This document shows positions 1 to 64,000 of a DNA stretch of 64,000 nucleotides, piece by piece. The stretch is from an uncultured archaeon. GTDB lineage: Archaea; Thermoplasmatota; Penumbrarchaeia; JASLWR01. The first letter of the stretch is position 1, and each line of letters begins with the position of its first letter. The DNA is taken from the NCBI GenBank assembly GCA_964430885.1, contig CAYSHM010000006.1, positions 75,803 to 139,802 on the forward strand, read 5' to 3'. The notes beneath the pieces were generated by a model. The model had not been told where the DNA came from. It was given only the letters and a program-made list of their open reading frames with translations, and ran no database searches. The position numbers and the translations under genes are program-made.

Positions 1-2439
1 ACGGCGGATACCTGGTATGTTGAGATAGTTGATGACGAAGGAACCAACGGCAAGTTCACCTCATTGGATCTGGATAACAACGGGAAACCCCATATCGCCT
101 ACCAGAAGACGGAAGGATTCGAGCTGAGATATGCTGACAAAACAGGTGCGGCTTGGGATACGGAAACCATAGAGGCGGGTGAAGCGTCCTATGGGTGGCA
201 TAACTCGATAGCGGTAGATTCTAACGGGAGACCTCATATCGCCTATTACGAGAATACCAACGGAATTCTGAAATATGCCCGCTGGACCGGTTCTCAGTGG
301 TCCATTGAACAGGTGGACCCTGCGGAATATGCAGGTAGTTACCCATCACTTGTTCTGGATGATTCCAACAATCCTCATATCTGCTATTACAGCTCCCGCT
401 GGAACTCCGATAACGGCCGGTTGAAATATGCCCATAAGACTGGTCAGGGATGGACATTGGAATTTCTGCATAATTCCACTGCCATGGGAAAACATCCTTC
501 TTTAGTGCTTGATGATGATGAGAGGCCTGTTGTGGCATATACCGATGCTGGTCAGGATGCACTCCGATTATTGAGATGGGATGATGAGGCCCCATCAGCA
601 AATGCAGGTACGGATATTGTGACCCTCCAGGGAGTGAATACAGATTTTAATGGGTCCGGATCAAGGGACAATTACGGTATTTCCAGCTACGATTGGACTT
701 TTGAATACAACGGCTACATGAAATATCTCACCGGAAAGACGCCCTACTACAAGTTCAATGATGTGGGGGTTTACACCATAACCCTCAATGTTACGGATAA
801 TGCAGGCAACTGGGATCAGGTTGTCTTCAATGTTACCGTTAATGATAATGAGCGACCTTACGCAGATGCCGGTGGCCCTTACAACGGCCCCCAGAACGAA
901 GCAGTTTATTTCAACGGCAATGTATCATATGATAATGTGGGCATAGACAGCTATACCTGGACATTGGACTACCAGGGAGCTGAAGAGGAGCTGTTTGGGA
1001 TAGATCCCTATTTTGTGTTCGGAGAAGCAGGTCAATACAACATTTCTCTCAATGTAACGGATTCAGCTGGGTTTTGGGATACTGACGCTGCTACAGTGAC
1101 CATATGGGATTCTGAGAATCCGGTGGCAGTTGCTGGGAATGACCGGACAATTGATCAAGGTGAAGGAATAACGTTTGATGGGCTTTCCAGCACTGATAAT
1201 ACGGAGATAACCGGTTATGAGTGGACCATATTCCTTGAAGGCATGGTAGTAGAGGTTTTCGGAGGAGCTACCCCCAAGTATGTTTTCAATAATGCCGGGG
1301 AATATGTGGTTTCTTTGAATGTTTCTGATTCCACCGGCAACTGGGATATTGATTCCATTACCGTGACGGTTCTGGATACCACCGACCCCACGGTTCAGGG
1401 CGAGGTTCCGGATTCGGTTCCTCAGGGGACCAGGGTGCTATTGAACGCTACGGCTAGTTCAGACAACGTGGGTATTGTGAAGTATAAATGGACCTTCAAT
1501 TACAATGGTATCTCCATGTCACTGAACACTGCTTTAGCCGAATTCACCTTTGAGATAATAGGTCTGTATGATATTGTTTTGAAAGTTGAGGATGCCGAGG
1601 GTAATTATGATACCCTGCATTTTTCATTGAACGTAACAGATACGATGTCCCCTGCAGTAGAGATCACTAGTGCCAGTCCAAAGGAGGTTAATGGCTCTCT
1701 CTATGTTTTCGATGCATCGGGCAGTTCAGATAATATGGATATTGTTCAGTATATCTGGAAGTTCAAAGACAGGGGAAATGATGTCACACTAACTGGAGAT
1801 GTTGTGGAGTATAATTTTACCAAGGGCGGAAAATACAATATCAGTCTCAGAGTATTGGATGCAGCTGGAAATGAGAACGTTTCATTTGTTGTCATATCTT
1901 ACGGGAAGGTTTCCCAGGGTGATGACGATTCTTCGTCGGATGACGATTCATCCGATGATGATGATTCAGTTTCGGGAGATAAGGGCAGTGGTGATGATGG
2001 ACCAAATTGGCTCTTGATAATAATATTATTAATGCTGGCAGCCATTATTATAGGTGTCGGAATAGTGGTAGCGGTTTATATGGTGAAGAAGAATAAAGAG
2101 GAGAAGGATGAACCGGATGATGATAGGGTAGAGGGTATTGAAGAAGCCTCTCAACCCCAATCACCCCAGGAGCTCTACGCCCAGCTTTATGGTTCTTCAC
2201 CTCCCAGGGGTCCGGGAGATTACGGAAATGAAGGAGTAGTACCTGGCCACTCAGGACCTCCTCCGGCAGAACGAAGGTCTCCTACTGCCGAACAAGCTAA
2301 GCAAAAAGCGGTTCAGCAAAAAGCAGCCGCGGAACCTGGAACTCCGCAGCAAAACCCGAATGCCGAAAAAATCGCTCCTGGTAAACCCCGATCACCTCAG
2401 GTTCCCGGCAGCAGTCCGCCTCGACCACCGAAACAATAG
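1..2439 (+). CDS. Surface protein with beta-propeller-like and PKD-like repeats, C-terminal TM anchor and acidic/Pro-rich tail; 5' end truncated by window edge
   Basis: Frame 1 is open from nt 1 into the ORF-track start at 64 (TTG). Repeated 'PHIAYY...LKYA..W' units and PKD-like 'YTITLNVTDNAGNWD' modules; Asp/Ser-rich stretch, then hydrophobic helix 'WLLIIILLMLAAIIIGVGIVVAVYMV', then charged/Pro-rich tail ending PPRPPKQ. Confidence 0.6.
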   Translation, partial: TADTWYVEIVDDEGTNGKFTSLDLDNNGKPHIAYQKTEGFELRYADKTGAAWDTETIEAGEASYGWHNSIAVDSNGRPHIAYYENTNGILKYARWTGSQWSIEQVDPAEYAGSYPSLVLDDSNNPHICYYSSRWNSDNGRLKYAHKTGQGWTLEFLHNSTAMGKHPSLVLDDDERPVVAYTDAGQDALRLLRWDDEAPSANAGTDIVTLQGVNTDFNGSGSRDNYGISSYDWTFEYNGYMKYLTGKTPYYKFNDVGVYTITLNVTDNAGNWDQVVFNVTVNDNERPYADAGGPYNGPQNEAVYFNGNVSYDNVGIDSYTWTLDYQGAEEELFGIDPYFVFGEAGQYNISLNVTDSAGFWDTDAATVTIWDSENPVAVAGNDRTIDQGEGITFDGLSSTDNTEITGYEWTIFLEGMVVEVFGGATPKYVFNNAGEYVVSLNVSDSTGNWDIDSITVTVLDTTDPTVQGEVPDSVPQGTRVLLNATASSDNVGIVKYKWTFNYNGISMSLNTALAEFTFEIIGLYDIVLKVEDAEGNYDTLHFSLNVTDTMSPAVEITSASPKEVNGSLYVFDASGSSDNMDIVQYIWKFKDRGNDVTLTGDVVEYNFTKGGKYNISLRVLDAAGNENVSFVVISYGKVSQGDDDSSSDDDSSDDDDSVSGDKGSGDDGPNWLLIIILLMLAAIIIGVGIVVAVYMVKKNKEEKDEPDDDRVEGIEEASQPQSPQELYAQLYGSSPPRGPGDYGNEGVVPGHSGPPPAERRSPTAEQAKQKAVQQKAAAEPGTPQQNPNAEKIAPGKPRSPQVPGSSPPRPPKQ

Positions 2440-2791
2440 CTGCTCCTTATCAATTTTAATGGTTTATTCTTCCCTAAATTCATAGTGCATAGAATGAAAT
2501 TTATTAGGAAGCGAATAAATTATATGTCCTTAAAAGGTAATGTCTTTCTATGAAATTTATCATTTGGTCTAGATGAAATGCATCCTTTATTCCATGCCCT
2601 CCAGGTTATTGAAATCAACATGATTTTATTTTCCCTGAAAATGGGTCCTATTTACTAATGGATCAGCAGTGTATGGAATGCTCATGCAGAATAGCATAAA
2701 AAGTAATAAATAAAAGAGCTGGCCATTGGGGCTTTATTACAATTTCAGGTTAAATGGATTGTAGCGTATTATTATAGGAGGTTGAAGGACT

Positions 2792-3421
2792 TTGTCAGAA
2801 GGATTACAGTTGAGGACATTTATATTCATCGATCAGATGCAGCCGCAATTTGCAGCATATCAGGCTACTGTCGGGAGAGGTTATCTGCCAGTATCAGGTA
2901 TGGCTGCAATATATATTGAAACTGCACCCGGAATGCCCATCAATCGGGTTACGGATCTGGCATTGAAATATACAAGTGTGAGACCGGCAGAACTAATAGT
3001 GGAGCGAGCTTTTGGAATGTTGGAATTCCATCATGAATCCCAGTCCGAGGTCAGAACAGCGGGAAAAGCCGTTCTAGATGGCCTAGGTTTGGAGGAGATG
3101 GACAGATATAAACCAAAGGTTGTGACCAATGAGATAATCAAGAAAATAGATGATTACCAGTCAATGATAATCAATCGTTCCTGGAGGGGTATGATGATCC
3201 TTCATGATCATTCTCTCTTCATTATGGAGACTCAGCCTGCCGCTTATATAACCTATGCCGCAAACGAGGCCGAAAAGGCAGCAGATATCAATATTGTCGG
3301 CATCAGGGCAGCCGGTGCCTTTGGCAGGCTGTACATCAGCGGTTGGGAATCCGATGTCAGGGCCGCAGCGGATGCCGCTACGACGGCCATAGAGGGTATT
3401 GACGGTAGGGATGATTGGTAG
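2792..3421 (+). CDS. BMC shell protein, tandem-domain BMC-T (EutL/PduB-like permuted type)
   Basis: Two BMC-like halves; second half 'AAYITYAANEAEKAADINIVGIRAAGAFGRLYISGWESDVRAAADAATTAIEGI' fits the BMC fold pattern. TTG start preceded by AGGAGG at 2776-2781. Call from recalled family motifs, not alignment. Confidence 0.55.
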   Translation: MSEGLQLRTFIFIDQMQPQFAAYQATVGRGYLPVSGMAAIYIETAPGMPINRVTDLALKYTSVRPAELIVERAFGMLEFHHESQSEVRTAGKAVLDGLGLEEMDRYKPKVVTNEIIKKIDDYQSMIINRSWRGMMILHDHSLFIMETQPAAYITYAANEAEKAADINIVGIRAAGAFGRLYISGWESDVRAAADAATTAIEGIDGRDDW

Positions 3422-4190
3422 TTCCGCCGACCTAGGTGTCTTTATGGATCCCGACCGTCTCAGGACCATCGTTCTGGAGCAGGTACGGAGATATTTTCAG
3501 AACGAGGGAATGGAGTTCATTCGATATGAAAAGGATTCCGAAGAAGGATCTAAAGGTATATTGATAGTGATAAACCGAACTGATCCATCAATGGACCTTT
3601 TATTCAGCCAGATAAACAATCTGGTATCTGCTGGTCATAACATCACATTGATGAGCACCTCCGAAGTGAGGGCAATATTGGGCCAGCAGGGCTATTGGTC
3701 ACTTGACCGGATCACCTACTTGTCTATTGATGATACCCGAAAGGTCAACATGAAAATTGACGAATATTGGTCCCTGCTATTTCCGGTTATAGGTTACTCC
3801 CTGGCCGGAGAGATATCAGCCTTAAAAGATACAAATCCATTGGCGGATTTGGCTTTGACGGCCCTGCGCAGTGGATTGGATGTCGGAGTGGCAGTGGATA
3901 CCCTTGAGACTGTAGGGAAGAAGGCTCGTAGGCCAAAGCTGATCTCCGAGTCCACCAGGATACAGAAGGGCTTATCGGGAATAGGCGTGAGATTGGTAAC
4001 CCTGGAAAATATGGTCAACGAGATGTCCTTTGACAAACGGAGGTTCACAGGCCGAGTGCTGACAGAGGATATAATAAACAGCTATATGTCCCGTGGCGTG
4101 TTCGATATCAATGTGGATGAAGATACTGTGATCACGCCTTTGGCAAGGGAAAGGGCAAGGGAGTTGAACATTCGAATAAATATCATTTAG
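3411..4190 (+). CDS. BMC-locus protein of unknown function; N-terminal amphipathic helix may be an encapsulation peptide
   Basis: ORF 3399..4190 with in-frame ATG at 3411 and 3444. N-terminus 'DPDRLRTIVLEQVRRYF' is amphipathic; C-terminal 'GRVLTEDIINS...VITPLARERARELNI' loosely resembles a segment of the N-terminal domain of the DeoC fusion at 11266. No family recognised. Confidence 0.45.
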   Translation: MIGSSADLGVFMDPDRLRTIVLEQVRRYFQNEGMEFIRYEKDSEEGSKGILIVINRTDPSMDLLFSQINNLVSAGHNITLMSTSEVRAILGQQGYWSLDRITYLSIDDTRKVNMKIDEYWSLLFPVIGYSLAGEISALKDTNPLADLALTALRSGLDVGVAVDTLETVGKKARRPKLISESTRIQKGLSGIGVRLVTLENMVNEMSFDKRRFTGRVLTEDIINSYMSRGVFDINVDEDTVITPLARERARELNIRINII

Positions 4191-4238
4191 AAATTGAATT
4201 AATAGGATCAGATATCATAGATCAAGGAGTGTAAGAAA

Positions 4239-4532
4239 ATGAAATTGTGCAGAGTGGTAGGAAATGTGGTAGCCACTGTCAAGGACCGAAACATCGAGTC
4301 CTTCAAGCTGATGATAGTACAACCGGTGGATTTCAAGGAACAGAAGCCCTATGGAGAGCCTCTAGTGGCAATAGATGCGGTTGGTGCCGGCCAAGATGAG
4401 CTGGTCCTGATAGTTCAGGGAAGTTCCGGCAGAATGACCGCTATAACTGACCAGAAACCGTCCGACTGTACGATAATGGCAATTGTGGATTTTGTGACCT
4501 TAAACGGTGAACAGACCTTTGCAAAACGGTGA
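4239..4532 (+). CDS. BMC vertex (pentamer) protein, EutN/PduN/CcmL family (BMC-P)
   Basis: 97 aa; 'MKLCRVVGNVVATVK...AIDAVGAGQDELVLIVQGSSGR...AIVDFVTLNG' matches the EutN/CcmL pattern. ATG at 4239 with AAGGAG upstream. Confidence 0.85.
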   Translation: MKLCRVVGNVVATVKDRNIESFKLMIVQPVDFKEQKPYGEPLVAIDAVGAGQDELVLIVQGSSGRMTAITDQKPSDCTIMAIVDFVTLNGEQTFAKR

Positions 4533-4550
4533 TCGAGGGAGGTTTTAATA

Positions 4551-5981
4551 ATGGAGATCAGGCAGGATCAGATAAATAATATTGTGGATGAGATAGTTAG
4601 AAGAGTGGAGCTGGATATGAGCTATGGGAAACCGAACATGGGGCCAGCCAAGCAGGGAGGCACTACAGGTATCTACAGCACTATTGACGAGTGTATTGAG
4701 AAGGCGAAGAAGGCAAGAAAGTTTTTGATGTCAATGTCATTGGATCAAAGGCAGAAGCTGATAGATGCCATGAAAGGGGAGATATTGCAGAACGCAGATC
4801 CTCTGGCCAAGCTTGCTGTTGAGGAGACTGGATTGGGTCGGTACAAGGACAAGGTGAATAAGAACATTCTGGCTGCGACAAAGACCCCTGGATGCGAGGA
4901 CCTGCAGACTGAAGCCCAGACGGGCGACGACGGTCTCACACTGTACGAGATGGGGCCCTTTGGAATTATAGCTTCCATAACACCTACTACCAATCCCACG
5001 TCAACGATCACATGCAACTCCATCGGCATGATCGCTGCTGGAAACGCTGTTGTGTTCAATCCCCATCCGAGGGCTACCAAGACCAGTCTGGAGACCATAA
5101 GACTGCTGAACCGGGGTATTCAGTCGGCAGGAGGTCCTACTGATCTTATAACAACGGTTAAAAAACCAACAATTGACACAAGCCAGGCTCTTATGAACCA
5201 TAAGGAGGTCAATCTACTCTGCGTAACCGGCGGTGAAGGAGTGGTGCATTACGGTCTTACCAGAGGGAAAAAATGCATTGCAGCAGGTCCGGGAAATCCT
5301 CCTGTTTTCGTGGACGATACCGCTGATCTGATACGGGCGGGCAGGGATATTGTGGACGGAGCCAGTTTTGACAACAATATCCTCTGTATAGCTGAAAAAG
5401 AGGTTCTGGTATTCGAAAATGTGGCAGATAGGCTAATCTCTGAGATGAGGAAACACGGTGCACATCTGGTCAGCGGAAAGGAGATAGACCGGCTGATAGA
5501 TTTGGTATTCAATGATCCCTCGGGAGAGATCCCCCTGGTGAACACCAAATGGGTGGGTCAGGATGCAGGTAAGATACTGCGGAACATAGGAATAACCGAT
5601 AAGTTCAATGCGCGATTGATCCTTGCCGAGGTTCCTCACGATCATCCATTCGTGCTGGCTGAAATGCTAATGCCAATACTGCCCATAGTTAGGGTGAAAT
5701 CCATAGATGAGGCCCTTAAAATTGGTCTGAGAGCCGAACATAGATTCAGACATACCGCAGCTATGCATTCCACAAATGTGGACAATATGACCAAGGTGGG
5801 ACGGGCAATGGAAACCACAATATTCGTTAAGAACGCTCCATCCTATGCAGGTCTGGGTTTTGGAGGTGAGGGATACTGCTCCCTTACAATAGCCGGACCA
5901 ACCGGTGAAGGAGTTACAAGGGCGAGGAATTTTGCCAGATTGAGAAGATGTACGCTCAAGGATTCATTCAGAATTGTGTGA
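4551..5981 (+). CDS. CoA-acylating aldehyde dehydrogenase (PduP/EutE-like) with N-terminal encapsulation-peptide-like helix
   Basis: 476 aa; catalytic-Cys region 'DNNILCIAEKE', 'GPFGIIASITPTTNPT'. N-terminal 'QDQINNIVDEIVRRVEL' amphipathic helix followed by linker. GAGGGAGG upstream. Confidence 0.85.
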   Translation: MEIRQDQINNIVDEIVRRVELDMSYGKPNMGPAKQGGTTGIYSTIDECIEKAKKARKFLMSMSLDQRQKLIDAMKGEILQNADPLAKLAVEETGLGRYKDKVNKNILAATKTPGCEDLQTEAQTGDDGLTLYEMGPFGIIASITPTTNPTSTITCNSIGMIAAGNAVVFNPHPRATKTSLETIRLLNRGIQSAGGPTDLITTVKKPTIDTSQALMNHKEVNLLCVTGGEGVVHYGLTRGKKCIAAGPGNPPVFVDDTADLIRAGRDIVDGASFDNNILCIAEKEVLVFENVADRLISEMRKHGAHLVSGKEIDRLIDLVFNDPSGEIPLVNTKWVGQDAGKILRNIGITDKFNARLILAEVPHDHPFVLAEMLMPILPIVRVKSIDEALKIGLRAEHRFRHTAAMHSTNVDNMTKVGRAMETTIFVKNAPSYAGLGFGGEGYCSLTIAGPTGEGVTRARNFARLRRCTLKDSFRIV

Positions 5982-6028
5982 ATAATAATCGATAATAAAT
6001 ATTTCAGTCCAGCAGATCAGGTGAAAAA

Positions 6029-7390
6029 ATGGCTTCATTGGGAACGGATATGGTAAGGAACTCGGGGATAATAGGTGCGGGTGGTGCAGGTTTTCCTACC
6101 CATGTCAAGCTGGCAGCTAAGGTTGATTGTGTAATAGCCAATGGTGCCGAATGTGAACCCCTTCTCAAGGCGGATAAGCAGCTCATGGAGCATTTCCCTG
6201 AAAAAATACTGGATGGTATGAAAGCAGCCATGGATATGACGGGAGCCCAGAAAGGTATAATAGCTCTAAAGAGAAAGTATGCGGATGCGGTGTCCTCCTT
6301 CAGAACTCGATTGGCGGATGCTGTGAACGGTAGATATGAAGGAATATCCATATTTGAACTTGAGAACTTCTATCCTGCAGGCGACGAACAGGTCATGGTC
6401 TATGAAGTGTTAGGACGGGTAATTCCCGAAGGCGCCATACCATTGTCAGCAGGTGTTGTTGTGGACAATGTGGGGACCCTGGCCCAAATATCGGAAGCCA
6501 TTGAAGGAAAAAATGTTACCCATCGGTGGGTAACGGTCACTGGTGAAGTGGCCTACCCAAAGACCCTTTACATCCCTATAGGTACTTCTATAGAAAAGAT
6601 GCTTGGATTGTGCGGGGGTCCGACAATAACCAATTACAGGATATTATCCGGAGGTCCCATGATGGGACGTCTAGTAAACCTTACCGATAGTGTTCTGAAA
6701 ACCACCTCGGGTATCATAGTTTTCCCGGCAGATCATTATGTTGTGAAGGCTAAAACCCGCCCGGTGGAAGTGAATGTTAGGTATACTTTAGCGGCATGCA
6801 TTCAGTGCAAAATGTGCACTGATGTATGTCCCAGATTCAATCTGGGTAAGTATGTATGTCCGGACAGTGTGATGAAAGGCATCGCTTACGGAATACTTTC
6901 AAAACCGGAGGATATGACCACCGCATTCCTCTGCGTTGAGTGCGGATTATGCACCCATTACGGATGCCCTATGGGTTTGGACCCCTGCGGTATGATGGGG
7001 AAGGTCAAATCCGAACTTATTTCCGAAGGTATGACGAACCCACATTCAAGGACGGATCTGTCTGCCAGGGAATACAGGCCTTTCAGAAAGGTTCCCCTAA
7101 AAAGATTGATGGCCAGGATGGATCTTTTGAGATATGATGTACCGGCACCCATGGAGCTGAAGGACCTATCGAAGGTTATTACAGAAGTGAATATCCCTCT
7201 TAAACAGCACATAGGCGCGCCTTCGAAACCTGTTGTGAAAGTGGGAGATCAAGTGAAGAAGGGTGAACTGATAGCAGATATTCCAAAAGGTTCTCTGGGG
7301 GCACGGTATCATTCCAGCATTAACGGTGAAGTAACAGGTGTGGATTCCTGCATCAGTATTAGAGCAAAGAAAATCGGAGGAATTGAATGA
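6029..7390 (+). CDS. PduS-like RnfC-family Fe-S flavoprotein (electron-transfer partner of PduT)
   Basis: 'GIIGAGGAGFPTHVKLAAKVDCVIANGAECEPLLKADKQLM' nucleotide-binding motif; two Cys clusters 'CIQCKMCTDVCP' and 'CVECGLCTHYGCP'; PduS-type C-terminus. Confidence 0.8.
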   Translation: MASLGTDMVRNSGIIGAGGAGFPTHVKLAAKVDCVIANGAECEPLLKADKQLMEHFPEKILDGMKAAMDMTGAQKGIIALKRKYADAVSSFRTRLADAVNGRYEGISIFELENFYPAGDEQVMVYEVLGRVIPEGAIPLSAGVVVDNVGTLAQISEAIEGKNVTHRWVTVTGEVAYPKTLYIPIGTSIEKMLGLCGGPTITNYRILSGGPMMGRLVNLTDSVLKTTSGIIVFPADHYVVKAKTRPVEVNVRYTLAACIQCKMCTDVCPRFNLGKYVCPDSVMKGIAYGILSKPEDMTTAFLCVECGLCTHYGCPMGLDPCGMMGKVKSELISEGMTNPHSRTDLSAREYRPFRKVPLKRLMARMDLLRYDVPAPMELKDLSKVITEVNIPLKQHIGAPSKPVVKVGDQVKKGELIADIPKGSLGARYHSSINGEVTGVDSCISIRAKKIGGIE

Positions 7391-7944
7391 GAGAGTCTAT
7401 AGGTCTCATGGAGTTCAACAGCATTGCAAAGGGTATTGAGGTGACGGATGTTCTTCTGAAGGCTTCCGAGGTGGAACTCATATTCTCATCGCCGGTGTGT
7501 CCTGGAAAGTATCTGATAATGATCTCTGGTGAGGTGGAGGCTGTTAAGAATTCACTGGGAAAAGGAGCCGACATATCGGATGGTTTCCTCATCGATCAAA
7601 GTGTAATACCTCAGGTTCATGAAAAGGTGTTCCCAGCCATAGCTGGGACCACACTGCCCGAGGTGATGGGGGCCATTGGTGTCATAGACTGCTATTCTTC
7701 GGTTTCGGCAGTAGTGGCAGCCGATAAAGCGGTGAAATCCGCCGATGTAGATCTGCTGGAGATTCGATTGGCCAGGGCGTTGGGAGGAAAGGCCTTTGTC
7801 ATAATAACAGGTGAGGTTGCCGATGTGAGGGCAGGTGTCGATAACGGAGTTGAGTCCATAAAGGAACACGGACTGCTGCTGGGCACAGTGGTAATTCCGT
7901 CCCCCCACCAGGACCTACTGGAAACGTTGATAGGATCGAGATGA
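7387..7944 (+). CDS. PduT-like tandem BMC-T shell protein with conserved Fe-S ligand Cys38
   Basis: 185 aa, two BMC domains; 'SIAKGIEVTDVLLKASEVELIFSSPVCPGKYLIM' parallels PduT '[34 protein letters not shown]' as recalled. Start ATG overlaps PduS stop (ATGA). Confidence 0.85.
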   Translation: MRESIGLMEFNSIAKGIEVTDVLLKASEVELIFSSPVCPGKYLIMISGEVEAVKNSLGKGADISDGFLIDQSVIPQVHEKVFPAIAGTTLPEVMGAIGVIDCYSSVSAVVAADKAVKSADVDLLEIRLARALGGKAFVIITGEVADVRAGVDNGVESIKEHGLLLGTVVIPSPHQDLLETLIGSR

Positions 7945-8041
7945 TCAGATCATAAATTCATATCACGATTAATTAAATTAATTAATTGATGAATAATTTG
8001 AAGAATATAATCAAGAAGATGAAAAATAGAAGTTGATTGAA

Positions 8042-8548
8042 ATGAGAATTTGCAGGGTAATAGGCAATCTGGTATCCACATGCAAGATACCTGATCACGA
8101 AGGTTTCAAGATACTGGCGGTTCGTGCTGTCGATCTTCACGGCAGAATGCATGGTGAGACCTTTCAGGCTATAGATTGCGCCCAGGCAGGTGTGGGTGAT
8201 TTTGTGCTCGTGATAGAGGAAGGAGGCTCCTGCAGTCAGGTGATGAGCGGAGTTAAGTCGCTAACCCCCAAGGGTGACCGGGTGGCAGTCAACAAGTCCA
8301 TTCTTGCTGTTGTGGATTATATTGAGGCTGATGGAGAGCTCAGAAGGCTGGAGCAGACAGCAGAGATGGAAGAGGATGGAGGAAAGAAAAAATTAAGAAG
8401 TACCAAGGTTAAAAGAAAGACCTCCAAGGCTACTGGAAAAAAGGGTAAAGAAAAAAAAAGTGAAAAAACGTCAGGAAAAAATTCCCGCAAACCTGCTAAA
8501 ACCTTGGCAACAAAGAAAGGCAAGGGCGGTAAGAAGAAGAAGGGTTGA
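8042..8548 (+). CDS. BMC vertex protein (EutN/CcmL family) with about 60-aa lysine-rich C-terminal extension
   Basis: 'MRICRVIGNLVSTCK...AIDCAQAGVGDFVLVIEEGG' BMC-P core, then tail 'GKKKLRSTKVKRKTSKATGKKGKEKKSEKTSGKNSRKPAKTLATKKGKGGKKKKG'. ORF-track start 8033 is TTG; first ATG at 8042. Confidence 0.8.
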   Translation: MRICRVIGNLVSTCKIPDHEGFKILAVRAVDLHGRMHGETFQAIDCAQAGVGDFVLVIEEGGSCSQVMSGVKSLTPKGDRVAVNKSILAVVDYIEADGELRRLEQTAEMEEDGGKKKLRSTKVKRKTSKATGKKGKEKKSEKTSGKNSRKPAKTLATKKGKGGKKKKG

Positions 8549-8554
8549 TAGATT

Positions 8555-9469
8555 ATGTCAGAAGACGAGCTCAGAAAGTTAGTAGAAAACATGGTTCGAT
8601 CCATGCTGGAATCCGGTTCTGTGGAGATACAGAAGGGAACTGCTCTAAGGACCCAGGGAGATATCTCAAGGCCTACCAACAATTATTTTAATGATCAGAT
8701 GGAGGGTAATGCCCGGTATGTGGTTGCAGCCAATTGGAAGATGAACATGACCACCATAGAGGCCAAGGAATTCGCTATGCAGATAAGGGCCTTAGGAGAG
8801 GAAATTTCCAATAGTAAAAGGGATGCAGTGGTCTGTCCTCCTATTTATTTGGCTCCTCTTCTGAAAACAGCGTTCATGGGGACGGGTATCCGGTTGGGCG
8901 GTCAGAATATGCACCATGAGACCAAGGGTGCTTATACCAGCGAGATATCGCCTCTAATGCTTAAGGATGCGGGTTGTCAATATGTGATAATTGGACATTC
9001 TGAAAGGAGACATATATTTGGTGAAAAGGACCATCATATCAATATGAAGGTGAGGTCAGCTTTCAATCATGGCCTTGTACCTCTTTTCTGCGTTGGCGAG
9101 ACCGAGAAGGAACGGGAGAGCAATGCTACCTTCAGGGTTGTCAGGAAACAATTGAAATTGGGCCTCTATAAGACAAGCTCCAAGCAATCCGGCAGGCTGA
9201 TAATCGGTTATGAACCGGTTTGGGCAATAGGCACTGGGAGAAATGCTACTCCGGCTGACGCCCAAAGGGTACATGCATTCATCAGGGAGGTTCTGACGGA
9301 GATCTACGATTTCCCCACGGCCAAGAATATCAGGATTCTCTACGGCGGAAGCGTTACACCTGATAATGCTTCAGGTCTTATAGCCAAAAAAGATATCGAC
9401 GGTTTCCTGGTGGGGGGTGCTTCTCTCACCGCTTCCAAGTTTATGAGCATAGCGGAGGTGTGCAAATGA
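8555..9469 (+). CDS. tpiA: Triosephosphate isomerase, bacterial type, with about 50-aa N-terminal extension (putative encapsulation peptide)
   Basis: 'AANWKMN', 'IGHSERR', 'YEPVWAIGTG', 'YGGSV' motifs. N-terminal 'EDELRKLVENMVRSMLE' amphipathic helix precedes the catalytic core. Confidence 0.85.
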   Translation: MSEDELRKLVENMVRSMLESGSVEIQKGTALRTQGDISRPTNNYFNDQMEGNARYVVAANWKMNMTTIEAKEFAMQIRALGEEISNSKRDAVVCPPIYLAPLLKTAFMGTGIRLGGQNMHHETKGAYTSEISPLMLKDAGCQYVIIGHSERRHIFGEKDHHINMKVRSAFNHGLVPLFCVGETEKERESNATFRVVRKQLKLGLYKTSSKQSGRLIIGYEPVWAIGTGRNATPADAQRVHAFIREVLTEIYDFPTAKNIRILYGGSVTPDNASGLIAKKDIDGFLVGGASLTASKFMSIAEVCK

Positions 9470-9945
9470 GCCAGGATATGAGGAAGATATTGATAGGTAG
9501 TGATCACGGGGGATTTGAGTTAAAGGAGATTATTAGACAGTTCCTCAAGGACCAGGGATACCGGGTTGTTGATTTTGGTTGCTATTCGCCGGACCCTGTT
9601 GACTATCCAGATATTGCCTTTTTGGTCTCTCAGGGGGTGTGTTCGAATCCTAATTCAATTGGTATAATGATAGATGGGGTAGGTGTTGCCAGTACAATGG
9701 TTGCAAACAAGATTCCCGGGATCAGGGCCGCCCTTTGCTGGAATCAGTTCAGCGCACACAATGCACGTGAGCACAACAATGCAAATATGCTCGTCCTAGG
9801 GGGTAGGGTAATCGGTGATATATTGGCCAGGAGCATTGTGAAGGAATTCCTGGAAACAGAATTTGCCGGCGGACGGCACGCACGGAGGGTAGACAAGATA
9901 ATGGCGATTGAAGCCAAATATCTGAGGTCTATTCAGGAAAAATGA
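9466..9945 (+). CDS. rpiB: Ribose-5-phosphate isomerase B (RpiB/LacAB family)
   Basis: 'KILIGSDHGGFELKE', 'MLVLGGRVIG', 'FAGGRHARRVDKI'. ATG at 9466 overlaps tpiA stop (ATGA); alternative ATG at 9478. Confidence 0.8.
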   Translation: MSQDMRKILIGSDHGGFELKEIIRQFLKDQGYRVVDFGCYSPDPVDYPDIAFLVSQGVCSNPNSIGIMIDGVGVASTMVANKIPGIRAALCWNQFSAHNAREHNNANMLVLGGRVIGDILARSIVKEFLETEFAGGRHARRVDKIMAIEAKYLRSIQEK

Positions 9946-10047
9946 GTTAAAAGTTAACAGAGTTAGGATAAATTTATTAGTTCAGTGTAATAATAATATA
10001 AAACTTAATAATATAGAGTTGAGAGACGAATCTTGAGGAGTGAACCA

Positions 10048-10335
10048 ATGTATATCGGTAAAGTAATGGGAACCGTGGTGGCCACAAGGAAGATAGATAC
10101 CCTTAAAGGGATCAAACTGCTCCTAATACAGCCCTTGGATGATGATATGAAACCCTCGGGAAGGTTACTGGTGGCCGGGGATGCCCAGGGAGATACAGGA
10201 GAAGGTGATGTGGTATATTTGGTCACCAAGAAGGAAGCCTGTTTCCCCTTCGGTGGTCTGACCCCCCTTGATCACGCTGTGGCGGGTTATATTGATGATT
10301 ATCATATTGAAGAATCTTTAAAAGAGGGGAAATAA
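10048..10335 (+). CDS. BMC vertex protein (EutN/PduN/CcmL family), third paralog
   Basis: 'MYIGKVMGTVVATRKIDTLKGIKLLLIQP...LVAGDAQGDTGEGDVVYLV'. ORF-track TTG start at 10033; first ATG at 10048 after GAGGAG. Confidence 0.8.
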   Translation: MYIGKVMGTVVATRKIDTLKGIKLLLIQPLDDDMKPSGRLLVAGDAQGDTGEGDVVYLVTKKEACFPFGGLTPLDHAVAGYIDDYHIEESLKEGK

Positions 10336-10640
10336 GCATAACATGGACACTGCGGACAACCATCCAAGGCTCTATTTACCTGGAAGAAATATTTGGACAG
10401 TAAATAATAATATAGGAATAAGGTAAGATTAGTGTGTTAATTTAATCCTGTTACCAGGATGTGAATTCATAATAGTATTGGATAGGGCATGGGTATGAGT
10501 AAAGGTAAAAAGCAATAGATGAAAAATTCGAAATCAGCTATTGAAATGTATAATCAATCAAAAATTATTGAGAAGTAGTAGTCAAGGATTATTACAATGG
10601 AGATACATTGAATCCAAAACAAATCAAGGAGGAAAAATAA

Positions 10641-10934
10641 ATGAGAGATCTACAGAAAATTGCATTGGGAATGATTGAGACAAAGGGAGAGATAGGAGCT
10701 ATAGAAGCTGCAGATGCCATGGTAAAGGCAGCCAAAGTGACCCTTATCGGAAAGGATTTCGTCGGCGGCGGCTATGTGTGCGTTATGGTCAGGGGAGAGG
10801 TTGGGGCTGTCAAGGCGGCAATAGACGCCGGTGGAGCCGCTGCAGCCAGGGTCGGAGAGCTTGTCTCAGTTCACGTTATTCCCAGGCCCCACGAGGAAGT
10901 AGAGGATGTTCTGCCTTCCATTGATAGGGATTAA
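10641..10934 (+). CDS. BMC hexamer shell protein (BMC-H, PduA/EutM/CcmK-like)
   Basis: '[26 protein letters not shown]...[33 protein letters not shown]' matches the canonical BMC-H pattern closely. AAGGAGG upstream. Confidence 0.9.
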
Positions 10935-11265
10935 AGTAATACTGCATTAAATTGTTATTTGCAGGGATGGGCTGAAATATTCGCCTGCTCCCTTAGAGAA
11001 CAGGATTTGCATTTGGAGATTTATCCTCAAAATAATAATGATATTCTTTTAGGAAGATCATCTGAATGTTTTATCCTGCAATTTACTCAATAGGATTAAA
11101 TCGAATTGATATCTATGGTGATCATGAAAGCAAAGGCCATATGTCAATTACTTCCAGATTGAAATGCGGGTAGTATTGTTACCTTTGATATCAAGATCCG
11201 GGATATGGAATGTATGGCCTAAACACCACGAAAAAATTCAAGAATAGTGATAATGAAGTGATACA

Positions 11266-12705
11266 ATGGAAAGGGAGGAAGCGATCAAAAGGATAACCGA
11301 AGAGGTTCTTGCAAGAATTAGGGGCGCATCTTCGGGTAATTCTTTGAATACCTCACAGGGATCTGCCGCGGATCAATCCGAAAAGGGACGGAGTGCACCT
11401 TATTTAGCCTCTGGGGGAAAATCCATTATTATGATACTCAGCGGAGACCGGACTATTGAGGATCTGAGAGAGGACATCAGTTCCATATGCAGTAGCCAGA
11501 AGGTTGAAATGATAGTGGTATCCGATTGGGCTCTTAGGTCCTTCAACATCTTTAAACTCAAGGGTTTAGCTCCTGGGATAAAACTGCTCCAGGAGGGGGA
11601 CATATTGGGCAGCAAGACAATATCAGACATCTTATCAGACGTTGACTCGGTCTATGTTCTCGACCTGGATATTCCCAGTGCTTCGCGTATTGCAGATTTT
11701 GCTCCAGTGCTGCCTGCTGAAAGGGTTATCACAGGGGCAATTATTTCCGGTAAAAGCGTTATCTGTTCACATGCACTTCTGAGCCCAATGGCAGGGGAGC
11801 TAACTCCTCCATGCGCCCGTGAGGCCATTTCCGCAGTTGAGAAGAAGCTCGTGGCCGTCGGTGTTGCCATGCTTGGTTCGGGGACTTCTTTCAGTGATAA
11901 TGAAGCAGTGGAACAGGCCCTAGCCCGCTGCCCGGCGGGTGAAGGAGAATGTATTGGATGCGGATTGTGCGTGAACCTGAACACAGCAGGCGTGGAGAAC
12001 ATCTTTTCAGCCGGAGCCCAGAGGATTAGTACGGCTACCGGATTGGATACCCCCAATCCAGATATGGCTCGTATGATAGATCACACGCTGCTGAAACCCG
12101 CTGCCACAGAGGATGATATCCGGGAGCTATGTGATGAGGCTAGAAGATACAATTTCGCTACGGTATGTGTTAATCCATCCCATGTAGCCCTTGCAGCAAG
12201 GGAGCTGAGAGGAACGGATGTTGGTATCACCACTGTCATCGGTTTCCCCCTGGGAGCAACAACCCATACCGCAAAGTCCATTGAGACCCGGGATGCAATA
12301 GCCAATGGCGCCAATGAGATAGATATGGTGGTTAACGTTGGCGCTCTGAAGGCTGGCAACGATGATCTGGTAAAAAGGGATATTGCGTCAGTGGTGAACG
12401 CTGCAGGCAATGATGCTATTGTCAAGGTGATTCTTGAGACCTCTCTGCTGAATGACGAGGAGAAGGTCAGGGGCTGCCTGCTCTCAAAGATGGCCGGGGC
12501 GGATTATGTGAAGACATCCACTGGTTTTGGTCCTGGCGGCGCTACCGTAGAGGATATCCGCTTAATGAGGCAGACTGTGGGCCCAGATATGGGGGTTAAG
12601 GCCTCTGGAGGGATCAGAAATACAGACGATGCCAATGCCATGCTTGAAGCAGGTGCTTCAAGGATAGGTGCTAGTGCTTCAGTTGCCATTGTTAAGGGCG
12701 CATGA
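11266..12705 (+). CDS. deoC: Deoxyribose-phosphate aldolase (DERA/DeoC) fused to about 265-aa N-terminal domain of unknown function with Cys cluster and encapsulation-peptide-like N-terminus
   Basis: C-terminal 'IDHTLLKP...VCVNP...[12 protein letters not shown]...VKASGGIR' are DeoC hallmarks. N-terminal '[15 protein letters not shown]' amphipathic helix; Cys cluster '[14 protein letters not shown]'. Confidence 0.85.
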
Positions 12706-12818
12706 GCCAAGGATCTCTTAAATATCCATTCCAGGTATACTAACTACCAAATGGAAGTCGCCTAGTTGCATGAAACTAGTGCAAGCTGTAGTAAATAATG
12801 CATGAAGGGATTGGATAA

Positions 12819-14678
12819 ATGAATGAAAAAGACCTCCAAAGGGACGATGGTCCCGCTACAGGGAATACCATGGAAAATGAAGAGGAGTTTTCATACACTT
12901 CCGGTGAAATAACCGGCAAATCTCCCATGGAGCAAACTCTGGATCAAGGTCTTCAATTTCTCGAATACCTCCAAAAGCGGAAGGAAACATACAGGGCGGT
13001 CAAACTATATTTTCATAATGACATGGACGGTTTTGCTTCCTCACTTCTTGTGAACCATCTCCTGACAAAGATCGGTTATGAAATTCCTCTGGAGAACATA
13101 CACCCCTTGGCTCATGTCAACCTGAATAATGTGGCAATAGATGAACAGCATCTATTTTTCTTTGTAGATATACGGCCCCCTAGCTCAGCTTTCAAAGAAT
13201 CAAGTCTGGCGGGAGAGGATAGACCTTTCATGGAAAATGTTTTCTGTGTGGATCATCACACAACCCTGGATTCACCCCTTTCACCCCATGCGAATTTCTT
13301 TCTTTACAACTATGAGATCGATGATATTCTTCCATCCACTGCCACCTTCCTGATGTATTATCTTGTAATGCTTGAGAAAGGGATCAGGGGAACCTACGGT
13401 GCCCTCATGAGGGAATGGATGACGAACCCCCCCATGAACACAAGATATCTTCTGCTACAGGCCACCATTGCTGATCATCTTCATCTTCTGTCGGAAAAGC
13501 TACCCAATAATCCCCTGAGGTATCTATCCAACCTGCTTATTGAGGATATGGATGCCTATGTGCTCCTATCAATAACCACCTCACTGCTGCTGGGAGGGGA
13601 CGGCGGACATATGGATATGTTCAGGCAACTATATTCCGAAGCCCTGGGGAATATCAATCAGGAATTAATGGCCCAGAAATTAGAGAACAATCTTTCTCAG
13701 GTACTTTCGCTTTTTGAATTCGTGGATATTCTCATGAAGAAGCGTAAGGAATTCATCGATGATATGGCCAAGGATATGGATGGGGAGATCCAGAGAACAG
13801 AAGCTGGGATCAGCGGAATGACGGATACCCTGAATAACTATAACACCGCAGCCGATAAGATCAAGGAGGAACTCTCATTCCAGAATATAGCTATGGGGAA
13901 ACTGAAGGATCTTCGAAATGATTACATGGGTATCAGGGAGCAGATGACGCGTTTAGAGAACCAGATAGGTATTGAGTTGGGAAGGCTTGAAAAACAGAAA
14001 GTTCTCAGATACCATCTTGTGGCTGAAGGAGACATCAATTTATCAGTTTTCCTGCCACCCCAGAACAATGATCAGGTTAGAGGCATACTGTCATCACTTC
14101 TATTTTATCACGGTAATAACAACATCATCATAGAGGAGAAGACATCCAAGGCCGTGTGGAGTTCAAGGGGTTATGAGGGAAAGGAATTGGAAAGCTTCCT
14201 GACAACAGTATCGGTGGACATGGAGAAATTGATGGAACTGAAGGAACATCAGGAGGCGGTGGAGGAATTTAAGGGAGATCCAACCATAATTGAGAAGCTT
14301 GAATTGGATGAGAGGTCCCCTCCTTTGATATCTGTGGAGAACCGATATATCGGACAGATGGGTGGCAGGAGTAGGATATTCGGCGGTATCATTACCAGCA
14401 ATGTCACCCTTGATGCTAGCACTTTGGTTCAAGACAGAGGAGGTAATGAACTACAGTCCATACTTACGGTTCCTCACCAGCGGTTCTGGATATCAACTAT
14501 ACAAGCAATAAAGGAAAAATTCAAGGAGAGCCAGTGGTTCACAGTACAGGTGGAAGGGGGTGCAAGCTTGGGCGAGATACTCTCAGACCAGTGGGAGCTG
14601 CTGCTGATGCATTTCATGGGCAATAGGATGTCATACAGGATTTTTGAACTGAAAAGCAATGGTCAAGATGGCATCTGA
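12819..14678 (+). CDS. DHH-family phosphoesterase-like protein with central coiled-coil
   Basis: 'HNDMDGFAS' and 'VDHHT' resemble DHH motifs I and III of RecJ/NrnA-type phosphoesterases; rest unassigned. Confidence 0.45.
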   Translation: MNEKDLQRDDGPATGNTMENEEEFSYTSGEITGKSPMEQTLDQGLQFLEYLQKRKETYRAVKLYFHNDMDGFASSLLVNHLLTKIGYEIPLENIHPLAHVNLNNVAIDEQHLFFFVDIRPPSSAFKESSLAGEDRPFMENVFCVDHHTTLDSPLSPHANFFLYNYEIDDILPSTATFLMYYLVMLEKGIRGTYGALMREWMTNPPMNTRYLLLQATIADHLHLLSEKLPNNPLRYLSNLLIEDMDAYVLLSITTSLLLGGDGGHMDMFRQLYSEALGNINQELMAQKLENNLSQVLSLFEFVDILMKKRKEFIDDMAKDMDGEIQRTEAGISGMTDTLNNYNTAADKIKEELSFQNIAMGKLKDLRNDYMGIREQMTRLENQIGIELGRLEKQKVLRYHLVAEGDINLSVFLPPQNNDQVRGILSSLLFYHGNNNIIIEEKTSKAVWSSRGYEGKELESFLTTVSVDMEKLMELKEHQEAVEEFKGDPTIIEKLELDERSPPLISVENRYIGQMGGRSRIFGGIITSNVTLDASTLVQDRGGNELQSILTVPHQRFWISTIQAIKEKFKESQWFTVQVEGGASLGEILSDQWELLLMHFMGNRMSYRIFELKSNGQDGI

Positions 14679-14939
14679 TTTTCTGCACCTGAAATATGAT
14701 CACTTCACTTCGATAGCCTATCATCCAATGATATATTCCAATGAAAAATTTTAAAAATGATACACCTTTTCCACTTACAGAACCGAATAGGAGTTTTTTC
14801 GGGGATAATATGAACTAAAAAATGTTATACTTGGTGTAACATAAACATGGATTCATAGTGTATTGGTTTGATCAATCAAAGTGCTAAGGGGATTGAATTG
14901 ATCTTGGTGATCTCCCGAGGAGATACAAGAGGTGGATAG

Positions 14940-15827
14940 ATGAACATTGAGAACAAGTTATGGTTTGGAATCATAGTAGGTGCAGTTGTTTTGCTGATAG
15001 TTTCAGTTATTCTTTATGCTACATTCAAAGAGGAAAACGTTGAGGAAGGAAAGACCTCCATTCCTGTAATTCTAGAGGGTTATGAGATAGAGTACAAATA
15101 TACGGTCCGAATCGGCGGACCTAACGGACCGGTATATGATTCCAATATGGACAATATCATAAACTCATCTCTGGTTGAGAAAACGGTTTTCTATAATAAC
15201 TATGCTCAATGGCCGGAACGTTTCATAGTTGGTGAGCACCCGGCCGATGCGGAATTACCTTCCTTCAGCGATCATTTCATTGGACATGAGGAAGGGGACC
15301 ATTTCAATTTCGTTCTTTCGGGGGTGAGCCGTCTAGAATATAACGACAGTAAAAGGGTGGAAATACCTGTGAAGGAGAAGATACCTCTCTATGAGACAGT
15401 GAACAAAGAGCAGTTCAAATCATCGTTAGGAGCTGTGGATTTGAAGGTTGGTATGATATATAATCATGGTTTTTGGGGATGGGAAATTGAGATTTTTGAA
15501 TTTATCGACGAGAATAATATGACAATTTATCACAGACCTGAGATAGGTTACGAAATAGATGTTCTTCCCTGGTCTTCCGAAGTGAAGGATGTATCATCTG
15601 AAACGGGTTTCATAACTCTGAATCATGATCTGACAGATAAAGATCTTCTAAAGGGCCAGTTCTACCCCTTTGAATACACGGATTATTCTGACCATTTTGA
15701 TAATATGAACAATCCGGGTTACATCCAACAGCTTGGTCCGAATTATATAGTGATCGAGTTCAATGATGAACGCGCAGGTGCGGATATTTATTTTGATATA
15801 GAGATAGTGAGGATTCTGAATTCCTGA
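14940..15827 (+). CDS. N-terminally membrane-anchored protein, function unknown (possibly FKBP-like)
   Basis: N-terminal TM helix 'LWFGIIVGAVVLLIVSVILYA'; ORF with ATG start. Confidence 0.4.
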   Translation: MNIENKLWFGIIVGAVVLLIVSVILYATFKEENVEEGKTSIPVILEGYEIEYKYTVRIGGPNGPVYDSNMDNIINSSLVEKTVFYNNYAQWPERFIVGEHPADAELPSFSDHFIGHEEGDHFNFVLSGVSRLEYNDSKRVEIPVKEKIPLYETVNKEQFKSSLGAVDLKVGMIYNHGFWGWEIEIFEFIDENNMTIYHRPEIGYEIDVLPWSSEVKDVSSETGFITLNHDLTDKDLLKGQFYPFEYTDYSDHFDNMNNPGYIQQLGPNYIVIEFNDERAGADIYFDIEIVRILNS

Positions 15828-15839
15828 TGAGGTGATGTA

Positions 15840-16766
15840 ATGGCAAGGAAAAGAAGCGTGGACGGATCAAAAAGAGGAAAACACGGCGGAGACGCATCCA
15901 TGTTCGATGATATCGATGAGTACAGTATAAGGGAAGAGGTGAGGGGTTCGGTCATGAAGGAGTCATCCCGCAGAAAAGCCTTAATGCCTTATGTGGTTCT
16001 GGTACTTGTAATATTAGCAATAATAGGAGGGTATTTTGCCTACATGTATCTTATAAAGGAAGACAAGGATACACCTGCTTCTGATTTCAATGAGGATAAT
16101 TCCTTCATTGCAGATGTGGAGATAAAGGTAGAGACCAAGACCGATGGTGATGGAAGCCACAGCCCTTTTGATTACAGTATGCACAAGGTTGATCCTTCTA
16201 GGGGAACCCAATACCTGCTTTTGATCAAGAACAAGGGTGAAGAAAAGGATTCTTTCCGATTGACTGCGGACAATCCCAGCGGTTGGTCAGTCACCTTCGA
16301 AGGTGGTAATGTCATGACGGACATGTCCCCGGGGTACTGGGATTACAAGATAATGACCATAAAGGTGACTGATTCAAGTGATTCCTATAGGGACATAAAG
16401 ATTACAGCTACTTCATTATCAGACCCGTTAGTAAAGGACAGTATTATCACCAAGAACACAGTGGAATCTCTTCCTCCTGGCGAAGCAGATCTGAACAATG
16501 ATCCGGCTAAGGTAGATTACAATTTGGTATATTACGGCGGAGGAACTTCCGGGGAGAAGGGCTGGTATCATAATCAGGGTAGCGAGTTCGAGGCCACAAA
16601 TGTTATTCAGGGGTTCAAGGAGGCCATCAAGGGAATGAGAGTAGGCCAGACCAAAGTAATAGAGGTTCCACCTGAAAAGGGATATGGTCCGGATGATGAG
16701 AAGCATGTTGGCGGCCGTCCCCTGGTCTTCGAGATCACAATGCTGGATGTCAACACCAATAATTAG
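15840..16766 (+). CDS. Membrane-anchored protein with C-terminal FKBP-type peptidyl-prolyl isomerase domain
   Basis: TM helix 'VVLVLVILAIIGGYFAYMYL'; C-terminal 'FKEAIKGMRVGQTKVIEVPPEKGYG' FKBP-like. Confidence 0.55.
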   Translation: MARKRSVDGSKRGKHGGDASMFDDIDEYSIREEVRGSVMKESSRRKALMPYVVLVLVILAIIGGYFAYMYLIKEDKDTPASDFNEDNSFIADVEIKVETKTDGDGSHSPFDYSMHKVDPSRGTQYLLLIKNKGEEKDSFRLTADNPSGWSVTFEGGNVMTDMSPGYWDYKIMTIKVTDSSDSYRDIKITATSLSDPLVKDSIITKNTVESLPPGEADLNNDPAKVDYNLVYYGGGTSGEKGWYHNQGSEFEATNVIQGFKEAIKGMRVGQTKVIEVPPEKGYGPDDEKHVGGRPLVFEITMLDVNTNN

Positions 16767-17009
16767 AACGATCAAGTTCGACCAGCTAAGTGCCGACCCA
16801 CAAAGCAAAAACTCAATCATCCCTCGTTTGGAAACAATGGGTTTGATTTGTAAGTTAATTATTAATAGGAGTTTGAGGAATAAGGGTCGGAAATGGAATC
16901 CTTTGGCATTTGGGTATAATAGTGTATATTGAATGACATGGGAACTCCGATTTAATCAATAACTATAGTTCACACTGATGAATATTAATGGATAAGGAGA
17001 GGTGTAAGG

Positions 17010-17288
17010 ATGAAGTTGCCAAGAAGGATAAAAACGTACTGTCCGTTCTGCAAGGTCCACACGGAGCATAAGGTGGAAAATGTGAAGAAGAAGAAGGCTT
17101 CTGAGCTGAAATGGGGACAGAGACGTTTCAGAAAGGTAATGAGAGGGTACAGGGGATTTCCCAGACCCAAACCCGAAGGCAGGGAAAAACCAACCAAAAG
17201 AATATATCTACGAAAAAGGTGCACCCAGTGCAATAAAGCTCATCAGAGCAAATGTTTCAGATCAGGGAAATTTGCGTTCAAGGATTGA
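17010..17288 (+). CDS. rpl44e: Ribosomal protein L44e (eL42)
   Basis: '[15 protein letters not shown]...KRCTQCNK' zinc-ribbon ribosomal protein pattern; archaeal/eukaryotic-specific. Confidence 0.85.
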
Positions 17289-17293
17289 TAATT

Positions 17294-17509
17294 ATGCATA
17301 TACAAAAACAGACCAAGTATTTGGATACACCTAACAGCAAATACTTAAAGGTGAAATGTCACGACTGCATGAACGAGCAGGTAATATTCAACAAGGCCAG
17401 TAATGTTGTGAAATGTTTGGTTTGCGGGGCTACTTTAGCAGAACCCACCGGCGGAATGGCCAAGGTAAAGAGTAAGATATTGGCCGTTGTTGACAGAAAG
17501 TACAGATGA
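17294..17509 (+). CDS. rps27e: Ribosomal protein S27e (eS27)
   Basis: '[36 protein letters not shown]' matches the S27e C4 zinc-finger pattern. Alternative ATG at 17252. Confidence 0.8.
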
Positions 17510-18297
17510 AGGTAGAGATTTATATGGCAAACCGATTCGAATGGCCTTTGGAAGATGAACTGGTTGTATGTACCGTAAAAAGGGTTCTTGATTATGGTGC
17601 TTTTGTTACCCTGGATGAATATCAGGATAAAGAAGGCTTCATCCATATTGCTGAGATCGCTTCCGGTTGGGTCAAATATATCGGCAACCATATTAGAGAA
17701 AAGGCCAAGGTTGTTACCAAGGTCCTTCGTGTGGATCCTCGAAGGGAGCATATAGATCTCTCCTTGAAGAGGGTCAATGACCACCAGAAGAGGGCAAAGA
17801 TACAGGAGTGGAGAAGAAATACCAAGATGCTGAAGCTCTTCGAACTTCTCTCAAAAAGAATAGAGAAAGAGCTGAAATTGTGTTATAGAGAGTTTGGTTT
17901 CTCACTGATGGAGAAATACGGCTCCCTTTATAACTCCTTTGAAGCGGTATCTATCAATAACAATGTCCTTGAAGAGGACGGTTTCCAGGGAGACTGGGTG
18001 GAGCATTTTGTTGATATTGCACGGACCAATATAACTCCCCCCTATGTATCCATTTCAGAGAAAATATACCTATTCTCTCCTGCTCCCAATGGAGTGGAAC
18101 ATGTTAAGGAAGCTATAGGTTCGGTGATCAAAAATTCCGAGGAAAACGTCAAGATCACCTATGTAGGGGCGCCGGAATACCGGATCTCCGTCATCGCCCG
18201 CGATTATAAAAATGCGGAATCAGTAATGGCTAATACTGCAGGAGATGTTATTGATAAGATAACATCAACGGGCGGTTATGGTTCATTCGATAGATAA
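17506..18297 (+). CDS. eif2a: Translation initiation factor 2 alpha subunit (aIF2-alpha)
   Basis: S1 domain '[41 protein letters not shown]'. ATG overlaps the S27e stop. Confidence 0.8.
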
Positions 18298-18323
18298 ATA
18301 ATTTTTTCAAGAGGGCATGGATC

Positions 18324-18503
18324 ATGAAGCATTTTTTATTCAAGTGTTCAGAATGTTCAGTCTATACTATGGACCAACAATGCCCAGAATGCGGTAATAC
18401 AGCTTGGGCTGTGGAACCCCCTCGTTTTTCACCACAGGACCGTTGGGGGAAATACCGCAGAAAGTTATTACTTAACTTGGAGAATGATGAGAATGATGGA
18501 TAG
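18324..18503 (+). CDS. nop10: H/ACA ribonucleoprotein component Nop10 (59 aa; absent from ORF track)
   Basis: Hand translation from ATG 18324: MKHFLFKCSECSVYTMDQQCPECGNTAWAVEPPRFSPQDRWGKYRRKLLLNLENDENDG, stop TAG 18501-18503. Zinc ribbon plus 'PPRFSP' motif; canonical position after aIF2-alpha. Confidence 0.7.
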   Translation: MKHFLFKCSECSVYTMDQQCPECGNTAWAVEPPRFSPQDRWGKYRRKLLLNLENDENDG

Positions 18504-19260
18504 TGTGATCTTCCAAAAGGAAAATGTTCCCGATTGCCAGAATGCGGTATTGATAGAGGGATTACCGGGAATAGGACGGGTAGGTCAGATAGCAGCAGAT
18601 TATTTGGTGGAAAAATTGAATTCGGAAAAATTTATCACAATTTATTCACCCTTCTTTCCTCCTCAGGTTATGGTTGATGATGAGGGTCTGGTTCATCCCA
18701 TGATTCAGGAAATGCATCACTGCATCACTAAATCAGGACGTCATTTACTGTTCTTAACCGGAGACTATCAGGGTTTGACTGGCGAAGCCCAGTATGCTCT
18801 CAGTCATGAAGTATTGAAACTCGCAAGCTCCATGGATGTGAAAGAGATCATAACTCTAGGTGGTTACGGTGTTAGAAAGATACTTGAAGAACCCAGGGTA
18901 CTCGGTGCTGCCACTTCAAATGAAATTGTCTCCAAAATGGAGGAATTTCAGGTTGTGTTCAAAAGCGAACACCCCACGGGCGGTATTGTAGGAGCATCCG
19001 GTATATTGCTTGGATTGGCTCCGCTGTTTGATCTTGAAGGGGTTTGCCTAATGGGTGAGACCCATGGTGCCTATCCAGATCATATTGCTGCAAAGATGAT
19101 ATTGAAGGTGCTGGATGCATATCTGGATCTGGATCTTGTTTATGATGATCTGGATGAACCCTCTCCCGCCCTGGAGGCCCTGAAGGCCCAGATAAAGGAA
19201 ATGGATCAGGAAGCAGAAAAAGGTTACAAGGAAGAACAAGAACTGAACTATTTTGTATGA
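18484..19260 (+). CDS. PAC2-family proteasome assembly chaperone
   Basis: 'NAVLIEGLPGIGRVGQIAADYLVEKL' N-terminal motif. Start uncertain (ATGs at 18484/18493/18496); overlaps nop10 3' end. Confidence 0.65.
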   Translation: MMRMMDSVIFQKENVPDCQNAVLIEGLPGIGRVGQIAADYLVEKLNSEKFITIYSPFFPPQVMVDDEGLVHPMIQEMHHCITKSGRHLLFLTGDYQGLTGEAQYALSHEVLKLASSMDVKEIITLGGYGVRKILEEPRVLGAATSNEIVSKMEEFQVVFKSEHPTGGIVGASGILLGLAPLFDLEGVCLMGETHGAYPDHIAAKMILKVLDAYLDLDLVYDDLDEPSPALEALKAQIKEMDQEAEKGYKEEQELNYFV

Positions 19261-19426
19261 TTTACCTTGATCTTTTATGAATTACCGATGATCTCTCACC
19301 GGACTCTATTTCTTTCTTTCCAGCAGCTCTCTTTCTGAAAAGGATTCCAAAAATATTATTAGATGTAAGTTCGATGTAGTGTAGCATAGTAATTTTTTCA
19401 AGCTGCATAAGTATGTACATAGGGTT

Positions 19427-22400
19427 ATGGGAGTTCATCATATGGCCGCAACTTTTTCAGGTAAGAAAGGTATCTATTCAGTTATTTTAATAATTATTAT
19501 TATTTTATGTGGTTACTCAGGTTTTATCCCATTGGTGTTGAGGAATGAAGACCAATTTATATGTTCCTTATTGCCGTCCGATCCAAATTCTGAGGACAAT
19601 GATGAGATTATAGATGGCAATATTGATAATGATATAATTACAAGAGGGAAAGGTTGGTTCTACCAAATGATCGACTTTCGGGACGAATCGGGTTTGGGGC
19701 AATCACCTTCTGCCAGATTTGACTCCATAGGGAATCTTCATGTAGGGTACGAGGATAGAGAAGCGGACCGCTTGAAATATACTTACTGGAACGGAAACCA
19801 ATGGGATATCCAAGTAATTGCCGGTTCAGATCCGGGGGATCCCATTGATACGGAAGGGCGTCCTTATATGGTGCTTGATGATATTGATAGTCCCCATTTT
19901 GCCTATATTGATGATGATGAACACCTCAAGCACACTTACTGGGACAACGACCATTGGGCCCATGAAATTGTGGATGGCATTTCCCAGTGCAAGGGTTATA
20001 CTCCTCTGGTAATAGATGGGAACGGCAGTATTCATGTGACGTATTATGATTCTATTATTACTGCCTTGAAGTATGCCTATTTCGATGGTAATTTCTGGAA
20101 TGCCACCGTTGTGGATTCATTCGGAGACGTGGGTGAGTATTGTTCAATAGCCGTGGATTCGGAGAACAATCCCCATATTAGCTATTTTAATGATTCGGCG
20201 GACGATCTTAAATATGCAACCTTTAACGGAATGTCCTGGAGCAACCAAACAGTTGATTCCACGGGTTTTGTAGGCCAATACACATCTATAGCAATCGGGA
20301 CTGATCAGCACCCTAGGATCAGTTACAGAGACGTGACCAACCGATTTCTGAAATTTGCGTTCTTCTTCAACGGGAACTGGACCATCGAATCCGCAGATTC
20401 AACACCCCAGGATGTTGGAAAGGACTGCAGTCTTTTTCTGGATTCATCGGATAATCCTCATATTTCATATTTTGATGATTCCTGGAATGACCTGAGGTAT
20501 GTTCATCATGACGGTGAGCAGTGGAACATGGGGATAATAGATTCCGATTCAACAGCTGGAGACTACACCTGTATTGCTCTAAATGGGACTGACAGTCCTC
20601 ACATTTTTTATCATAGGGAAAATGACGGCGAGCATACCTTGGAATATGCAAATCTGATAGAGGAGTACAGCAACCCTTTCCTAATTTCAGATGAGACTGC
20701 CGAGTATGGTACTACAGGTGAAAAGCTCCAGTTCAATATAAGCGCGGGCGATAATTTTGCAGTTAAGAATGTTAAGGTGAATTGGGAACACAACGGAACC
20801 AGCGAGAACCTTTCCCTTGTTGAGGGTAATTCATTTTGGATTGGAGAGGCCGAAATAGAGCACGATTTGGCTACTCTAAACTATACTATCTACATAGAGG
20901 ATTACTGTCAGAACCATTACAATAGCCATCAGTTCAGAGTAAATATCAGTGATGATGACCTTCCGGTGATTATTGGTGATTCAAGTCCGAATTTCGGAAC
21001 TACTGGTGATATTTTTAGATTTAATATAACTGCCTATGATAATATTGGACTGGATACTATAAAAGTCAACTGGACCCATGGGAATCTGGCTGGAAATACT
21101 ACATTGACCGAATCCATAGATGGCTATTGGAATTCCAGTATAATACTTGATCATAACCTTAGCGATATGAACTATACTATCTTCATAAATGATACATCAA
21201 ACAACAGCATAACAGTGCCGGGGGTACCAGTGAATATTTCAGATGATGATCTTCCGGTTCTCATAGAAGACATGTCCCCTCTATCAGGAACAACAGGTGA
21301 TGATTTCCTTATACAATTGTCACTGGATGATAATATAGGTGTTGAAGGTGCATTCGTGAACTGGAGTCACGGCGGTTTAGATGATAATATCTCCTTGGTG
21401 CTGCAAAGGGGTCGATGGACCAGGACAATACAGCTGGACCATAACCTTTCTGATTTGCAGTACTATGTATTCTTCAATGATACCTCTGGTAACAGCAATG
21501 CAACCCCGGTTCTCAATATAGAAGTTCACGACAATGACCTTCCCTATCTGGATGACATAAGCCCTGACAATGGCACCACAGGGGATCCGTTCGAGTTCAG
21601 AATCACTACTGGAGACAATATAGATGTCGGAAGTGTTAATATATCCTGGGAACATGGGAATCTGAGCGGTAATGCTCCTCTTGCTGAGGAAGGCCCCAAC
21701 CTTTGGATGGGCACCATCTTTCTCGACCATTCCATTGAACATCTATCCTATTATGTGCAGGTAAATGATACCGCAGGCAACAGTGTCAATCATCAGGGGC
21801 CAATGGTCCATGTAATGGATAACGATGATCCTTTTATTCAGAATGATAATTCCAGCGGCACAGGATCCACCGGTGATAATTACACGTTTTTGATACAGCC
21901 TTTGGATGATGTTTGGGTCAGCAGTGTGCTTGTCGACTGGAATCACGGTGAGGCCGATGGCAGGCTAGAACTGATCAAGAACAATACTGGATTCTGGGAG
22001 GGCATTGTTTCTCTAGTTGATGATATTGGTGATCTGGAATATACAGTACAGATAAACGATAGTTCGGGAAATTATCACATTAGTTCCAAGCGTTTCATTA
22101 TGATATTGGATAATGATATTCCTATGATTAGGGAGAACAACTGTCCGAATTTCGGGACCACTGGCGATGAATATATTTTCAGTATGGAACCATGGGATAA
22201 TATCGAGGTTGATAGTGTCAATGTGAGTTTTAATCATGGTCCGATGGATGAAAACATTGAGCTAGAAAAAGGACTTGGTGATTCCTGGTCTGCTAAGATT
22301 TACATGGCTCATTCTCTATCGAATCTCGAATATTCCTTTCAGGTAAATGATACTTCAGGTAATTTTTATCGAAATGAATTGACAAATGTCCAAGTATTCG

Positions 22401-24034
22401 ATAACGATGACCCCCAATTCATATCCAATCTTACCCTTGGGACCTCAACAACCGGGGGAAATATCATATTCAAAATCAATGCCAAGGACAATATTGGGAT
22501 ACAGAGCGTGAAAGTGCAGTACAGTTATGGTGAGCCCTGGGCCGAATTCACCTACTTGATTCCATATGTAGGCAATTTCACCTATGAAAAGACCATTGTG
22601 ACATATGATACCATTGATCCCCTGTTTTACCGATTCATTATTGAAGATAGCAATGGTAACTCTTTCACCACTGATTATTCACCCATACTGATATCGGATA
22701 ATGACGATCCGGTTATTATACATGATGATACCCCCCGGCGGGTATCTCTGCTGGAATTCCTGAATTTCCAAGTCAATACGGTAGATAATGTGGGGCTGGA
22801 CAATGTCAAGGTGTATTTTGGATACGGAGTAAATGTAAACCTTACAATTCTGGAACTGACTTCAAACGAGCAGATGGAAGAAAATTATACCGGTATTCTA
22901 GTCCTGGACATCAATGCAACAGCTGATCTTCTATATTTTATCCGGGCAGTTGATACAAGCGGCAACCAAGCAACTACAAAAATGAAAATGATCAATATAT
23001 CTGAACTCCATGAGGATTTTGACGGCGATGGAATAATAGATTTTAGGGATGAAGATGATGACAACGATACCATCCCGGATGACTGGGAGATCAATTTCGG
23101 TCTTAACCCTTACAACCGATCTGACAGTTCAAATGACATGGAAGGAGACGGACTTATGAACCTCTATGAATACCAGAATGGTTTGAATCCGACCTCCAAC
23201 GATACAGATAATGACGGAATGCCTGACGGTTGGGAGGTCATAAACAATTTGGATCCCTTGAAGAACGATGCGAATCTCGATCCAGATCGGGATAATCTGC
23301 CGAATACTGACGAATACCGAATTGGAAGTGATCCCCGAAATCATGATTCAGACGGTGATTACTGGACAGATGGTGATGAGGTTACAAGAGGCTCTGATCC
23401 CCTTGATATCAATTCTTTCCCTTCGGATCCGGGAGATGATGGAATACTCTTTAATCTGTTTGGAATTGGTATAGATATAAAGGATATATTGGGTATTACC
23501 GCGTCCCTGCTTTCCTTCCTTCTAGCATATCTACTGTTAACCAGAAGAAGACGAAAGTATCAGCATTATGTTTTGAAAATTGCCGAGATCAATGATCTTG
23601 ATAAGCTGGTTGAATATTATCGGGTGGAAATATTAACTGCCATCAAGAATGAGCAGATCACACCTCATCATGCAGTAATAATCAAAGAGGATTATACCAA
23701 ACGCAGGGAAGAATTACAGGATATGGATAATTCCGGGGACGGATCGAGAGAGGAAATCGCACATTCTTCAATTTCAAAAGAAGATGATGAACAGGATTCC
23801 GAAAGTGATGAAGCAGGTTTTTCAGCCCCAGTCCTTGACGAAGATCAACACCCGGAACAGAATGACCATGATGTCGATGAAATTCTAACCGATTCAGAAA
23901 AATCAGCCGATGATTTTGAGACCAGTCCTGATGATGATGAAGATGATGTTGATTTTGAGATCGATACTTCCTTTGATGAAGACGACAATGTAATAACTCC
24001 GGCTGATCTTTTTGAGGATAACTTCGATATGTAG
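19427..24034 (+). CDS. Giant (1535 aa) surface protein: N-terminal anchor, beta-propeller-like repeats, about ten 100-aa repeat modules, thrombospondin-type-3-like Asp-rich region, C-terminal TM helix and acidic tail
   Basis: Recurrent 'DNDLP...SP.FGTTGD.F.F.I...DNIG...V.VNW.HG...N..L...............LDH.LS...Y.....DTSGN' modules; 'DGDGIIDFRDEDDDNDTIPDDWE...DTDNDGMPDGWE' region; TM 'ITASLLSFLLAYLLL' followed by RRRRK. Confidence 0.6.
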   Translation: MGVHHMAATFSGKKGIYSVILIIIIILCGYSGFIPLVLRNEDQFICSLLPSDPNSEDNDEIIDGNIDNDIITRGKGWFYQMIDFRDESGLGQSPSARFDSIGNLHVGYEDREADRLKYTYWNGNQWDIQVIAGSDPGDPIDTEGRPYMVLDDIDSPHFAYIDDDEHLKHTYWDNDHWAHEIVDGISQCKGYTPLVIDGNGSIHVTYYDSIITALKYAYFDGNFWNATVVDSFGDVGEYCSIAVDSENNPHISYFNDSADDLKYATFNGMSWSNQTVDSTGFVGQYTSIAIGTDQHPRISYRDVTNRFLKFAFFFNGNWTIESADSTPQDVGKDCSLFLDSSDNPHISYFDDSWNDLRYVHHDGEQWNMGIIDSDSTAGDYTCIALNGTDSPHIFYHRENDGEHTLEYANLIEEYSNPFLISDETAEYGTTGEKLQFNISAGDNFAVKNVKVNWEHNGTSENLSLVEGNSFWIGEAEIEHDLATLNYTIYIEDYCQNHYNSHQFRVNISDDDLPVIIGDSSPNFGTTGDIFRFNITAYDNIGLDTIKVNWTHGNLAGNTTLTESIDGYWNSSIILDHNLSDMNYTIFINDTSNNSITVPGVPVNISDDDLPVLIEDMSPLSGTTGDDFLIQLSLDDNIGVEGAFVNWSHGGLDDNISLVLQRGRWTRTIQLDHNLSDLQYYVFFNDTSGNSNATPVLNIEVHDNDLPYLDDISPDNGTTGDPFEFRITTGDNIDVGSVNISWEHGNLSGNAPLAEEGPNLWMGTIFLDHSIEHLSYYVQVNDTAGNSVNHQGPMVHVMDNDDPFIQNDNSSGTGSTGDNYTFLIQPLDDVWVSSVLVDWNHGEADGRLELIKNNTGFWEGIVSLVDDIGDLEYTVQINDSSGNYHISSKRFIMILDNDIPMIRENNCPNFGTTGDEYIFSMEPWDNIEVDSVNVSFNHGPMDENIELEKGLGDSWSAKIYMAHSLSNLEYSFQVNDTSGNFYRNELTNVQVFDNDDPQFISNLTLGTSTTGGNIIFKINAKDNIGIQSVKVQYSYGEPWAEFTYLIPYVGNFTYEKTIVTYDTIDPLFYRFIIEDSNGNSFTTDYSPILISDNDDPVIIHDDTPRRVSLLEFLNFQVNTVDNVGLDNVKVYFGYGVNVNLTILELTSNEQMEENYTGILVLDINATADLLYFIRAVDTSGNQATTKMKMINISELHEDFDGDGIIDFRDEDDDNDTIPDDWEINFGLNPYNRSDSSNDMEGDGLMNLYEYQNGLNPTSNDTDNDGMPDGWEVINNLDPLKNDANLDPDRDNLPNTDEYRIGSDPRNHDSDGDYWTDGDEVTRGSDPLDINSFPSDPGDDGILFNLFGIGIDIKDILGITASLLSFLLAYLLLTRRRRKYQHYVLKIAEINDLDKLVEYYRVEILTAIKNEQITPHHAVIIKEDYTKRREELQDMDNSGDGSREEIAHSSISKEDDEQDSESDEAGFSAPVLDEDQHPEQNDHDVDEILTDSEKSADDFETSPDDDEDDVDFEIDTSFDEDDNVITPADLFEDNFDM

Positions 24035-24110
24035 AAAATGGGGGAAAATGAAAACTTGATGAGAATATGATGGTAAATTCAATATTTATTACCATTTTTA
24101 TGTTCAATGG

Positions 24111-25031
24111 GTGTTAAATTTGGATGGGACAGTCTCTAAAGAGTTCAGGAAGGATATCGTGAACAGTTATTCAGGTCTAGAGGAATTGCCGCGCTTTCCG
24201 ATTCTAGATAATCATTTGCATCTGGACCCCTCAGGTTGCGCCCCCCGAGTATTGAAGGATTTTGTTGATTTTGGAGGTACCCATATTGTAGTGGTTCACA
24301 AACCCTATCGGCAGAGACCCATTTTAAAAAAGGATGATTTCAATAAGAGCTTTGATATTACTGTAGGTCTTGCAGATAACATAGAGAACGATACTCCCCT
24401 CTCAGTAATCAAAATGATAGGTCCTTATCCGGTGAACCTTATTCATCTGGAAAAAAAACACGGACTTGAAAAAGCTGAGGATATAATGATCCAAGGTATG
24501 GAATTGGCTGGCAAGTATGTCGAAGAAGGGAAGGCTCAGGGCATAGGGGAGATAGGTCGGCCTCATTTTGATGTGCATCCCGAAATAATCGATGCATCCA
24601 ACCGAATACTAGAGCATGGCCTTTCAATTGCCAGTGATCTGGAGTGTCCGGTTCATCTTCATACAGAGTCGGGGAATTCCGAACTTTTTCTGGAGATATC
24701 ATATATGGCAAAAAGAGCCGGTTGTGATCTGGACAAGGTTGTGAAGCATTTCTCGGGACCAATGGTGGATCTTATTGAAAACCATGGTCTTTTTCCATCC
24801 GTTCTAGCAAGCAGCAGAAATGTGAAAACCGCAGTTGTCAAGAATACTAGATTTGTAATGGAAACAGATTATATGGATGATCCCAAAAGACCTGGGGCCG
24901 TGATGGTTCCCAAGACCATACCTAAAAGGACATTTGAATTGATATCCAAAGGTCTTTTGGATGAAAAGGGAGTATATGATATTCATTCATATTGGCCAGG
25001 CCGGATCTACAACATGGATTTTGATCTGTAG
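24111..25031 (+). CDS. TatD-related metal-dependent hydrolase (TIM-barrel)
   Basis: 'ILDNHLHLDP' and 'VHLHTE' His motifs; GTG start (no in-frame ATG near the 5' end). Confidence 0.45.
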   Translation: MLNLDGTVSKEFRKDIVNSYSGLEELPRFPILDNHLHLDPSGCAPRVLKDFVDFGGTHIVVVHKPYRQRPILKKDDFNKSFDITVGLADNIENDTPLSVIKMIGPYPVNLIHLEKKHGLEKAEDIMIQGMELAGKYVEEGKAQGIGEIGRPHFDVHPEIIDASNRILEHGLSIASDLECPVHLHTESGNSELFLEISYMAKRAGCDLDKVVKHFSGPMVDLIENHGLFPSVLASSRNVKTAVVKNTRFVMETDYMDDPKRPGAVMVPKTIPKRTFELISKGLLDEKGVYDIHSYWPGRIYNMDFDL

Positions 25032-25083
25032 TAATAATGGGCTGATATTGATCAATAGGATGTATGCTAGGCCCCTCTAAATC

Positions 25084-26034
25084 TCATTTTTTCTTCTTGC
25101 CCTTCTTATTTTCCTCGCCTAAATTGAGTTTGCCAGTATTTAGAAGTATTTTGAGGTCTTCAAGTCCCATCTTTTCGCTGTTATCAAGCTTCTTCTTGGC
25201 CACTGCTATCTTTTCTCTCTTGGAAAGCCTGATCCTGTCCCCCTTGAACCTGCTTTTCTTTCTCTTCAGATAAGAATGATCCTTTCGAATACGGTCCTTG
25301 GCCATTTTCACTGCCTGGGTAGTGAGGTTCAGATCATTCACCTCTCTTTTGAGATCCTCAATCTTTTTCTTGATGTCGTCAATGTTCTTGCTGACATTGT
25401 TCTTCTCCTTGAACTTGGCAATGGATTCAAAATGTGCATCCTGTGAGGTTTTTTTAATCTCATTTATTTCTTGAAGAATCGTATTCTTTTTCTTCTCGTT
25501 TTCCTTGAGCTGGTGATAGTTTTCTGTGATTTTCTGATGTTTCTCATCCGCTATTGCGGATATTTGTGTTCTCTTTCTTAGATCTATGAACATCGAATAA
25601 ATGCGTATCTCTTCCTTGAGGCTAATCTCTCTGGTCAATAAGGTCTTGAACTGCTCAATTAGTGAATTCTCAAGATAACCCAGGGTTCCTCTGGCTTCTT
25701 TGTTGAATTCGTTTCTTTCGCCCTTGAGTTCCTTTATATTTTCCGCATGTTTATCCATGTTCTTCTGGTATTTCTTGAAATCGTTCCACATTGGTTTGAG
25801 TTTTGTCTGAAGTGCATCCCTCTTTTTCTGGAGCTCCTTCCCTTCCTTTATCAGTTTTTTAACCAGTGCGATCTGTTCCCCTTTCTTCTTGTAGAGTTCA
25901 TCTATCTCATTTCTTTTCCGGTCTATTAACGTTATTGTATCACTAAGCTTTTTTTCCTTGGATTGGGAGAGCTTCTCCTTGCTTTGTATAGCTTTATCAA
26001 GTTCTTCCTTTGTCTCGAATATTTCCTGCGGCAT
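25084..26034 (-). CDS. Lys/Glu-rich coiled-coil protein
   Basis: Highly charged heptad-like sequence; probable start at internal Met (MPQEIF...) immediately after the upstream gene's stop. Confidence 0.45.
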   Translation of the reverse strand: MPQEIFETKEELDKAIQSKEKLSQSKEKKLSDTITLIDRKRNEIDELYKKKGEQIALVKKLIKEGKELQKKRDALQTKLKPMWNDFKKYQKNMDKHAENIKELKGERNEFNKEARGTLGYLENSLIEQFKTLLTREISLKEEIRIYSMFIDLRKRTQISAIADEKHQKITENYHQLKENEKKKNTILQEINEIKKTSQDAHFESIAKFKEKNNVSKNIDDIKKKIEDLKREVNDLNLTTQAVKMAKDRIRKDHSYLKRKKSRFKGDRIRLSKREKIAVAKKKLDNSEKMGLEDLKILLNTGKLNLGEENKKGKKKK

Positions 26035-26035
26035 A

Positions 26036-27193
26036 TTACTCCCCCCTATCTTCTGCTTTTTCGGGTGTTCCGTTTCCCTTTTTATCTTCCCCAGTTTCCT
26101 TCGGATCATTTTTTTCTTCAGGTTCTTCGATTAATTCGAACTCAATAATACTGCTCTGTTCTTCAAGTTTTTTGTCATCTGTTTCCTTTTGATCCTTATC
26201 CGTTTTCTTTTCATCTTCCTTGGTCTTGATCACCTTTTCCGGACGATCGGCGGACACTTCATTTATTTTTTCTTTGTTCTCAATAGAGGCACCCTGTGGT
26301 TCGGAAGTTTCTTGTTTTTCCTTAATTTCCTTTTCCACACCCGCTACATTTTCCGCCATTTTTCTCTTGGTCTCACCTTTAACCACAATAGGTTTGTCAT
26401 TTTTTGTTTTTATTTCCTTCTCTTTATAAACCGGTATTTCCCTGTTTGTCCAATATTCCAACGCTTCATCGTGCTTTATTATCCATCTCTTCATCCTTTC
26501 CAGTTCCCAGTTGTTTGTATTGAATTCCTTTTTAATTTTAACAAGTTCTTCATGATGGACGTTTCCTTCCTTGACAAGTTCAAGCATGGTACCATGAACC
26601 TTTTCCTTATCCACCATTGTTTGGAGGATCTCCTTTTCAAGCCGGGATATTTCATCCTCCCTTTCCTTATCCTTTTCAATACGTCTGTTGATCTTGTTGA
26701 TCTGGGCATAACACAGTTTTGCCTCTTCCATTAACCGCCTTTCGGTTTCAAGGTCGATACCTTCAGTCTCCAGTTTCCAATCTACATCTCTCAGTTGGGA
26801 TTGGTACATTCTCATTCGTTTGCTGTCATCGGATGATAATTTGGATTCATTTATCAGGGTCAGATAACGGTCTTTGTTTTCCTTGATTTTCCTGAAAAGA
26901 GAGGTACGTATTTCCTTCTTCTCCTGAACCATTTTATTATAATTATCCCTCTCTTTTTGGATAGTCTTGATCTTATCCTCAAGTCCGGGCAGGGTCTTTT
27001 CCAGTTCCAGGATTTTATCCTTGTAAGTACTAGCAAAAGTATCATGTTTCTGAATAACTAAGGATATCAACCGCTCCTCAGTTATGGTCTTCAAGTCTTC
27101 ATTCTGGATGATTCCCTCTGCATTCTGTATTATTTCCTTCAAAATAATCCCTCTAAAATTAAAAATATATTGGTTGTAAAAAGATTTCAACAA
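26036..27193 (-). CDS. Coiled-coil protein with Lys/Glu/Asp-rich C-terminal tail
   Basis: Long ORF, TTG start, coiled-coil-like composition; apparently co-transcribed with 25084..26034. Confidence 0.45.
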   Translation of the reverse strand: MLKSFYNQYIFNFRGIILKEIIQNAEGIIQNEDLKTITEERLISLVIQKHDTFASTYKDKILELEKTLPGLEDKIKTIQKERDNYNKMVQEKKEIRTSLFRKIKENKDRYLTLINESKLSSDDSKRMRMYQSQLRDVDWKLETEGIDLETERRLMEEAKLCYAQINKINRRIEKDKEREDEISRLEKEILQTMVDKEKVHGTMLELVKEGNVHHEELVKIKKEFNTNNWELERMKRWIIKHDEALEYWTNREIPVYKEKEIKTKNDKPIVVKGETKRKMAENVAGVEKEIKEKQETSEPQGASIENKEKINEVSADRPEKVIKTKEDEKKTDKDQKETDDKKLEEQSSIIEFELIEEPEEKNDPKETGEDKKGNGTPEKAEDRGE

Positions 27194-27333
27194 AAACCAT
27201 TATTGCAACATTTTATGGATAATAAAAGAAAGAAGGGGAGCCACGTTCCCCTTCCATGCATTTTTATTTTTCAATTACCGGATTGTTAGTTTGTTGTTTT
27301 TCAAAAAATGTTTGTTTCAAGTTTCATCCTTGA

Positions 27334-27897
27334 TTATCTAAGACGTCCTCTGGCACCGCAGTTAGAGCAGGTGATTTCAATGGGTCTCTCATCAGAGGTA
27401 ACTGTGATATTACTTCCGCACTTGGGACACTTGATCTTTGTTGCCTCCTTCTTCTCCTCTTCCTCTTCCTCTTCCTCTTCTTCTTCGCCCCATTGTTCTT
27501 CAGTTTCCTCTTCTTCCTCTTCCTCTTCCTCTTCTTCTACCTCTTCTTCCTCCTCCACTTCCTCTTCCTCTTCCACTTCCTCTTCCACTTTTTCTTCTAC
27601 TGGTTTGGATCCCCTGGAACTAAGATAATCGGAAAGTGCTGCACGAACTACATCACCAACGGAAACTTTTTCCTCACTCATTACTTTATTAACGCCCATA
27701 ACTATCTTCTCAGGTATAACAACATGGATCTCCTCTGCGCCGTCCAATTCCTCTTCCAGATTTTCCAGAGCTCCAGCCATTGTGCTGATCCTCATGTCGC
27801 CATTTGCCATTTTGTCCTGAATTCGGGCTACTATTTCTTCCTTGGTGAGCCATTCTCCTGATACCTGTATTGTACCTTCATCAAGATTGATTTTCAT
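27334..27897 (-). CDS. Small acidic protein with poly-Glu linker and C-terminal C4 zinc ribbon
   Basis: 'KCPKCGSN...CSNCG' zinc ribbon; roughly 60-residue Glu/Val-rich linker. Confidence 0.5.
   Translation of the reverse strand: MKINLDEGTIQVSGEWLTKEEIVARIQDKMANGDMRISTMAGALENLEEELDGAEEIHVVIPEKIVMGVNKVMSEEKVSVGDVVRAALSDYLSSRGSKPVEEKVEEEVEEEEEVEEEEEVEEEEEEEEEEETEEQWGEEEEEEEEEEEKKEATKIKCPKCGSNITVTSDERPIEITCSNCGARGRLR
27440..27600. repeat. CTT/CTC-rich simple-sequence tract (GAA/GAG on coding strand) encoding poly-Glu
   Basis: Visible run 'cttcttctcctcttcctcttcctcttcctcttc...' spanning about 160 bp. Confidence 0.8.
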
Positions 27898-28166
27898 TGT
27901 ATAATTCCCCCTTTGTAAGGTTGCTTATAATATCATATCGACACATTATCATATTATTCAGTGCGTTCTATTTAGATATGAATTGTGCTATATATTATTT
28001 CTCTTGTATTTATTTATTCCGCTGTTACTCTATTACTGTACACCACCATGGTTTATGAATAATAATCAGTTTTTTTTTATTCCTTCAATGGTCTATTGTT
28101 GAATGCAATTATTCAGATGTGATTGGTAAACCACATAGGAGCTAACGATTTCAGTTTCAATTGGTT

Positions 28167-31100
28167 CTATTGGCGAGGCGGACGGGGAGGTAAATTATCA
28201 CTGCTGTTTTCAGTAGGCTCTTCTTCATTGGCCAGATCGCCCGTGAGCTCCTCCTCTTCGGATGACGGCCCATTCTCTTCTCCGTCGGTCCCTTCAGCAG
28301 TCCCTTCCTGGTTATCCATACTGCTCCTGTTATCATCAAATTCATCCTCTGCTTCGAATTCATCCTCTGCTTCGAATTCATCCTCTTGAAGCACTTCTTC
28401 CTCCAACATCCTATCCTCGGTTTTCCCCTTGTCCTCCTTTTTGGTTTTCATTATGTAAATGGCCATGGCGGTCCCTACTCCTAGAATGAGAATCACTAAA
28501 GCTATCAATATAATCCAGAGAGTAGTATTTCCCGAACCGGGATCCTTGTCCGAATCGTCATCGTCATCATCTGATGCAGAACCGAAATATGATGTTGGAA
28601 AGGAATCAATATTGTGCTTCCATGTCTTTGTTTTTCCGTCATACTCGGCAGTTATCTCGGTTCCATCTGGTATGCCGGTATATCCAATTAGGCTGAATGT
28701 AACCTTTCCATCCTTACCAGTGGTACCAGCATAGTCCCGATTTCCCAAACTGAACGTAACGATGACACCCTCAAGCGGTTTGCTTCCATCCATGAAAGGT
28801 CCCATTTTAACATCGGCGCCTGATATATCAAGATACATGTCTCCCAGATCCACATCTGCACCTTCTATCTTGAAGGATATTGTTTTGTCATCATAACCAT
28901 CAGCAGATAGGACAAGATCATATGAACCGTTGGGTAGTGATGCAGTGAACACACCATTGGTATCAAGGGTGATATTGATTCTATCCTGACCTTTTGTTAT
29001 ATAACCCTGGGCATTGACTGGGGCAACCTTTCCGCCAACGGAATACTTGGTCAAGGCGGTTGTAGTGAATTGGAATGTGAGGTCACTGTCCAATTCTTGA
29101 CCGTCAATGTCTTTTACACCTTGGAGGTCTATCTGATAGATAGTATCCTCTTCGAAACCATCTTTTGGTGTGAAGGTGAAATTGTATTTATCGATCCATG
29201 TGCTTCCTTGGATGAAGGGAGTGATAATGACGGTGTCACCCAGAGTGAAAGAAGTGTAATCCATCATTTTAGTGAATTCGACTATTATGGTAGAATTGAG
29301 CGGTATGTCGACACTTCCGTCCAATGGGTAAGTTGTAACAACCATTGGCAGCTCTAATTCCACAACAGATAGAGCGTATTCAGAATCAATGGTATAGGTT
29401 GAGGAACCGTCATCCACAAGTACCTGAAGGTAGTATCTCCCGATCTCCAGATCCGATGTGTTCCACGAATAACTTTCCTCGAATGGATCAAGATATGACA
29501 GTAAGAACAAAGTTGTGTTATCTCTCTCTTCATAATAATAAAGGGTAAGGTTTGTATCAGAAATTGGACCCGGATCTCCGCCTATATTCAAATGGACAAT
29601 GAATTTCTCCTTTCCTTCATATATGGTAAAATTTTCATCTTTTAATGAATCGAATTGGAAGGTGAATGGCACCGGCGGAGCAGTTACCTCTCCGGGACTC
29701 ACAGCTCCTATCTTCCAGTCATCCTTTGAATTGGTGTCGAGATAATTCACTCCCGCTCCTCCGGTCAATCTGCTGAGGCTCTGTCCCTGGGAAATGTTGG
29801 TCACATTGATACATGACGAAGTTAGATTGTTATCCCAGTCGGCCCCGTCTCTCAGTGAACTGATATCCAATATTTCATGGGCGGTCAAGGTTCCCTCCGA
29901 CTGCCAGGCTACAGCATCATGAACCAAATCTTCGGTATCTGCCAATATCACTTGGTCTCCGCCGGTACTTAGCACTCCATTGCTTGCGCTTGTATATATG
30001 TCGATTATGCCGTCGCCATTCCCTTCCATGCTGCCGTTTTCGCTCGCCATGGTATCATTGTTAAAGTGTATGAGCAGATATTCATCACTAGCAATGACAG
30101 TTCCATCGAAGAAATGGTCGGTATTCCCATCAATGTCATCTATCCACCATCCTGTTATATCCGCACCATCCCCCAGATTTCCATCATCCACGCAGAAAAT
30201 CTCAACCCAATTATCACCTGTTTCCGGTTTGAACATGACCTCCGTTATAAGCAGGATAGGTTCAGGTGCTGGCTCGGCAATCGTTATTGTAAACAAACTG
30301 CTGAATCTTGGCTGATTTGTTCCATCCTCGGCAGCAATCCTGAACTTAATAACACTTCCCAATGCCTGCCCGGGGATACTTGCACACCAGTTATTATCTC
30401 CTGCTATTTCATCTATCCCCGTTCCATCATCCTTCATAATTATTTCATTTTGGTCAGCATCATTGAGGGTCCAGTTGATCACAGCCCTTGTCACACTCAC
30501 ATCGTCAGTGATCCTTGCTGAGATGTTCAGATCTGTCATTGGGGCAAGTGTATGATTGTCGGGTAAAGGATCAAGAATAATATCAGTTATCAATGGCAGC
30601 TCATCGGCCAGGTCTCTGAAGATTCCGGGTTCGGGAATTTCAAGTATATGCCAGTCGTTTCTGGAGTTTGAGTCTGTTTCTCCTCTGCTCCTGGTTATAC
30701 TGAAACCCGCGGATATATTATCCGAATCCACGCAGGCACCTGTGTTGTTGGCATCCCACTGGCCCTTAGCAACAGTATAATTCAGGTCGTCCTTTTCACC
30801 TGCTGAGAGAGTATCATTATAAGCCCAGCACACAGCGTCCATTAGGAATCCGTCCTGATCAAAAAGTATTACTTGATCCCCCTGATAGCTAAGGCGGGTA
30901 TTGCTCCCTTCAGTATATGTGTCCAGGATATTATCGCTGTTTCCGTCATCTACAGAAATCTCGTCTTCCATATCCGGGGAGTTGTAATGCATTAAGAGGA
31001 TATCGCCTGTGTGAACCAAGGCATTGCCGAATGTTTTATCCCTGCTTCCGTCTTCATCATCAAGACCCCATCCAAGAATGGAATTCCCATTTCCGCTATT

Positions 31101-32378
31101 ACCGTCATCTACAACGTAGAGTTCTACCCAGTCATTTTCTCCCGAGTCTGCGTTGAAATAAACTTCTGTTATATTGATGGATGGCTTGGTGCCAGGTAGA
31201 TAGTAGTAGGTGAAATTCTCCGTTGTTACTGAGTTGCCCTGATCGTCCACTGCAGTCATGTTGTATTGGATAGGTACACCTATACCCATCTGTCCTGCAT
31301 CATAATCAATGGTATATGAATAATTGTCACCGGCAGAAAAGCTCATCAGGTTTACAGAAGGGTTTCCATTATTGATCACTACTGTTATGTTCACATGGTC
31401 TATGCTTCCGTCATCGGTGACATTTACCTCTACATCCACATCTGTACCTGGCTCAGGATTGCCAACGGGGTCCTGGCTTATAGAGTTGAATGTTGGAATG
31501 GATTGTGTAGGCTGGCTGATAACGGGATCTGCAGGGTTGTTCGATTCCCAGCTTGTGGTGAGGTTCTCGGTTGTTTCATCATGTCCGGTGATTCCGTTTC
31601 CATTGTTGCCTACCTCCTCAGGTTCCGCTGGAATATTTACCCTTTTATATGATTTTCCAAGATCATGTACAGATGTGTTTATCCGGATAGATGTGTTCCC
31701 ATCAGCATTATAGGCCGAGGGATTACCATCGCCATCGGTATCGCTGTCTATACTCACTCCGGTCTTGTCAATTTTATAACCTTCATCATCACCCCACCAT
31801 ACAATGTCTACATCGCTTACAAGATCGCTAATCCCGTCCCAGTAGAACATAACCACGGTCTCGTGATCATTTGTCAGACCGGCCGTTCCTCCTATGTCAA
31901 CATCAATCATATTAGGTACCCCGCTAGAATCAATCATCTCATAATTGGGATTCTTTCCGAATTCTGCTAGGAAATCACTGCCGTCGAAAGCTACCACCAT
32001 ATAATCCCCGACTCCAATGCTGGTTCCTTGGGGGAACCGGCATATGAAATCGTAACCGCCCGCGTTTGCTGAATTATCTACAATTCCATAGTAATCCACG
32101 ATGTCAGCCAGATAGTAATTGGATAGGTCAATTGGGCCGCCTGTGGGATTATGGATCTCAATGAACTCCTTGACAGTTGGAGTGACGCATACCTCGGAAA
32201 GTACCAGATGGTCTGCATTTATTCTCGATCCTCCGCCTTCAGCCTGGACTCCGTATGGCCCCAATAGGGACAAGAACGGAGCACTCAGAAGGGTACAGAA
32301 TAATAATAATACAGGGAGTTTCCGAAATCTATTCTTCCTGTTATTTTTTGAATTATTTCTTTTTAACATATTGAACAC
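28167..32378 (-). CDS. Giant (1403 aa) surface protein with multiple lamin-tail-domain (LTD)-like modules, Ig-like regions, C-terminal TM anchor and acidic tail
   Basis: Signal peptide; LTD-like 'LVLSEVCVTP..EFIEIHNPTGGPIDLSNYYLAD', 'INITEVYFNADSGENDWVELYVVDDG', 'LLITEVMFKPETGDNWVEIFCVDDG'; TM 'LWIILIALVILILGVGTAMAIYIM'; tail ends PPRPPRQ. Confidence 0.65.
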   Translation of the reverse strand: MFNMLKRNNSKNNRKNRFRKLPVLLLFCTLLSAPFLSLLGPYGVQAEGGGSRINADHLVLSEVCVTPTVKEFIEIHNPTGGPIDLSNYYLADIVDYYGIVDNSANAGGYDFICRFPQGTSIGVGDYMVVAFDGSDFLAEFGKNPNYEMIDSSGVPNMIDVDIGGTAGLTNDHETVVMFYWDGISDLVSDVDIVWWGDDEGYKIDKTGVSIDSDTDGDGNPSAYNADGNTSIRINTSVHDLGKSYKRVNIPAEPEEVGNNGNGITGHDETTENLTTSWESNNPADPVISQPTQSIPTFNSISQDPVGNPEPGTDVDVEVNVTDDGSIDHVNITVVINNGNPSVNLMSFSAGDNYSYTIDYDAGQMGIGVPIQYNMTAVDDQGNSVTTENFTYYYLPGTKPSINITEVYFNADSGENDWVELYVVDDGNSGNGNSILGWGLDDEDGSRDKTFGNALVHTGDILLMHYNSPDMEDEISVDDGNSDNILDTYTEGSNTRLSYQGDQVILFDQDGFLMDAVCWAYNDTLSAGEKDDLNYTVAKGQWDANNTGACVDSDNISAGFSITRSRGETDSNSRNDWHILEIPEPGIFRDLADELPLITDIILDPLPDNHTLAPMTDLNISARITDDVSVTRAVINWTLNDADQNEIIMKDDGTGIDEIAGDNNWCASIPGQALGSVIKFRIAAEDGTNQPRFSSLFTITIAEPAPEPILLITEVMFKPETGDNWVEIFCVDDGNLGDGADITGWWIDDIDGNTDHFFDGTVIASDEYLLIHFNNDTMASENGSMEGNGDGIIDIYTSASNGVLSTGGDQVILADTEDLVHDAVAWQSEGTLTAHEILDISSLRDGADWDNNLTSSCINVTNISQGQSLSRLTGGAGVNYLDTNSKDDWKIGAVSPGEVTAPPVPFTFQFDSLKDENFTIYEGKEKFIVHLNIGGDPGPISDTNLTLYYYEERDNTTLFLLSYLDPFEESYSWNTSDLEIGRYYLQVLVDDGSSTYTIDSEYALSVVELELPMVVTTYPLDGSVDIPLNSTIIVEFTKMMDYTSFTLGDTVIITPFIQGSTWIDKYNFTFTPKDGFEEDTIYQIDLQGVKDIDGQELDSDLTFQFTTTALTKYSVGGKVAPVNAQGYITKGQDRINITLDTNGVFTASLPNGSYDLVLSADGYDDKTISFKIEGADVDLGDMYLDISGADVKMGPFMDGSKPLEGVIVTFSLGNRDYAGTTGKDGKVTFSLIGYTGIPDGTEITAEYDGKTKTWKHNIDSFPTSYFGSASDDDDDDSDKDPGSGNTTLWIILIALVILILGVGTAMAIYIMKTKKEDKGKTEDRMLEEEVLQEDEFEAEDEFEAEDEFDDNRSSMDNQEGTAEGTDGEENGPSSEEEELTGDLANEEEPTENSSDNLPPRPPRQ
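28341..28388. repeat. 18-bp direct tandem repeat (about 2.7 copies) inside the tail-coding region of the 28167..32378 gene
   Basis: 'ttcatcctctgcttcgaa' repeated in tandem; encodes EDEFEA repeats on the minus strand. Confidence 0.75.
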
Positions 32379-32545
32379 CTGATAGAAATTACTAGAATCA
32401 CATTTAAATTGTTTTGGTGGGTAAATAACAGCTTTATGAAAAAACCTTTCCTAAAAAATGGGTATATATAGATAAAAAGTTTGAAAAGATCCGAGCAGCG
32501 CAATCAGTGTATAGTGATAAATAGATAAATATGGCAATTCAGCGA

Positions 32546-35500
32546 TTAAGCCGGAATCAGAGTAGGCATGGAGGGTATTGCTTCTTCGTCATTTACATCA
32601 TCGATTTTCTCACCTTCCGTTTTACCGCCCTTTTTTCCCTCATCCTCTTCATCTGCCGGCTTCACATCCTCTCCTGATTCCTCACCGTCCATACCTTCTT
32701 CACCATCCTTTTCTGACCCGCTATCTCCTGCCCTTTCTTCGGTGACTGCTTCCCTGTTTTCATCCCCTCCTTTCTTATCTTCAGCCTCTTCTTCTCCTTG
32801 ATCACCTATCTCTACTTTTTCAGGTTCTGCTTCATCCTCCTTTTTGGACTTGACAGCATAGATTACCATTGCCAAAGCAACAATAATGATCAGCGCCATC
32901 AGAATGATCAAAATGGTCCAGAGGGTCTTGTTACCCTCTTTGTTTCCCGATGCTTCCCGATTTTCAAATGCATCATAGGGATTTTCATTCCCCCAGGTCC
33001 ATTCCACCTTATCCTCTTCATATCTGCCGTATATTTTCACACCGTCGGGCAAGCTTTCCATTTCAAGCCAGAAGACAGCTTTCCCATCATTACCGGAGGT
33101 ATTTTCATAATAGGTGTCATTCAGTGTGAACCATACCCTTACGCCCTTTAGGGATTCACCATCCATTAGGAAAGGACCGATCTCTACTTTGAATTTCTTG
33201 GGCGGCTTAACAGTTTTCTGAAGAACGATATCGTCTAATATCATATCCAGTCCGTTTACAAAAAAGGTATCCACATGTGTTGTGTATCCCGGAGAACTGA
33301 TCACTATATCGTGGGACCCGTTCACGAGACGTATCTCGAAAGTATCCTTGTCAACATCTATTTCCTCTCCGTCTATCTCAACTGTGGAAGTTTCGGGAGA
33401 AATGCTGCCTTTCACATTGAATGTCGGCTGCACCTCGGTTTTGAACGTGAAGTGGTATTCATCTAAAAGCAACCGTCCCTTATTGCTCTCGACATCCTTG
33501 ATAGTAATACTGTAAAGGGTATCATAATCCAGGTTATTACTTGGGTCGAATATCACCTTAACATCATCTTCCAGAGAGAAGCTCCCTTGGACAGTGGGGG
33601 TTATGATGAAAGTAGTCCCGAGGATAAATGAATCCCGATCTATAGCCCTGTCAAACTCAACGGCAATATCCACGTTCACCGGTAATCTGTTTCCTCCATC
33701 AGCAGGCCAGCTGCTGACAATCTCAGGGGGATAGACTGGAACATGAACAATGACCAGGGGATGATCTGTAATCTTCTCTATCTGGCAATAGCTGGAATAG
33801 TTCACTTTTCCAATTAGGAAATAACTGCCGTTCACCACCTCGGCGGTATTCCAAAGGTAATTCTGCTCCTCGGGGATCGCGTCAGCGATCTTAACAGGGG
33901 TTGAATTACCCTTTCGGTAGAACAGTTCAAATGATAGTTGATCATTTACCCTTGGGGCTTTCCATTCCCAATTAATACGGTAGGACTTATCCGCGTTATC
34001 GCTTGAATTGGTAAGTACTGTGAAGTTGAAATCAGGGGGCGGGGAATGTCCGCCCATTCCCGGGGAAGGTATGTTGTCCAGATACCAGTCGTCCTTTGTG
34101 TCGGTATCTATGAATAAATTCTGCGAATGATGATATCTTCTAGCGACCGATATACCGTCATCAATACCGGTAAGATTGAAACATCCTGTGATTACTGAGG
34201 AGTTCCAGGCATTTTCATGTTTAAGCTCTTCCATATCCGTTATTTCACCAGATTTTAATGTCCCATCCCTCTGCCAAGCTATGGCATCCATTATGATATC
34301 ATCCTCATTGTATAAGACAAGCTGGTCCCCGGTAGTCGCCATTATTCCGCTGGATGCGTCAGTATAAAGATCGATTATTCCATCATCGTTCCCACCAGTA
34401 GCGTTTCCTTCATCCACACTCACATCATCATCGAAATGGATCAGTAAATAATCGCCGGTTCTCACCAGAGTTGCGCCAAATTCATACCTCGTACTTTCCA
34501 TATCCGTCAATTCCCAATCCAAAAGGATATTGCCGTCTCCGCTGTTTGCATCATTGGCACAGTAGAGCTCCACCCAATCCTCTCCTGCTTCGGGTTCAAG
34601 CATGATTTCAGTAATAATTATCTCCGGGTATTGGAAGAATAGGTAGTTGTAATCATTGGAAAAGGTGATCTGACCGCCGATATCCCTGGCCATCAATTTG
34701 AAGATGATAGATGTTCCCAATTCCTTTCCAGGAATGACGCATGTCCAGATATTATCATCCGCGGATATGTCCGCACCAGCGCCATTGTTCTCAAGGAGAA
34801 TGTTAGGTTGATTAATACCTTCAAGAGACCAAATCAGTTCAGCGCTATCCAGTTCCAGTTCATCGGTAATATTTACCTCTAGAGTGATATTTGTATTGGG
34901 TTTCAATATTCCCATCTCCGCTTCAGGAGTCAATATCACCTCACCGATAAAAGGCGCCAGGTCGGATTTATTGAAAGGCGTACCGGGATTGGGTCTATCC
35001 ATTATGTACCAATCATTTTTGGTATTCGAATCCTGCTCATCCACGCTCCTGGAAATACTTTTACCGTCTTCCACCGATTCCGAATCAACACAATCCTGAT
35101 AATTTTTTGAATCCCAATGTCCCAGATCGAAAGTTACATTCAGGTCTTCCTCTTCGCTTCCTTCCAGCTCACCGGGCCCCGCCCAGCAAACCGCATCTAA
35201 GACCATTCCATCTGGATCGTACAACAGAAGCTGATCCTCAGAGTCGTCCAGCCTGGTGTTGGTAGCTTCAGAGTAAGTATCAAGTATCATATCATTGTTT
35301 CCGTCAGTGGCGTTCCACTCGTCCATTGAATCACTGTTAAAATGAACCAGAACACTTTCACCTGTTCTAACCAGTATATTCCCGAAAACCTTATCCATTT
35401 CACCCTCGAGGTCATTGGTTCCCCAATTCATTAAGGTATTGCCAAGTCCCAAGTTGTTATCATCCAAACATAGAAGCTCTACCCAGCAGTCTGTAAGTTT

Positions 35501-36757
35501 CCATCCGCTGGCCTCATTATCAGGTTTGAACATTACTTCATGTATAAGCATATCGGGGTAAACAGCAGGTAGATAATAGTAAACCATATCTCCGCTCCGG
35601 GTCACATTGCCATGGTCATCTTCTGCTGATATATTATATTTCACTGAAGTTGCCCGTTCCATGATCGCTTCATTCCATACCAGGACATATCCGTAGGTGG
35701 CATTCTCTATGAATATCATTGGATATGATTGATAAGGTTTTCCGTCAATGGATATGTTGATCTCCACGCCGGTGACACTTCCTTCATCAATAACGGTGGC
35801 CAGAAATGTCACATTTTCGCCCAGACCCGGATTATCTCCAACAGGTGTTTTTTTCAGGGATGTCATGATAGGGGGCCCCCCCACGGGACTGGTTACAGTC
35901 GGATTTGCCGTGATGTTTCTCCAGAAAGAAATGGTGAGGTTCTCAGTTGTCTCATCATGTCCAGTCTTTCCATTGCCGCCGGCAGGTATCTCTTCAGCCT
36001 CCTCCATGGGGGCTATTCTAGTGAAGGAATTATCCTCTGGATGGGCCGATGTGTGAATGGGAGGAAAGGTTGAAGCATCGTTGGCATAGGTACTTTCGTC
36101 AAGATCCCCGTCAAGGTCAGAATCGATGCTTACTCCGCTCTTGTCAACCTTGTAATCCTCATCATTCCCCCACCAAACTATATCTACATCCCTTACAAGG
36201 TCCATGACACCGTCCCAATAAAATAGTACAAGGGTTTCACCCGAATCGGTTAGGGATGCACTTCCGCCTATAAATCCCCGTGTTTCATTCATTCTAGGGC
36301 TGAAACCTTCCTGAAGTATATAATTCGGCCTTATGCTGTAGGCATCTATGAAGCCCACCTCGTCGAAGGCGATTATCTGATGCTCCCAAGGGGATATGGT
36401 ACTATCCGTGGGAAATGACGCTATGAAATCCGTGGCCAATTGCTGGTTGAATCCCAGGAGCAAGTTGGTGATGTTGTAATAATCGGTAATGTCCGCGATA
36501 TAATAATTGTCTAAGGAAATTGTATTATCAGTGGGATTCATTATCTCTATGAATTCCAAATTCCCGGGTTTCACCTTTACTTCGTTGATCACCAGGTGGT
36601 CCATCAAGGCCCTTGCATCGTTCTTTGCTTCTCCGTTCCTCTCTGAAAAAGCGACATTGGACGCGGAAAAACAATTCACCAGCAGAAATAATGTCATCAG
36701 CATTATTGCACTTCTTGTTGGGCGAATACCTATATTTTTTACAGATGGACTTTTCAT
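32546..36757 (-). CDS. Giant (1403 aa) LTD-repeat surface protein, tandem paralog of 28167..32378
   Basis: Same length and architecture: signal peptide, LTD-like 'LVINEVKVKPGNLEFIEIMNPTDNTISLDNYYIAD', 'MLIHEVMFKPDNEASGW', 'IIITEIMLEPEAGEDWVELYC'; TM 'LWTILIILMALIIIVALAMVIYAV'; Glu/Asp/Gly-rich tail. Confidence 0.65.
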   Translation of the reverse strand: MKSPSVKNIGIRPTRSAIMLMTLFLLVNCFSASNVAFSERNGEAKNDARALMDHLVINEVKVKPGNLEFIEIMNPTDNTISLDNYYIADITDYYNITNLLLGFNQQLATDFIASFPTDSTISPWEHQIIAFDEVGFIDAYSIRPNYILQEGFSPRMNETRGFIGGSASLTDSGETLVLFYWDGVMDLVRDVDIVWWGNDEDYKVDKSGVSIDSDLDGDLDESTYANDASTFPPIHTSAHPEDNSFTRIAPMEEAEEIPAGGNGKTGHDETTENLTISFWRNITANPTVTSPVGGPPIMTSLKKTPVGDNPGLGENVTFLATVIDEGSVTGVEINISIDGKPYQSYPMIFIENATYGYVLVWNEAIMERATSVKYNISAEDDHGNVTRSGDMVYYYLPAVYPDMLIHEVMFKPDNEASGWKLTDCWVELLCLDDNNLGLGNTLMNWGTNDLEGEMDKVFGNILVRTGESVLVHFNSDSMDEWNATDGNNDMILDTYSEATNTRLDDSEDQLLLYDPDGMVLDAVCWAGPGELEGSEEEDLNVTFDLGHWDSKNYQDCVDSESVEDGKSISRSVDEQDSNTKNDWYIMDRPNPGTPFNKSDLAPFIGEVILTPEAEMGILKPNTNITLEVNITDELELDSAELIWSLEGINQPNILLENNGAGADISADDNIWTCVIPGKELGTSIIFKLMARDIGGQITFSNDYNYLFFQYPEIIITEIMLEPEAGEDWVELYCANDANSGDGNILLDWELTDMESTRYEFGATLVRTGDYLLIHFDDDVSVDEGNATGGNDDGIIDLYTDASSGIMATTGDQLVLYNEDDIIMDAIAWQRDGTLKSGEITDMEELKHENAWNSSVITGCFNLTGIDDGISVARRYHHSQNLFIDTDTKDDWYLDNIPSPGMGGHSPPPDFNFTVLTNSSDNADKSYRINWEWKAPRVNDQLSFELFYRKGNSTPVKIADAIPEEQNYLWNTAEVVNGSYFLIGKVNYSSYCQIEKITDHPLVIVHVPVYPPEIVSSWPADGGNRLPVNVDIAVEFDRAIDRDSFILGTTFIITPTVQGSFSLEDDVKVIFDPSNNLDYDTLYSITIKDVESNKGRLLLDEYHFTFKTEVQPTFNVKGSISPETSTVEIDGEEIDVDKDTFEIRLVNGSHDIVISSPGYTTHVDTFFVNGLDMILDDIVLQKTVKPPKKFKVEIGPFLMDGESLKGVRVWFTLNDTYYENTSGNDGKAVFWLEMESLPDGVKIYGRYEEDKVEWTWGNENPYDAFENREASGNKEGNKTLWTILIILMALIIIVALAMVIYAVKSKKEDEAEPEKVEIGDQGEEEAEDKKGGDENREAVTEERAGDSGSEKDGEEGMDGEESGEDVKPADEEDEGKKGGKTEGEKIDDVNDEEAIPSMPTLIPA

Positions 36758-36993
36758 GCTAACAGACTCCTATTTCATATAGTGAATTAATAATTACATA
36801 ATTCTATGATTACAATAAGTATCGAATTATTCGCAATTATCTATTCCATATTCATTATATTTCAACATAATTCAAAGTATGAAATAGATATAAAACACTT
36901 TTTGGATTAAAATCAATAAATTATTTGATAGATCATCAACAGGAAATACTGATAATGGTCCGGAGGCAATCCCGTCTGGATGGTTATTATACA

Positions 36994-38319
36994 TCAGCAA
37001 TTATTCTGGACAAAATCACCAATAATGGTTTCCAGAGGCACACCGCTGACCTGGACAAGCTCATAGTTGATCTTGACGACCTTTTTCTTTATATCCAATA
37101 TTTTTCCAAGGTCCAGTGGGGTTCCCTGAATAACAACATCAGCATCAGAGAAATTGATAGTATCCTCAAGTTCCTTCCTCTGGACATCGCTGTATCCCAT
37201 AGCAGGCAGTATCTGTTCCAGGTGCGGAAACTTCTCAAATGTAGCCTTAATCGAACCGACAGCGAATTTTCGGGGATCTATCAATTCACCCACACCCATC
37301 CTCTTTGCATAGATGAACCCGGCACCGAAGGGCATGTTACCGTGTGTAACGCTTGGTCCGTCCTCTACAACAAGAACCCTCTTGTTCAGCAGGCTTTCCA
37401 TCTTTTCGGACCCTACTGATGAGGCAGCCTCTATCACCAGGGCTTTGGGATTGATCTTTCTGATATTGTCCCTGACCCTTTCGATATCCTCAAGATCAGC
37501 AGAAACCACCTTGTTGATAATCACAATGTCAGCAAGCCTTAGGGATATCTCTCCTGGATAGTGACCCACTTCATCTCCGGCTCTCAGCGGATCAAGCACT
37601 GTCATATACAGGTCAGCATGGTAGAACGAAAAATCATTGTTCCCTCCGTCCCAGATGACAATATCCGCTTCTTTTTCCGCCTGCCTGAGAATGGCCTCAT
37701 AGTCAACCCCTGCATACACTATGGTATTGTTCTCAATATGGGGTTCATATTCCTCCCTTTCCTCAAAGGTGCAATCGTGATCCTCAAGATCCTGATATGT
37801 TTCGAATCTTTGAACCCGCATTGCTTCAAGATCACCATATGGCATGGGATGGCGGATGACCGCTACCTTCTTGCCCAATCCTCTCAGTATATTCACGATT
37901 GTTCTGGAAGTCTGGCTCTTGCCGCATCCCGTCCTAGTGGCACAGATGGCGATTAAGGGTTTCAGGGATTTCACCATTGTGTTCTTGGTTCCCATGAGTT
38001 TGAAATCCGCTCCGGCGGTATTGACGATGGAGGCAATTCTGATGACTTCTGCTGCCGGCAGGTCGCTGTAGGCAAGTATACATTCATCGATATCATTTTC
38101 CCCGATTAACTCCGGCAGGTTTTCCTCGGGCACGATAGGTACCCCGTTTGGATATAGCTCACCTGACATTGATGCCGGAAACATCTTATCGTCGATGAAG
38201 GGTATCTGTGTGGCTGTGAATGCAACCACCTCGTAATCTCTATTATCCTTGAAATGCGTCAGGAAATTATGAAAATCCCTTCCAGCGGCTCCCAGTATGA
38301 TTACCTTTTTTCGTACCAT
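36994..38319 (-). CDS. COG2403-like P-loop protein (cyclic 2,3-diphosphoglycerate synthetase-like / predicted GTPase)
   Basis: 'ICATRTGCGKSQTSRTIVNILRGLGKKVAVIRHP' P-loop-like motif; recalled family resemblance only. Confidence 0.45.
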   Translation of the reverse strand: MVRKKVIILGAAGRDFHNFLTHFKDNRDYEVVAFTATQIPFIDDKMFPASMSGELYPNGVPIVPEENLPELIGENDIDECILAYSDLPAAEVIRIASIVNTAGADFKLMGTKNTMVKSLKPLIAICATRTGCGKSQTSRTIVNILRGLGKKVAVIRHPMPYGDLEAMRVQRFETYQDLEDHDCTFEEREEYEPHIENNTIVYAGVDYEAILRQAEKEADIVIWDGGNNDFSFYHADLYMTVLDPLRAGDEVGHYPGEISLRLADIVIINKVVSADLEDIERVRDNIRKINPKALVIEAASSVGSEKMESLLNKRVLVVEDGPSVTHGNMPFGAGFIYAKRMGVGELIDPRKFAVGSIKATFEKFPHLEQILPAMGYSDVQRKELEDTINFSDADVVIQGTPLDLGKILDIKKKVVKINYELVQVSGVPLETIIGDFVQNNC

Positions 38320-38545
38320 AATATCAGTCTCTCTATTTTTTAAAATTATTTGCTTCAGGGTGACTCGGTTAGATCAGGCATTAATACAAAAATAAAAAAA
38401 TTTTATTGTATTCCCCTTCGGTTTGTCTTTTGGGAAATGGTTAATCATATAACAAATTAATCCCGAATTTGATTCATTAAAAAAAGGGGATATTACTAAG
38501 AGAACTTATTGAGCGATTCGAAGACGAAGGTATAGAAGTGAAATA

Positions 38546-40609
38546 TTATCCATCCTCTGCCAATTTTGATTCCAATATGAATTCGATCTTCATCTCCAAA
38601 TGAATTGAAGAGAACATCTCTGGATAGGTTAATGAGCGGGCGTTTATGATCACAAGTACCGTGGTGCTGTTAATCGTATCTGCAGGTGATTGGATTCTCA
38701 TAACCATTACAGTTTGATTTCTACTTTCAAGATATGCTGATGAGCTTTCCCTGAACCATATGTCCAAACCGCGGTAAGGTCCCATTGTTCTCATATCTAT
38801 CACAGAGGTATTAAATACATAGGTGTCATTGGTAATACCCTTGTTGGTAACGGTGATTTCAACACTGTCAATACTTGGTTCATTTCCTACTACTCTCATA
38901 AGTCTTTCGTCGGTTTCAGTGCTCATTTCTATATAGGAAACCTGGGCTCCTACAAGCACATGGTCCACAATTCTGTTTTTACCGCTCTCAATAGCGCTGA
39001 AGTTGATCTTTAACTGCGAACCTAATGGTGTATCGCCCGCACATTTAAACGTGATATTTACTCTGCCTACAGTATCTCCCGGCATTGAAACTTGGATTCT
39101 CTCAAGTTCGTTCCCAACCAATCCATTCATTGGTATCAGATAGGATTTCCCCTTCTGATCCTCACGGATCTTATAGTCCACAGTAATGTTCCATTTATCA
39201 AGCAGATCCGGTCTCAGTTCTCTGAAATCATGATAGGATAATGAGAAGGTCAGAGAATAATCACCCTCGCCTTCGCCGGTATTGTTCAGATATAGCTGAA
39301 TTGAGACACTGCCATTGGGAGACAGGGACCTGATCGGGTCGTTGTAGTGGATATGGATGTCAGGCAGTGTTTGTTTCTCATCCATTATCTCCAGAGGTGC
39401 AGGTATGAAGCATAGGACTAGAATTGCCACGGAAACAACTCCAATAATCTTTTCTTTTGACCTCAGGGGTGTGATGTCGTTTAAAGGCGGAGGATGTTTG
39501 ATACCTAGAAGTATAATAAGCAGTGAAAAGAGGAGCCATCCAGAGAAGAAGAAGTAGCCCATTACCAGAAGGGCCCCCACAGTGATAAAGGACAAGTATT
39601 TCGCTTTCTCACCCAGAAGTCCTCTCCATATATGTCCCCCATCCAGCTGTCCTGCGGGAAGCAGGTTGAATGCGGTAATAAGGAGCCCCACCCAACCGGC
39701 AAAAGCAGTGGGATGGAGCAGATCAAAACTTCCCGTATTAATAAAATTTGAAATGAACATGAACAGAAGAGGCTCTCCTAGGACCATAGTACTTTCTGCA
39801 GAAGCGTCCATTACACCGGGGAATTCCTGGGTAAGAAAGAATCCTATGATGGTAACGGGTATTGCAACAATAAAACCGGCGATCGGTCCAGCTGCACCTA
39901 TTTGGATCAGGGTTTTCTTCGAGGGAATGGGTTCTTTGATCTTAATGAACGCTCCGAATGTTCCCAAGAAACCTATGAATGGAGGGATGGGGATGAAGTA
40001 TGGGAAAGTAGCACTGACCTTATTTCGTACGCTAGCAAGATAATGTGCAGATTCATGGGTTCCCAGAATCAAGAGGAGAGGAAGGGCGAATGATAGGCTT
40101 CCGTAAAGGAGGAGCTTCGGAACAGTAAGCACCTCAAAAATGGATAAGAAGGCACCCCAATCACCGCCGAAATTGGATTCCCAACCTGTGTAGGAAGCCC
40201 AAAGCATGGAACCTGCCCAAATAGTTGTAATCAAGGTTAGTATGAAGAGAATGACGTTCCATTTGGTTATTCTCTTTTCTTCCGGGGGCGCTCTAAATAT
40301 ATATATCTCCGCCCGTCCCATCTTTATTTGGATCTTTGCAAGAAATCCCATATCCTTTAATTGGGTTCGGAAGTTCTCGTATTCCCTGTTCAAAATCTGC
40401 TTGAATTCCTCTCCTGCTGAATTGGGATATTTGGATATATTATAGATTATATAGCCCTTGGTCCTATGAGAACCATCTATCTTGAAATATCGGTTCAGAA
40501 GTGAAGTGATGGATTCATATTCCAAATCGGTGAAGAAATCATTGGGGATTCCTTTGTTTTCAAGATCCCTTCTACCGGTCACCCTGTCAAAGAATCCCTT
40601 TCTTACCAC
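38546..40609 (-). CDS. Site-2 protease family (M50) membrane metalloprotease with large extracytoplasmic C-terminal domain
   Basis: Intramembrane 'HESAHYLAS' HExxH motif flanked by multiple TM helices. Confidence 0.6.
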   Translation of the reverse strand: MVRKGFFDRVTGRRDLENKGIPNDFFTDLEYESITSLLNRYFKIDGSHRTKGYIIYNISKYPNSAGEEFKQILNREYENFRTQLKDMGFLAKIQIKMGRAEIYIFRAPPEEKRITKWNVILFILTLITTIWAGSMLWASYTGWESNFGGDWGAFLSIFEVLTVPKLLLYGSLSFALPLLLILGTHESAHYLASVRNKVSATFPYFIPIPPFIGFLGTFGAFIKIKEPIPSKKTLIQIGAAGPIAGFIVAIPVTIIGFFLTQEFPGVMDASAESTMVLGEPLLFMFISNFINTGSFDLLHPTAFAGWVGLLITAFNLLPAGQLDGGHIWRGLLGEKAKYLSFITVGALLVMGYFFFSGWLLFSLLIILLGIKHPPPLNDITPLRSKEKIIGVVSVAILVLCFIPAPLEIMDEKQTLPDIHIHYNDPIRSLSPNGSVSIQLYLNNTGEGEGDYSLTFSLSYHDFRELRPDLLDKWNITVDYKIREDQKGKSYLIPMNGLVGNELERIQVSMPGDTVGRVNITFKCAGDTPLGSQLKINFSAIESGKNRIVDHVLVGAQVSYIEMSTETDERLMRVVGNEPSIDSVEITVTNKGITNDTYVFNTSVIDMRTMGPYRGLDIWFRESSSAYLESRNQTVMVMRIQSPADTINSTTVLVIINARSLTYPEMFSSIHLEMKIEFILESKLAEDG

Positions 40610-40743
40610 TTATAATCCCTTCAACGCTGTTGAACTAGGTAATCTGGCCCAGATAAAATATAGAAATGAATAGGTATGGAATAACATTTACCAGTTCTAC
40701 CTATCGGCATATAAATATATTTATTATTGTTTTTACTGGAACC

Positions 40744-41070
40744 CTACATCTCCCAGGCTTGTCTACTGATCCCATCCTCGGACCATTTTTTCTTTGTTCT
40801 TTTGATCCGTTTCTTGGGTTTATCGTCCTTCAATCTGATCCTTCCCGGGAAATATTTTAATATCACTACCTCACCGATTGAGTTCACCCATCTGAAGGGA
40901 ACCGATACATCCAATCCTGCATCTATGAGCATGGGATTAGTATTTGTCAAAAGAAGTTGATCGATGTTCTCGTTCACCATATCGATTATCAGGTTGCTCA
41001 CAACTCCAAGGTACTTTCCTTTGGGGGTGTACACATCCAATGAGATTATTTCAGTGTATTCAACTAGCAT
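40744..41070 (-). CDS. PRC-barrel domain protein
   Basis: 108 aa; 'DVYTPKGKYLGVVSNLIID...' typical of small archaeal PRC-barrel proteins; Lys-rich C-terminus. Confidence 0.55.
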   Translation of the reverse strand: MLVEYTEIISLDVYTPKGKYLGVVSNLIIDMVNENIDQLLLTNTNPMLIDAGLDVSVPFRWVNSIGEVVILKYFPGRIRLKDDKPKKRIKRTKKKWSEDGISRQAWEM

Positions 41071-41350
41071 TTATAATACTCCCTCTATAATGTTTAATAG
41101 ATGATGGTCCTGCATGGGAAATCAGACTGATTTCCCTTTATTACATGAACAGTTCCAAGCATATCAGTCAATTGATAAGCACATAATAGCGCTCACCTTA
41201 ATAAAAGTTATCGGAGTATTGCTTTTCAATTATAGCCCAAAATGGTCAATATGATGATATTGAAGGTTAGGTCGATCCATAAGCGTTTATATCCCTAATT
41301 TTAGTGGATTATTAGAGAGCAGGTGGGGAAATTGAAAAGGATGAATGGGG

Positions 41351-42799
41351 TCATTTACTGTTGATTACAATAGTCCTTCCCATAATGTCGCCTATCCTTT
41401 GAGAAAGGGAATTCCTTCTGATGAACAGGATGTTCACCAGGAATAGTCCGCAACATAGTTCGATAAATCGTCCCACGGTTCTGGCGAATATTTTGTCCAG
41501 GGAAGGTGGATCACCATTAACATCCACGATCCTAATGCTAGTTATGATCTTACCGGGGGTCCTTTTGGTTGCATATTCCAAAATAACGAAATAGAAGAAA
41601 AGAACAATCCCCCATGAGGAAACCAATATGTATAAATCTATGACAAAGCCCAGATTGGGGTCGAAGTTCAGCCATAAACTGAAAAGTATTATGGTCAGTA
41701 TCAGAATTATTACCTGATCAATCATGAACGCACCAATCCTCCTTCTCAAGCTTGCCAATCTGTTTGCTTTCGTATCTTCCAATAGATTGAGTAAAAAACC
41801 GCATGTTATCAAACATCTTCTGGATATCTCACTATCTACCTGAGAATTCCTTGAATATTCCCTAAGTAGCCGGTAGTCCCTTTTAGCTTCGGAGTGTATA
41901 AGACTTTCATAATTACCTATATTTTTCACTTTGCCCTTATGGTCTGTTCTAAGGATTGCGTTTATCTGGCCAATTTTTTCCCGAACACTTTTTTCTGCAT
42001 ATCTTACCGCTGATAGGTCTTCACCTTTTTCAAATAGCTCGTGGGCCCTTGCGTGATACAGATCGATTCGATCGGGTTCTGCAAATTCAGGGCTTTTGTC
42101 ATTTTGTATTTGAACAGTAGTCCCAGGCTCAAATGGTTCATTTGATTCCTTGGGGAACATTTTTATTAGCAGCTGATAATAAGGAAATGTTAGTATCAGA
42201 GTGAGCAAAGGAATTATTACCAGAAGGTCCAGGGTATGCGCGCCTCCAATTATACCGACACCCCCTACATCATAACCTAGATAGTCCACCCTAACAAGGT
42301 CCGCACCTATCAACACTCCTAAAGCGCTGATGCAGAAAGCCGATGGTATCATTTTTTCCCATGTACTGAAAGTGGAATACAGCGCGGCAAATACAGTACT
42401 GGCTACAACAGGCAGCAGGTAATCAGGAAACCTTGAAATGATGCCTAATCCCGGTTCAATACTGCTCGATATGAAGGTAAGTCCCGCAACCACAGAGGTA
42501 CCCAATATTATCCATATAGGATTCAGCTTATTGGTATACCAAAAATAGAAGGAAAGGAACATTGGGAACAGCCCTCCTGATAGTTCTATGCCTATCCAGG
42601 ATTTCTGTGTAATAAGAATTGGGAATGAGCCTATACAAAAAAGTATGCCCAAGGCGAATCCCAGAACGACCTCCCTTCTCAGATGGATGTTGCGGGCCAA
42701 TCTTGGAAATTCGCAGTTGATTATATAGAGCAAATTCAAACCAATGAAAGGTGCTAGGATCAATGTCAGACTTCCGATTATATTGATGATCAGACTCAT
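41351..42799 (-). CDS. Polytopic membrane protein with C-terminal RDD-like domain
   Basis: Multiple hydrophobic helices; C-terminal 'IGAFMIDQVIILI...YATKRTPGKIITSIRIVDVNGDPPS...IGDIMGRTIVI' RDD-like. Confidence 0.45.
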   Translation of the reverse strand: MSLIINIIGSLTLILAPFIGLNLLYIINCEFPRLARNIHLRREVVLGFALGILFCIGSFPILITQKSWIGIELSGGLFPMFLSFYFWYTNKLNPIWIILGTSVVAGLTFISSSIEPGLGIISRFPDYLLPVVASTVFAALYSTFSTWEKMIPSAFCISALGVLIGADLVRVDYLGYDVGGVGIIGGAHTLDLLVIIPLLTLILTFPYYQLLIKMFPKESNEPFEPGTTVQIQNDKSPEFAEPDRIDLYHARAHELFEKGEDLSAVRYAEKSVREKIGQINAILRTDHKGKVKNIGNYESLIHSEAKRDYRLLREYSRNSQVDSEISRRCLITCGFLLNLLEDTKANRLASLRRRIGAFMIDQVIILILTIILFSLWLNFDPNLGFVIDLYILVSSWGIVLFFYFVILEYATKRTPGKIITSIRIVDVNGDPPSLDKIFARTVGRFIELCCGLFLVNILFIRRNSLSQRIGDIMGRTIVINSK

Positions 42800-43165
42800 G
42801 CTGTATCAGCTCAAAAACGGGTAATAATAATAATATTGGTTTAATATTACTTGAAATCGATTGTTTGTATTATTTTGTAGGGATTGGCCCCTGCGATGCT
42901 CCATTTCAATATTCTCAAGGATGATTTCTGATAAAAAATGGAACCTAGCTCGACACTTTCAAATATATTTCATCTCAACATGACTTTTACAGAAATTTTA
43001 ATTAACCCTATACTATCTTATTCTCAATAATCAAAAAGAACGGCCCTGAAAATGGCTTTGAGGTCAATCCTCTTCAGTTCGTGAATGTTCCATCCGGGGT
43101 AGTTGATGAATAATGTTGTCGGACAATACTATTCTTGAAAGGTTTCCTTCTAAAACCAGAAGTGT

Positions 43166-45535
43166 GTGAACATGGACAATAGGAATTTGCCCATTAAATT
43201 GGAAGACCAACTTGTTCTTCACCTCTTGAATTTCGGAGGTTTTGAAGAGGAGTACAAGGTTCCTTTCCCCATATCCCAGTTAGGTATCGCACGCATTCTG
43301 AATGCAACCAGGTCTCATATCTCCTACTATATTAAGAAAATGAAGAGAAAAGGGATCATTGTTGAGAGATTAGGCCGGATCATTGATCTCCCCAGAAAAA
43401 GAAAGGTATATTTTCTCACCGATGAAGGACGAGAATATGGCCGGGAACTTGCAGAAAAGATCATGAGAGAAGGTCTGGAAATAGATTTTCGTGGTACAGT
43501 TATAACCATCACTCTGGATAGAGGAATATTTGAGAAAAAAATGACATCGGCGCTTGCTTTGATTCTGGAAAAGGTTGTAAGGGAATTCCCTCAAATTCCG
43601 ACTGCAGTTCAGGATGAAGAGGAAGATTATCTGATCAATCTACCAGGTCAATTGGTCCATCCTGCTTATGGTGAATTGATCACTCCAGAGATGCTGGAAC
43701 TGGTAGAAGAGGCCATTGATAAAGGCCGGAATATTGTCTTGGATTCACCTGCAGAACCTGAACTATCCTTTACATGTCTGGAAGCGTTGGCTCTTAAGAT
43801 TCAGGAATTCTGCAATGTGTTCATTTGGGATTTCAACCGACTCACAACGAGAAACGAGATACACACTCAGCTTCTGAACTTCATAGGAAGGATGGGTGAT
43901 CATTCCCTTCAGTCATGGGGATATGACGAAATAGAGACTGAGGAATTTACAGAGAAGTACAGGGACATAATCACCGGCCTCCCCCTAGTTATTTTGGTAA
44001 GGATCAACTTTTCTTCTGGAAATCTTCTTACCATGGAATCGAAGGAGCACCTTTTGGAAATTGCCTCCAAGGGTAAAATACCTATTATCATGGGGAACAG
44101 TTGCGGTCTAGCGGAAGATGATCCGATATTATCCCGGATCTATGGTGATGAAGCATCCCTATTGAAGTTGGCATTGTCACCGCCCGGGAAGGATGATTTG
44201 CTACTCATCGCGAAAAAAATAAGAGGTGCTCGGGAGGATGAATTGAACCAATTGGAGCAGGGCTTCAAAGAAATGTGCACCCTATGTTCCCAAGCTCCCT
44301 TGATATTGGCGAATATTCTGGTCAGTCCCGGGGAATTTAAAAGGGATCACCTTATTCAGACCTTGGGTTTTTCATCTGAATTACTAGATGCTTTGGAATT
44401 GGATGAACTTTCCATTCTCCATGCAATGTGTGGACTTTCCCACCCTATTGGAAAGGAGCAGCTAAATGAGAAGACCCTTGCAAAATTGGATGAACTCAAT
44501 TCAAAGCTGTTGGTCTATAAGACCGAGGTAGGGTATTGGCTTGGTCCAAAAATAAGGCGTTTGGTTTGCGGAAATTCCACAGATAAAGAAATTGCAACGA
44601 ACTTGCTGGAATTTTACAGGGGGACCCATTATCTGAATGAACATCAGGTTCTGGATACCATAACCCTGTTATTTGAAGCCGCAAATTATCTGAAAAGCCT
44701 CGTTTGGGCAGTTGATTGGAGCAGACTTTATCTCGAAAATCCTTCATTCATTGTAGATATGGATAAACTGCATTTACTGTACGAAGAAATTGATGAAATC
44801 AATCTATCCAGAGAAGTAAATGGTTTACTCATATTACTGCGTGTTTGTCTTCAGATATTCAAGGGCAATCTGGATGAGGCTGAAACCCTGGCAAATGAAG
44901 TTCTGCTCACTGGGGAACAGATGAAAAATGTCACAATTCTGACCAGGGCCAACTATCTTCTGGGAAAGATATATCTCAAGAGGGGGGATCTCCAGGGTTC
45001 TTTAGAAAGGTTTGTGGTTTCCTATAACCTTTCAATAACTAAGGATGAACAGCTGAGTTCCTCTCTTGCTGCACTCTCGATATCTGCGATCTACGGAGGG
45101 ATGGGGGAGTTGAACCGGGCCTTGGCCTATATAGATATGGCTGCAGGAGCTGATAAAGGCATGTTTTTCTCACCTCTGGTTACAACCGTTTATGCAGCCC
45201 AGGCCAGGTTATATAAGGAAAAGGATATTTTGACAAGGGTGGTCTCGGGTTTGACCAAGGCTGGGGACATGGCCATGAGGACTGGTCGGCCAGACGAGGG
45301 TTTCAAGTATATGATGGCCAAGGCCGAGGCGCTTTCCGAAGCGGGTCATGACAAAGAGGCGGCCTATATTCTGGAAAGTGTGGCAAGAAGGGCGGAGGAG
45401 AAGGGTGATGGTCATATAATGCTTCTTGCCTTCAACAGCCTATGGGAAAGATGTTATGCCGATGGAACCCTGTTTCATCAGATATACAAGCAGAAATCCC
45501 AGCATCTTTCAGCCATGCTCAAAAGAAATCATTAG
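43166..45535 (+). CDS. Large winged-helix DNA-binding protein with C-terminal helical repeat (TPR-like) region; putative regulator
   Basis: N-terminal 'ISQLGIARILNATRSHISYYIKKMKRKGIIVER' HTH-like; no Walker A motif seen. Confidence 0.4.
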   Translation: MNMDNRNLPIKLEDQLVLHLLNFGGFEEEYKVPFPISQLGIARILNATRSHISYYIKKMKRKGIIVERLGRIIDLPRKRKVYFLTDEGREYGRELAEKIMREGLEIDFRGTVITITLDRGIFEKKMTSALALILEKVVREFPQIPTAVQDEEEDYLINLPGQLVHPAYGELITPEMLELVEEAIDKGRNIVLDSPAEPELSFTCLEALALKIQEFCNVFIWDFNRLTTRNEIHTQLLNFIGRMGDHSLQSWGYDEIETEEFTEKYRDIITGLPLVILVRINFSSGNLLTMESKEHLLEIASKGKIPIIMGNSCGLAEDDPILSRIYGDEASLLKLALSPPGKDDLLLIAKKIRGAREDELNQLEQGFKEMCTLCSQAPLILANILVSPGEFKRDHLIQTLGFSSELLDALELDELSILHAMCGLSHPIGKEQLNEKTLAKLDELNSKLLVYKTEVGYWLGPKIRRLVCGNSTDKEIATNLLEFYRGTHYLNEHQVLDTITLLFEAANYLKSLVWAVDWSRLYLENPSFIVDMDKLHLLYEEIDEINLSREVNGLLILLRVCLQIFKGNLDEAETLANEVLLTGEQMKNVTILTRANYLLGKIYLKRGDLQGSLERFVVSYNLSITKDEQLSSSLAALSISAIYGGMGELNRALAYIDMAAGADKGMFFSPLVTTVYAAQARLYKEKDILTRVVSGLTKAGDMAMRTGRPDEGFKYMMAKAEALSEAGHDKEAAYILESVARRAEEKGDGHIMLLAFNSLWERCYADGTLFHQIYKQKSQHLSAMLKRNH

Positions 45536-45631
45536 GCTATACCCATACCTTATCTTCGGGATCAGAAAGCAGTTGTTTGTTTTATAATATCTATATTCTG
45601 AAAACTGAACTAGCGCTAGTATAGTAATTCA

Positions 45632-45925
45632 TCATTGCCAATGATTGATATAAAGGAAGATCAGGCCTGCGATATATCCGAGGTTGATCAGGAATATAAG
45701 GATTGTTATAAGATAAAAGCTCTTCTTATTGGTCTTATGGCGAAACAACAACATTGCTGATACCGCACCATATACGCCAGCGAGAAGTGCGAGAATATGA
45801 AGTGTTTTTTCGGGAATTCTATATGCTTTCTTCTTTGCTTTCCGCTTATCGATCCAGTATATAAAAAAAGTGATAAAATTGAACAATAGGACGCCTGCAA
45901 GGATCCACAATATAAAATTTTCCAT
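45632..45925 (-). CDS. Small membrane protein (DUF1294-like)
   Basis: Two or three TM helices; 'WIDKRKAKKKAYRIPEKTL' motif; start taken at internal Met. Confidence 0.4.
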   Translation of the reverse strand: MENFILWILAGVLLFNFITFFIYWIDKRKAKKKAYRIPEKTLHILALLAGVYGAVSAMLLFRHKTNKKSFYLITILIFLINLGYIAGLIFLYINHWQ

Positions 45926-45975
45926 GTGGCTTTCACCGTGAAAGGTATATACCAATTCTATTATGTAAAAATGGA

Positions 45976-47166
45976 TTATTCATGATAGGACAGACTGATT
46001 GCCCAGTCGCCCTTTGACAATTTCGTTGAATTCTTGAAGTTCAATATGGGTTTGCCCTTCTTGTATATTGTGATCACCTTGTCACCGGGTCCGATGGGGA
46101 TTTCCTTAACAAGCATAGGTTTATCGACAACATGCTGGTTTATATCTAATCCTTCAGTTTCCTGACATACGTCAACTATGAAATCCACCACATGTTTCTC
46201 GTCAACGGAGTTGGCCAGAAGTAATCCGTTGACCTTTGAGCTCGGGACCATAGACTTCACACCCGCATGTTCAATAACGTCCATATTCTCTTCATCCTTG
46301 ACAGCAAGGATTACCTTGATATTTTTGTTCAATCTCTTGGCCTTGAGGCTCATCATTACATTGTTCTCATCATTGAGTATGGGAAGAATAATGGTCTTGG
46401 CAGTATCTATATCTGCCTTCCCCAAAACTTCAGTATCGAGAGCGCTTCCGGGGATGAGCTGGATTCCCTTATCTTTCATCTCTATGAAATCCTGGTTTTC
46501 ATCAATAACAACACATTTAAGACCCCTGGAGGTCAATTCCTCGTAAGTTACCTTGCTGGTGGAGTTCCACCCCACAAGTATTACATGATCCTTTAACTTT
46601 TTCTTTTTCAGTCCGCGCATCTTCATAAAGCTGACCTCCACTAATCGAGAGCCCAGTTCCCCGATAACAAGACCAATAGTACTTATACCGAGCATACCTA
46701 CGGCATAGTATAGTATCCTGCCCCAGGTGGTAACAGGGGAAAAATCTCCGAAACCAACCGTTGTAACTGTGGTAAATGTCCAGTAGAAGGATGTATGGTA
46801 ATCATACAGTTCACCTAGTTCAACATTTACCTCGGCTATAGCCCGATTGGTTTTATTGTCCTTTAAATTGTTATCATCCAAGTATTGCTGTATTGCGGTT
46901 TTGTTATCATTTTCGATACCCTGGTTCTCAAAATATCTGAAACCAAATGTTCCCAGGCCGAATGTTATGAGTACCAAAAAGAATATGATCTGAAGATTCC
47001 GGTTCTTCAGTACCGCAAAAATCGTCCGAAAGAATTTGGATAGAACAACGAACATCAAAGAGCCTATGAACAAATGAATAAATATCTTTTCCCTTATTTT
47101 ATCGGGTTTTGGCGAATAATATGTGATCCAAGTACCAGACCTGATGATGTGGCTCAAGTTGTCCAT
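45976..47166 (-). CDS. Potassium channel with C-terminal RCK/TrkA-N domain (MthK-like)
   Basis: Selectivity filter 'TTVGFGD'; Rossmann-like 'HVILVGWNSTSK'. Confidence 0.75.
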   Translation of the reverse strand: MDNLSHIIRSGTWITYYSPKPDKIREKIFIHLFIGSLMFVVLSKFFRTIFAVLKNRNLQIIFFLVLITFGLGTFGFRYFENQGIENDNKTAIQQYLDDNNLKDNKTNRAIAEVNVELGELYDYHTSFYWTFTTVTTVGFGDFSPVTTWGRILYYAVGMLGISTIGLVIGELGSRLVEVSFMKMRGLKKKKLKDHVILVGWNSTSKVTYEELTSRGLKCVVIDENQDFIEMKDKGIQLIPGSALDTEVLGKADIDTAKTIILPILNDENNVMMSLKAKRLNKNIKVILAVKDEENMDVIEHAGVKSMVPSSKVNGLLLANSVDEKHVVDFIVDVCQETEGLDINQHVVDKPMLVKEIPIGPGDKVITIYKKGKPILNFKNSTKLSKGDWAISLSYHE

Positions 47167-48174
47167 CTATTTATGTTTCCACATACTAGGATAGGTATAT
47201 TTCTTCATAATGACCTTTTTAGTAACAACTGCTATACCGTTTCCTGCTTCCAGAACCGCATTTGCGGAAAGTGTGCTTTTACCCAATCCAATGATCTCCC
47301 CTTTTCGGCTCATAATGGCGACACGCTCACCGGAATTGAGGTCCTTCTGTACCTGAAGTATTCCCGTAACCGCCAGATCGGCCCCGTGGCAAACGGCATC
47401 AACAGCGGTATCCTTGGCGATAACCCGGGGTAAACCCCCCACCATTTTCTCCAATGGGTTCAGGATTTCCCTTAATAGTGTTCCATTACCAGATCCTTCA
47501 TATATTTCCCAGCCGTCCTTCAGGGAATGAAGAGTATGGATATTCTCCTCGTCGAAGGGACCCACCTTGGTTCTCCTAAGGGCCTTCAACTGTCCGCCCA
47601 CTCCCAAAGCATCTCCGATATCCACAGCAAGGGTCCGAATATAGGTGCCCCCTTGACAACCGACCCTTATTAGGATGTCCCGTCCTTTGATCTCCAGAAG
47701 ATTCAGGTAATATATTGTTCTTATGCGGAGCCTTCTTTTTACAGCGCTTTTCCTGGGCGGAAACTGGTAGATGTCTCCTGTGAAATCCTCAAAGACCTTC
47801 CTGATCCGTTTCTCGCTGCAATCCCTGTGAAGATGTATTATTCCCACGTACTCTTTTCCGGCATCCTTTAATGCATCCACGATGCGTGTGGCTCTCCCCA
47901 CGGCCACAGGAAGAACTCCAGTTACCTGCGGGTCCAATGTGCCGCAATGTCCTGTCTTCTTGACCTTCAGGATGTCCCTTACCCATGATGAAACCTGATG
48001 ACTGGTAGGGCCGGCCGGTTTATCCAGGAGAATTAGTCCTCCTTCAATAATTTCAGGTATTGTCCTTTCATCCGGTTTCTTACCTGAATCGAACATAATT
48101 ATGTCTTTTTCCTTTATGAGGAATTGACGTTTTTTTTTCCTGATTTCCACGGGTAATTGACCTTTTTCGTCCAT
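47167..48174 (-). CDS. cbf5: tRNA/rRNA pseudouridine synthase Cbf5 (H/ACA RNP catalytic subunit, TruB family with PUA domain)
   Basis: 'LLDKPAGPTSHQV', 'KTGHCGTLDPQVTGVLPVAVGRATR' TruB catalytic motif; C-terminal PUA-like region. Confidence 0.85.
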   Translation of the reverse strand: MDEKGQLPVEIRKKKRQFLIKEKDIIMFDSGKKPDERTIPEIIEGGLILLDKPAGPTSHQVSSWVRDILKVKKTGHCGTLDPQVTGVLPVAVGRATRIVDALKDAGKEYVGIIHLHRDCSEKRIRKVFEDFTGDIYQFPPRKSAVKRRLRIRTIYYLNLLEIKGRDILIRVGCQGGTYIRTLAVDIGDALGVGGQLKALRRTKVGPFDEENIHTLHSLKDGWEIYEGSGNGTLLREILNPLEKMVGGLPRVIAKDTAVDAVCHGADLAVTGILQVQKDLNSGERVAIMSRKGEIIGLGKSTLSANAVLEAGNGIAVVTKKVIMKKYTYPSMWKHK

Positions 48175-48196
48175 AGCTTATTCACCGTTGCAGTCA

Positions 48197-50029
48197 TCAA
48201 TCCACAGTAAGCGTCTTGCTGAGGTTTTTAGGGTAATCTGGATCGATTCCCTTGAATTTGGACCAGTAATATGCCAGCAGCTGGAGGGGTATTACATTGA
48301 TTAGGGGTGCCAGGTTCGGCCCGGCCCTCTGGGTTGCCAGGAAATGAGTGGCATTTTCCCGTAGGGGTCTGGAATCCTCGCTTATGACAATGACCTTTCC
48401 CTTTCTGCATGACACCTCGTTCATATGGGATATTATCATATAGGTGTCCTCCGGGGTTGTTACATATATCACGGGATAGCCCTTCTCCACAATGGATAAG
48501 GGCCCATGCTTGAACTCGCTGGAGTACATCCCTTCGCAATGAGCGTATGTGATCTCTTTGATCTTCAGCGCGCCTTCCATTGCAATGCCGTGACATGTAC
48601 TGTATCCCAGGCAATAACAATCCTCGACGTTGATCATCTTCTTTGCCATTCCCCTGCATTTGGTATCTACCTTTGTTATTGTGCGTGAAAGCAGGTTCGG
48701 GAGTGTGAACAGTTCTTTCAGCAGTTTGCGGTATTTCTTTTCAGAGAGAGTTCGGTTCCTCCATCCCAGTCTTAAGGCAAGGTAATAGAACATGACCAGC
48801 TGGTTAACAAAAGTTTTTGTTGCAGGTACACTTATTTCCAGATCACACACAAGGGGTAGGTATATGTCCGTGTTCAGCATCAATGTTGATCCCAGAACAT
48901 TCAGTATTCCGAGGACTTTGCCCTTCTCCGTCTTTCTAAGGAAGTTCAATCCGTTGATAATGTCCTTTGTTTCCCCGGATTGCGAAACGAAAATGACACA
49001 ATCATCATCCTGAATTGAGTAGCCGTATGCGTCAATGAACTGACCTGCGATTACAGGGATCACCGGTTTTGCGGCAAATTTGTTGAAGAAGTATGAACCG
49101 GTTACCGTGGCATTATATGATGAACCGCATGCTACGATATACAATCGGTTTGATTCCTTGATTGCGGTTATGAAATCTTCAGTAAAGGCGGAGGCCTCAA
49201 GATTGTCAAGAAGCATGGCCGCCCGTTTTGGCTGATCGTGGATCTCCTTCAGCATGAAGTGTTCGAAACCTCCCTTGGTTGCATTCTCAGGATCGAGATC
49301 GCTTTCCTTTGCCTCTCTTTCAATGCGTTCCCCGGTTTCCAGGGAGAAAATCTCATAGTCCTGATGATCATATCTTATCACTTCTCCGTCGTACAGGCTG
49401 AGTATCCTGTTTGTCAGAGGCAATATCGATGGCAGATCGCTTGAACAGCAGATAAAACCATCTCCAATACCCATATACAGGCTGCTTCCCTTTTTGACAG
49501 CATATATCTCGTTCTTTTTTTCAGAGGTGATCAAATATGCATAGTCGCCCACGAGGTCCTCATTACTCCGCATAATAGCTTCCTTCATGTTCTTATAATT
49601 GTTATCCAGATATTTCTCTACTGTGTGGACCACCATTTCCCCATCGTTCCAGCCTCTAACATTGTGGCCTTCTTTGATATAGAGTTCCTTCAATTGGGTG
49701 CAGTTAACGATATTTCCATTATGGGCGCCAACCATTTTACCGGAACAGTCAAGATGCGGCTGTGCGTTCCTTTTGGATGGTCTGCCGAATGTTGCCCATC
49801 TAAGCTGTATGATCCCTCTTGATCCCTTCATGTTCTCAAGTTCATAGTTCTCGGCGACCTGCTCAATGGTCCCGGCGTCCTTTCTGAGATCGATTTGTCC
49901 CTTTTCATCAACAGTGGCGATTCCAACAGAGTCATATCCCCTGTAAACCAGCTTTTTTCCAGCCTCGAGAATTATCTTACCGAGTTCAGGATTGTTCCTG
50001 TCAAATACAATACCGAATATTCCACACAT
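48197..50029 (-). CDS. glmS: Glutamine--fructose-6-phosphate aminotransferase (isomerizing)
   Basis: N-terminal 'MCGIFG' class-II amidotransferase Cys; SIS motifs 'ACGSSYNA', 'SQSGETKD'. Confidence 0.9.
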   Translation of the reverse strand: MCGIFGIVFDRNNPELGKIILEAGKKLVYRGYDSVGIATVDEKGQIDLRKDAGTIEQVAENYELENMKGSRGIIQLRWATFGRPSKRNAQPHLDCSGKMVGAHNGNIVNCTQLKELYIKEGHNVRGWNDGEMVVHTVEKYLDNNYKNMKEAIMRSNEDLVGDYAYLITSEKKNEIYAVKKGSSLYMGIGDGFICCSSDLPSILPLTNRILSLYDGEVIRYDHQDYEIFSLETGERIEREAKESDLDPENATKGGFEHFMLKEIHDQPKRAAMLLDNLEASAFTEDFITAIKESNRLYIVACGSSYNATVTGSYFFNKFAAKPVIPVIAGQFIDAYGYSIQDDDCVIFVSQSGETKDIINGLNFLRKTEKGKVLGILNVLGSTLMLNTDIYLPLVCDLEISVPATKTFVNQLVMFYYLALRLGWRNRTLSEKKYRKLLKELFTLPNLLSRTITKVDTKCRGMAKKMINVEDCYCLGYSTCHGIAMEGALKIKEITYAHCEGMYSSEFKHGPLSIVEKGYPVIYVTTPEDTYMIISHMNEVSCRKGKVIVISEDSRPLRENATHFLATQRAGPNLAPLINVIPLQLLAYYWSKFKGIDPDYPKNLSKTLTVD

Positions 50030-50139
50030 ATCTTCAGGCTATGGAATGGATTTTATTTAAGCTCACGGCCTAGAGTTTAATTTTTAAGAACCATTTTAGA
50101 GAAATACTCGAAACCCGTCTACTGGGCATTTTAGTTTCT

Positions 50140-51657
50140 CTATTTGTTGATCTTCAGTAAAGGCGGAATATATTTCTTCTTGAGGGAGGACCCGCTGAAT
50201 AGAGCTAGAACTGTGAATATCTCCAGTCTGCCGATCCACATCAATAGGGCAAGAATGATCTTGCTGGCATCAGGAAGGAATGCGAAATCCTTGGTAGGTC
50301 CTACCTGGTACAAACCCGGACCGACATTTCCAATACATGCCGCAGTGGCCGATGCGCCGGATATTATATCCAATCCCAATCCTATTACAGCGCCCGTTCC
50401 CAGCAGGAATAGCAGCAGATAGATCAGGAAAAAGGATGTGATATTGTCTATAAGGGATTCAGAGATGGCTTTTCCGCCTAAGGTGACGGGTATGACCCTT
50501 CTGCTTCTCCCCAGTTTACGGAACTTGCGTAGAATGACCTTCAGAAGGATAACTATCCGGATATTCTTGATGCCTCCCCCAGTAGATCCGGCCGAACCGC
50601 CCACGAACATTAGCATCAATAGAATGAAACGGGCCATCTCTGGCCACGCATTAAAATCGGCAGTAGCATAACCTGTTGTACTGATTATGGAAGCGGTTTG
50701 GAAGAATGACAATCTCAGACTGTCACCAGCATTTGAATTGGCATCATGTATGAAGAAGGCGATTATCACCGATGACATTAGAAATATGGTGATATAGCAT
50801 CTGAATTCCGCATCCCTCAGCATCTCCTTGACATTCCCTCTGAAGGCATAATATATTAGAGCGAAGTTCACGCCGCAGATGACCATGAAAACGGTTATTG
50901 TCCATTGAATGGCAGGTGAAAATGCGGCGATGGAATCCACAGTGGATGAGAAACCTCCTGTTGCCATTGTTGTGAATGTGTGGTAAAGAGCATTATAGGG
51001 GTTCATTCCCAGTAAAAATAAAGCGGTGAACTCTACTATGGAAAAACCAAGATATAATAGCCACATGACCTTTGCCGTGTGGGTGACCCGGGGTTTAAGC
51101 CTGGTGATGGTAGGACCCGGGGATTCAGCCTTGATCAGTTTTATACCTCCCCTGGTGAACTTGGATAAAATAGCGACCGACAGGACTATAACTCCCATTC
51201 CGCCCAACCACTGTATCAATGCCCTCCAGAGCATTATGCTGTGGGCATAATTATCAAGATAATCACCTGTTTCCACATGGAGAACCGTGGCCCCCGTGGT
51301 TGTGAGTCCGGACATGGATTCGAAGAAAGCGTCCACGAAGCTTGGAAGGGTATTGCTCAGCATGAAAGGAGTAGTGCTGATAAGGGCAATGATAAGCCAG
51401 CTTAGAGCGACAATGGCAAAGGCTTCCACATCCAGAAAATCATAGGGTCTCCCCAGTCTTTCCAATAACAGTCCGAGGGTAATTGTGAACAGTATGAGAA
51501 AAAGGAAATAGAATGCATTGGCAGGATATATGCCGCCTATCAGGGGTTTTTCCCAGTAAATCAATGATACCACAAGGGGGATGAGCATGAAGAAGGAGAA
51601 GAACTTCAATAATGTTCCAATGTTACCCAGAATGACTCGCCATCTCATTCGTGGCAC
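50140..51657 (-). CDS. trkH: Trk/Ktr-family potassium transporter membrane subunit (TrkH)
   Basis: Polytopic; pore-loop-like 'SGLTTTGATV', 'STTGYATADF', 'GGSAGSTGGGIK'. Confidence 0.85.
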   Translation of the reverse strand: MPRMRWRVILGNIGTLLKFFSFFMLIPLVVSLIYWEKPLIGGIYPANAFYFLFLILFTITLGLLLERLGRPYDFLDVEAFAIVALSWLIIALISTTPFMLSNTLPSFVDAFFESMSGLTTTGATVLHVETGDYLDNYAHSIMLWRALIQWLGGMGVIVLSVAILSKFTRGGIKLIKAESPGPTITRLKPRVTHTAKVMWLLYLGFSIVEFTALFLLGMNPYNALYHTFTTMATGGFSSTVDSIAAFSPAIQWTITVFMVICGVNFALIYYAFRGNVKEMLRDAEFRCYITIFLMSSVIIAFFIHDANSNAGDSLRLSFFQTASIISTTGYATADFNAWPEMARFILLMLMFVGGSAGSTGGGIKNIRIVILLKVILRKFRKLGRSRRVIPVTLGGKAISESLIDNITSFFLIYLLLFLLGTGAVIGLGLDIISGASATAACIGNVGPGLYQVGPTKDFAFLPDASKIILALLMWIGRLEIFTVLALFSGSSLKKKYIPPLLKINK

Positions 51658-51658
51658 C

Positions 51659-53020
51659 TCAAATGATCAATCCTTTTCCCTTGAAGTAGCGGTCCATCTG
51701 TTCCATCATTTCCTGGTAGCAGAATAGGAGGACTCTATCTCTCTTCTCCAGTTTGAAATCTCCTCCAGGTATAACTGTATTTCCGCCTCTCAATACCCCA
51801 ATAATCAAAACACCCCTGGGCAGTTTAATTTTGTTAATCTTCTTGCCCTTTACCGAGGACCTCTTTCCCACCTTTGTCTCGAATACTATCACATCGCCTC
51901 CGTACAGGGGAATGGTCTTGAGAATTCCGAGATATCCTATCTCCCTTAGCAAAGCTTCCACGGTGAGGTTGTCTATGGAAAGAGCCAGGTCAATACCTAT
52001 GGTCTCAAGAGTTCCTTTCATGGAGGTCTTGTTTATGAGGGATATGACCTTTGGTATTTTATAAACCTTTGCAAGGAGGGATACCAGGACATTGATACCT
52101 TCCTTCCGGGTCATAGCAACAACGGCATCCATCTCTTTCAATCCTTCCTCGAGAATCAATTTTTTATCCGTGGGATCTCCGTTGATGACCACACTGTCCT
52201 TCAGTATGGATGCTGCACGTTTGCACCTTTTGATATTATCAGAGATAAGTGTAACATTGATGTTCTTCCTTTCCAAACGCCTGGCGAGATGAATGGCCAT
52301 ATCTCCTACGCCAATTATCATCACATCATCGGTTCTGTCGCCCTTATTTCCCTCGACACGGCCTACAAGTTTTCTGATATTATGGATCTTGTCCGGAGAG
52401 TCAAGAACTAGAAGCAGCCGGTCTCCCTTTTTTATCCGGGTCTTTCCCTCGGGTATGATCACCTTTATGCCCCTGAATATGCCTCCAACTAATATTCCCT
52501 TGGGTAGGTTGATCTCTCCTAATTTCTTGCGGCACATGGAGGATGAATGGTCTATCTTCGCCTCTAAGAGCATCATTTTTCCCTTGGCCATTGCAGTTCG
52601 GTTCATTAGAGCAGGTATGGATATGATGTTCATTATCTTTTCAACAACCAATAGTTTAGGACAAACCGCAATGTCAATACCGATGGAGGAGAACTTCATT
52701 GATACAGGTTCATTGATATAGCTCAGGTTGTTCAATCTAGCTATGGTCTTGACACCCCTTGATTTGGCAATCACGCATCCCAGCATGTTTGCTTCATCAT
52801 CATTCGTGACGCCGAAATAGAATTCCGCCATGTCGATCTGTGCCGAATCAAGGACCTCCATTTTCCCTCCGTCCCCATGATAAATCCTGACATCCAAGGC
52901 GCGGGCTCTATCTACATTTACTTTCTTCTTTTCAATGATAGTAATATCATGACCAACCCTGGTGAGGGATTCGGCAATGCTCAGACCCACGTCACCGGCA
53001 CCGGAAATAATTATGTACAT
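51659..53020 (-). CDS. trkA: Trk system NAD-binding subunit TrkA (tandem RCK domains)
   Basis: 'MYIIISGAGDVGLSIAESL' and 'IIGVGDMAIHLARRL' Rossmann motifs; adjacent to trkH. Confidence 0.85.
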   Translation of the reverse strand: MYIIISGAGDVGLSIAESLTRVGHDITIIEKKKVNVDRARALDVRIYHGDGGKMEVLDSAQIDMAEFYFGVTNDDEANMLGCVIAKSRGVKTIARLNNLSYINEPVSMKFSSIGIDIAVCPKLLVVEKIMNIISIPALMNRTAMAKGKMMLLEAKIDHSSSMCRKKLGEINLPKGILVGGIFRGIKVIIPEGKTRIKKGDRLLLVLDSPDKIHNIRKLVGRVEGNKGDRTDDVMIIGVGDMAIHLARRLERKNINVTLISDNIKRCKRAASILKDSVVINGDPTDKKLILEEGLKEMDAVVAMTRKEGINVLVSLLAKVYKIPKVISLINKTSMKGTLETIGIDLALSIDNLTVEALLREIGYLGILKTIPLYGGDVIVFETKVGKRSSVKGKKINKIKLPRGVLIIGVLRGGNTVIPGGDFKLEKRDRVLLFCYQEMMEQMDRYFKGKGLII

Positions 53021-53219
53021 GCCTTGGGCACCTCTACGATCAAAGCTCTAGGGAACGATAATTGTTAAACCCTGATTTGTCTTAATGAAGGATATCAAAT
53101 AAATTCCTAGAGATAATATATAATGAATCATACAATGAAATAGGGACATTCAGATGGCAGGTTCAGGATATGAATGTTATGCTATAAGTAATTACAGATG
53201 GTATATTCCCAGGGTCCCC

Positions 53220-54431
53220 TTAATGATTCAGGACCTTCTTCACCCGTTCAAGAATGAAATCAATATTTTCCCTGGAAATTATCAGAGGCGGAGCGAATCT
53301 GATGGTCTGACCGTGGGTATCCTTGGCTAGAACACCCATCTCCATTAGACGCTGACAGTACGGCCGGGCGCCGCCATATTCCCTTTTAAGTTCCACACCG
53401 ATAAGAAGTCCCTTTCCGCGTATTTCCTTGATGAGCGGACTTTCAAGGGACTTCAGTCCTTCTTTGAAATATTTACCCATTTCGGTTGCCCTGTGGGGAA
53501 GATTTTCTTCAAGAATAATATCAATAGCCTCAGAAGCAATAGCACTGCCGAGGGGATTACCTCCAAATGTACTGCCGTGCTCGCCGGGACCGATAACATC
53601 CAGTATATTCCAGGTGGTAATTATGCCGGATACTGGAAAAACACCTCCACCCAAAGCCTTGCCTACTATCAAAATGTCAGGTTTTGCATCCTCATACATA
53701 TGTGCGAAGAGCTTACCAGTCCTGCCGAGACCGGTCTGTATCTCGTCGAATATCAGAAGAACATTATGTTCCGTGCATATTTTTCTCACCTTTTTCAGAT
53801 AACCCTCCGGAGGAACAATGACACCGCCTTCCCCCTGTATGGGTTCAACAAGGAAAGCCGCTGTATCGGGAGTGATGACTCTCTCCAACGCTTCCGGATC
53901 GCCGAAAGGAATGCTCTTGAATCCCGGTGTGAAAGGCCCGAATCCCTTTCGGTTCACCTCATCGGAAGAGAATCCTACAATTGTAGTGGTACGCCCATGA
54001 AAATTGTTATCGCATACTATGATCTGTGCTTTGTCGGCCTTGACCTTCTTCTTCATATATCCCCATTTCCGAGCTGTCTTAATTGCCGTTTCCACAGCTT
54101 CGGCACCTGTGTTCATAGGTAGAACAGCTTCCATTTGAGCGCATTTTGCCAATTTCTCCAAGAAATGGGGCAGCTTATCATTATGAAAGGCCCTGCTGGT
54201 CAGAGTAACTCTTTGGGATTGTTCCATCAGGACATTCATTATCCTCGGGTGCACATGACCATGATTCACCGCACTGTACGAGGAAAGACAATCCAGATAT
54301 TTTTTTCCTTCAACATCCCATACCCATACACCTTGGGCCCGGGATATGACCACAGGTATCGGTTTGTAATTATGTGCTCCGTATTTTTGCTCAAGTTCAA
54401 TATATTCATTAGAAGACTGCATTTTTACCAC
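53220..54431 (-). CDS. rocD: Ornithine aminotransferase (class III PLP aminotransferase)
   Basis: 'YGAHNYKPIPVVISRAQGVWVWDVEGKKYLDCLSSYSAVNHGHVHP' and 'LLIFDEIQTGLGRTG'. Confidence 0.8.
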   Translation of the reverse strand: MVKMQSSNEYIELEQKYGAHNYKPIPVVISRAQGVWVWDVEGKKYLDCLSSYSAVNHGHVHPRIMNVLMEQSQRVTLTSRAFHNDKLPHFLEKLAKCAQMEAVLPMNTGAEAVETAIKTARKWGYMKKKVKADKAQIIVCDNNFHGRTTTIVGFSSDEVNRKGFGPFTPGFKSIPFGDPEALERVITPDTAAFLVEPIQGEGGVIVPPEGYLKKVRKICTEHNVLLIFDEIQTGLGRTGKLFAHMYEDAKPDILIVGKALGGGVFPVSGIITTWNILDVIGPGEHGSTFGGNPLGSAIASEAIDIILEENLPHRATEMGKYFKEGLKSLESPLIKEIRGKGLLIGVELKREYGGARPYCQRLMEMGVLAKDTHGQTIRFAPPLIISRENIDFILERVKKVLNH

Positions 54432-54609
54432 CTTTAAGCTACTGCCGATAGGATTATTGGTTGTTAGATCATGCTTTCAGTTACAGAGTCATCAGAAGTA
54501 TGAAAAGCAGACAGGTAATTTGCTAATGAGATATTTAAAACTTGAAGTGATAAAGCTCTAAAGGCTGAAAAAATGACTAGGATTCAGTGTTAAATCTCGG
54601 ACTATTGCT

Positions 54610-57600
54610 TCAGCTTTTCTCGGCTTTGAGGGATGAACGGAGCTGATTAAGGGTGGATAGAACATCCTCGTAATCTTCATTTCCTGCAGTAGGTCCATTT
54701 GTCCTTTTGTCTCCGTGGTTTGCCGGTGGAGGAGGAGGGTTTTGGGTTTCAGATACTGATGCAGGGGGTTTAGGGGGTATAGGTTCATGAGGTGTTTCCA
54801 TTAGGGAAGGAACTTCATTCGGTGAAGGGATTGGTTTAGAATCAGGTTGAGGTTTCTCAGCAGCAGTCCTGTTGGATTCTAATGTTTGAGTAGGCTTTCC
54901 CGATAGTTTCTCCATTAACTCTTTTCTCTGTGAATCAAGATTTTCCAGTTTGATCTGTAACGGAGCGGTCTCTAATTCTGGGGCATTCCTAGCCTGAAGG
55001 TCCGCCAGCTGTTGGGTGATATTGATCTTGAAGCGGTCCAGGGTTTGCAGAAGTTCCTTTGTCTCTCCCATATCCTTCTGGTTTTGTTCATCCTCCCCTC
55101 CTTGCTTTGTTATTTCCTTTTCTCCAGCTGTAACCTTCTGAACCGCTCTCGGCGGTCTGGCTTTAGGCGGCTGAGCTTTTGCTTTTTCACCTTGGGAAGC
55201 TGTTTCTCTTCGTTTTTTCTGGTTTCTAGCTCCTTGTGCAAAGGAAGGCGGTCGGGAAGGTACTGCTCCAGTCTGCTGTTGAGGAGCGGGGCCTACCTGT
55301 GCCTGAGTTTGGTTCGGCCCCCCAGCTGCTCCTGGCTGCGGCCCGCCGTATCCTTGGGGAGAACCTGCACCTGATTGATATCCCTGGGATGGTATTCCAC
55401 CATACACCGGTCCCATGTTGGACTGTCCCATTCCCATTGCCAGAAGGTCCATTGAAGCGTCCTGGGGTTCTGATTCTCTGTCATCCACGTCCTTCTTTTT
55501 CTTCCAGATGAACAGAGCAATACCCAATCCAAGACCGAGAACTATAATAATGATCAGTATGAACCACACCCAGGAAGCACCTGATCCCCCGTTTCCTTCA
55601 GAAGATGATTCCCTTTCAGATTTCTCAAATGGAATCGATTGGGAGATGTCCGTATCCGCTGAGACCGCTTTCACAAAGAACTTTGAAGCCATGAGGTCCA
55701 AATCGGGCCAATGAACAGTTAGTTTAATATCCCTATCGTCCTTTGGATGGAGCAGAAATGAATCATGTTCGAGTTGGGTAAAGCTGTCGAAGGCACCAAG
55801 AACCGTCAATGTGATCTCTTCAGGTACATTTCCATCATTGCTGACGGTGACATTGAATGTTGTGGTGTACCCTTCCTTCAGCTGTGTCAATTGGATAGTA
55901 TCAAATTCTATTGAGATATCATGTTCAGGTTCAAAATCCAGATCGACCTTGAACGAACGAATATTACTCCTAAATGTACTGTACACACCGAAGAAGGAGA
56001 CCTCCACCATCCAGTAATATGTCATGCCGTCGATAAGTTCTTCAGTGGTATATGAATTCGCTATAATTCCCTCCCTTACAGGAGATATTTGATCAGGGAA
56101 CAATCCCATATGAACGGCGTATGAAGGGGAGCGTTCGGTATAATTTATATCCCACTTCAATTCCGGTGTATTATCGGACAGAGTGATCTGATCCAATGGG
56201 TATGTCTGGAATATCCCTACATCAGGGCATTCGGTCCAGTCATGGATGTTGACAAAAATGCTCTTATCTCTTCTATCACCGTCCTTATCCTTTACAGTGA
56301 GAGCTATGGAGAACTCCCCCACTGAAAGCATGGACACCGGGGTTATGTTCAGTATATTATTGTTTTTTACAGTAGCGCTTATGAAGTTGGTCTTTGCTGT
56401 TTTGATACTCCAAACCAGTTCCTCTTTGGGGTCTTCGGTGTCCCAGGCTAGGTCCCACAGGGAGAACTCCCTGCTTCGGTGGCTGTAAAGATGGAACACT
56501 GTGAATTCCTCGAAGATCTCAGGCGGATTGTTCATCAGCTCAAGTGTACTGTTGTAATAGTACCAGGGAGCCATACCGTGGTCCCGGTCTTCCAGGGAAA
56601 CCCTGATTCTGTACTGTCCTAGTTCATGATCCAAAGTAGTATTGAAACATACGCTGAAATTGATGCCGTCCTCATTGTGGTTCACTGGGAGAGGAGTCCA
56701 GTCTGAAGTGCTGTTTTTTACCTCGACCCGGGCATCCAAAATGTCCGATCCGTCCTCAAGATCTACAGGATCTATCCAGATCACCCCGCATTCCCCTCGA
56801 TGGAAAACAGAGGGTGATAGGGTCAGGTTAGCAACACTCGGTAGATTGTTGTGGAGATTGATCTGATGGTTCATATCGTACCAATCCGATACCGACCCAT
56901 CTTTATCTTCAGCTCTTATTCTGATATCATAAAGGCCGGGTTTGGATGTTTTTGGAAATGTGAGGTCGAAACCCCATTTACCCTCATTGTCATCGAAGAT
57001 GGGTTCCGTGAAAATATCGGACCGCCAGGTAATTGTTTCTTCATCAGAAAGCGAGTATTGGGCTGCTACAGCCAATTCGTCCTCGTAATCCTCCTCGTCT
57101 GAAACTGCCACGTACATTGTGGATGTTTCCGTTCTGAAAAGTGATACAGGCCCTAGAATATTTTCGATGACAGGTTTATTGTTGATCACTCTGAGGCCCT
57201 GGGCTTTTGTTTCCCAGTTACTGTATAGTCCGTTAGGGTCCTGGAACCTCACCCTGATGTCGTAATAACCGGTCTCAGTATCCAGTTCAGGCTCGAAGTC
57301 AACGTACCACCAATTGCCCTGGGAAACTGGATTTGTGAACATGGAGTCACTCCATGGATTACCTCCTGGGTTGCGAAGTTTATATTGGAATTCAGCGGTT
57401 AATTGGTCAGGTAGTGAGAAATAGCTTTCAGTTCTACCGTAAACTCTGGTGGTATTTCCACGTTTAACCGATGTTTTGGGAATATTTATTTCCGGCTGGA
57501 TCGGGGGAGCTGTGAGTAGCCAAACATCAATGGTACCATCCCTTGAGGCGGATGCGATCATCTCGTCATCCGGAGACCAGTCAACAGATGATACTGCCTG

Positions 57601-58524
57601 TGTATGACCCGTGAAATTGACATAGGTATACCCGGTGTCCGGATCCCATACCTTAACATCCCGATCAGCCGAACCGGTTACGATCTTGGAACTGTCCAAT
57701 GACCAGTCCACACATAGAACATCATCTATATGCTCCTCATAGACAAAAAGCTCAGCACCGGTGTCTGCATTCCAGATTTTCACAGTATTGTCCGATGATG
57801 CAGTTGCTAACTTAGTACCGTCTTGAGACCAGGCAACGTCGTTGACAGTATCCGAATGACTGGTCAATTCCTGATCCACATTACCGTTCTGAGGGTTCCA
57901 AATGAATACCTTGGAATCATTACCTCCCGAAGCTATCTCATCTCCCCCGGGCGACCAATCCACACACCGAACCTGATCTGTATGCTGGGTGAAGGATAGT
58001 ATTTCCATATCGTCAGGATTTGCCACATTCCAGTACCAGATAAGTATCTCACCGTCCTCTGAACAGGATACCACCTTGTCGCTGTTCGGGGACCATGAAA
58101 TATCTGTGACCCTATTGTCAGGAACACCGTCATAGTGACCCAGAAAAGTAGCTTCAGAATTACCGGTTATGGTGCTCCATACCTTTGCTTTTCCTGAAGC
58201 ACTACTACTGGCAATGTGCATTTCATTAGGCGACCATTCTGCTGAAAGGACATCGTCAGAATGCATCGCATAACGTATCCTCTCGTCAGTTTCGTTCCAT
58301 TTCCATATCATAGCGTCGCCGTCGGAATCGCAGCTGACCAGCTCTGTACTGTTGGGGGCCCATGATACACAATTAACGAAACCGTCATGGTTCCTGAAGG
58401 AGTTGTCAGAGAGATAATCATCTATTGTGGCATTGGTGTTGATCACGAAGGGAAATGACGCACCGATCAGGATCAAAATTATTAGAAAATTCAGGATTGT
58501 ATTTCTCATTATGTTCGTTTTCAA
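54610..58524 (-). CDS. Giant (1304 aa) WD40 beta-propeller surface protein with TM anchor and long Pro/Gln/Gly-rich cytoplasmic tail
   Basis: Signal peptide; repeated WD40 units ('VSCDSDGDAMIWKW', 'VKIWNADTG', 'VKVWDPDTG'); TM 'WVWFILIIIIVLGLGLGIALFIW'; tail rich in P/Q/G/A. Confidence 0.6.
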   Translation of the reverse strand: MKTNIMRNTILNFLIILILIGASFPFVINTNATIDDYLSDNSFRNHDGFVNCVSWAPNSTELVSCDSDGDAMIWKWNETDERIRYAMHSDDVLSAEWSPNEMHIASSSASGKAKVWSTITGNSEATFLGHYDGVPDNRVTDISWSPNSDKVVSCSEDGEILIWYWNVANPDDMEILSFTQHTDQVRCVDWSPGGDEIASGGNDSKVFIWNPQNGNVDQELTSHSDTVNDVAWSQDGTKLATASSDNTVKIWNADTGAELFVYEEHIDDVLCVDWSLDSSKIVTGSADRDVKVWDPDTGYTYVNFTGHTQAVSSVDWSPDDEMIASASRDGTIDVWLLTAPPIQPEINIPKTSVKRGNTTRVYGRTESYFSLPDQLTAEFQYKLRNPGGNPWSDSMFTNPVSQGNWWYVDFEPELDTETGYYDIRVRFQDPNGLYSNWETKAQGLRVINNKPVIENILGPVSLFRTETSTMYVAVSDEEDYEDELAVAAQYSLSDEETITWRSDIFTEPIFDDNEGKWGFDLTFPKTSKPGLYDIRIRAEDKDGSVSDWYDMNHQINLHNNLPSVANLTLSPSVFHRGECGVIWIDPVDLEDGSDILDARVEVKNSTSDWTPLPVNHNEDGINFSVCFNTTLDHELGQYRIRVSLEDRDHGMAPWYYYNSTLELMNNPPEIFEEFTVFHLYSHRSREFSLWDLAWDTEDPKEELVWSIKTAKTNFISATVKNNNILNITPVSMLSVGEFSIALTVKDKDGDRRDKSIFVNIHDWTECPDVGIFQTYPLDQITLSDNTPELKWDINYTERSPSYAVHMGLFPDQISPVREGIIANSYTTEELIDGMTYYWMVEVSFFGVYSTFRSNIRSFKVDLDFEPEHDISIEFDTIQLTQLKEGYTTTFNVTVSNDGNVPEEITLTVLGAFDSFTQLEHDSFLLHPKDDRDIKLTVHWPDLDLMASKFFVKAVSADTDISQSIPFEKSERESSSEGNGGSGASWVWFILIIIIVLGLGLGIALFIWKKKKDVDDRESEPQDASMDLLAMGMGQSNMGPVYGGIPSQGYQSGAGSPQGYGGPQPGAAGGPNQTQAQVGPAPQQQTGAVPSRPPSFAQGARNQKKRRETASQGEKAKAQPPKARPPRAVQKVTAGEKEITKQGGEDEQNQKDMGETKELLQTLDRFKINITQQLADLQARNAPELETAPLQIKLENLDSQRKELMEKLSGKPTQTLESNRTAAEKPQPDSKPIPSPNEVPSLMETPHEPIPPKPPASVSETQNPPPPPANHGDKRTNGPTAGNEDYEDVLSTLNQLRSSLKAEKS

Positions 58525-58694
58525 AATGGCCTACCCCCATTTATCAATTTAGCCTGATGAATTTGGATTAAAAATTGAATTTATTTATTATTCAAGATAT
58601 TATATATATATTTATACCTGTAACTATTTCATATTCAGTGTTGGTATCATAACCTGAACGGTAATTAAAATTGAGATTTTACAGGTGTGTACGG

Positions 58695-60323
58695 ATGAAC
58701 GAGGCTTTGGATATTGCCATAATCAATCTGTGTCAAGTTGTCTGTGTAGGGAAGGATCAGCCCTTTAAGAAGGGACCTGATCTCCATAACCTTAACCTCA
58801 TTGAGACGGGGGATATAGGTATAAAGAACGGGCGGATAGTCTTTGTAGGTAAAGGTCTTCCGGAAAAAGGAAGGATAGATGATACCACTCGAATAATAGA
58901 CGGCCGGGGATGCATTGCTCTGCCGGGTTTTGTTGACCCGCATACGCATTTAATTTTCTCTGGTACCCGTGAGCATGAACTGGAGATGAAGCTCCTGGGT
59001 CACAGCTATATGGAAATACTGAAAGCCGGCGGAGGGATATTATACACTGTCAAAAGGACCCGTAATGCATCTTTGGATGACCTTATGGATGAAGCTAGCC
59101 AAAGGCTGGACCGCATGCTCCTTCACGGAACCACAACCGCTGAGGCCAAAAGCGGTTACGGTTTGGATACTGAAACGGAACTCAGGTCACTTAAGGTCAT
59201 ATCACTCCTGAACAGTTCACACCCCGTCGATCTGATACCCACATTTCTGGGGGCTCATGCTCTTCCTCCGGAGTATAATAGTCATGAGGATTATGTGGAC
59301 CATGTGATAACCGATATGCTCCCCAGGATAGTCAGGGAAGGTTTGGCCCACTACTGCGATGTTTTTCTTGAAAAAGGAGTGTTCGAGGTGAATGAATCCC
59401 GAAGATTGCTGTCTGCAGCCAGGGACCTTGGCCTTCTGCTGAAACTTCATGTTGACGAGATAGAAAACCTAGGGGGAACTGATCTGGCTTGCGAACTCGG
59501 TGCGGTTTCTGCGGAGCATCTGGTAAAGACCACGTCCCGTCAGATCCGTGAATTAGCGGAGAACAGGATCGCCTGCATATTCCTTCCGGGAACTCCTTTC
59601 TCATTGATGGACGGTCATTATCCGGCGGCAAAGGAGTTCATAGATGAAGGATGCATAGTCTCATTGGCCACAGACCTGAACCCGAATTGTATGTGTGTGA
59701 ATATCCAGTTCATTTTGAGTCTGGCAGTTTATAATATGGGTATGACCCCTGCTCAGGTGATAAGCGCTTCAACTCTGAATGCAGCATTTTCCATAGGAAA
59801 GCAGGATGAGATAGGATCAATAGAGGTTGGGAAGAGAGCCGACATATCAGTTCTCGATCTTGATGATTATCGGAAATTACCCTACCAATTCGGTGTGAAT
59901 CATATCAGACATGTCATTAAGAATGGAAATATCGAGGTTTTCAATGGGAAATTGGTGAACCGTGAGAGGTCGGTCTACATCTATGCCTTCAAAGACGATT
60001 GCCTTTTACTGGTAAAGAGCAGAAAGCGGAAGGGATGGGAGGTTCCTGGCGGAAAAATGAAACCCGGAGAATCAATTGAGGAAACGGCTCTGAGAGAGTT
60101 CATGGAGGAAACTGGTCATGATCTTCAGATAGTGAAGACTGCTGGTAAAGTGGTCTACGGCAGGGTTGGAAAGATGAAGGGTGATTTCGATAAAGAAGAG
60201 ATCGAGAAAATAGGCTTATTCCACAAGCTCCCTGATGCCCTAAATTTTCCCAAGTCTGAATTTATTGCTTTTATTAAAGCGTCCCCAAAGGATATAACCC
60301 CTGATTGGATATATGGTAGGTGA
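58695..60323 (+). CDS. Imidazolonepropionase-like amidohydrolase fused to C-terminal Nudix hydrolase domain
   Basis: 'PGFVDPHTHLIFSGTRE', 'GTTTAEAKSGYGLD' HutI-like; C-terminal Nudix box 'GGKMKPGESIEETALREFMEETG'. ATG at 58695 (ORF-track TTG at 58671). Confidence 0.65.
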   Translation: MNEALDIAIINLCQVVCVGKDQPFKKGPDLHNLNLIETGDIGIKNGRIVFVGKGLPEKGRIDDTTRIIDGRGCIALPGFVDPHTHLIFSGTREHELEMKLLGHSYMEILKAGGGILYTVKRTRNASLDDLMDEASQRLDRMLLHGTTTAEAKSGYGLDTETELRSLKVISLLNSSHPVDLIPTFLGAHALPPEYNSHEDYVDHVITDMLPRIVREGLAHYCDVFLEKGVFEVNESRRLLSAARDLGLLLKLHVDEIENLGGTDLACELGAVSAEHLVKTTSRQIRELAENRIACIFLPGTPFSLMDGHYPAAKEFIDEGCIVSLATDLNPNCMCVNIQFILSLAVYNMGMTPAQVISASTLNAAFSIGKQDEIGSIEVGKRADISVLDLDDYRKLPYQFGVNHIRHVIKNGNIEVFNGKLVNRERSVYIYAFKDDCLLLVKSRKRKGWEVPGGKMKPGESIEETALREFMEETGHDLQIVKTAGKVVYGRVGKMKGDFDKEEIEKIGLFHKLPDALNFPKSEFIAFIKASPKDITPDWIYGR

Positions 60324-60327
60324 TAGA

Positions 60328-60894
60328 ATGTCTAGCCGAGCTTTACTGATAATTGATGTTCAGAACGACCTTTGTCCCGGAGGTAGTATGGCGATCGAGG
60401 GTGGTGAAAATATATTAAGAACCCTCAACAGATACATACAGCGTTTAAAGGTCCACTTTTTTGCATCTCGAGACTGGCATCCAGCTAAAACCAACCATTT
60501 CACGCCTTATGGAGGTGAATATCCCCCCCATTGTGTTCGGGATACTTTCGGTGCGATGTTCCCCACAAATCTGAAATTGCCCGCCTCAACGATTGTCATC
60601 AGCAAGGGAATGGGACCCAGAGAGGAAGGTGTTTCTGCATTCAATGGTTATGATAATAAGGGAAGAAGTTTCGATGTTATTCTGGACGACATGGGAATAG
60701 GCTCCCTTTACGTATGCGGTCTTGGAACTGAACTTGGTGTGAAGGAGACGGTGATAGATGCCCTCGAACGTGGATATGTAGTCAAGCTTCTGACCGATGC
60801 TATCGGCGGTGTTGATGCTGGTGGGGCACGGTTGGCAATGGAAGAGATGGAGGCCTTAGGTGCGGATATGATCAACCTGCGGGATCTTGGCTGA
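60328..60894 (+). CDS. pncA: Nicotinamidase / isochorismatase-family hydrolase
   Basis: 'ALLIIDVQNDLCPGG' and 'YVCGLGTELGV' (catalytic Cys). Alternative start 60313. Confidence 0.7.
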   Translation: MSSRALLIIDVQNDLCPGGSMAIEGGENILRTLNRYIQRLKVHFFASRDWHPAKTNHFTPYGGEYPPHCVRDTFGAMFPTNLKLPASTIVISKGMGPREEGVSAFNGYDNKGRSFDVILDDMGIGSLYVCGLGTELGVKETVIDALERGYVVKLLTDAIGGVDAGGARLAMEEMEALGADMINLRDLG

Positions 60895-60926
60895 AATGAA
60901 TTATCGGTCATCCAAGGTATCAAAGA

Positions 60927-61340
60927 CTATTTCCTTCTTCTGTCCCGCTCGTCATCCTCCTGCTGAATCTCCCTTTTAAGCAGCTCATGGTGCCATTTCT
61001 CCACAATAAAACTGTCCGACCAAGGACAATATGTGTCCTTTATGGCACAGCCACGGTCAGGATCGAATATTACGGGATACAGCTGGCAACCCAAAGGTCT
61101 TATATCGTATATGGAGCAATTACCGCGGTCAAGAAAAAAACAATTTCCGTCCACATTCTTCAGCTGGATGTATCCGTCGACCTTAATGGTGAAATTACTG
61201 AACCCCGCCTTTCTAATGGCACGTAGGTCCTTAAGGGATAAGGTCATTTCGGTATTCTGACAGCAACGGTAGCAACTGTGCACCCTGCAGGGCGATATTC
61301 CTCCTGAAACCGGAGGTCTGAGCTCAGTCATAATTACCAC
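60927..61340 (-). CDS. Cys-rich YkgJ-family putative Fe/Zn-binding protein
   Basis: 'CRVHSCYRCCQ' CxxCxxCC motif plus additional Cys. Confidence 0.45.
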   Translation of the reverse strand: MVIMTELRPPVSGGISPCRVHSCYRCCQNTEMTLSLKDLRAIRKAGFSNFTIKVDGYIQLKNVDGNCFFLDRGNCSIYDIRPLGCQLYPVIFDPDRGCAIKDTYCPWSDSFIVEKWHHELLKREIQQEDDERDRRRK

Positions 61341-61852
61341 TGGTCTTTCTTTATGGGATTCAGGGTTATACCTGACTGACCCATGTAGTTTCCGCTCTTC
61401 TCTTCGTATAGAGATGAAGGAATGCTAGTCAGACGCTGGATCACCAGTTGGACAATCCTCTCACCTGGCTTCAGAATGATGTCTGAATGAGAGCAGTTAA
61501 GAAAACTCAGGGTCAGAGTTCCCTCGAATCCCGCATCGATCTTGCCGAAAGCGGGTAGAAATCCCTTTCTGGCGAATGTTGTCCGTATCCAGCATTCTCC
61601 AACTAGATTAGGTCCGAACCTGAGCTTTTCCTGAGTAGATATTATGAAACGGGATTTGGATGGTATAAGGGTCATTTCATTGGTCACGGTTTTCATCAGT
61701 TCGGGTATCAAAATTTCGCCTATTCTAAGGTCGTATCCGTTTGGCGTCAGGTCCTTTTCCCTGAAGGGTTGTATGGACAGTTCGTTATGCTCAATGGCTG
61801 AAATTATATCTACATCGCTGAGAATCGAGATTATATCACTTCCAATTATCAT
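61334..61852 (-). CDS. dcd: dCTP deaminase / dUTPase-family protein
   Basis: 172 aa; 'LTPNGYDLRIGE', 'GKIDAGFEGTLTL', 'GERIVQLVI' beta-barrel dUTPase-fold motifs. Confidence 0.65.
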   Translation of the reverse strand: MIIGSDIISILSDVDIISAIEHNELSIQPFREKDLTPNGYDLRIGEILIPELMKTVTNEMTLIPSKSRFIISTQEKLRFGPNLVGECWIRTTFARKGFLPAFGKIDAGFEGTLTLSFLNCSHSDIILKPGERIVQLVIQRLTSIPSSLYEEKSGNYMGQSGITLNPIKKDQW

Positions 61853-62124
61853 TTTAATAAATGCTATCGATATGAAAATTATTATTTATACAGGTATTGA
61901 TAATACAGCCAATTATATTTTGCTTGAAAATTTCTATTTCCTATAGCTGAACATATCTAGATTATCTCATATGTTTCCGCTTTACAGACAATATTAAGAA
62001 CCAACTAGCTTTAAATATTTTTTGAACCAAAACCTAGATCTATACAATATTGATAAAATGAGCAATTGGATATCAGGATAACGATCATAAAAGAATTATA
62101 TATTTTCACTGCTATAGCTGTTTC

Positions 62125-63129
62125 GTGAACAAAGCGGTCAAAGTAAAGGGATTGGTGAAATTCTTCCCGGAAAAAAGATCATTATTTCAGAATTTCGGAA
62201 GATCCGCAAATAAAAATGATTCTCCAAAGGGTATCTATGCCCTCAAAGGACTGAATCTCACGGTAGGGGTGAACCAGATATTCGGACTTCTAGGACCCAA
62301 TGGTGCTGGTAAGACCACCCTAATTAAGACACTTAACTGCCTCATCCCTCCTACTAGAGGATCCGTTGAGGTATTGGGTATGGATCTATCAAAGGACCGA
62401 GAGAACATTCTGTCAAAGGTCGGTTATATGCCTGAGATCCCTTCATTTTATTCTGGAGTCACTACGGAAAAAATTGTGGAGTATTATTCCAAGCTTTATG
62501 GTTATCAAGGGGAGGAAGGTTCCCAAAGGGTAGACACTGTATTGGAAATGGTTGATATGGAAGCAAACCGTAAAAAGAAAACAGACGACCTGTCATTTGG
62601 AATGAAGAAGCGTCTCTCCCTGGCTGTTTCGGTGATCAATGATCCTGAGCTCCTGATACTTGACGAACCTACAGGCGGTTTGGACCCCAAGGGTAAGAAG
62701 GATTTTCAGGAGATGATAAGGGAACTATGCACAAGAGGGCGTACGGTGATCATGTCCTCACACATCCTTCCTGAGGTCCAGCAGATGTGCAGTCATGCAG
62801 GTATAATATTGAAAGGAAAACTGATCAGCTCCGGTTCAATGAGTTCACTCCAGAAAACCATGCTGGGAGGTGAGACCGTAAAGATCCGAATAAGGATATC
62901 AGGCGAGGGAGAATCACCTAGAGAAGATATCAGCGCATTGGAGGGAGTGAAGAGGTTGGAAATGGTTGATGAGGAATTGATCATTTTTGCTTTGGACGGC
63001 GAACTAAGCGTAAAGGTGAATGAAATACTGGCAAATAAAGGTTGGAAGGTAAGTTCTCTTGTCATCGAGGAGCCGGAGCTTGAAGATATCTTCATGCATC
63101 ATACTGAGGGTCGGAGTAGGAAGGGTTAA
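62125..63129 (+). CDS. ABC transporter ATP-binding protein
   Basis: Walker A 'GLLGPNGAGKTT', signature 'LSFGMKKRLSLA', Walker B 'LILDEPTGGLD'. GTG start. Confidence 0.8.
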   Translation: MNKAVKVKGLVKFFPEKRSLFQNFGRSANKNDSPKGIYALKGLNLTVGVNQIFGLLGPNGAGKTTLIKTLNCLIPPTRGSVEVLGMDLSKDRENILSKVGYMPEIPSFYSGVTTEKIVEYYSKLYGYQGEEGSQRVDTVLEMVDMEANRKKKTDDLSFGMKKRLSLAVSVINDPELLILDEPTGGLDPKGKKDFQEMIRELCTRGRTVIMSSHILPEVQQMCSHAGIILKGKLISSGSMSSLQKTMLGGETVKIRIRISGEGESPREDISALEGVKRLEMVDEELIIFALDGELSVKVNEILANKGWKVSSLVIEEPELEDIFMHHTEGRSRKG

Positions 63130-63196
63130 TCTTAATGATTCTTTTAGAATTTATAAAATTTATCTTAATCCAATATTGATAGAATTTGGGGCGTTT

Positions 63197-63991
63197 TCAT
63201 TCCAGTGTAAGCATTAATTCATTCAAACCTTCAATTTCGATTTCGTCCCCGGCCCAGTTGGAAATGATATCGCCGAAATCAGTTGATAACCTATTGACAA
63301 TTTCCTTCATTTTGCTGATGGCAGGTTCAACATCCTCTCCCTTTCCAATGACAATAAGATAAAACCCTATACCCTCTTCTATCAGTATGTTATGGTCCCC
63401 TTTCTTGATATTCTTCAGGTTTCCCTCAACGGATAATGAATCGGATATGAACATCTTAACAGCAGTGAACATCCCGCCAAATGTATCATCATCCAAGTTC
63501 AGGTCCTCTCTAACGGTTTTTTTATACATCACTAGACCACCTTCTTTCAAAAGCATTACATAGGTAGTTGTAAATGTATCGAACTTTGTCAAGGATCTCT
63601 TCTTTGTAATAGCGTTTTCAACTGCACCAAAGAGCTTCTTGCTTTTTACAGGTTTAACAATAAAATCCAGAGCGCCCTTTTTAATTGCATCCACACCTGT
63701 TGTTATATCATCAACGGCACTTATCATGATGACCTGAACATTGGGGTCCTTATTTTTGATCAAGGACAAACATTCCAGACCGCTCATTTGGGGCATATTG
63801 ATGTCTAGAAGGACCACAGAAGGTTCCACCTTTTCCATCATTTCGAGGGCTCTAATGCCGTTATCGGCAGTAAATACAGGATAATTCCTTTTTTCCAGAA
63901 GCCTGCTGAAAGTAACCCTTATGAAACTCTCATCATCCACAATCAGTATCTTTTCCTCTGAAACATCTATCCCGTCAAGATCGTTTTCCAT
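63197..63991 (-). CDS. Response regulator (CheY-like receiver domain plus C-terminal domain of unknown function)
   Basis: 'ILIVDDESFIR...VLLDINMPQMSG...VIMISA...GALDFIVKP' receiver motifs. Confidence 0.7.
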   Translation of the reverse strand: MENDLDGIDVSEEKILIVDDESFIRVTFSRLLEKRNYPVFTADNGIRALEMMEKVEPSVVLLDINMPQMSGLECLSLIKNKDPNVQVIMISAVDDITTGVDAIKKGALDFIVKPVKSKKLFGAVENAITKKRSLTKFDTFTTTYVMLLKEGGLVMYKKTVREDLNLDDDTFGGMFTAVKMFISDSLSVEGNLKNIKKGDHNILIEEGIGFYLIVIGKGEDVEPAISKMKEIVNRLSTDFGDIISNWAGDEIEIEGLNELMLTLE

Positions 63992-64000
63992 TGAACAGCC

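Follow-up and report, generated by a model that had tools for sequence, protein, structure and literature searches.

Gene content of the locus and its host

The window, i.e. the whole stretch of DNA analysed (64,000 nucleotides), includes a locus in which a Pfam scan revealed three BMC-domain genes and three EutN genes, together with AldDH, PduS-like, TIM, RpiB and DeoC genes. The genes that bear on this report are as follows.

2792..3421, + strand: BMC-T(dp) shell protein, 209 aa (Pfam BMC; precomputed annotation PF27545 CsoS1D_N and PF00936)
3444..4190, + strand: 'DUF' cargo protein, 248 aa (UbiX/EpiD-like flavoprotein fold by Foldseek on the AF2 model)
4239..4532, + strand: BMC-P (P1) shell pentamer (Pfam EutN_CcmL, E 1.8e-27)
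4551..5981, + strand: acylating aldehyde dehydrogenase (AldDH), 476 aa (Pfam match from aa 44; hydrophobic moment 0.77)
6029..7390, + strand: PduS-like metabolosome NADH dehydrogenase (MNdh; Pfam Complex1_51K, SLBB, Fer4_17, RnfC_N)
7387..7944, + strand: BMC-T(s) shell trimer, MNdh partner (two BMC domains; CPGK Fe-S motif in the translation)
8042..8548, + strand: BMC-P (P2) shell pentamer with a Lys-rich tail of ~70 aa (Pfam EutN_CcmL; tail seen in the translation)
8555..9469, + strand: bacterial-type triosephosphate isomerase (TIM), 304 aa (PDB TIMs align from aa 54-56; AF2)
9466..9945, + strand: ribose-5-phosphate isomerase B (RpiB; Pfam LacAB_rpiB over aa 10-147)
10048..10335, + strand: BMC-P (P3) shell pentamer (Pfam EutN_CcmL)
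10641..10934, + strand: BMC-H shell hexamer, the sole one in the locus (Pfam BMC, E 9.4e-27)
11266..12705, + strand: Flav-DERA fusion, 479 aa (PDB DERA from aa 266; hhalign to the DUF family)

The shell inventory comprises one H, one T(s), one T(dp) and three P proteins, and no second BMC open reading frame accompanies BMC-H between 9900 and 11300. The role of the CPGK-containing BMC-T(s) as the partner of MNdh is taken from PMC11626177. The sugar-phosphate-utilising (SPU) signature of DERA and an acylating AldDH alongside BMC-H, BMC-T and BMC-P genes is present, and the catalytic motifs of TIM, AldDH and DERA are seen in the translations. No match to PTAC (PF06130) was found among the locus proteins scanned (2792-14678), in agreement with the description of JASLWR01 loci in PMC12747264. 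Scanning the window for tRNAs and Rfam families gave no matches, and a PDB sequence search with the downstream 619-aa protein gave a spurious coiled-coil match alone.

The flanking genes are archaeal (L44e, S27e, aIF2-alpha, Nop10, PAC2 and Cbf5), and the nearest named relatives of the flanking Cbf5 are from Thermoplasmatota. The genome-collection match for the DUF alignment is a JASLWR01 MAG (JASLWR010000064.1). The features of a JASLWR01-type locus, namely an archaeal host, an extra T(dp), a single BMC-H and the lack of PTAC, are all present. The window is from a marine Thermoplasmatota (JASLWR01-like) archaeon that carries an SPU microcompartment.

Predicted N-terminal helices of the four putative cargo proteins

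The initial annotation reported that AldDH, TIM, the DeoC fusion (Flav-DERA) and an unknown protein (DUF) each begin with a short amphipathic helix that resembles an encapsulation peptide (EP). All four quoted peptides are present: QDQINNIVDEIVRRV corresponds to aa 5-19 of AldDH, EDELRKLVENMVRSML to aa 3-18 of TIM, the third to aa 4-18 of Flav-DERA, and DRLRTIVLEQVRRYF is found in the translation of DUF. The DUF gene lies beyond the range given for them (4551-11330). DUF had also been placed at 3411, and its start is most likely the ATG at 3444, which has AGGTG 5 nt upstream; two gene callers give the same 248-aa product, and homologues begin with M-[DE]-P.

Eisenberg hydrophobic moments were computed for 14-mers free of Pro and Gly that begin no later than residue 12. 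With moments of 0.77, 0.72, 0.59 and 0.51, AldDH, TIM, Flav-DERA and DUF together take ranks 1-4 among the 45 likely genes of the window. The chance of one specified four filling the top four of 45 ranks is 1/148,995, in a ranking where start sites were assigned mechanically for the remaining 41 genes. The moments that follow are 0.50 and then ≤0.40, so that the gap between the fourth and fifth genes is negligible; DUF, whose helix is only moderately amphipathic, stands barely above the next gene. The orthologous helices are also amphipathic (0.45-0.90). AF2 predicted a helix at aa 3-20 in both TIM and DUF. Signal peptides or transmembrane anchors were considered and rejected; the segments are charged and amphipathic, not hydrophobic, unlike the transmembrane matches listed.

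Across the four proteins, the helices are 17-19 residues long and are followed by a flexible tether of ~12-34 residues. Pairwise identities of helix, linker and core were computed over five Thermoplasmatota loci, in which the helices are conserved and the linkers vary in sequence and length for three of the four proteins. For TIM, Flav-DERA and DUF, linker identities of 0.13-0.23 compare with 0.47-0.68 for the helices; AldDH is the exception. In the helix segments, hydrophobic positions are kept despite many synonymous codon changes, which argues that these segments are translated. A terminal helix of ~15-20 aa, as in the EP definition used here (Aussignargues et al. 2015, PMC4594438; with Kinney 2012), is predicted by AF2 for TIM and DUF and is indicated for Flav-DERA by its hhalign alignment to the DUF helix.

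An HMM of 14 TIM EP helices, run against all 186 open reading frames of the window, scored TIM alone (15.6 bits), the next being DUF at 1.5 bits, which is not significant. As the other three helices were missed, there is no sequence-level family across the enzymes, and their helices resemble one another in physicochemical terms alone, which is the norm for EPs. The pattern ΦxxΦΦxxΦΦxxΦ matches the N-termini of AldDH, TIM and Flav-DERA, though it was devised after viewing them and is descriptive only.

TIM

In TIM, the predicted EP helix (aa 3-20, nt 8561-8614) is followed by a disordered tether (aa 21-54, nt 8615-8716) and then by the barrel, which begins at aa 55. The AANWKMN motif lies at aa 58-64 and both Pfam and PDB homology begin at aa 54-56, in line with the ~50 residues originally noted ahead of the core. 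In the AF2 model, helix 3-20 has pLDDT 74-79, residues 22-51 are below 50, and the barrel follows from residue 55. The helix, linker and core identities are 0.59, 0.23 and 0.70, with a linker of 22-34 aa.

Among the matches listed, the extension is present in 16 homologues of 287-304 aa and absent from ~100 homologues of ~250 aa. All extended TIMs with readable context (the window and loci L004, L005, L006, L007 and L008) sit among shell genes, and in one Hodarchaeales locus another TIM, 8 kb distant, is without the extension. The start called in L011/L012 lies downstream of the TIM EP and so conceals it. The tag is common to Thermoplasmatota, Hodarchaeales type II and one PTAC-containing SPU locus, and was therefore inherited with the gene; hence TIM is probably luminal in archaeal compartments, as judged from these sequences. 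The initial annotation regarded the targeting of TIM into a compartment as unusual. However, TPI occurs across SPU loci, and an EP on SPU4 TPI has been predicted earlier (PMC11585597), so this view does not hold. No experimentally tested EP on any TPI was found in the literature.

AldDH

The putative EP helix of AldDH comprises aa 3-21 (nt 4557-4613) and is suggested by a Pro/Gly-free i, i+3, i+4, i+7 pattern; a linker extends to ~aa 40 and the core starts at ~aa 31-44. The alignment begins at aa 31 for PDB 5jfl and at aa 45 for AdhE. Non-BMC acylating dehydrogenases, AdhE among them, match from aa 44-47 onwards and lack the N-terminal segment. The linker is fairly conserved in the lineage (0.58 identity, fixed at 19 aa) and differs in L006 and L011. 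Such a conserved linker is less typical for an EP.

DUF and Flav-DERA

The predicted EP helix of DUF occupies aa 3-20 (nt 3450-3503). A tether that the AF2 model shows as disordered (pLDDT <50) follows at aa 21-32, the domain has its first strand at aa 38, and a TPLAR..ELxI motif lies near the C-terminus. The identities are 0.47, 0.13 and 0.44 for helix, linker and core, and the linker is 13-18 aa long. The family was recovered as 141 representatives by a HMMER profile search, compared with 3 proteins by a word-indexed search. Scanning the genome collection with the DUF alignment returned 599 pattern matches, of which only 3 loci were confirmed. The family appears compartment-specific, and DUF is therefore left with no non-compartment control. 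Distant relatives with the same termini lie in EUT loci of Bacillota (L009).

In Flav-DERA, the helix (aa 3-19, nt 11272-11322) is likewise suggested by the sequence pattern and by homology to the DUF helix. A variable tether (aa 20-52), a flavoprotein-like domain, a 4-Cys motif (aa 222-235) and DERA from ~aa 266 follow. The identities for helix, linker and core are 0.68, 0.13 and 0.64, with a linker of 19-33 aa. Non-compartment DERA homologues lack the N-terminal segment, and the PDB DERA alignment begins at aa 266. Thus, for TIM, AldDH and DERA, the same segments were not seen on non-BMC homologues; their presence there would have spoken against the initial annotation. The N-terminal domain of Flav-DERA (~200 aa) matches the DUF family with an hhalign probability of 99.5% (E 1e-22), EP included. 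Hence, the tag described as an extension of DeoC is present but heads a ~200-aa flavoprotein-like domain that is paralogous to DUF, not DeoC itself. As the paralogy extends to the tag, two of the four tags share one origin, and there are three independent tag origins, not four.

Probable assignment as encapsulation peptides and alternatives

The four tagged proteins are encoded among shell genes. Taken together, sequence, AF2 models and analogy make it very probable that the four N-terminal segments are EPs of an SPU-type microcompartment in a Thermoplasmatota (JASLWR01-like) archaeon. This assignment is supported by the computational features of EPs described above and by the match to EPs tested on orthologous Hodarchaeales proteins (PMC12747264). 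The original reading is thus retained for the helix, its amphipathicity, the variable tether and the shell linkage, and is revised for the view of TIM targeting as unusual, the DeoC extension and the start at 3411. It had also overlooked the archaeal host.

Amphipathic helices are common, and 4.2% of Pro/Gly-free 14-mers in the proteins of the window reach a moment of 0.55, so the helices might have another role (membrane association, oligomerisation or regulation) and occur on clustered genes by coincidence. This is very unlikely given that the four proteins rank first to fourth by N-terminal moment among the 45 genes, that the extensions are restricted to shell-linked homologues, that each of the four has the tether architecture, and that orthologous peptides have been functionally tested (PMC12747264). 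It is scarcely credible that the extensions arose artificially because the furthest upstream start codon was taken, even though TIM has a Met at aa 49 just ahead of the barrel and gene callers err both ways when placing starts in such loci. Among homologues of 47-62% identity, the protein sequence of the helix is preserved although the codons show many synonymous differences, and neither stops nor frameshifts occur; linker lengths differ by whole codons only. Moreover, ATG 8555 lies 6 nt after the P2 stop, whereas a start at Met49 would leave a 150-nt gap. The same argument applies to the other three proteins.

UbiX/EpiD folds are usually trimers or dodecamers, and DUF could therefore act as a multivalent hub if the helices mainly drive the coalescence of cargo into an enzyme core before the shell closes, with no docking to the shell. 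EPs have been reported to aggregate core proteins besides binding the shell (PMC11585597, introduction), the DUF core matches dodecameric UbiX/EpiD structures in Foldseek, and nearly all of the 40 family members inspected keep the N-terminal helix and the C-terminal TPLA..ELGI motif. However, the EP-bearing enzymes of Hodarchaeales were recruited by shell particles alone (PMC12747264), which makes coalescence without docking unlikely; it is in any case a variant of the EP model rather than a true alternative. Also conceivable, though improbable, is that the tagged flavoprotein-like module (EP helix, tether and a UbiX/EpiD-like, probably oligomeric fold) is a core-organising scaffold and not a redox enzyme. 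Free DUF, with its TPLAR..ELGI peptide-binding-like motif, would then serve as a multivalent hub around which cargo nucleates and to which RpiB or MNdh, having no tag, are drawn; where the module is fused to DERA, the signature enzyme would join that hub as well. If so, the module would be the metabolosome counterpart of carboxysomal CcmM or CsoS2, and the role could be general, given the relatives with the same termini in Bacillota EUT loci.

Proposed mechanism

Under the preferred assignment as EPs, the analysis shows the sequence features, their conservation, the predicted structure and the absence from non-compartment homologues, whereas shell binding, encapsulation and the following pathway are inferred. 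If they behave like PduP, PduD and the Hodarchaeales EPs that were tested, the helices would attach through their hydrophobic face to shell tiles and/or other cargo, and would thereby draw AldDH, TIM, Flav-DERA and DUF into the lumen while the shell closes. DERA would cleave deoxyribose-5-phosphate to acetaldehyde and glyceraldehyde-3-phosphate, AldDH would convert acetaldehyde to acetyl-CoA, yielding NADH, and TIM would convert glyceraldehyde-3-phosphate to DHAP. MNdh may send electrons outward via the Fe-S cluster of T(s). Comparison of the N-termini of orthologues revealed no EP on RpiB or MNdh; since neither has a tag, both would enter by binding tagged cargo or the shell.

The pfam02441 proteins have been suggested as a possible external electron acceptor of the MNdh/T(s) relay (PMC11626177). 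The flavoprotein-like protein is a poor candidate for this role because it is tagged and, by prediction, luminal.

Comparison with known systems

Archaeal microcompartments (AMC) have been described in Hodarchaeales, JASLWR01 (Thermoplasmatota) and SpSt-1190 (Du et al., bioRxiv Nov 2025, PMC12747264). In that work, EPs were predicted on Hodarchaeales Flav+DERA, AldDH and DUF and shown to bring GFP fusions to shells, an effect that was lost when the EPs were deleted. The window has the same enzyme set as the AMC (Flav+DERA, AldDH, DUF, RPI, MNdh with CPGK T(s), three P proteins and, as in type II, TPI), and the layout of the JASLWR01 AMC (extra T(dp), single H, no PTAC). The main text of PMC12747264 includes no EP analysis for the loci of Thermoplasmatota, and TPI is not one of the enzymes to which it assigns an EP. 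The lineage of the window is distinct from its relatives (TIM 57-62% and DUF 30-37% identical), and its P2 has the Lys-rich tail, which four related Thermoplasmatota loci lack.

In bacterial SPU BMCs, N-terminal EPs were predicted on AldDH, DERA and SPU4 TPI (Dwyer et al., Commun Biol 2024, PMC11585597), and annotated starts were found often to miss EPs, as is also the case in L006 and L011. The window shares with these loci the DERA signature and AldDH, as well as RPI, a PduS homologue and TPI, which are frequent there. However, bacterial SPU RPI has an N-terminal EP and a ~75-aa linker, whereas RpiB of the window has no EP. The DERA extension is ~70 aa (helix and two strands) in bacterial SPU and 265 aa (EP, flavoprotein-like domain and 4-Cys motif) in the window. 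The window further differs in its archaeal host and in lacking PTAC, which serves CoA recycling and is present in almost all SPU1, SPU4 and SPU7 loci and in Hodarchaeales AMCs but is not universal.

With the canonical EPs of PduP, PduD, EutC and PTAC (PMC4594438), the segments share a terminal amphipathic helix of ~18 residues, a poorly conserved hydrophilic linker, absence from non-BMC homologues and no sequence conservation between enzymes. They differ in that the carriers include TIM and a flavoprotein-like domain, and in the AldDH linker being conserved in the lineage. The EPs are therefore a clear new instance of a known mechanism; EP-tagged archaeal SPU cargo is not new, and the findings mostly confirm recent reports and leave the field unchanged. 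The little that they add to published data is the spread of the TIM tag, the recognition of DUF and the Flav domain as paralogues that share a tag, and the argument against a tagged flavoprotein-like protein as the external electron acceptor. The window represents a clean second archaeal lineage, Thermoplasmatota, with full bacterial-style cargo targeting, which supports the transfer of these compartments as working units, tags included.

Gene cluster and its archaeal context

A single operon-like cluster of bacterial microcompartment (BMC) genes occupies positions 2792-12705 of the window, on the + strand.

Genes of the microcompartment cluster
2792-3421, +, BMC-T(dp)-type shell protein (CsoS1D_N and BMC domains)
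3444-4190, +, DUF, 248 aa, without a Pfam match
4239-4532, +, BMC-P
4551-5981, +, acylating aldehyde dehydrogenase (AldDH)
6029-7390, +, PduS-like NADH dehydrogenase (MNdh)
7387-7944, +, two-domain BMC-T with a CPGK motif
8042-8548, +, BMC-P (P2) with a Lys-rich tail
8555-9469, +, triosephosphate isomerase (TIM)
9466-9945, +, RpiB
10048-10335, +, BMC-P
10641-10934, +, BMC-H, single copy
11266-12705, +, Flav-DERA fusion, 479 aa, the C-terminal part being deoxyribose-phosphate aldolase (DERA)

DERA and AldDH genes adjoining shell genes are the signature of the sugar-phosphate-utilising (SPU) metabolosomes (PMC11585597). Genes for phosphotransacylase (PTAC), alcohol dehydrogenase and citrate synthase were not found in the locus at 2792-12705. 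The operon is tightly packed apart from ORF-free gaps of ~300 nt at 10336-10640 and 10935-11265, either side of the BMC-H gene, which may hold promoters or remnants of lost genes; a second BMC-H is retained elsewhere in one related locus, L007. The tail of P2 is ~70 aa long, Lys-rich and disordered. Orthologues in four related Thermoplasmatota loci (109-120 aa) do not have it, and similar K/R-rich tails of Hodarchaeales P2 are reported as DNA-binding; the tail may be an independent gain.

Genes for L44e, S27e, aIF2-alpha, Nop10 and PAC2 lie directly 3' of the cluster and Cbf5 is encoded further along (17010-19260, 47167-48174). The closest named relatives of Cbf5 are from Thermoplasmatota/Thermoplasmata MAGs, with no more than 60% identity, and a scan with the DUF sequence of one genome per species led to JASLWR010000064.1 of 'Thermoplasmatota archaeon ETNP2_MAG_1'. 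The metagenomic loci L004, L005 and L007 are syntenic with the window in the compartment cluster as well as in the archaeal genes around it, and the window sequence was found in marine metagenomes. The window as a whole is thus archaeal, and a microcompartment locus of 'bacterial' type lies in an archaeal chromosome.

In each of the five Thermoplasmatota loci, Flav-DERA is followed by a 619-aa protein (window 12819-14678) with no more than a weak DHH-family match (E 6e-4) and no solved relative by sequence; it could be a phosphoesterase or nuclease that feeds the pathway, or merely a conserved neighbour. Further along, two paralogues of 1403 aa with Lamin-tail and Big_5 domains lie in tandem (28167-32378 and 32546-36757, -), followed by a WD40-repeat protein of 1304 aa (54610-58524, -) and an amidohydrolase-NUDIX fusion (58671-60323, +) that may be linked to nucleotide catabolism.

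N-terminal tags of AldDH, TIM, Flav-DERA and DUF

The initial annotation had proposed that these four proteins begin with amphipathic encapsulation peptides (EPs), and all four peptides that it quoted were found in the window translations. The DUF start, placed there at 3411, is likelier the ATG at 3444, which has AGGTG 5 nt upstream, gives the 248-aa form of the gene callers and agrees with homologues that begin M-[DE]-P; this gene (3444-4190) falls outside the range of 4551-11330 to which the feature had been assigned.

For each of 45 likely window genes, all 14-mers without Pro or Gly that begin within residues 1-12 were considered, and the largest Eisenberg hydrophobic moment among them was taken as the amphipathicity score. 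AldDH (0.77), TIM (0.72), Flav-DERA (0.59) and DUF (0.51) hold ranks 1-4, followed by one gene at 0.50 and the remainder at 0.40 or less; DUF is therefore marginal by this measure alone. The probability that one specified set of four takes the top four of 45 ranks is 1/148,995. As background, 4.2% of the Pro/Gly-free 14-mers in these proteins reach at least 0.55 and 0.3% at least 0.70.

For TIM, AlphaFold2 (21-sequence alignment) gave a helix at residues 3-20 (pLDDT 74-79), pLDDT below 50 at residues 22-51 and the barrel from residue 55. The DUF model (41 sequences) likewise opens with a helix at 3-20 (pLDDT 82-89); pLDDT then drops below 50 over residues 21-32, ahead of an alpha/beta domain. 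The secondary-structure check suggested earlier thus points to a helix on a disordered tether in both proteins. The linkers vary in length, by whole codons only, and that of AldDH is the exception in sequence, being conserved in the Thermoplasmatota lineage and different in L006 (Hodarchaeales) and L011.

Conservation of helix, linker and core (identities among five Thermoplasmatota loci; linker lengths across related loci)
TIM: helix 0.59, linker 0.23, core 0.70; linker 22-34 aa
Flav-DERA: helix 0.68, linker 0.13, core 0.64; linker 19-33 aa
DUF: helix 0.47, linker 0.13, core 0.44; linker 13-18 aa
AldDH: helix 0.53, linker 0.58, core 0.80; linker 19-21 aa

Translation of TIM could in principle begin at Met49, leaving the extension untranslated. 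This is very unlikely, since the hydrophobic positions of the tags are retained among four loci (window, L004, L005, L007) while most codons differ, many synonymously, the linkers change by complete codons, and the upstream ATG of TIM sits 6 nt after the preceding stop.

Helix, tether and absence from ordinary homologues define an EP (PMC4594438). Solved TIM structures align from residue 54-56 of the query and solved DERAs from residue 266 of Flav-DERA, while AldDH aligns from residue 31 with the compartment enzyme 5jfl and from residue 44-47 with non-compartment enzymes of the AdhE type. The segments are thus extra in TIM, AldDH and DERA, and the opposite finding, the same segments on homologues outside BMC loci, was not obtained. 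Among the TIM homologues listed, the extension is present in 16 (287-304 aa) and absent from ~100 of ~250 aa. All extended TIMs with a readable neighbourhood (window, L004, L005, L007, L008 and L006) are encoded among shell genes. A second TIM of L006 (18585-19346, -), 8 kb from the compartment TIM and 48% identical, serves as an internal control: it is without the extension and has no coding potential upstream.

Automated gene calls lose EP-bearing N-termini. In L011 and L012 the TIM tag (LLDEQELRKKVEAIVREVV) lies upstream of a mis-called start (L011 6455-7363), and the mis-called DERA gene of L006 truly starts at 12118 (ORF 12118-13590) and encodes the same EP-Flav-DERA architecture as the window. 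This is the problem of which Dwyer et al. warned (PMC11585597).

The tags are thus conserved and specific to shell-linked homologues, and are predicted to form helices on flexible tethers. That they are a real feature is well supported, and so, as judged from sequences and models, is their reading as putative EPs. In all loci compared, RpiB and MNdh lack an extension at either terminus.

The DUF family and Flav-DERA

Among 1.84 billion representative proteins, a profile search gave just 141 DUF relatives at E <=1e-3. Of the 40 members inspected, nearly all are ~250 aa long, start with an amphipathic helix and carry the motif 'TIVTPLAxxxAxELGIxI' at the C-terminus. In the alignment of the window DUF with these 40, seven of 41 sequences match PF02441 (Flavoprotein), five match PF15953 (PDU_like), and ten have weak, sub-threshold C-terminal matches to PF02817 (E3_binding). 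In Foldseek, the core of the DUF model resembles dodecameric FMN-binding flavoproteins, UbiX and EpiD among them (E down to 3e-6, TM ~0.6 on target).

Profile-profile comparison relates the family to the first 200 aa of Flav-DERA: the homology starts at residue 1 and takes in the helix (probability 99.5%, E 1e-22). Hence, the tag ascribed earlier to a 'DeoC fusion' is present, but it heads a flavoprotein-like module paralogous to DUF rather than DeoC, and two of the four tags are of common origin. The family looks compartment-specific by genomic context, given that a Cytobacillus EUT locus (L009) encodes a distant relative, alike at both ends, with PTAC and EutN as its neighbours on either side.

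The DUF C-terminal motif 'V/I-I-T-P-L-A-R-x-R/K-A-x-E-L-x-I' (window 4101-4187) recurs at the C-terminus of the compartment citrate synthase of Hodarchaeales (L006 4400-4486) and of a Cytobacillus EUT-locus protein (L009 10180-10273), and may be a second interaction module in compartment cargo; it is this motif that weakly matches the E3-binding domain. Between the flavoprotein-like domain and DERA, Flav-DERA carries a C-x6-C-x2-C-x2-C motif (aa 222-235, window 11929-11970). Its four Cys are conserved without change across seven loci, and it looks like a putative ferredoxin-type Fe-S or metal site.

Proposed function and comparison with known systems

By analogy with known EPs and with the experiments on Hodarchaeales, the hydrophobic faces of the tags would bind shell tiles and/or one another, and AldDH, TIM, Flav-DERA and DUF would thereby be loaded into the lumen. 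In the predicted pathway, DERA would cleave deoxyribose-5-phosphate to acetaldehyde and G3P, and AldDH would convert acetaldehyde to acetyl-CoA and NADH. MNdh, expected to dock on the T(s) shell protein (PMC11626177), would re-oxidise NADH via the Fe-S cluster of T(s). TIM would convert G3P to DHAP, keeping luminal G3P low and pulling the aldolase reaction forward. The T(dp) pore may be a route for acetyl-CoA and CoA across the shell.

EPs were predicted in 2024 on SPU AldDH and DERA and, N-terminally, on SPU4 TPI (PMC11585597); for Flav+DERA, AldDH and DUF of Hodarchaeales, prediction and experimental testing followed in 2025 (PMC12747264). The earlier description of TIM targeting as unusual in itself thus lacks support. 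Modestly new are the documentation of EPs in Thermoplasmatota loci, the paralogy of DUF and the Flav domain together with their tags, and a TIM tag common to Thermoplasmatota, Hodarchaeales type II and one SPU locus that contains PTAC; the supplements of the two papers may already tabulate some of this.

RpiB differs from RPI of the bacterial SPU loci, which has an EP and a ~75-aa linker (PMC11585597), and resembles RPI of Hodarchaeales, for which an EP is likewise not predicted although it interacts with the shell (PMC12747264). Archaeal microcompartments had been reported in a November 2025 preprint for Hodarchaeales, the order JASLWR01 (Thermoplasmatota) and SpSt-1190, and the window shares with the JASLWR01 loci the extra T(dp), the loss of one H gene and the absence of PTAC (PMC12747264).

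What the first reader, a model, noticed from the sequence alone, without database searches (positions are those of the whole stretch)
6029..7944. Translationally coupled PduS-PduT pair with conserved PduT Cys38
The PduT-like shell protein retains Cys38 in a 'VCPGKYLIM' context corresponding to the 4Fe-4S ligand at the trimer pore. Its start overlaps the PduS-like flavoprotein stop (ATGA). This suggests an electron conduit across the shell for cofactor redox balance in a non-B12 compartment.
Basis: partly seen in the sequence, partly recalled or inferred. Interest (0 to 1): 0.5.

Follow-up and report, generated by a model that had tools for sequence, protein, structure and literature searches.

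The report
Electron-export pair in archaeal microcompartment
The two genes are a real NADH-oxidising flavoprotein and its iron-sulfur shell-tile partner, a module already published for protein-walled microcompartments, here in a sugar-phosphate compartment of an archaeon, a setting described in a 2025 preprint.

Summary
ORF 6029-7390 is a PduS-type flavoprotein and ORF 7387-7944 is a PduT-type tandem shell protein. Its Cys38 (CPGK) aligns to Cys38 of Salmonella PduT, and the genes overlap by ATGA.

Sutter et al. 2024 (PMC11626177) described this pair as MNdh/BMC-T^SE: it oxidises NADH inside the shell and passes electrons out through the pore [4Fe-4S] cluster, including in non-B12 compartments such as SPU.

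The pair sits in a 12-gene sugar-phosphate-utilisation locus (2792-12705) with no alcohol dehydrogenase and no phosphotransacylase. The chromosome is archaeal (L44e, S27e, aIF2-alpha, PAC2, Cbf5). The closest reference genome is the Thermoplasmatota MAG that names order JASLWR01 (77% PduT identity).

Du et al. 2025 (PMC12747264) already report archaeal microcompartments, name this order, and give the gene content seen here. I therefore call it a new member of a known kind, of modest interest.

The ATGA overlap is a generic operon feature, not a conserved signature. Side observations: two flavoprotein-fold cargo modules, one fused to the aldolase with a conserved four-Cys motif, and a lineage-specific lysine-rich tail on one vertex protein.

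The parts
6029..7390 (+). PduS-type flavoprotein (MNdh, metabolosome NADH dehydrogenase), 453 aa. Domains: Complex1_51K aa 9-155, SLBB aa 168-214, 2x[4Fe-4S] domain aa 256-318, RnfC_N aa 385-448. The RnfC_N domain is C-terminal, so the protein is circularly permuted relative to RnfC.
   Evidence: Pfam. RnfC structures 9eri_C at 1.2e-58 and 7zc6_C at 6e-49, matched in two stretches that show the permutation. NCBIfam rnfC subfamily. No N-terminal encapsulation helix: the catalytic domain starts at residue 9.
6074..6100 (+). Gly-rich FMN/NADH-site motif GAGGAGFPT (aa 16-24). It is followed by NGAECEP (aa 38-44, nt 6140-6160).
   Evidence: Aligned to GLGGATFPT and NGAECEP of RnfC. At least 95% conserved in 74 homologues.
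6797..6970 (+). Eight cysteines of two ferredoxin-type [4Fe-4S] sites: C257/260/263/267 (CIQCKMCTDVCP) and C302/305/308/313 (CVECGLCTHYGCP).
   Evidence: All eight are 100% conserved in 74 PduS homologues. The Cx2Cx2Cx3C + Cx2Cx2Cx4C spacing is shared by 57 of 74. They align to the RnfC cluster cysteines.
7376..7390 (+). Junction: GGAGG (7376-7380), a 6-nt spacer, then ATGA (7387-7390), which is the PduT start overlapping the PduS stop.
   Evidence: Read directly from the sequence. Junction statistics across 78 loci.
7387..7944 (+). PduT-type tandem-BMC shell trimer (BMC-T^SE), 185 aa.
   Evidence: Pfam BMC, two domains, 2.1e-43. PDB 3nwg, 3pac and 3n79. NCBIfam eut_PduT 1.6e-42, which is below that model's equivalog cutoff. 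K25, the edge lysine mutated (K25Q) in PMC11626177 to prevent self-assembly, is invariant in 133 of 133.
7498..7509 (+). CPGK motif (Cys38-Lys41), the pore [4Fe-4S] ligand. One Cys per chain gives three per trimer.
   Evidence: Aligned to C38 of Salmonella PduT. Across 133 homologues: CPGK 116, CSGK 12, CAGK 2, CPGR 2, and one without Cys. Motif definition from PMC11626177.
2792..3421 (+). BMC-T^dp (CcmP/CsoS1D-like double-stacking trimer with a large gated pore).
   Evidence: NCBIfam CcmP 1.8e-76. CsoS1D_N + BMC in the precomputed Pfam hits.
3444..4190 (+). 248-aa cargo protein. It has an N-terminal amphipathic helix, an HFCD/UbiX-like flavoprotein fold, and a C-terminal TPLAxxRAxELxI motif.
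   Evidence: No Pfam hit. AF2 pLDDT 87.7. Foldseek hits to UbiX and EpiD at E 8e-6. Rare family, 24 representatives.
4239..4532 (+). BMC-P vertex pentamer (first of three).
   Evidence: EutN_CcmL 1.8e-27.
4551..5981 (+). Acylating (CoA-dependent) aldehyde dehydrogenase with an N-terminal encapsulation-peptide-like helix. This is the NADH producer.
   Evidence: Aldedh 2.6e-37. NCBIfam PRK15398 at 655 bits against a cutoff of 403.
8042..8548 (+). BMC-P vertex pentamer (second of three) with a 73-aa C-terminal tail containing 28 Lys/Arg.
   Evidence: EutN_CcmL 9e-14. Tail composition, and its absence in L002, L082, L084 and L085.
8555..9469 (+). Triosephosphate isomerase with a ~55-aa N-terminal extension that looks like an encapsulation peptide.
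   Evidence: TIM 2e-88, matched over aa 56-302.
9466..9945 (+). Ribose-5-phosphate isomerase B. Its start overlaps the TPI stop by ATGA.
   Evidence: LacAB_rpiB 6.9e-54. Junction sequence.
10048..10335 (+). BMC-P vertex pentamer (third of three).
   Evidence: EutN_CcmL 5.9e-18.
10641..10934 (+). BMC-H hexamer, the only one in this locus.
   Evidence: BMC 9.4e-27. Relatives L084 and L085 carry a second BMC-H directly after PduT.
11266..12705 (+). Signature enzyme: deoxyribose-phosphate aldolase (aa ~267-479). It is fused to an N-terminal encapsulation helix, a flavoprotein-like Rossmann domain, and a conserved C222-x6-C229-x2-C232-x2-C235 motif.
   Evidence: TIGR00126 deoC 6.2e-86. Alignment A2 invariants. 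AF2 model. PF02441 hit in 8 of 51 homologues. Foldseek DERA hits at E 1e-27.

Best explanation
The pair is an MNdh/BMC-T^SE (PduS/PduT-type) NAD+-regeneration and electron-export module. It belongs to a sugar-phosphate-utilisation (SPU-type) protein microcompartment encoded on an archaeal chromosome, from a Thermoplasmatota lineage related to order JASLWR01.

Proposed mechanism:
1. Inside the shell, the aldolase splits 2-deoxyribose-5-phosphate into glyceraldehyde-3-phosphate and acetaldehyde.
2. The acylating aldehyde dehydrogenase converts acetaldehyde, CoA and NAD+ into acetyl-CoA and NADH.
3. The PduS-type enzyme docks on the lumenal face of the PduT-type trimer and oxidises NADH at its FMN.
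4. Electrons pass one at a time through its two [4Fe-4S] clusters to the [4Fe-4S] cluster held by the three Cys38 residues at the trimer pore.
5. From there they reach an unidentified cytosolic acceptor.

This locus has no alcohol dehydrogenase, so this would be the only encoded route for regenerating lumenal NAD+. The two genes are co-transcribed and probably translationally coupled (ATGA overlap with a GGAGG site).

Shown here: domain content, all cofactor motifs, adjacency, locus composition, archaeal context and conservation. Inferred from work on bacterial homologues: cofactor loading, complex formation, direction of electron flow and encapsulation.
For: PduT identity and Cys38 equivalence.

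PduS four-domain permuted architecture, FMN/NADH motifs and eight Fe-S cysteines.

PduS lies immediately upstream of PduT, or separated only by a BMC-H, in essentially all 80 related loci. This matches the 97% adjacency reported in PMC11626177.

Locus content of DERA, AldDH, TPI, RpiB, three BMC-P, BMC-H, T^dp and T^s.

No alcohol dehydrogenase, PduL or B12 enzyme in any window ORF scanned.

Amphipathic N-terminal helices on AldDH, TPI, DERA and the 248-aa protein, but not on PduS (sequences). This fits PduS being recruited through the shell tile.

Biochemistry of a bacterial homologue pair: a stable complex containing FMN and Fe-S, NADH oxidation at kcat 20 s-1, the T^SE cluster reduced by NADH in EPR, and three Fe-S potentials (PMC11626177).

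The same module is noted in archaeal microcompartment operons with the CPGK motif (PMC12747264).

Archaeal host and vertical conservation: L44e, S27e, aIF2-alpha, PAC2 and Cbf5; identical synteny with archaeal flanks in L082, L084, L085 and L002; even GC content.
Against: Nothing has been measured for this protein pair or for any archaeal homologue.

The cytosolic electron acceptor is unknown even in bacteria. In vitro, O2 served as the acceptor, and electrons may have left from the FMN rather than from the shell cluster.

AlphaFold docking in PMC11626177 placed MNdh on either face of the trimer in equal numbers of solutions.

The window PduT scores below the NCBIfam eut_PduT equivalog cutoff (145 against 250 bits), so it is a divergent member.

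Without a phosphotransacylase, how CoA is recycled is unexplained. Exit of acetyl-CoA through the T^dp pore is only a hypothesis (PMC11585597).
Confidence: 0.82

Rival explanations
1. PduS acts as a cobalamin (corrin) reductase that reactivates a B12 cofactor, which is the original Pdu-operon assignment. PduT would then support that function.
For: PduS of Citrobacter and Salmonella was characterised as a corrin reductase (PMC2982820, listed). The window protein has the same domain set.
Against: The locus and the 64-kb window contain no B12-dependent enzyme: no diol dehydratase, ethanolamine ammonia-lyase, adenosyltransferase or reactivase. The signature enzyme DERA is cofactor-free. PMC11626177 shows NADH oxidation without any corrin and finds the pair across many non-B12 compartment types.
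Confidence: 0.03
2. The PduT cluster is not a through-conduit. It would act instead as a redox sensor or gate for the pore, or as a route for delivering or repairing Fe-S clusters of lumenal enzymes. PduS would then pass electrons to a lumenal acceptor, for example the flavoprotein-fold modules or the Cys4 site on the aldolase fusion.
For: Mutating the pore Cys changes shell permeability in Salmonella (cited in PMC11626177). This locus carries two flavoprotein-fold cargo modules, one with an invariant C-x6-C-x2-C-x2-C motif. These could be internal redox partners.
Against: An internal acceptor would still need re-oxidising, so a sink outside the shell is required for net NAD+ regeneration. EPR shows NADH-derived electrons arriving at the T^SE cluster. 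The pair co-occurs with AldDH, not with flavoprotein modules, across BMC types. Flavin binding by the two modules is untested, and sequence identity to UbiX/EpiD is only about 10-14%.
Confidence: 0.1
3. The locus is bacterial DNA mis-binned or chimerically assembled into an archaeal contig, or a decaying horizontally acquired relic. On this reading the pair does not function in an archaeon.
For: All shell and enzyme genes are of bacterial type. Du et al. infer horizontal transfer from Myxococcota-like bacteria.
Against: The locus sits between archaeal genes on one contig. The same contig was recovered in NCBI, JGI, ENA and Logan assemblies. The same junctions with archaeal flanking genes occur in four diverged relatives at 60-80% protein identity. 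All 12 ORFs are intact with catalytic and cofactor motifs conserved. GC is 0.44-0.47 in the locus against 0.39-0.47 elsewhere.
Confidence: 0.03
4. The 453-aa protein is the RnfC subunit of a membrane Rnf complex and lies next to a shell gene only by chance.
For: The best PDB and NCBIfam hits are RnfC.
Against: The RnfC_N domain is at the C-terminus rather than the N-terminus. This circular permutation is diagnostic of PduS/MNdh. No rnfABDEG genes are in the window. Adjacency to a Cys38 BMC-T holds in about 80 loci.
Confidence: 0.01

Closest known systems
MNdh / BMC-T^SE module (PduS/PduT homologues; Clostridium botulinum GRM1 pair characterised by Sutter et al. 2024, PMC11626177)
   Same: The four-domain permuted flavoprotein, the eight Fe-S cysteines and the FMN/NADH motifs match. 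The partner is a tandem BMC-T with the CP(G/S)K pore motif and the K25 edge lysine. The genes are adjacent, an acylating AldDH co-occurs, and no B12 enzyme is present. F67, next to the interface residues named in that paper, is retained.
   Different: The host is an archaeon and nothing has been measured here. Identity to the nearest bacterial homologues is only about 42-52% for PduT and 36-47% for PduS. No alcohol dehydrogenase provides a back-up route.
Salmonella enterica / Citrobacter freundii PduS-PduT of the 1,2-propanediol (Pdu) microcompartment (PDB 3pac, 3n79)
   Same: PduT aligns end to end (E 2e-42) with the same numbering for C38. PduS has the same domain architecture.
   Different: Pdu is B12-dependent and has PduQ alcohol dehydrogenase and PduL. 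This locus is DERA-based, B12-independent, and lacks both.
Archaeal microcompartments (AMC) of Hodarchaeales, and the JASLWR01 and SpSt-1190 lineages (Du et al. 2025 preprint, PMC12747264)
   Same: It is an SPU-type operon in an archaeon with an MNdh plus a T^s carrying CPGK. The gene content matches what the preprint states for JASLWR01: an extra T^dp, one BMC-H fewer, and no phosphotransacylase. The nearest reference genome is the JASLWR01 type MAG (77% PduT identity). The aldolase is fused to a flavoprotein-like domain. One BMC-P carries a K/R-rich tail.
   Different: This is a different species from the JASLWR01 reference; several locus proteins are only 31-60% identical. The preprint's analysis of the MNdh-T^s pair and of the K/R tail was done on Hodarchaeales. 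Here PduS and PduT are directly adjacent, whereas in the Hodarchaeales loci a BMC-H gene lies between them. The K/R tail is absent from this lineage's closest relatives.
Bacterial SPU microcompartments (SPU1-7; Sutter 2021, Dwyer et al. 2024 PMC11585597)
   Same: DERA, AldDH and RpiB form the core, with TPI, three BMC-P, and a PduS homologue in all subtypes but SPU6. Loci without PTAC typically carry a T^dp, as this one does.
   Different: The host is archaeal. Flavoprotein-fold modules are present.
RnfC subunit of Rnf complexes (PDB 9eri_C, 7zc6_C)
   Same: The FMN/NADH domain, SLBB and two [4Fe-4S] clusters match. These are the best structural templates (E 1e-58).
   Different: The domain order is permuted. 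The partner is a shell tile rather than membrane subunits.

Membership tests
BMC-T^SE (PduT-type electron-transfer shell trimer) | Tandem fusion of two PF00936 BMC domains, single-layer type, about 180-200 aa | tested here: met
   Two BMC stretches, 2.1e-43, 185 aa. Full-length alignment to PduT structures.
BMC-T^SE (PduT-type electron-transfer shell trimer) | CP(G/S)K motif with the pore cysteine (C38 in S. enterica numbering) | tested here: met
   C38-P-G-K is present and aligned to C38 of 3pac and 3n79. Invariant or near-invariant among homologues.
BMC-T^SE (PduT-type electron-transfer shell trimer) | Encoded next to an MNdh/PduS gene | tested here: met
   4-nt overlap with the upstream PduS gene. 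The same adjacency holds in the related loci.
BMC-T^SE (PduT-type electron-transfer shell trimer) | Actually binds a [4Fe-4S] cluster at the trimer pore | not testable with these tools
   Needs anaerobic purification with EPR/UV-vis. Only the ligand residue is shown here.
BMC-T^SE (PduT-type electron-transfer shell trimer) | NCBIfam TIGR02526 eut_PduT equivalog score at or above cutoff | tested here: not met
   145.3 bits against a cutoff of 250.3. That model is trained on enteric/Firmicute Eut/Pdu proteins, so this shows divergence only. The family definition in PMC11626177 does not use this criterion.
MNdh (PduS-type metabolosome NADH dehydrogenase) | Four domains in the order PF01512, PF10531, 4Fe-4S dicluster, PF13375 (RnfC_N at the C-terminus, permuted relative to RnfC/NuoF) | tested here: met
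   aa 9-155, 168-214, 256-318 and 385-448. The two-stretch alignment to RnfC shows the permutation.
MNdh (PduS-type metabolosome NADH dehydrogenase) | Eight cysteines for two [4Fe-4S] clusters, plus Gly-rich FMN/NADH-site motifs | tested here: met
   C257/260/263/267 and C302/305/308/313 are 100% conserved. GAGGAGFPT and NGAECEP are conserved.
MNdh (PduS-type metabolosome NADH dehydrogenase) | Co-occurs with an acylating aldehyde dehydrogenase in a BMC locus | tested here: met
   The AldDH gene at 4551-5981 lies directly upstream.
MNdh (PduS-type metabolosome NADH dehydrogenase) | NADH:acceptor oxidoreductase activity and complex formation with the shell trimer | not testable with these tools
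   Shown only for the C. botulinum pair.
SPU-type microcompartment (sugar-phosphate utilisation) | DERA signature enzyme, AldDH and RpiB, together with BMC-H/T and three BMC-P genes in one locus | tested here: met
   deoC 6.2e-86, AldDH, RpiB 6.9e-54, three EutN_CcmL, one BMC-H, T^s and T^dp.
Archaeal microcompartment of the JASLWR01-type (Du et al. 2025) | Archaeal host; extra T^dp; a single BMC-H; no phosphotransacylase; closest relatives in JASLWR01 | tested here: met
   Archaeal markers on the same contig. T^dp present, one BMC-H, no PF06130 hit. Best genome hit is JASLWR010000064.1 at 77%. The host's order-level placement was not tested by marker-gene phylogeny.
Pdu (B12-dependent propanediol) microcompartment | Diol dehydratase PduCDE, with B12 recycling genes | tested here: not met
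   None found in the locus or window. This is therefore not a Pdu compartment despite the PduS/PduT names.

The most novel reading that the evidence does not exclude
In this Thermoplasmatota lineage the compartment has lost or never had both alcohol dehydrogenase and phosphotransacylase. The MNdh/T^SE conduit would then be the obligatory and only outlet for reducing power, making the compartment an electron-exporting organelle that must plug into an archaeal-specific cytosolic acceptor. In addition, the two flavoprotein-fold cargo modules could form a previously undescribed second redox relay inside the shell that works with the PduS-PduT wire. One module is stand-alone. The other is fused to the aldolase and carries an invariant C-x6-C-x2-C-x2-C site.
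Probability: 0.12. Interest if true: 0.6.

Novelty: new member of a known kind. Interest (0 to 1): 0.3.

Why it matters
The locus gives an independent, well-preserved example of a shell-spanning electron wire outside Bacteria. It also lacks the usual back-up route for NAD+ regeneration.

That makes it a clean candidate for testing two things: whether MNdh/BMC-T^SE alone can sustain a metabolosome, and what accepts the electrons in an archaeal cytoplasm.

It does not change current understanding. Both the module and its presence in archaeal microcompartments are already published.

Tried and rejected
1. Searching homologues of the aldolase N-terminal 270 aa alone returned nothing at E<=1e-5, not even the protein itself. 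This was a limitation of the word-index search. The full-length query worked.

2. Foldseek with the full aldolase-fusion model returned only DERA barrels, so it says nothing about the N-domain. The N-domain's fold assignment rests on three weaker lines: PF02441 hits in 8 of 51 homologues, a secondary-structure order like that of the 248-aa protein, and the 'Flav' label in PMC12747264.

3. BLASTP between the 248-aa protein and the aldolase N-domain shows no significant similarity. Paralogy between them is therefore unproven.

The preprint's supplementary tables are not held. I could not confirm whether this exact genome was in their data set.

5. The tRNA scan and Rfam search of the whole window found nothing.

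6. Bacterial-type promoter and terminator scans did not exceed shuffled controls, and they are not appropriate for an archaeon.

7. I considered and rejected the ATGA overlap as a conserved signature of the pair. It is the mode but occurs in only 11 of 78 loci, and the junction ranges from -7 to tens of nt in most loci.

8. I rejected the cobalamin-reductase, RnfC-subunit and assembly-chimera readings, for the reasons given under the rival explanations.
Full report
**1. Observation**

The window has two same-strand ORFs at the stated coordinates, 6029-7390 (453 aa) and 7387-7944 (185 aa).
- The sequence at 7387-7390 is ATGA, so the start of the second gene overlaps the stop of the first by four bases.
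- A GGAGG lies six bases upstream of the ATG.
- The second protein reads ...SSPVCPGKYLIMISG..., with Cys at residue 38 (codon 7498-7500).

**2. The shell protein**

It has two BMC domains (Pfam 2.1e-43). It aligns end to end with solved PduT-type trimers: 3nwg at 2.9e-47, Salmonella PduT 3pac at 2.2e-42, and 3n79 at 2.2e-38.

The alignment has no gaps around the motif, and Cys38 falls on the PduT pore cysteine. Sutter et al. 2024 define this as the CP(G/S)K [4Fe-4S] motif, C38 in S. enterica (PMC11626177).

Conservation among homologues:
- In an alignment of 34 homologues, C38, G40 and the edge lysine K25 are invariant.
- Among 133 homologues, 132 carry the Cys (CPGK 116, CSGK 12, CAGK 2, CPGR 2), and K25 is present in all.

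The only membership criterion not met is the NCBIfam equivalog cutoff (145 against 250 bits). That reflects divergence from enteric proteins.

**3. The flavoprotein**

Pfam finds Complex1_51K (aa 9-155, 3e-46), SLBB (168-214), a 4Fe-4S dicluster domain (256-318) and RnfC_N at the C-terminus (385-448).

Against solved RnfC the match comes in two stretches, with the RnfC N-terminal domain aligned to the query's C-terminus. This is the circular permutation that PMC11626177 gives as characteristic of PduS/MNdh.

I extracted 74 PduS homologues from related loci. In them:
- The eight cluster cysteines (257, 260, 263, 267, 302, 305, 308, 313) are 100% conserved.
- The GAGGAGFPT and NGAECEP motifs are at least 95% conserved.
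- The Cx2Cx2Cx3C / Cx2Cx2Cx4C spacing is the majority pattern, 57 of 74.

**4. Adjacency and the overlap**

In 80 loci recovered from species-representative genomes with the PduT alignment, a PduS homologue lies directly upstream of PduT in essentially every locus long enough to show it. In three Heimdall/Hodarchaeota loci a BMC-H gene sits between the two.

Junction geometry varies. A 4-nt overlap is the most common single state but occurs in only 11 of 78 loci. The nearest reference genome has a 1-nt overlap. Two closer metagenomic relatives have the 4-nt overlap.

The same ATGA-plus-GGAGG design recurs at the TPI/RpiB junction of this operon. The overlap is therefore ordinary operon packing. 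It is compatible with translational coupling but is not a special signature.

**5. The surrounding locus**

Twelve same-strand genes span 2792-12705:
- a CcmP/CsoS1D-like T^dp
- a 248-aa protein with no Pfam hit
- a BMC-P
- an acylating aldehyde dehydrogenase
- PduS
- PduT
- a BMC-P with a Lys-rich tail
- triosephosphate isomerase
- RpiB
- a BMC-P
- a BMC-H
- a deoxyribose-phosphate aldolase fusion

This is the SPU (sugar-phosphate utilisation) composition (PMC11585597).

I scanned the locus ORFs and most of the larger ORFs of the 64-kb window (three over 300 aa were not scanned). None is a B12-dependent enzyme, alcohol dehydrogenase or PduL-type phosphotransacylase.

AldDH, TPI, the aldolase fusion and the 248-aa protein begin with amphipathic helices of the encapsulation-peptide kind (sequences; models). 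PduS does not, which fits recruitment through its shell-tile partner.

**6. Host**

Downstream on the same strand are ribosomal proteins L44e and S27e, aIF2-alpha and a PAC2 proteasome-assembly protein. Elsewhere in the window is a Cbf5-type pseudouridine synthase with DKCLD and PUA domains. These are archaeal markers.

- GC content is even across the locus and its flanks.
- Seven contigs were read that carry the identical PduT, and the protein is on record in NCBI, JGI, ENA and Logan.
- The best hit among 185,579 species-representative genomes is JASLWR010000064.1, 'Thermoplasmatota archaeon ETNP2_MAG_1', at 77% PduT identity.
- The next hits are Undinarchaeota, Heimdall/Hodarchaeota and Myxococcota B64_G9 at 51-56%.
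- Three further relatives (L082, L084 = GCA_964423515.1, L085) have the same operon followed by the same archaeal genes.

The locus is therefore a stable, vertically inherited part of this archaeal clade's chromosome.

**7. Mechanism**

The best-supported reading is the published MNdh/BMC-T^SE model. AldDH makes NADH in the lumen. MNdh oxidises it at FMN. Electrons pass through two [4Fe-4S] clusters to the pore cluster of the T^SE trimer and then out of the shell.

For a C. botulinum pair, PMC11626177 showed:
- a stable complex containing FMN and Fe-S
- NADH oxidation at kcat about 20 s-1
- reduction of the T^SE cluster by NADH, seen by EPR
- three Fe-S potentials of -0.147, -0.217 and -0.349 V

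The paper lists SPU among the non-B12 types carrying the pair. It notes 361 loci with the pair but no alcohol dehydrogenase, which is the situation here.

For this window, the steps shown are the sequence-level ones. Cofactor binding, docking, direction of electron flow and the external acceptor are inferred.

**8. Comparison with what is known, and novelty**

Du et al. 2025 (PMC12747264) report archaeal microcompartments in Hodarchaeales. They also report them in order JASLWR01 (Thermoplasmatota) and in SpSt-1190. For JASLWR01 they state an extra T^dp, one BMC-H lost and no phosphotransacylase. That is the composition found here.

They also describe the MNdh plus T^s (CPGK) pair as an electron-export channel. 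No other paper in the library links microcompartments to Thermoplasmatota.

The finding is thus a correct rediscovery. I file it as a new member of a known kind. It may even be already known, if this genome was in their data set, which I could not check.

**9. Side observations**

- *The 248-aa protein.* It belongs to a rare family, with 24 representatives at E<=1e-3 among 1.84 billion. It models confidently (pLDDT 87.7) as an HFCD/UbiX/EpiD-type flavoprotein fold (Foldseek E 8e-6).
- *The aldolase N-terminal region.* It has a confident Rossmann-like domain with a similar order of strands and helices. It hits PF02441 in 8 of 51 homologues. It ends in a C222-x6-C229-x2-C232-x2-C235 motif, invariant at three positions and more than 90% conserved at the fourth.
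- *The second BMC-P.* Its tail has 28 K/R in 73 residues and is missing from the four closest relatives. This resembles the DNA-binding tails reported for Hodarchaeales P2 proteins.
- *Missing BMC-H.* A BMC-H found directly after PduT in L084 and L085 is absent here.
- *Downstream gene.* A weak RecJ/DHH-like gene follows the operon in all relatives.

Noticed in passing
window 17010-19260 and 47167-48174: Archaeal marker genes lie on the same contig as the microcompartment operon: L44e, S27e, aIF2-alpha, PAC2, and Cbf5 with DKCLD+PUA. The host is an archaeon. The nearest reference genome is the Thermoplasmatota MAG JASLWR01 (77% PduT identity).
   Followed up: yes
window 3444-4190: A 248-aa protein with no Pfam hit and only 24 detectable representatives in 1.84 billion. 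It has an N-terminal encapsulation-like helix, a confident AF2 model with a UbiX/EpiD (HFCD flavoprotein) fold, and a conserved C-terminal TPLAxxRAxELxI motif resembling a peripheral-subunit-binding domain (weak E3_binding hit, E 0.027). Whether it binds flavin is unknown.
   Followed up: partly
window 11266-12060 (N-terminal part of the aldolase fusion): The deoxyribose-phosphate aldolase is fused to an encapsulation helix and a flavoprotein-like Rossmann domain. A C222-x6-C229-x2-C232-x2-C235 motif follows, invariant or near-invariant in 51 homologues. It is a possible Fe-S site and is not discussed in the papers I read.
   Followed up: partly
window 8327-8548 (tail of BMC-P 8042-8548): The vertex protein after PduT carries a 73-residue tail with 28 Lys/Arg. 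The tail is absent from the four closest relatives (L002, L082, L084, L085). Similar tails on Hodarchaeales P2 proteins were reported to bind DNA/RNA, so this looks like an independent gain.
   Followed up: partly
window 7945-8041: This AT-rich 97-nt gap sits where relatives L084 and L085 encode a second BMC-H (93 aa) directly after PduT. The window locus keeps only one BMC-H (10641-10934).
   Followed up: partly
window 12819-14678: A 619-aa protein with a weak DHH/archaeal RecJ-like N-terminus (NCBIfam 4.4e-07). It follows the operon in the window and in L002, L082, L084 and L085, but is not detected in the Hodarchaeota, Undinarchaeota or Myxococcota loci. It could be a nuclease feeding the deoxyribose pathway. 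Untested.
   Followed up: no
window 9466-9469: A second ATGA start/stop overlap with GGAGG upstream, at the TPI/RpiB junction. This shows the PduS/PduT overlap is a general feature of this operon.
   Followed up: yes
window 64-2439, 19427-24034, 28167-32378, 32546-36757, 54610-58524: Several very large ORFs (791 to 1535 aa). Of those scanned, 28167-32378 has Lamin-tail and Big_5 domains and 54610-58524 has WD40 repeats. The relative L001 shows PKD repeats in the homologue of 64-2439. 19427-24034 and 32546-36757 were not scanned, and 28167-32378 and 32546-36757 are the same length (1403 aa).
   Followed up: no
window 58671-61852: Nucleotide-related genes about 46 kb from the operon: an amidohydrolase-NUDIX fusion, an isochorismatase-family protein and a dCTP deaminase/dUTPase-like protein. 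They might belong to the deoxynucleotide salvage that supplies deoxyribose-5-phosphate.
   Followed up: no

Follow-up and report, generated by a model that had tools for sequence, protein, structure and literature searches.

The window, a 64,000-nucleotide stretch of DNA, encodes a microcompartment vertex protein, here called Pb, that carries a polycationic C-terminal tail. On balance we lean towards reading Pb as a P3-type vertex pentamer of an archaeal sugar-phosphate-utilisation (SPU) microcompartment to which a tail that binds nucleic acid has been added, and by analogy with known vertex proteins a nucleic-acid-binding handle is the most likely role of the tail. This is an incremental finding and not a new kind of system, and its functional part is what we infer.

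The Pb reading frame opens with an ATG at 8042 and closes with a stop at 8546-8548. Its translation carries exactly the strings that the original prediction had quoted for a BMC vertex protein with a lysine-rich C-terminal tail, and the vertex assignment is borne out by a match of the EutN_CcmL family (PF03319) to residues 1-92 (52.2 bits, with a cutoff of 25; E 8.8e-14). In the PDB the closest sequence is that of BMC-P 5v74 from the shell of Haliangium ochraceum (E 3.8e-7). In an AF2 model of Pb, taken from a run with a 17-sequence alignment, the core has a pLDDT of about 80 and the inserted loop one of 52-60, and the predicted OB-like BMC-P fold matches solved vertex proteins; when the model was compared with the PDB by Foldseek, the top 45 matches were all BMC-P (EutN, CcmL, 5v74, GrpN, CsoS4), with E values down to 3.5e-6. 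Alignment also places a loop insertion of ~9 residues, specific to the Thermoplasmatota orthologs, at about residues 64-85 of the domain. By domain, fold and locus, Pb is a genuine BMC-P vertex protein, and we would expect it to form pentamers and to occupy vertices. Canonical bacterial BMC-P proteins (EutN, CcmL, CsoS4, PduN and H. ochraceum BMC-P; 5v74, 2qw7, 2hd3) share this domain and fold, but are about 80-110 aa long and lack a long basic tail. The best solved relative, the H. ochraceum shell pentamer, belongs to the Myxococcota, the proposed donor lineage.

The neighboring genes place Pb in a metabolic context (Table 1). One BMC-H (H), the tandem-domain proteins Ts and Tdp, three BMC-P genes (P), AldDH, DERA, RpiB, TPI and an RnfC-like protein lie on one strand within 10 kb. 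The shell H and P genes, DERA (PF01791) and AldDH (PF00171), by which Du et al. call such an operon complete, are all present, and by its gene content the locus is a full SPU microcompartment operon. The 263-aa protein has no Pfam match; its place in the operon is the same in relatives and in Hodarchaeales. The TPI extension, MSEDELRKLVENMVRSMLES, is conserved among relatives and is likely an encapsulation peptide. A Pfam search of the operon genes and other large ORFs for PduL/PTAC (PF06130) gave no match. Downstream of the operon are L44e, S27e, eIF2-alpha and PAC2, with Cbf5 (DKCLD+TruB+PUA) on the same contig. This arrangement with archaeal ribosomal genes is syntenic in Thermoplasmatota MAGs, including the JASLWR01 MAG ETNP2_MAG_1 (JASLWR010000064.1), where the synteny extends through the four downstream genes. 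The host is thus archaeal and the compartment is therefore an archaeal microcompartment, a point missed in the original prediction.

Table 1. Features of the microcompartment operon and of the tailed vertex protein Pb.
Feature	Coordinates	Strand	Basis and remarks
BMC-T tandem-domain shell protein, CsoS1D-like (Tdp)	2792..3421	+	Pfam BMC; orthologs carry PF27545 CsoS1D_N
Conserved 263-aa protein of unknown function	3399..4190	+	Weak TIGR02536 eut_hyp match, E 0.0019
Pa, vertex paralog (P1-type), 97 aa, no tail	4239..4532	+	Pfam E 1.8e-27; clade with Hodarchaeales P1, 100% bootstrap
Aldehyde dehydrogenase (AldDH), signature metabolosome enzyme	4551..5981	+	Pfam Aldedh E 2.6e-37
RnfC/PduS-like Fe-S flavoprotein	6029..7390	+	Pfam Complex1_51K, SLBB, Fer4_17, RnfC_N
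BMC-T, single-layer tandem BMC (Ts)	7387..7944	+	Pfam BMC, two stretches, E 2.1e-43
Pb, tailed vertex protein (P3-type BMC-P), 168 aa plus stop	8042..8548	+	ORF, translation
Pb EutN/CcmL domain and conserved C-terminal strand, residues 1-105	8042..8356	+	Alignment with 10 orthologs and 2 paralogs
Pb short acidic linker EQTAEMEEDG, residues 103-112	8348..8377	+	Translation; AF2 helix predicted at 103-111
Pb polycationic disordered tail, residues 113-168	8378..8545	+	Composition; AF2; charge-hydropathy
Triosephosphate isomerase (TPI) with ~55-aa N-terminal extension	8555..9469	+	Pfam TIM residues 56-302, E 2e-88
Ribose-5-phosphate isomerase B (RpiB)	9460..9945	+	Pfam LacAB_rpiB E 6.9e-54
Pc, vertex paralog (P2-type), 95 aa, no tail	10048..10335	+	Pfam E 5.9e-18; reciprocal BLAST; clade 100% bootstrap
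BMC-H hexamer shell protein	10641..10934	+	Pfam BMC E 9.4e-27
Deoxyribose-phosphate aldolase (DERA) with ~260-aa N-terminal extension	11266..12705	+	TIGR00126 deoC E 6.2e-86, residues 267-476

Two ways in which the tail could be illusory had been raised beforehand, a frameshift or sequencing error and a true stop near residue 110. The translation has no in-frame stop near residue 110. A false extension through a frameshift or homopolymer error, for instance in the A9 run at 8451-8459, would suit the several A6-A9 runs within the tail DNA and the two alternative frames, both of which reach stops within ~15 codons of the tail start. However, the identical 168-aa protein is present on seven contigs from four sources (NCBI, JGI, ENA and Logan), and an independently assembled Logan contig of SRR8062321 equals the window at 100% identity over 6,507 nt. 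The reading frame runs unbroken from the conserved domain into the tail, and the tail stop codon lies 6 nt before the TPI start; with the tail removed, the Pb-TPI spacer would be an atypical 170 nt, compared with -38 to +62 nt in relatives, which counts against an artefact. The closest ortholog also has an in-frame basic tail. On these grounds we rejected a frameshift or sequencing error as the source of the tail, an explanation that is unlikely to the point of being hardly credible.

The tail, put at roughly 60 residues and 40 percent lysine in the original prediction, measures 56 residues and 41% Lys. It contains 23 K, 3 R, 2 E, 0 D, 9 G, 6 T and 5 S, giving 46% K+R and a net charge of +24. 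The suggested disorder prediction agrees with an unstructured extension, as the tail falls on the disordered side of a charge-hydropathy plot (H=0.28, R=0.43) and is modeled by AF2 as coil with no secondary structure, mostly at a pLDDT below 50. The tail DNA is 75% purine, and merely 3-5% of its shuffles are stop-free in frame. Among stop-free dinucleotide shuffles, at least 23 Lys were reached in 0.09% and a net charge of +24 or more in 4.5%, and the two acidic residues observed compare with ~5 expected. Because so few shuffles reach this Lys content, it exceeds what the DNA composition yields, and the tail is more than chance.

Some properties of the DNA itself bear on how the charge is read. 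A-rich purine DNA gives basic peptides whatever the frame, which is a caveat on the tail charge, and frame 2 of the tail DNA is likewise basic. When stop-to-stop segments of at least 60 aa in all six frames of the window were scanned for K/R-richness in 40-aa windows, the tail frame held the second-richest. Those richer than or equal to the tail fall in frames that are probably not genes; one that equals it belongs to a 341-aa minus-strand ORF of unknown function near 25308. TRF at a minimum score of 30 found no tandem repeat in the tail DNA, and internal tandem duplication was rejected as the tail's origin.

Three EutN/CcmL genes were detected in the window by Pfam, as the original prediction had stated. 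The number had been thought unusual, a view that does not stand, because three P genes are the norm for the SPU type, both in Myxococcota BMCs and in Hodarchaeales AMCs (e.g. locus L016). A tree built on the vertex domains separates three conserved paralog clades, each with 100% bootstrap, and places Pb in the P3 clade, also at 100%. Reciprocal BLAST gives Pb 83/75 bits to Asgard P3 vs 45/29 bits to Asgard P2. By the same two approaches Pc is the ortholog of the tailed Asgard AMC-P2, and it follows RpiB, as P2 does in L016. The tail of Pb is thus on a P3-type paralog, whereas Asgard tails are on the P2-type.

The first report of archaeal microcompartments dates only from late 2025, in a preprint that describes the SPU type, including in the Thermoplasmatota order JASLWR01 (Du et al., bioRxiv 2025, PMC12747264). 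There, 58 of 66 Hodarchaeales AMC operons fuse a K/R-rich IDR of 36-137 aa to AMC-P2, and K/R-rich tails of archaeal vertex proteins proved in pull-downs to bind both DNA and RNA. According to the authors, no fusion of an IDR to a pentamer has been observed in BMCs, and one of their central claims is that K/R-rich disordered vertex tails, as a nucleic-acid-binding shell surface, are a Hodarchaeales innovation; the IDR analysis in the main text is limited to Hodarchaeales (PMC12747264). In length and K/R charge the Pb tail falls within that class of IDR. Asgard P2-type tails of at least 30 aa, a set that also takes in a few tandem double-EutN proteins, have a median of 67 aa, 23% K, 8% R and a net charge of about +0.2 per residue, with up to 48% K.

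The likeness between the two systems is close. Both are archaeal SPU-type operons with DERA, AldDH, an RnfC-like protein, RpiB and three P genes, and in both a C-terminal disordered basic tail on an EutN/CcmL protein would bind nucleic acid at the shell surface, which for Pb is presumed by analogy. They differ in host, Asgard in one case and Thermoplasmatota-like in the other, and in the paralog that carries the tail, the P2-type protein of the window being tailless. The Pb tail is K/G/T/S-rich with 2% Pro, while the Hodarchaeales tails are K/R/P-rich and often repetitive, and tails occur in 88% of Hodarchaeales operons compared with one long and one short tail among 10 Pb orthologs. Unlike the Hodarchaeales operons, that of the window has Tdp, a single H, TPI and no PTAC. 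In the extra Tdp, single H, three P and lack of PTAC it resembles the JASLWR01 operons (Du et al. 2025, PMC12747264), but the JASLWR01 Pb ortholog is a 120-aa protein that ends ...SNGQTLPKSEV, with no basic tail.

The search for basic-tailed homologs that the original prediction had proposed was partly successful, with hits to the Asgard P2-type tails and to a 14-aa in-frame basic tail on the closest Pb ortholog (79% identity, locus L002), but nine of 10 Pb orthologs (57-79% identity) have no basic tail. Scans for more tail variants gave two loci in GTDB species genomes and one in JGI metagenomes, all of which lack it, and the long tail is known from one population. A HMMER search of 1.84 billion representative proteins, in which the Pb orthogroup is collapsed to a single representative, found no tail of similar Lys-richness in the 150 nearest BMC-P representatives, where C-terminal extensions are short or moderately basic (e.g. 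P0109, P0040). Several long matches in this search resemble frameshifted or fused gene calls. At locus L012 a 75-aa mixed-charge and probably helical module has been added to the P2-type protein instead. Judged from these alignments the Pb tail is lineage-specific and not a family trait, an aspect that had been missed before.

The three closest relatives indicate where the tail came from, with lengths of 0 (L015), 14 (L002) and 56 aa (window). In L015 the corresponding DNA does not code: it is a spacer of 93% purine, which continues in frame past the stop as EEGKGREKREGRKKRKGRDN and shares homology with the DNA that encodes the L002 tail. By this comparison, the tail has a lineage-specific origin in purine-rich DNA upstream of the TPI gene. 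The difference in paralog (P3 vs P2), the nine orthologs with no basic tail and the L015 spacer together show that the Pb tail is young and independently acquired, and the latter two, together with its composition, do not support common descent with the Hodarchaeales tails. Since polycationic tails are carried by different paralog clades, they arose at least twice, which argues for selection.

We propose the following for the tail as a nucleic-acid-binding handle. Pb would assemble as a pentamer at shell vertices, and each occupied vertex would therefore bear five tails and about +120 charge. The tails would be displayed on the cytosolic face of the shell. BMC-P termini in 5v74 are said to face outward, and the Strep-II tag that Hagen and colleagues put on BMC-P in 2018 is reportedly C-terminal. 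The tagged BMC-P pulled down intact capped shells, indicating that pentamer appendages are externally accessible (Hagen et al. 2018, PMC6056538). In the literature outside the 2017 shell-structure paper, no outright statement of a cytosol-facing BMC-P C-terminus turned up, and the tagged pentamer is indirect evidence for it. Once exposed, the tails would bind polyanions with no sequence specificity, most plausibly DNA or RNA, and so could couple a deoxyribose-5-phosphate-catabolising compartment to nucleic acid. In such a compartment DERA would produce acetaldehyde and G3P, and AldDH would convert the aldehyde to acetyl-CoA, with TPI and RpiB also taking part. Against this reading, the tail is labile in evolution, and a peptide of +24 would attach just as well to chromosomal DNA, RNA and ribosomes of the host itself. 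The "DNA capture for food" role that Du et al. suggest (PMC12747264) is likewise inferred.

One alternative is that the tail, instead of serving DNA catabolism, anchors the organelle to the nucleoid or to RNA so that it is positioned and inherited. Microcompartments would then ride along on the chromosome, or on cytoplasm rich in RNA and ribosomes, being spaced and partitioned at division, with the tail as a one-protein substitute for the ParA-type McdAB positioning of carboxysomes. This needs the same property as the nucleic-acid handle, non-specific polyanion binding, and the cytosolic DNA within reach of a vertex tail would overwhelmingly be the cell's own chromosome. Positioning of BMCs on the nucleoid is established for carboxysomes (McdAB; PMC8359340). 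The likeness is conceptual, a microcompartment coupled to chromosomal DNA, with no homology claimed: McdAB is a two-protein ParA-type ATPase system whose adaptor McdB binds the shell, whereas in Pb the shell protein itself carries a DNA-binding-like tail as a direct fusion, and Pfam found no ParA/McdA-like gene in the window's operon. However, relatives with no basic tail retain the operon and hence the organelle, which makes the tail dispensable for inheritance, and we regard positioning as an unlikely main role.

The L015 spacer also means that the tail could be both young and in effect neutral, an extension generated by a stop-codon shift or by expansion of the purine-rich tract upstream of TPI and tolerated, with no selected function, on account of its disorder and its direction away from the shell. 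The graded tail lengths of the closest relatives and the confinement of the long tail to one population would fit such a history, as would the L015-L002 homology, given that purine-rich DNA seldom holds stops and encodes K/R/G/E. Against neutrality stand the rarity of 23 Lys among the shuffles and the depletion of acidic residues. In addition, a functionally tested analogue arose independently in Asgard archaea on the other paralog, and five +24 tails per vertex would probably not be inert amid cytoplasmic polyanions. Taken together, we consider a purely neutral tail improbable.

A broader and more tentative extension of the nucleic-acid handle, which we think possible but doubtful, is that evolution has repeatedly used the C-termini of vertex pentamers as a docking site in archaeal microcompartments, with selection specific to archaeal hosts for coupling the organelle to nucleic acid. 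Two archaeal phyla would each have evolved polycationic tails of their own, on different paralogs, and the purine-rich spacer of L015, the 14-aa tail of L002 and the 56-aa tail of the window would represent successive stages of such a birth. If so, the coupling would serve substrate supply or nucleoid-based inheritance, and the natural series of tail lengths would allow function to be tested. Independent of this extension, the three closest relatives constitute a compact natural experiment on tail function. The window presents the same solution as in Hodarchaeales in a Thermoplasmatota-type archaeon, on another vertex paralog and with close relatives that have no basic tail. It thereby offers independent support for the usefulness of a basic vertex tail, and it shows that such a tail is no Asgard peculiarity linked to eukaryogenesis.

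Could the tail instead face the lumen or aid assembly, by recruiting acidic cargo or cofactors or by neutralising charge at shell closure? In engineering work, cargo has been loaded electrostatically into BMC shells (PMC6787980), and an acidic linker precedes the Pb tail. We nevertheless find this very improbable, as BMC-P tags are accessible on intact shells (PMC6056538), the cargo already has amphipathic encapsulation peptides (the TPI N-terminus), and 280 tail residues at each of twelve vertices would be expected to crowd a small lumen.

Charge-based tethering to the acidic tails of giant surface proteins, raised in the original prediction, held up in its topology and not in its link to the compartment. 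In each of four large proteins (64-2439, 19427-24034, 28167-32378 and 32546-36757), an acidic tail of ~90-160 aa comes after a C-terminal TM helix and, placed there, is probably cytoplasmic, which makes the tether topologically possible. Yet their genes share neither orientation nor an operon with the BMC locus, acidic tails in the cytoplasm are a generic feature, and no co-variation was seen, with the same neighborhood and operon kept in relatives whose vertex protein has no basic tail; such a tether therefore strikes us as far-fetched.

The basic tail of the window's vertex protein Pb is an independently evolved case of the recently described K/R-rich disordered vertex-protein tails in archaeal microcompartments. 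Pb begins at an ATG that agrees with the MR(L/I)CRV start common to all orthologs, and its residues 1-92 match EutN_CcmL in Pfam (PF03319; E 8.8e-14, 52.2 bits versus a cutoff of 25). The best solved sequence relative is 5v74, the Haliangium ochraceum shell vertex pentamer (E 3.8e-7, residues 3-101). In an AlphaFold2 model using 17 homologs the beta core has a pLDDT of ~80, and all top 45 PDB matches of the model in Foldseek are BMC-P proteins (EutN, CcmL, 5v74, GrpN, CsoS4). A short acidic helix at residues 103-112 (EQTAEMEEDG) precedes the 56-residue tail, GGKKKLRSTKVKRKTSKATGKKGKEKKSEKTSGKNSRKPAKTLATKKGKGGKKKKG, which contains 23 K, 3 R, 2 E and 0 D (41% Lys, net +24). On a charge-hydropathy plot the tail lies far inside the disordered side (H 0.28, R 0.43, boundary 0.57) with the domain on the folded side, and the model renders residues 112-168 as coil with pLDDT mostly <50. 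The original prediction, made from sequence alone, gave an accurate description; its observation is confirmed, and its interpretation is partly supported. Thermoplasmatota P3-type proteins, Pb among them, also have in common a ~9-residue loop insertion (SQVMSGVKSLTPKGDRVAVNK) that is missing from the other paralogs, Asgard P3 proteins and 5v74, and that has low pLDDT in the Pb model.

A sequencing error or frameshift, raised in the original prediction as a possible source of the tail, is most improbable, since the same 168-aa protein occurs without differences on 7 contigs (NCBI, JGI, ENA, Logan), a Logan assembly of SRR8062321 equals the window at 100% identity across 6,507 nt, and the closest Pb ortholog, P0002 (79% identity), also has an in-frame basic tail, VPKKIKKGRGKSRK. 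The tail is in unbroken frame with the conserved domain, and its stop lies 6 nt upstream of the triosephosphate isomerase (TPI) start. A accounts for 50% of the tail DNA and G for 25%, and 3-5% of shuffles of this DNA remain stop-free. Among stop-free dinucleotide shuffles, 23 Lys were reached in only 0.09% and a net charge of +24 in 4.5%, which shows codon-level organisation of the tail beyond base composition.

Features of the window (operon genes, 2792-12705, are all on the + strand)
Feature	Position	Strand	Remark
Large surface protein	64-2439	+	runs past window start
CsoS1D-like tandem BMC-T	2792-3421	+	
Conserved unknown protein	3399-4190	+	263 aa; without Pfam match
BMC-P Pa	4239-4532	+	
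Aldehyde dehydrogenase	4551-5981	+	
RnfC/PduS-like Fe-S flavoprotein	6029-7390	+	
BMC-T	7387-7944	+	
BMC-P Pb, tailed	8042-8548	+	ORF, 168 codons + stop
Pb loop insertion	8231-8296		Pb residues ~64-85
Pb tail tract	8378-8548		
TPI with amphipathic N-terminal extension	8555-9469	+	
TPI extension	8555-8720		~55 aa
RpiB	9460-9945	+	
BMC-P Pc	10048-10335	+	
BMC-H	10641-10934	+	
Deoxyribose-phosphate aldolase (DERA)	11266-12705	+	TIGR00126, E 6e-86
DERA N-terminal extension	11266-12060		~260 aa
Weakly RecJ-like DHH protein	12819-14678		619 aa; directly 3' of DERA
L44e, S27e, eIF2-alpha, PAC2	17010-19260		
Large surface protein	19427-24034	+	
TatD-family DNase	24111-25031	+	
Glutamate-rich protein	27334-27897	-	187 aa
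Large surface protein	28167-32378	-	
Large surface protein	32546-36757	-	
Cbf5	47167-48174		
dCTP deaminase/dUTPase-like	61334-61852	-	

The operon is a sugar-phosphate utilisation (SPU) metabolosome. Archaeal genes follow downstream, with L44e, S27e, eIF2-alpha and PAC2 at a distance of 4-6 kb and Cbf5 farther away, and the BMC locus belongs to an archaeal genome. Thermoplasmatota MAGs (L003-L006), for example ETNP2_MAG_1 (JASLWR010000064.1), show synteny for the operon together with L44e, S27e, eIF2-alpha, Nop10 and PAC2, and this conservation of the whole arrangement rules out a chimeric contig. The archaeal nature of the microcompartment had been missed in the original prediction; the class was first reported in a November 2025 preprint. 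Several operon proteins have features of their own. The conserved unknown protein weakly matches TIGR02536 'eut_hyp' (E 0.0019) and is kept between Tdp/H and P1 in Thermoplasmatota and Hodarchaeales operons (239 aa in the Hodarchaeales locus L016). The TPI extension opens with an amphipathic segment, MSEDELRKLVENMVRSMLES, and has a conserved counterpart in relatives (MDDRELRGMVEKMVRDALAS); it probably serves as an encapsulation peptide that brings TPI into the shell. In the DERA extension there is a CIGCGLC-type cysteine motif along with a weak NuoI-like match (E 0.085); a flavoprotein fusion has been described for Hodarchaeales DERA.

SPU-type "archaeal microcompartments" (AMCs) were described in Hodarchaeales and noted too in the Thermoplasmatota order JASLWR01 and a DPANN lineage (Du et al., bioRxiv, Nov 2025; PMC12747264). 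JASLWR01 operons carry an additional Tdp, have one fewer H and lack PTAC (PMC12747264), and the gene content of the window is exactly this. Three P genes occur in Myxococcota BMCs and Hodarchaeales AMCs (PMC12747264), so three paralogs are normal for the SPU type, contrary to the earlier premise that three pentamer genes are unusual. In 58 of 66 Hodarchaeales operons a K/R-rich intrinsically disordered region (IDR) of 36-137 aa is fused to AMC-P2, and DNA and RNA are bound by full-length P2 and by the isolated IDR, but not by IDR-less P2 (PMC12747264). Among Asgard P2-type tails with a length of 30 aa or more, the medians are 67 aa, 23% K, 8% R and 11% P, with ~+0.2 net charge per residue; these values are approximate because the set takes in a few tandem double-EutN proteins; Lys reaches a maximum of 48% in P0204 (Hodarchaeales). 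In charge and length the Pb tail belongs to this class. Asgard tails are often repetitive (KPKPSSVP...), whereas the Pb tail is spaced by Gly/Thr/Ser, contains a single Pro and lacks repeats, which fits a separate origin. Two tandem EutN/CcmL domains are present in several matches of 200-290 aa (P0186, P0234, P0246, P0261, P0273, P0278), which may be fused double-BMC-P proteins or merged gene calls.

Three retrieved Asgard loci were used to compare paralogs. L016, a complete Hodarchaeales operon, reads CS+PTAC, H, DUF, P1 (96 aa), AldDH, RnfC-like, H, Ts, RpiB, P2 (180 aa, tailed), P3 (96 aa), DERA, acetate kinase; L010 has a tailed P of 227 aa followed by P0171 (101 aa), and L009 one of 147 aa followed by P0165 (100 aa). 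By reciprocal BLAST, untailed Pc scored 79 and 89 bits against the tailed P2 of L010 and L009 versus 42 and 41 bits against the untailed P3 proteins P0171 and P0165, whereas tailed Pb scored 45 and 29 bits versus 83 and 75 bits. A neighbour-joining domain tree (97 columns, 200 bootstraps) resolved three clades with 100% support each: P1 (window Pa, JASLWR01 Pa, Hodarchaeales P1), P2 (window Pc, Thermoplasmatota Pc proteins, tailed Asgard P2 proteins) and P3 (tailed Pb, Thermoplasmatota Pb proteins, untailed Asgard P3 proteins, one Myxococcota protein). Synteny agrees, with P2/Pc after RpiB in the window and Hodarchaeales operons. Together this places the window tail on a different paralog (P3-type) from the described tails (P2). 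In a P2-type profile search, which also returned many matches without an organism name, source-named matches 39-52% identical to Pc were Asgard (Hodarchaeales, Heimdallarchaeota, Promethearchaeota) and 119-227 aa long, so most are tailed; matches 62-77% identical (one named Thermoplasmatota) were 94-100 aa, with the sole exception of P0174 (163 aa).

The basic tail is absent in 9 of 10 Pb orthologs (57-79% identity), which end 4-15 residues past the conserved ...GEL.R(L/F)(D/E) strand. The distance from Pb stop to TPI start in relatives is -38 to +62 nt, so the ~165 extra nt of the window are added DNA and do not stem from read-through of a long spacer already present. In locus L015 (75% identity) the gene stops at ...EKNE* and is followed by a 60-nt spacer (L015:804-863) that is 93% purine and would read in frame as a K/R/G/E peptide, EEGKGREKREGRKKRKGRDN. 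Homologous DNA lies within the ORF in L002 (79% identity; L002:990-1043), giving a 14-aa basic tail, and the window tract is ~3x longer and entirely coding. No tandem repeat was detectable in the Pb tail DNA. From this series of three taxa, the tail may have been born from a purine-rich TPI gene leader, or have decayed into such a leader in L015. A P2-type protein in a 70%-identical relative (L012:4298-4789) carries a 75-aa mixed-charge C-terminal extension, ...EEDVRVAKEIYRNNKGRAAWTEMLKRFGSRRGKLVKDKMEAE, probably partly helical, unlike a K-rich IDR; its presence shows that in these archaea vertex C-termini are labile. The lability of the Pb tail and its origin in purine-rich DNA make a young neutral extension a serious, if unlikely, rival to a functional tail. 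Compared with Hodarchaeales AMC-P2 tails, the window tail is in a different phylum, on a different paralog and with an unusually clear trace of origin. It weakens the claim that vertex tails are Hodarchaeales-specific and strengthens the case for their being adaptive, and with its relatives it supplies experiments with a natural series of tail lengths. No new type of system is revealed, and nucleic-acid binding is a putative function.

The 12 vertices of an icosahedral shell are capped by BMC-P pentamers, and in 5v74 the C-terminus reportedly points outward. Intact capped shells could be affinity-captured through a Strep-II tag on BMC-P (PMC6056538), indicating that pentamer appendages are reachable from outside. 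We infer that each Pb-occupied vertex would show five +24 tails to the cytosol, and that these would bind polyanions, nucleic acids above all, like the Hodarchaeales analogues shown to do so by experiment. The entry substrate of the compartment is deoxyribose-5-phosphate; because this is a DNA breakdown product, coupling of the compartment to DNA is a coherent, unproven role. The DHH protein, whose match lies far under its cutoff, and the TatD DNase are compatible with this role and are not evidence for it. On our analysis, a genuine polycationic tail that points outward and binds nucleic acid is the best explanation and a somewhat probable one, and the predicted binding could serve substrate capture or nucleoid/RNA tethering. 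Nucleoid hitch-hiking for positioning and inheritance, which would share this biochemistry but serve another purpose, has about as small a chance as the neutral extension. A lumen-facing role is very unlikely. So is the earlier idea of charge tethering to giant surface proteins: their acidic tails come after a C-terminal TM helix and hence are probably cytoplasmic, but nothing further connects them to the vertex protein.

The product of the gene 3' of DERA has an N-terminal DHH/archaeal-RecJ-like match that is weak (NF053576, E 4.4e-7, 29 bits versus a cutoff of 360). The protein keeps this position in relatives (~600 aa there, no Pfam match recorded) and is perhaps an operon-linked phosphoesterase or nuclease of divergent sequence. 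The TatD gene, 10 kb beyond it, and the dCTP deaminase/dUTPase-like gene are common housekeeping genes, yet they bear on the proposed supply of deoxyribose-phosphate from deoxynucleotides for SPU compartments. The four surface proteins reach 1,535 aa, and in each the C-terminal TM helix is followed by a presumably cytoplasmic acidic tail of ~90-160 aa; a hydrophobic segment is likewise present at the N-terminus of the three complete proteins. Two surface proteins that look unrelated share the terminal motif PPRPP(R/K)Q, perhaps a common C-terminal recognition signal. The glutamate-rich protein has ~50 residues of almost pure glutamate and then a C-terminal zinc ribbon (CPKCGS...CSNCG).
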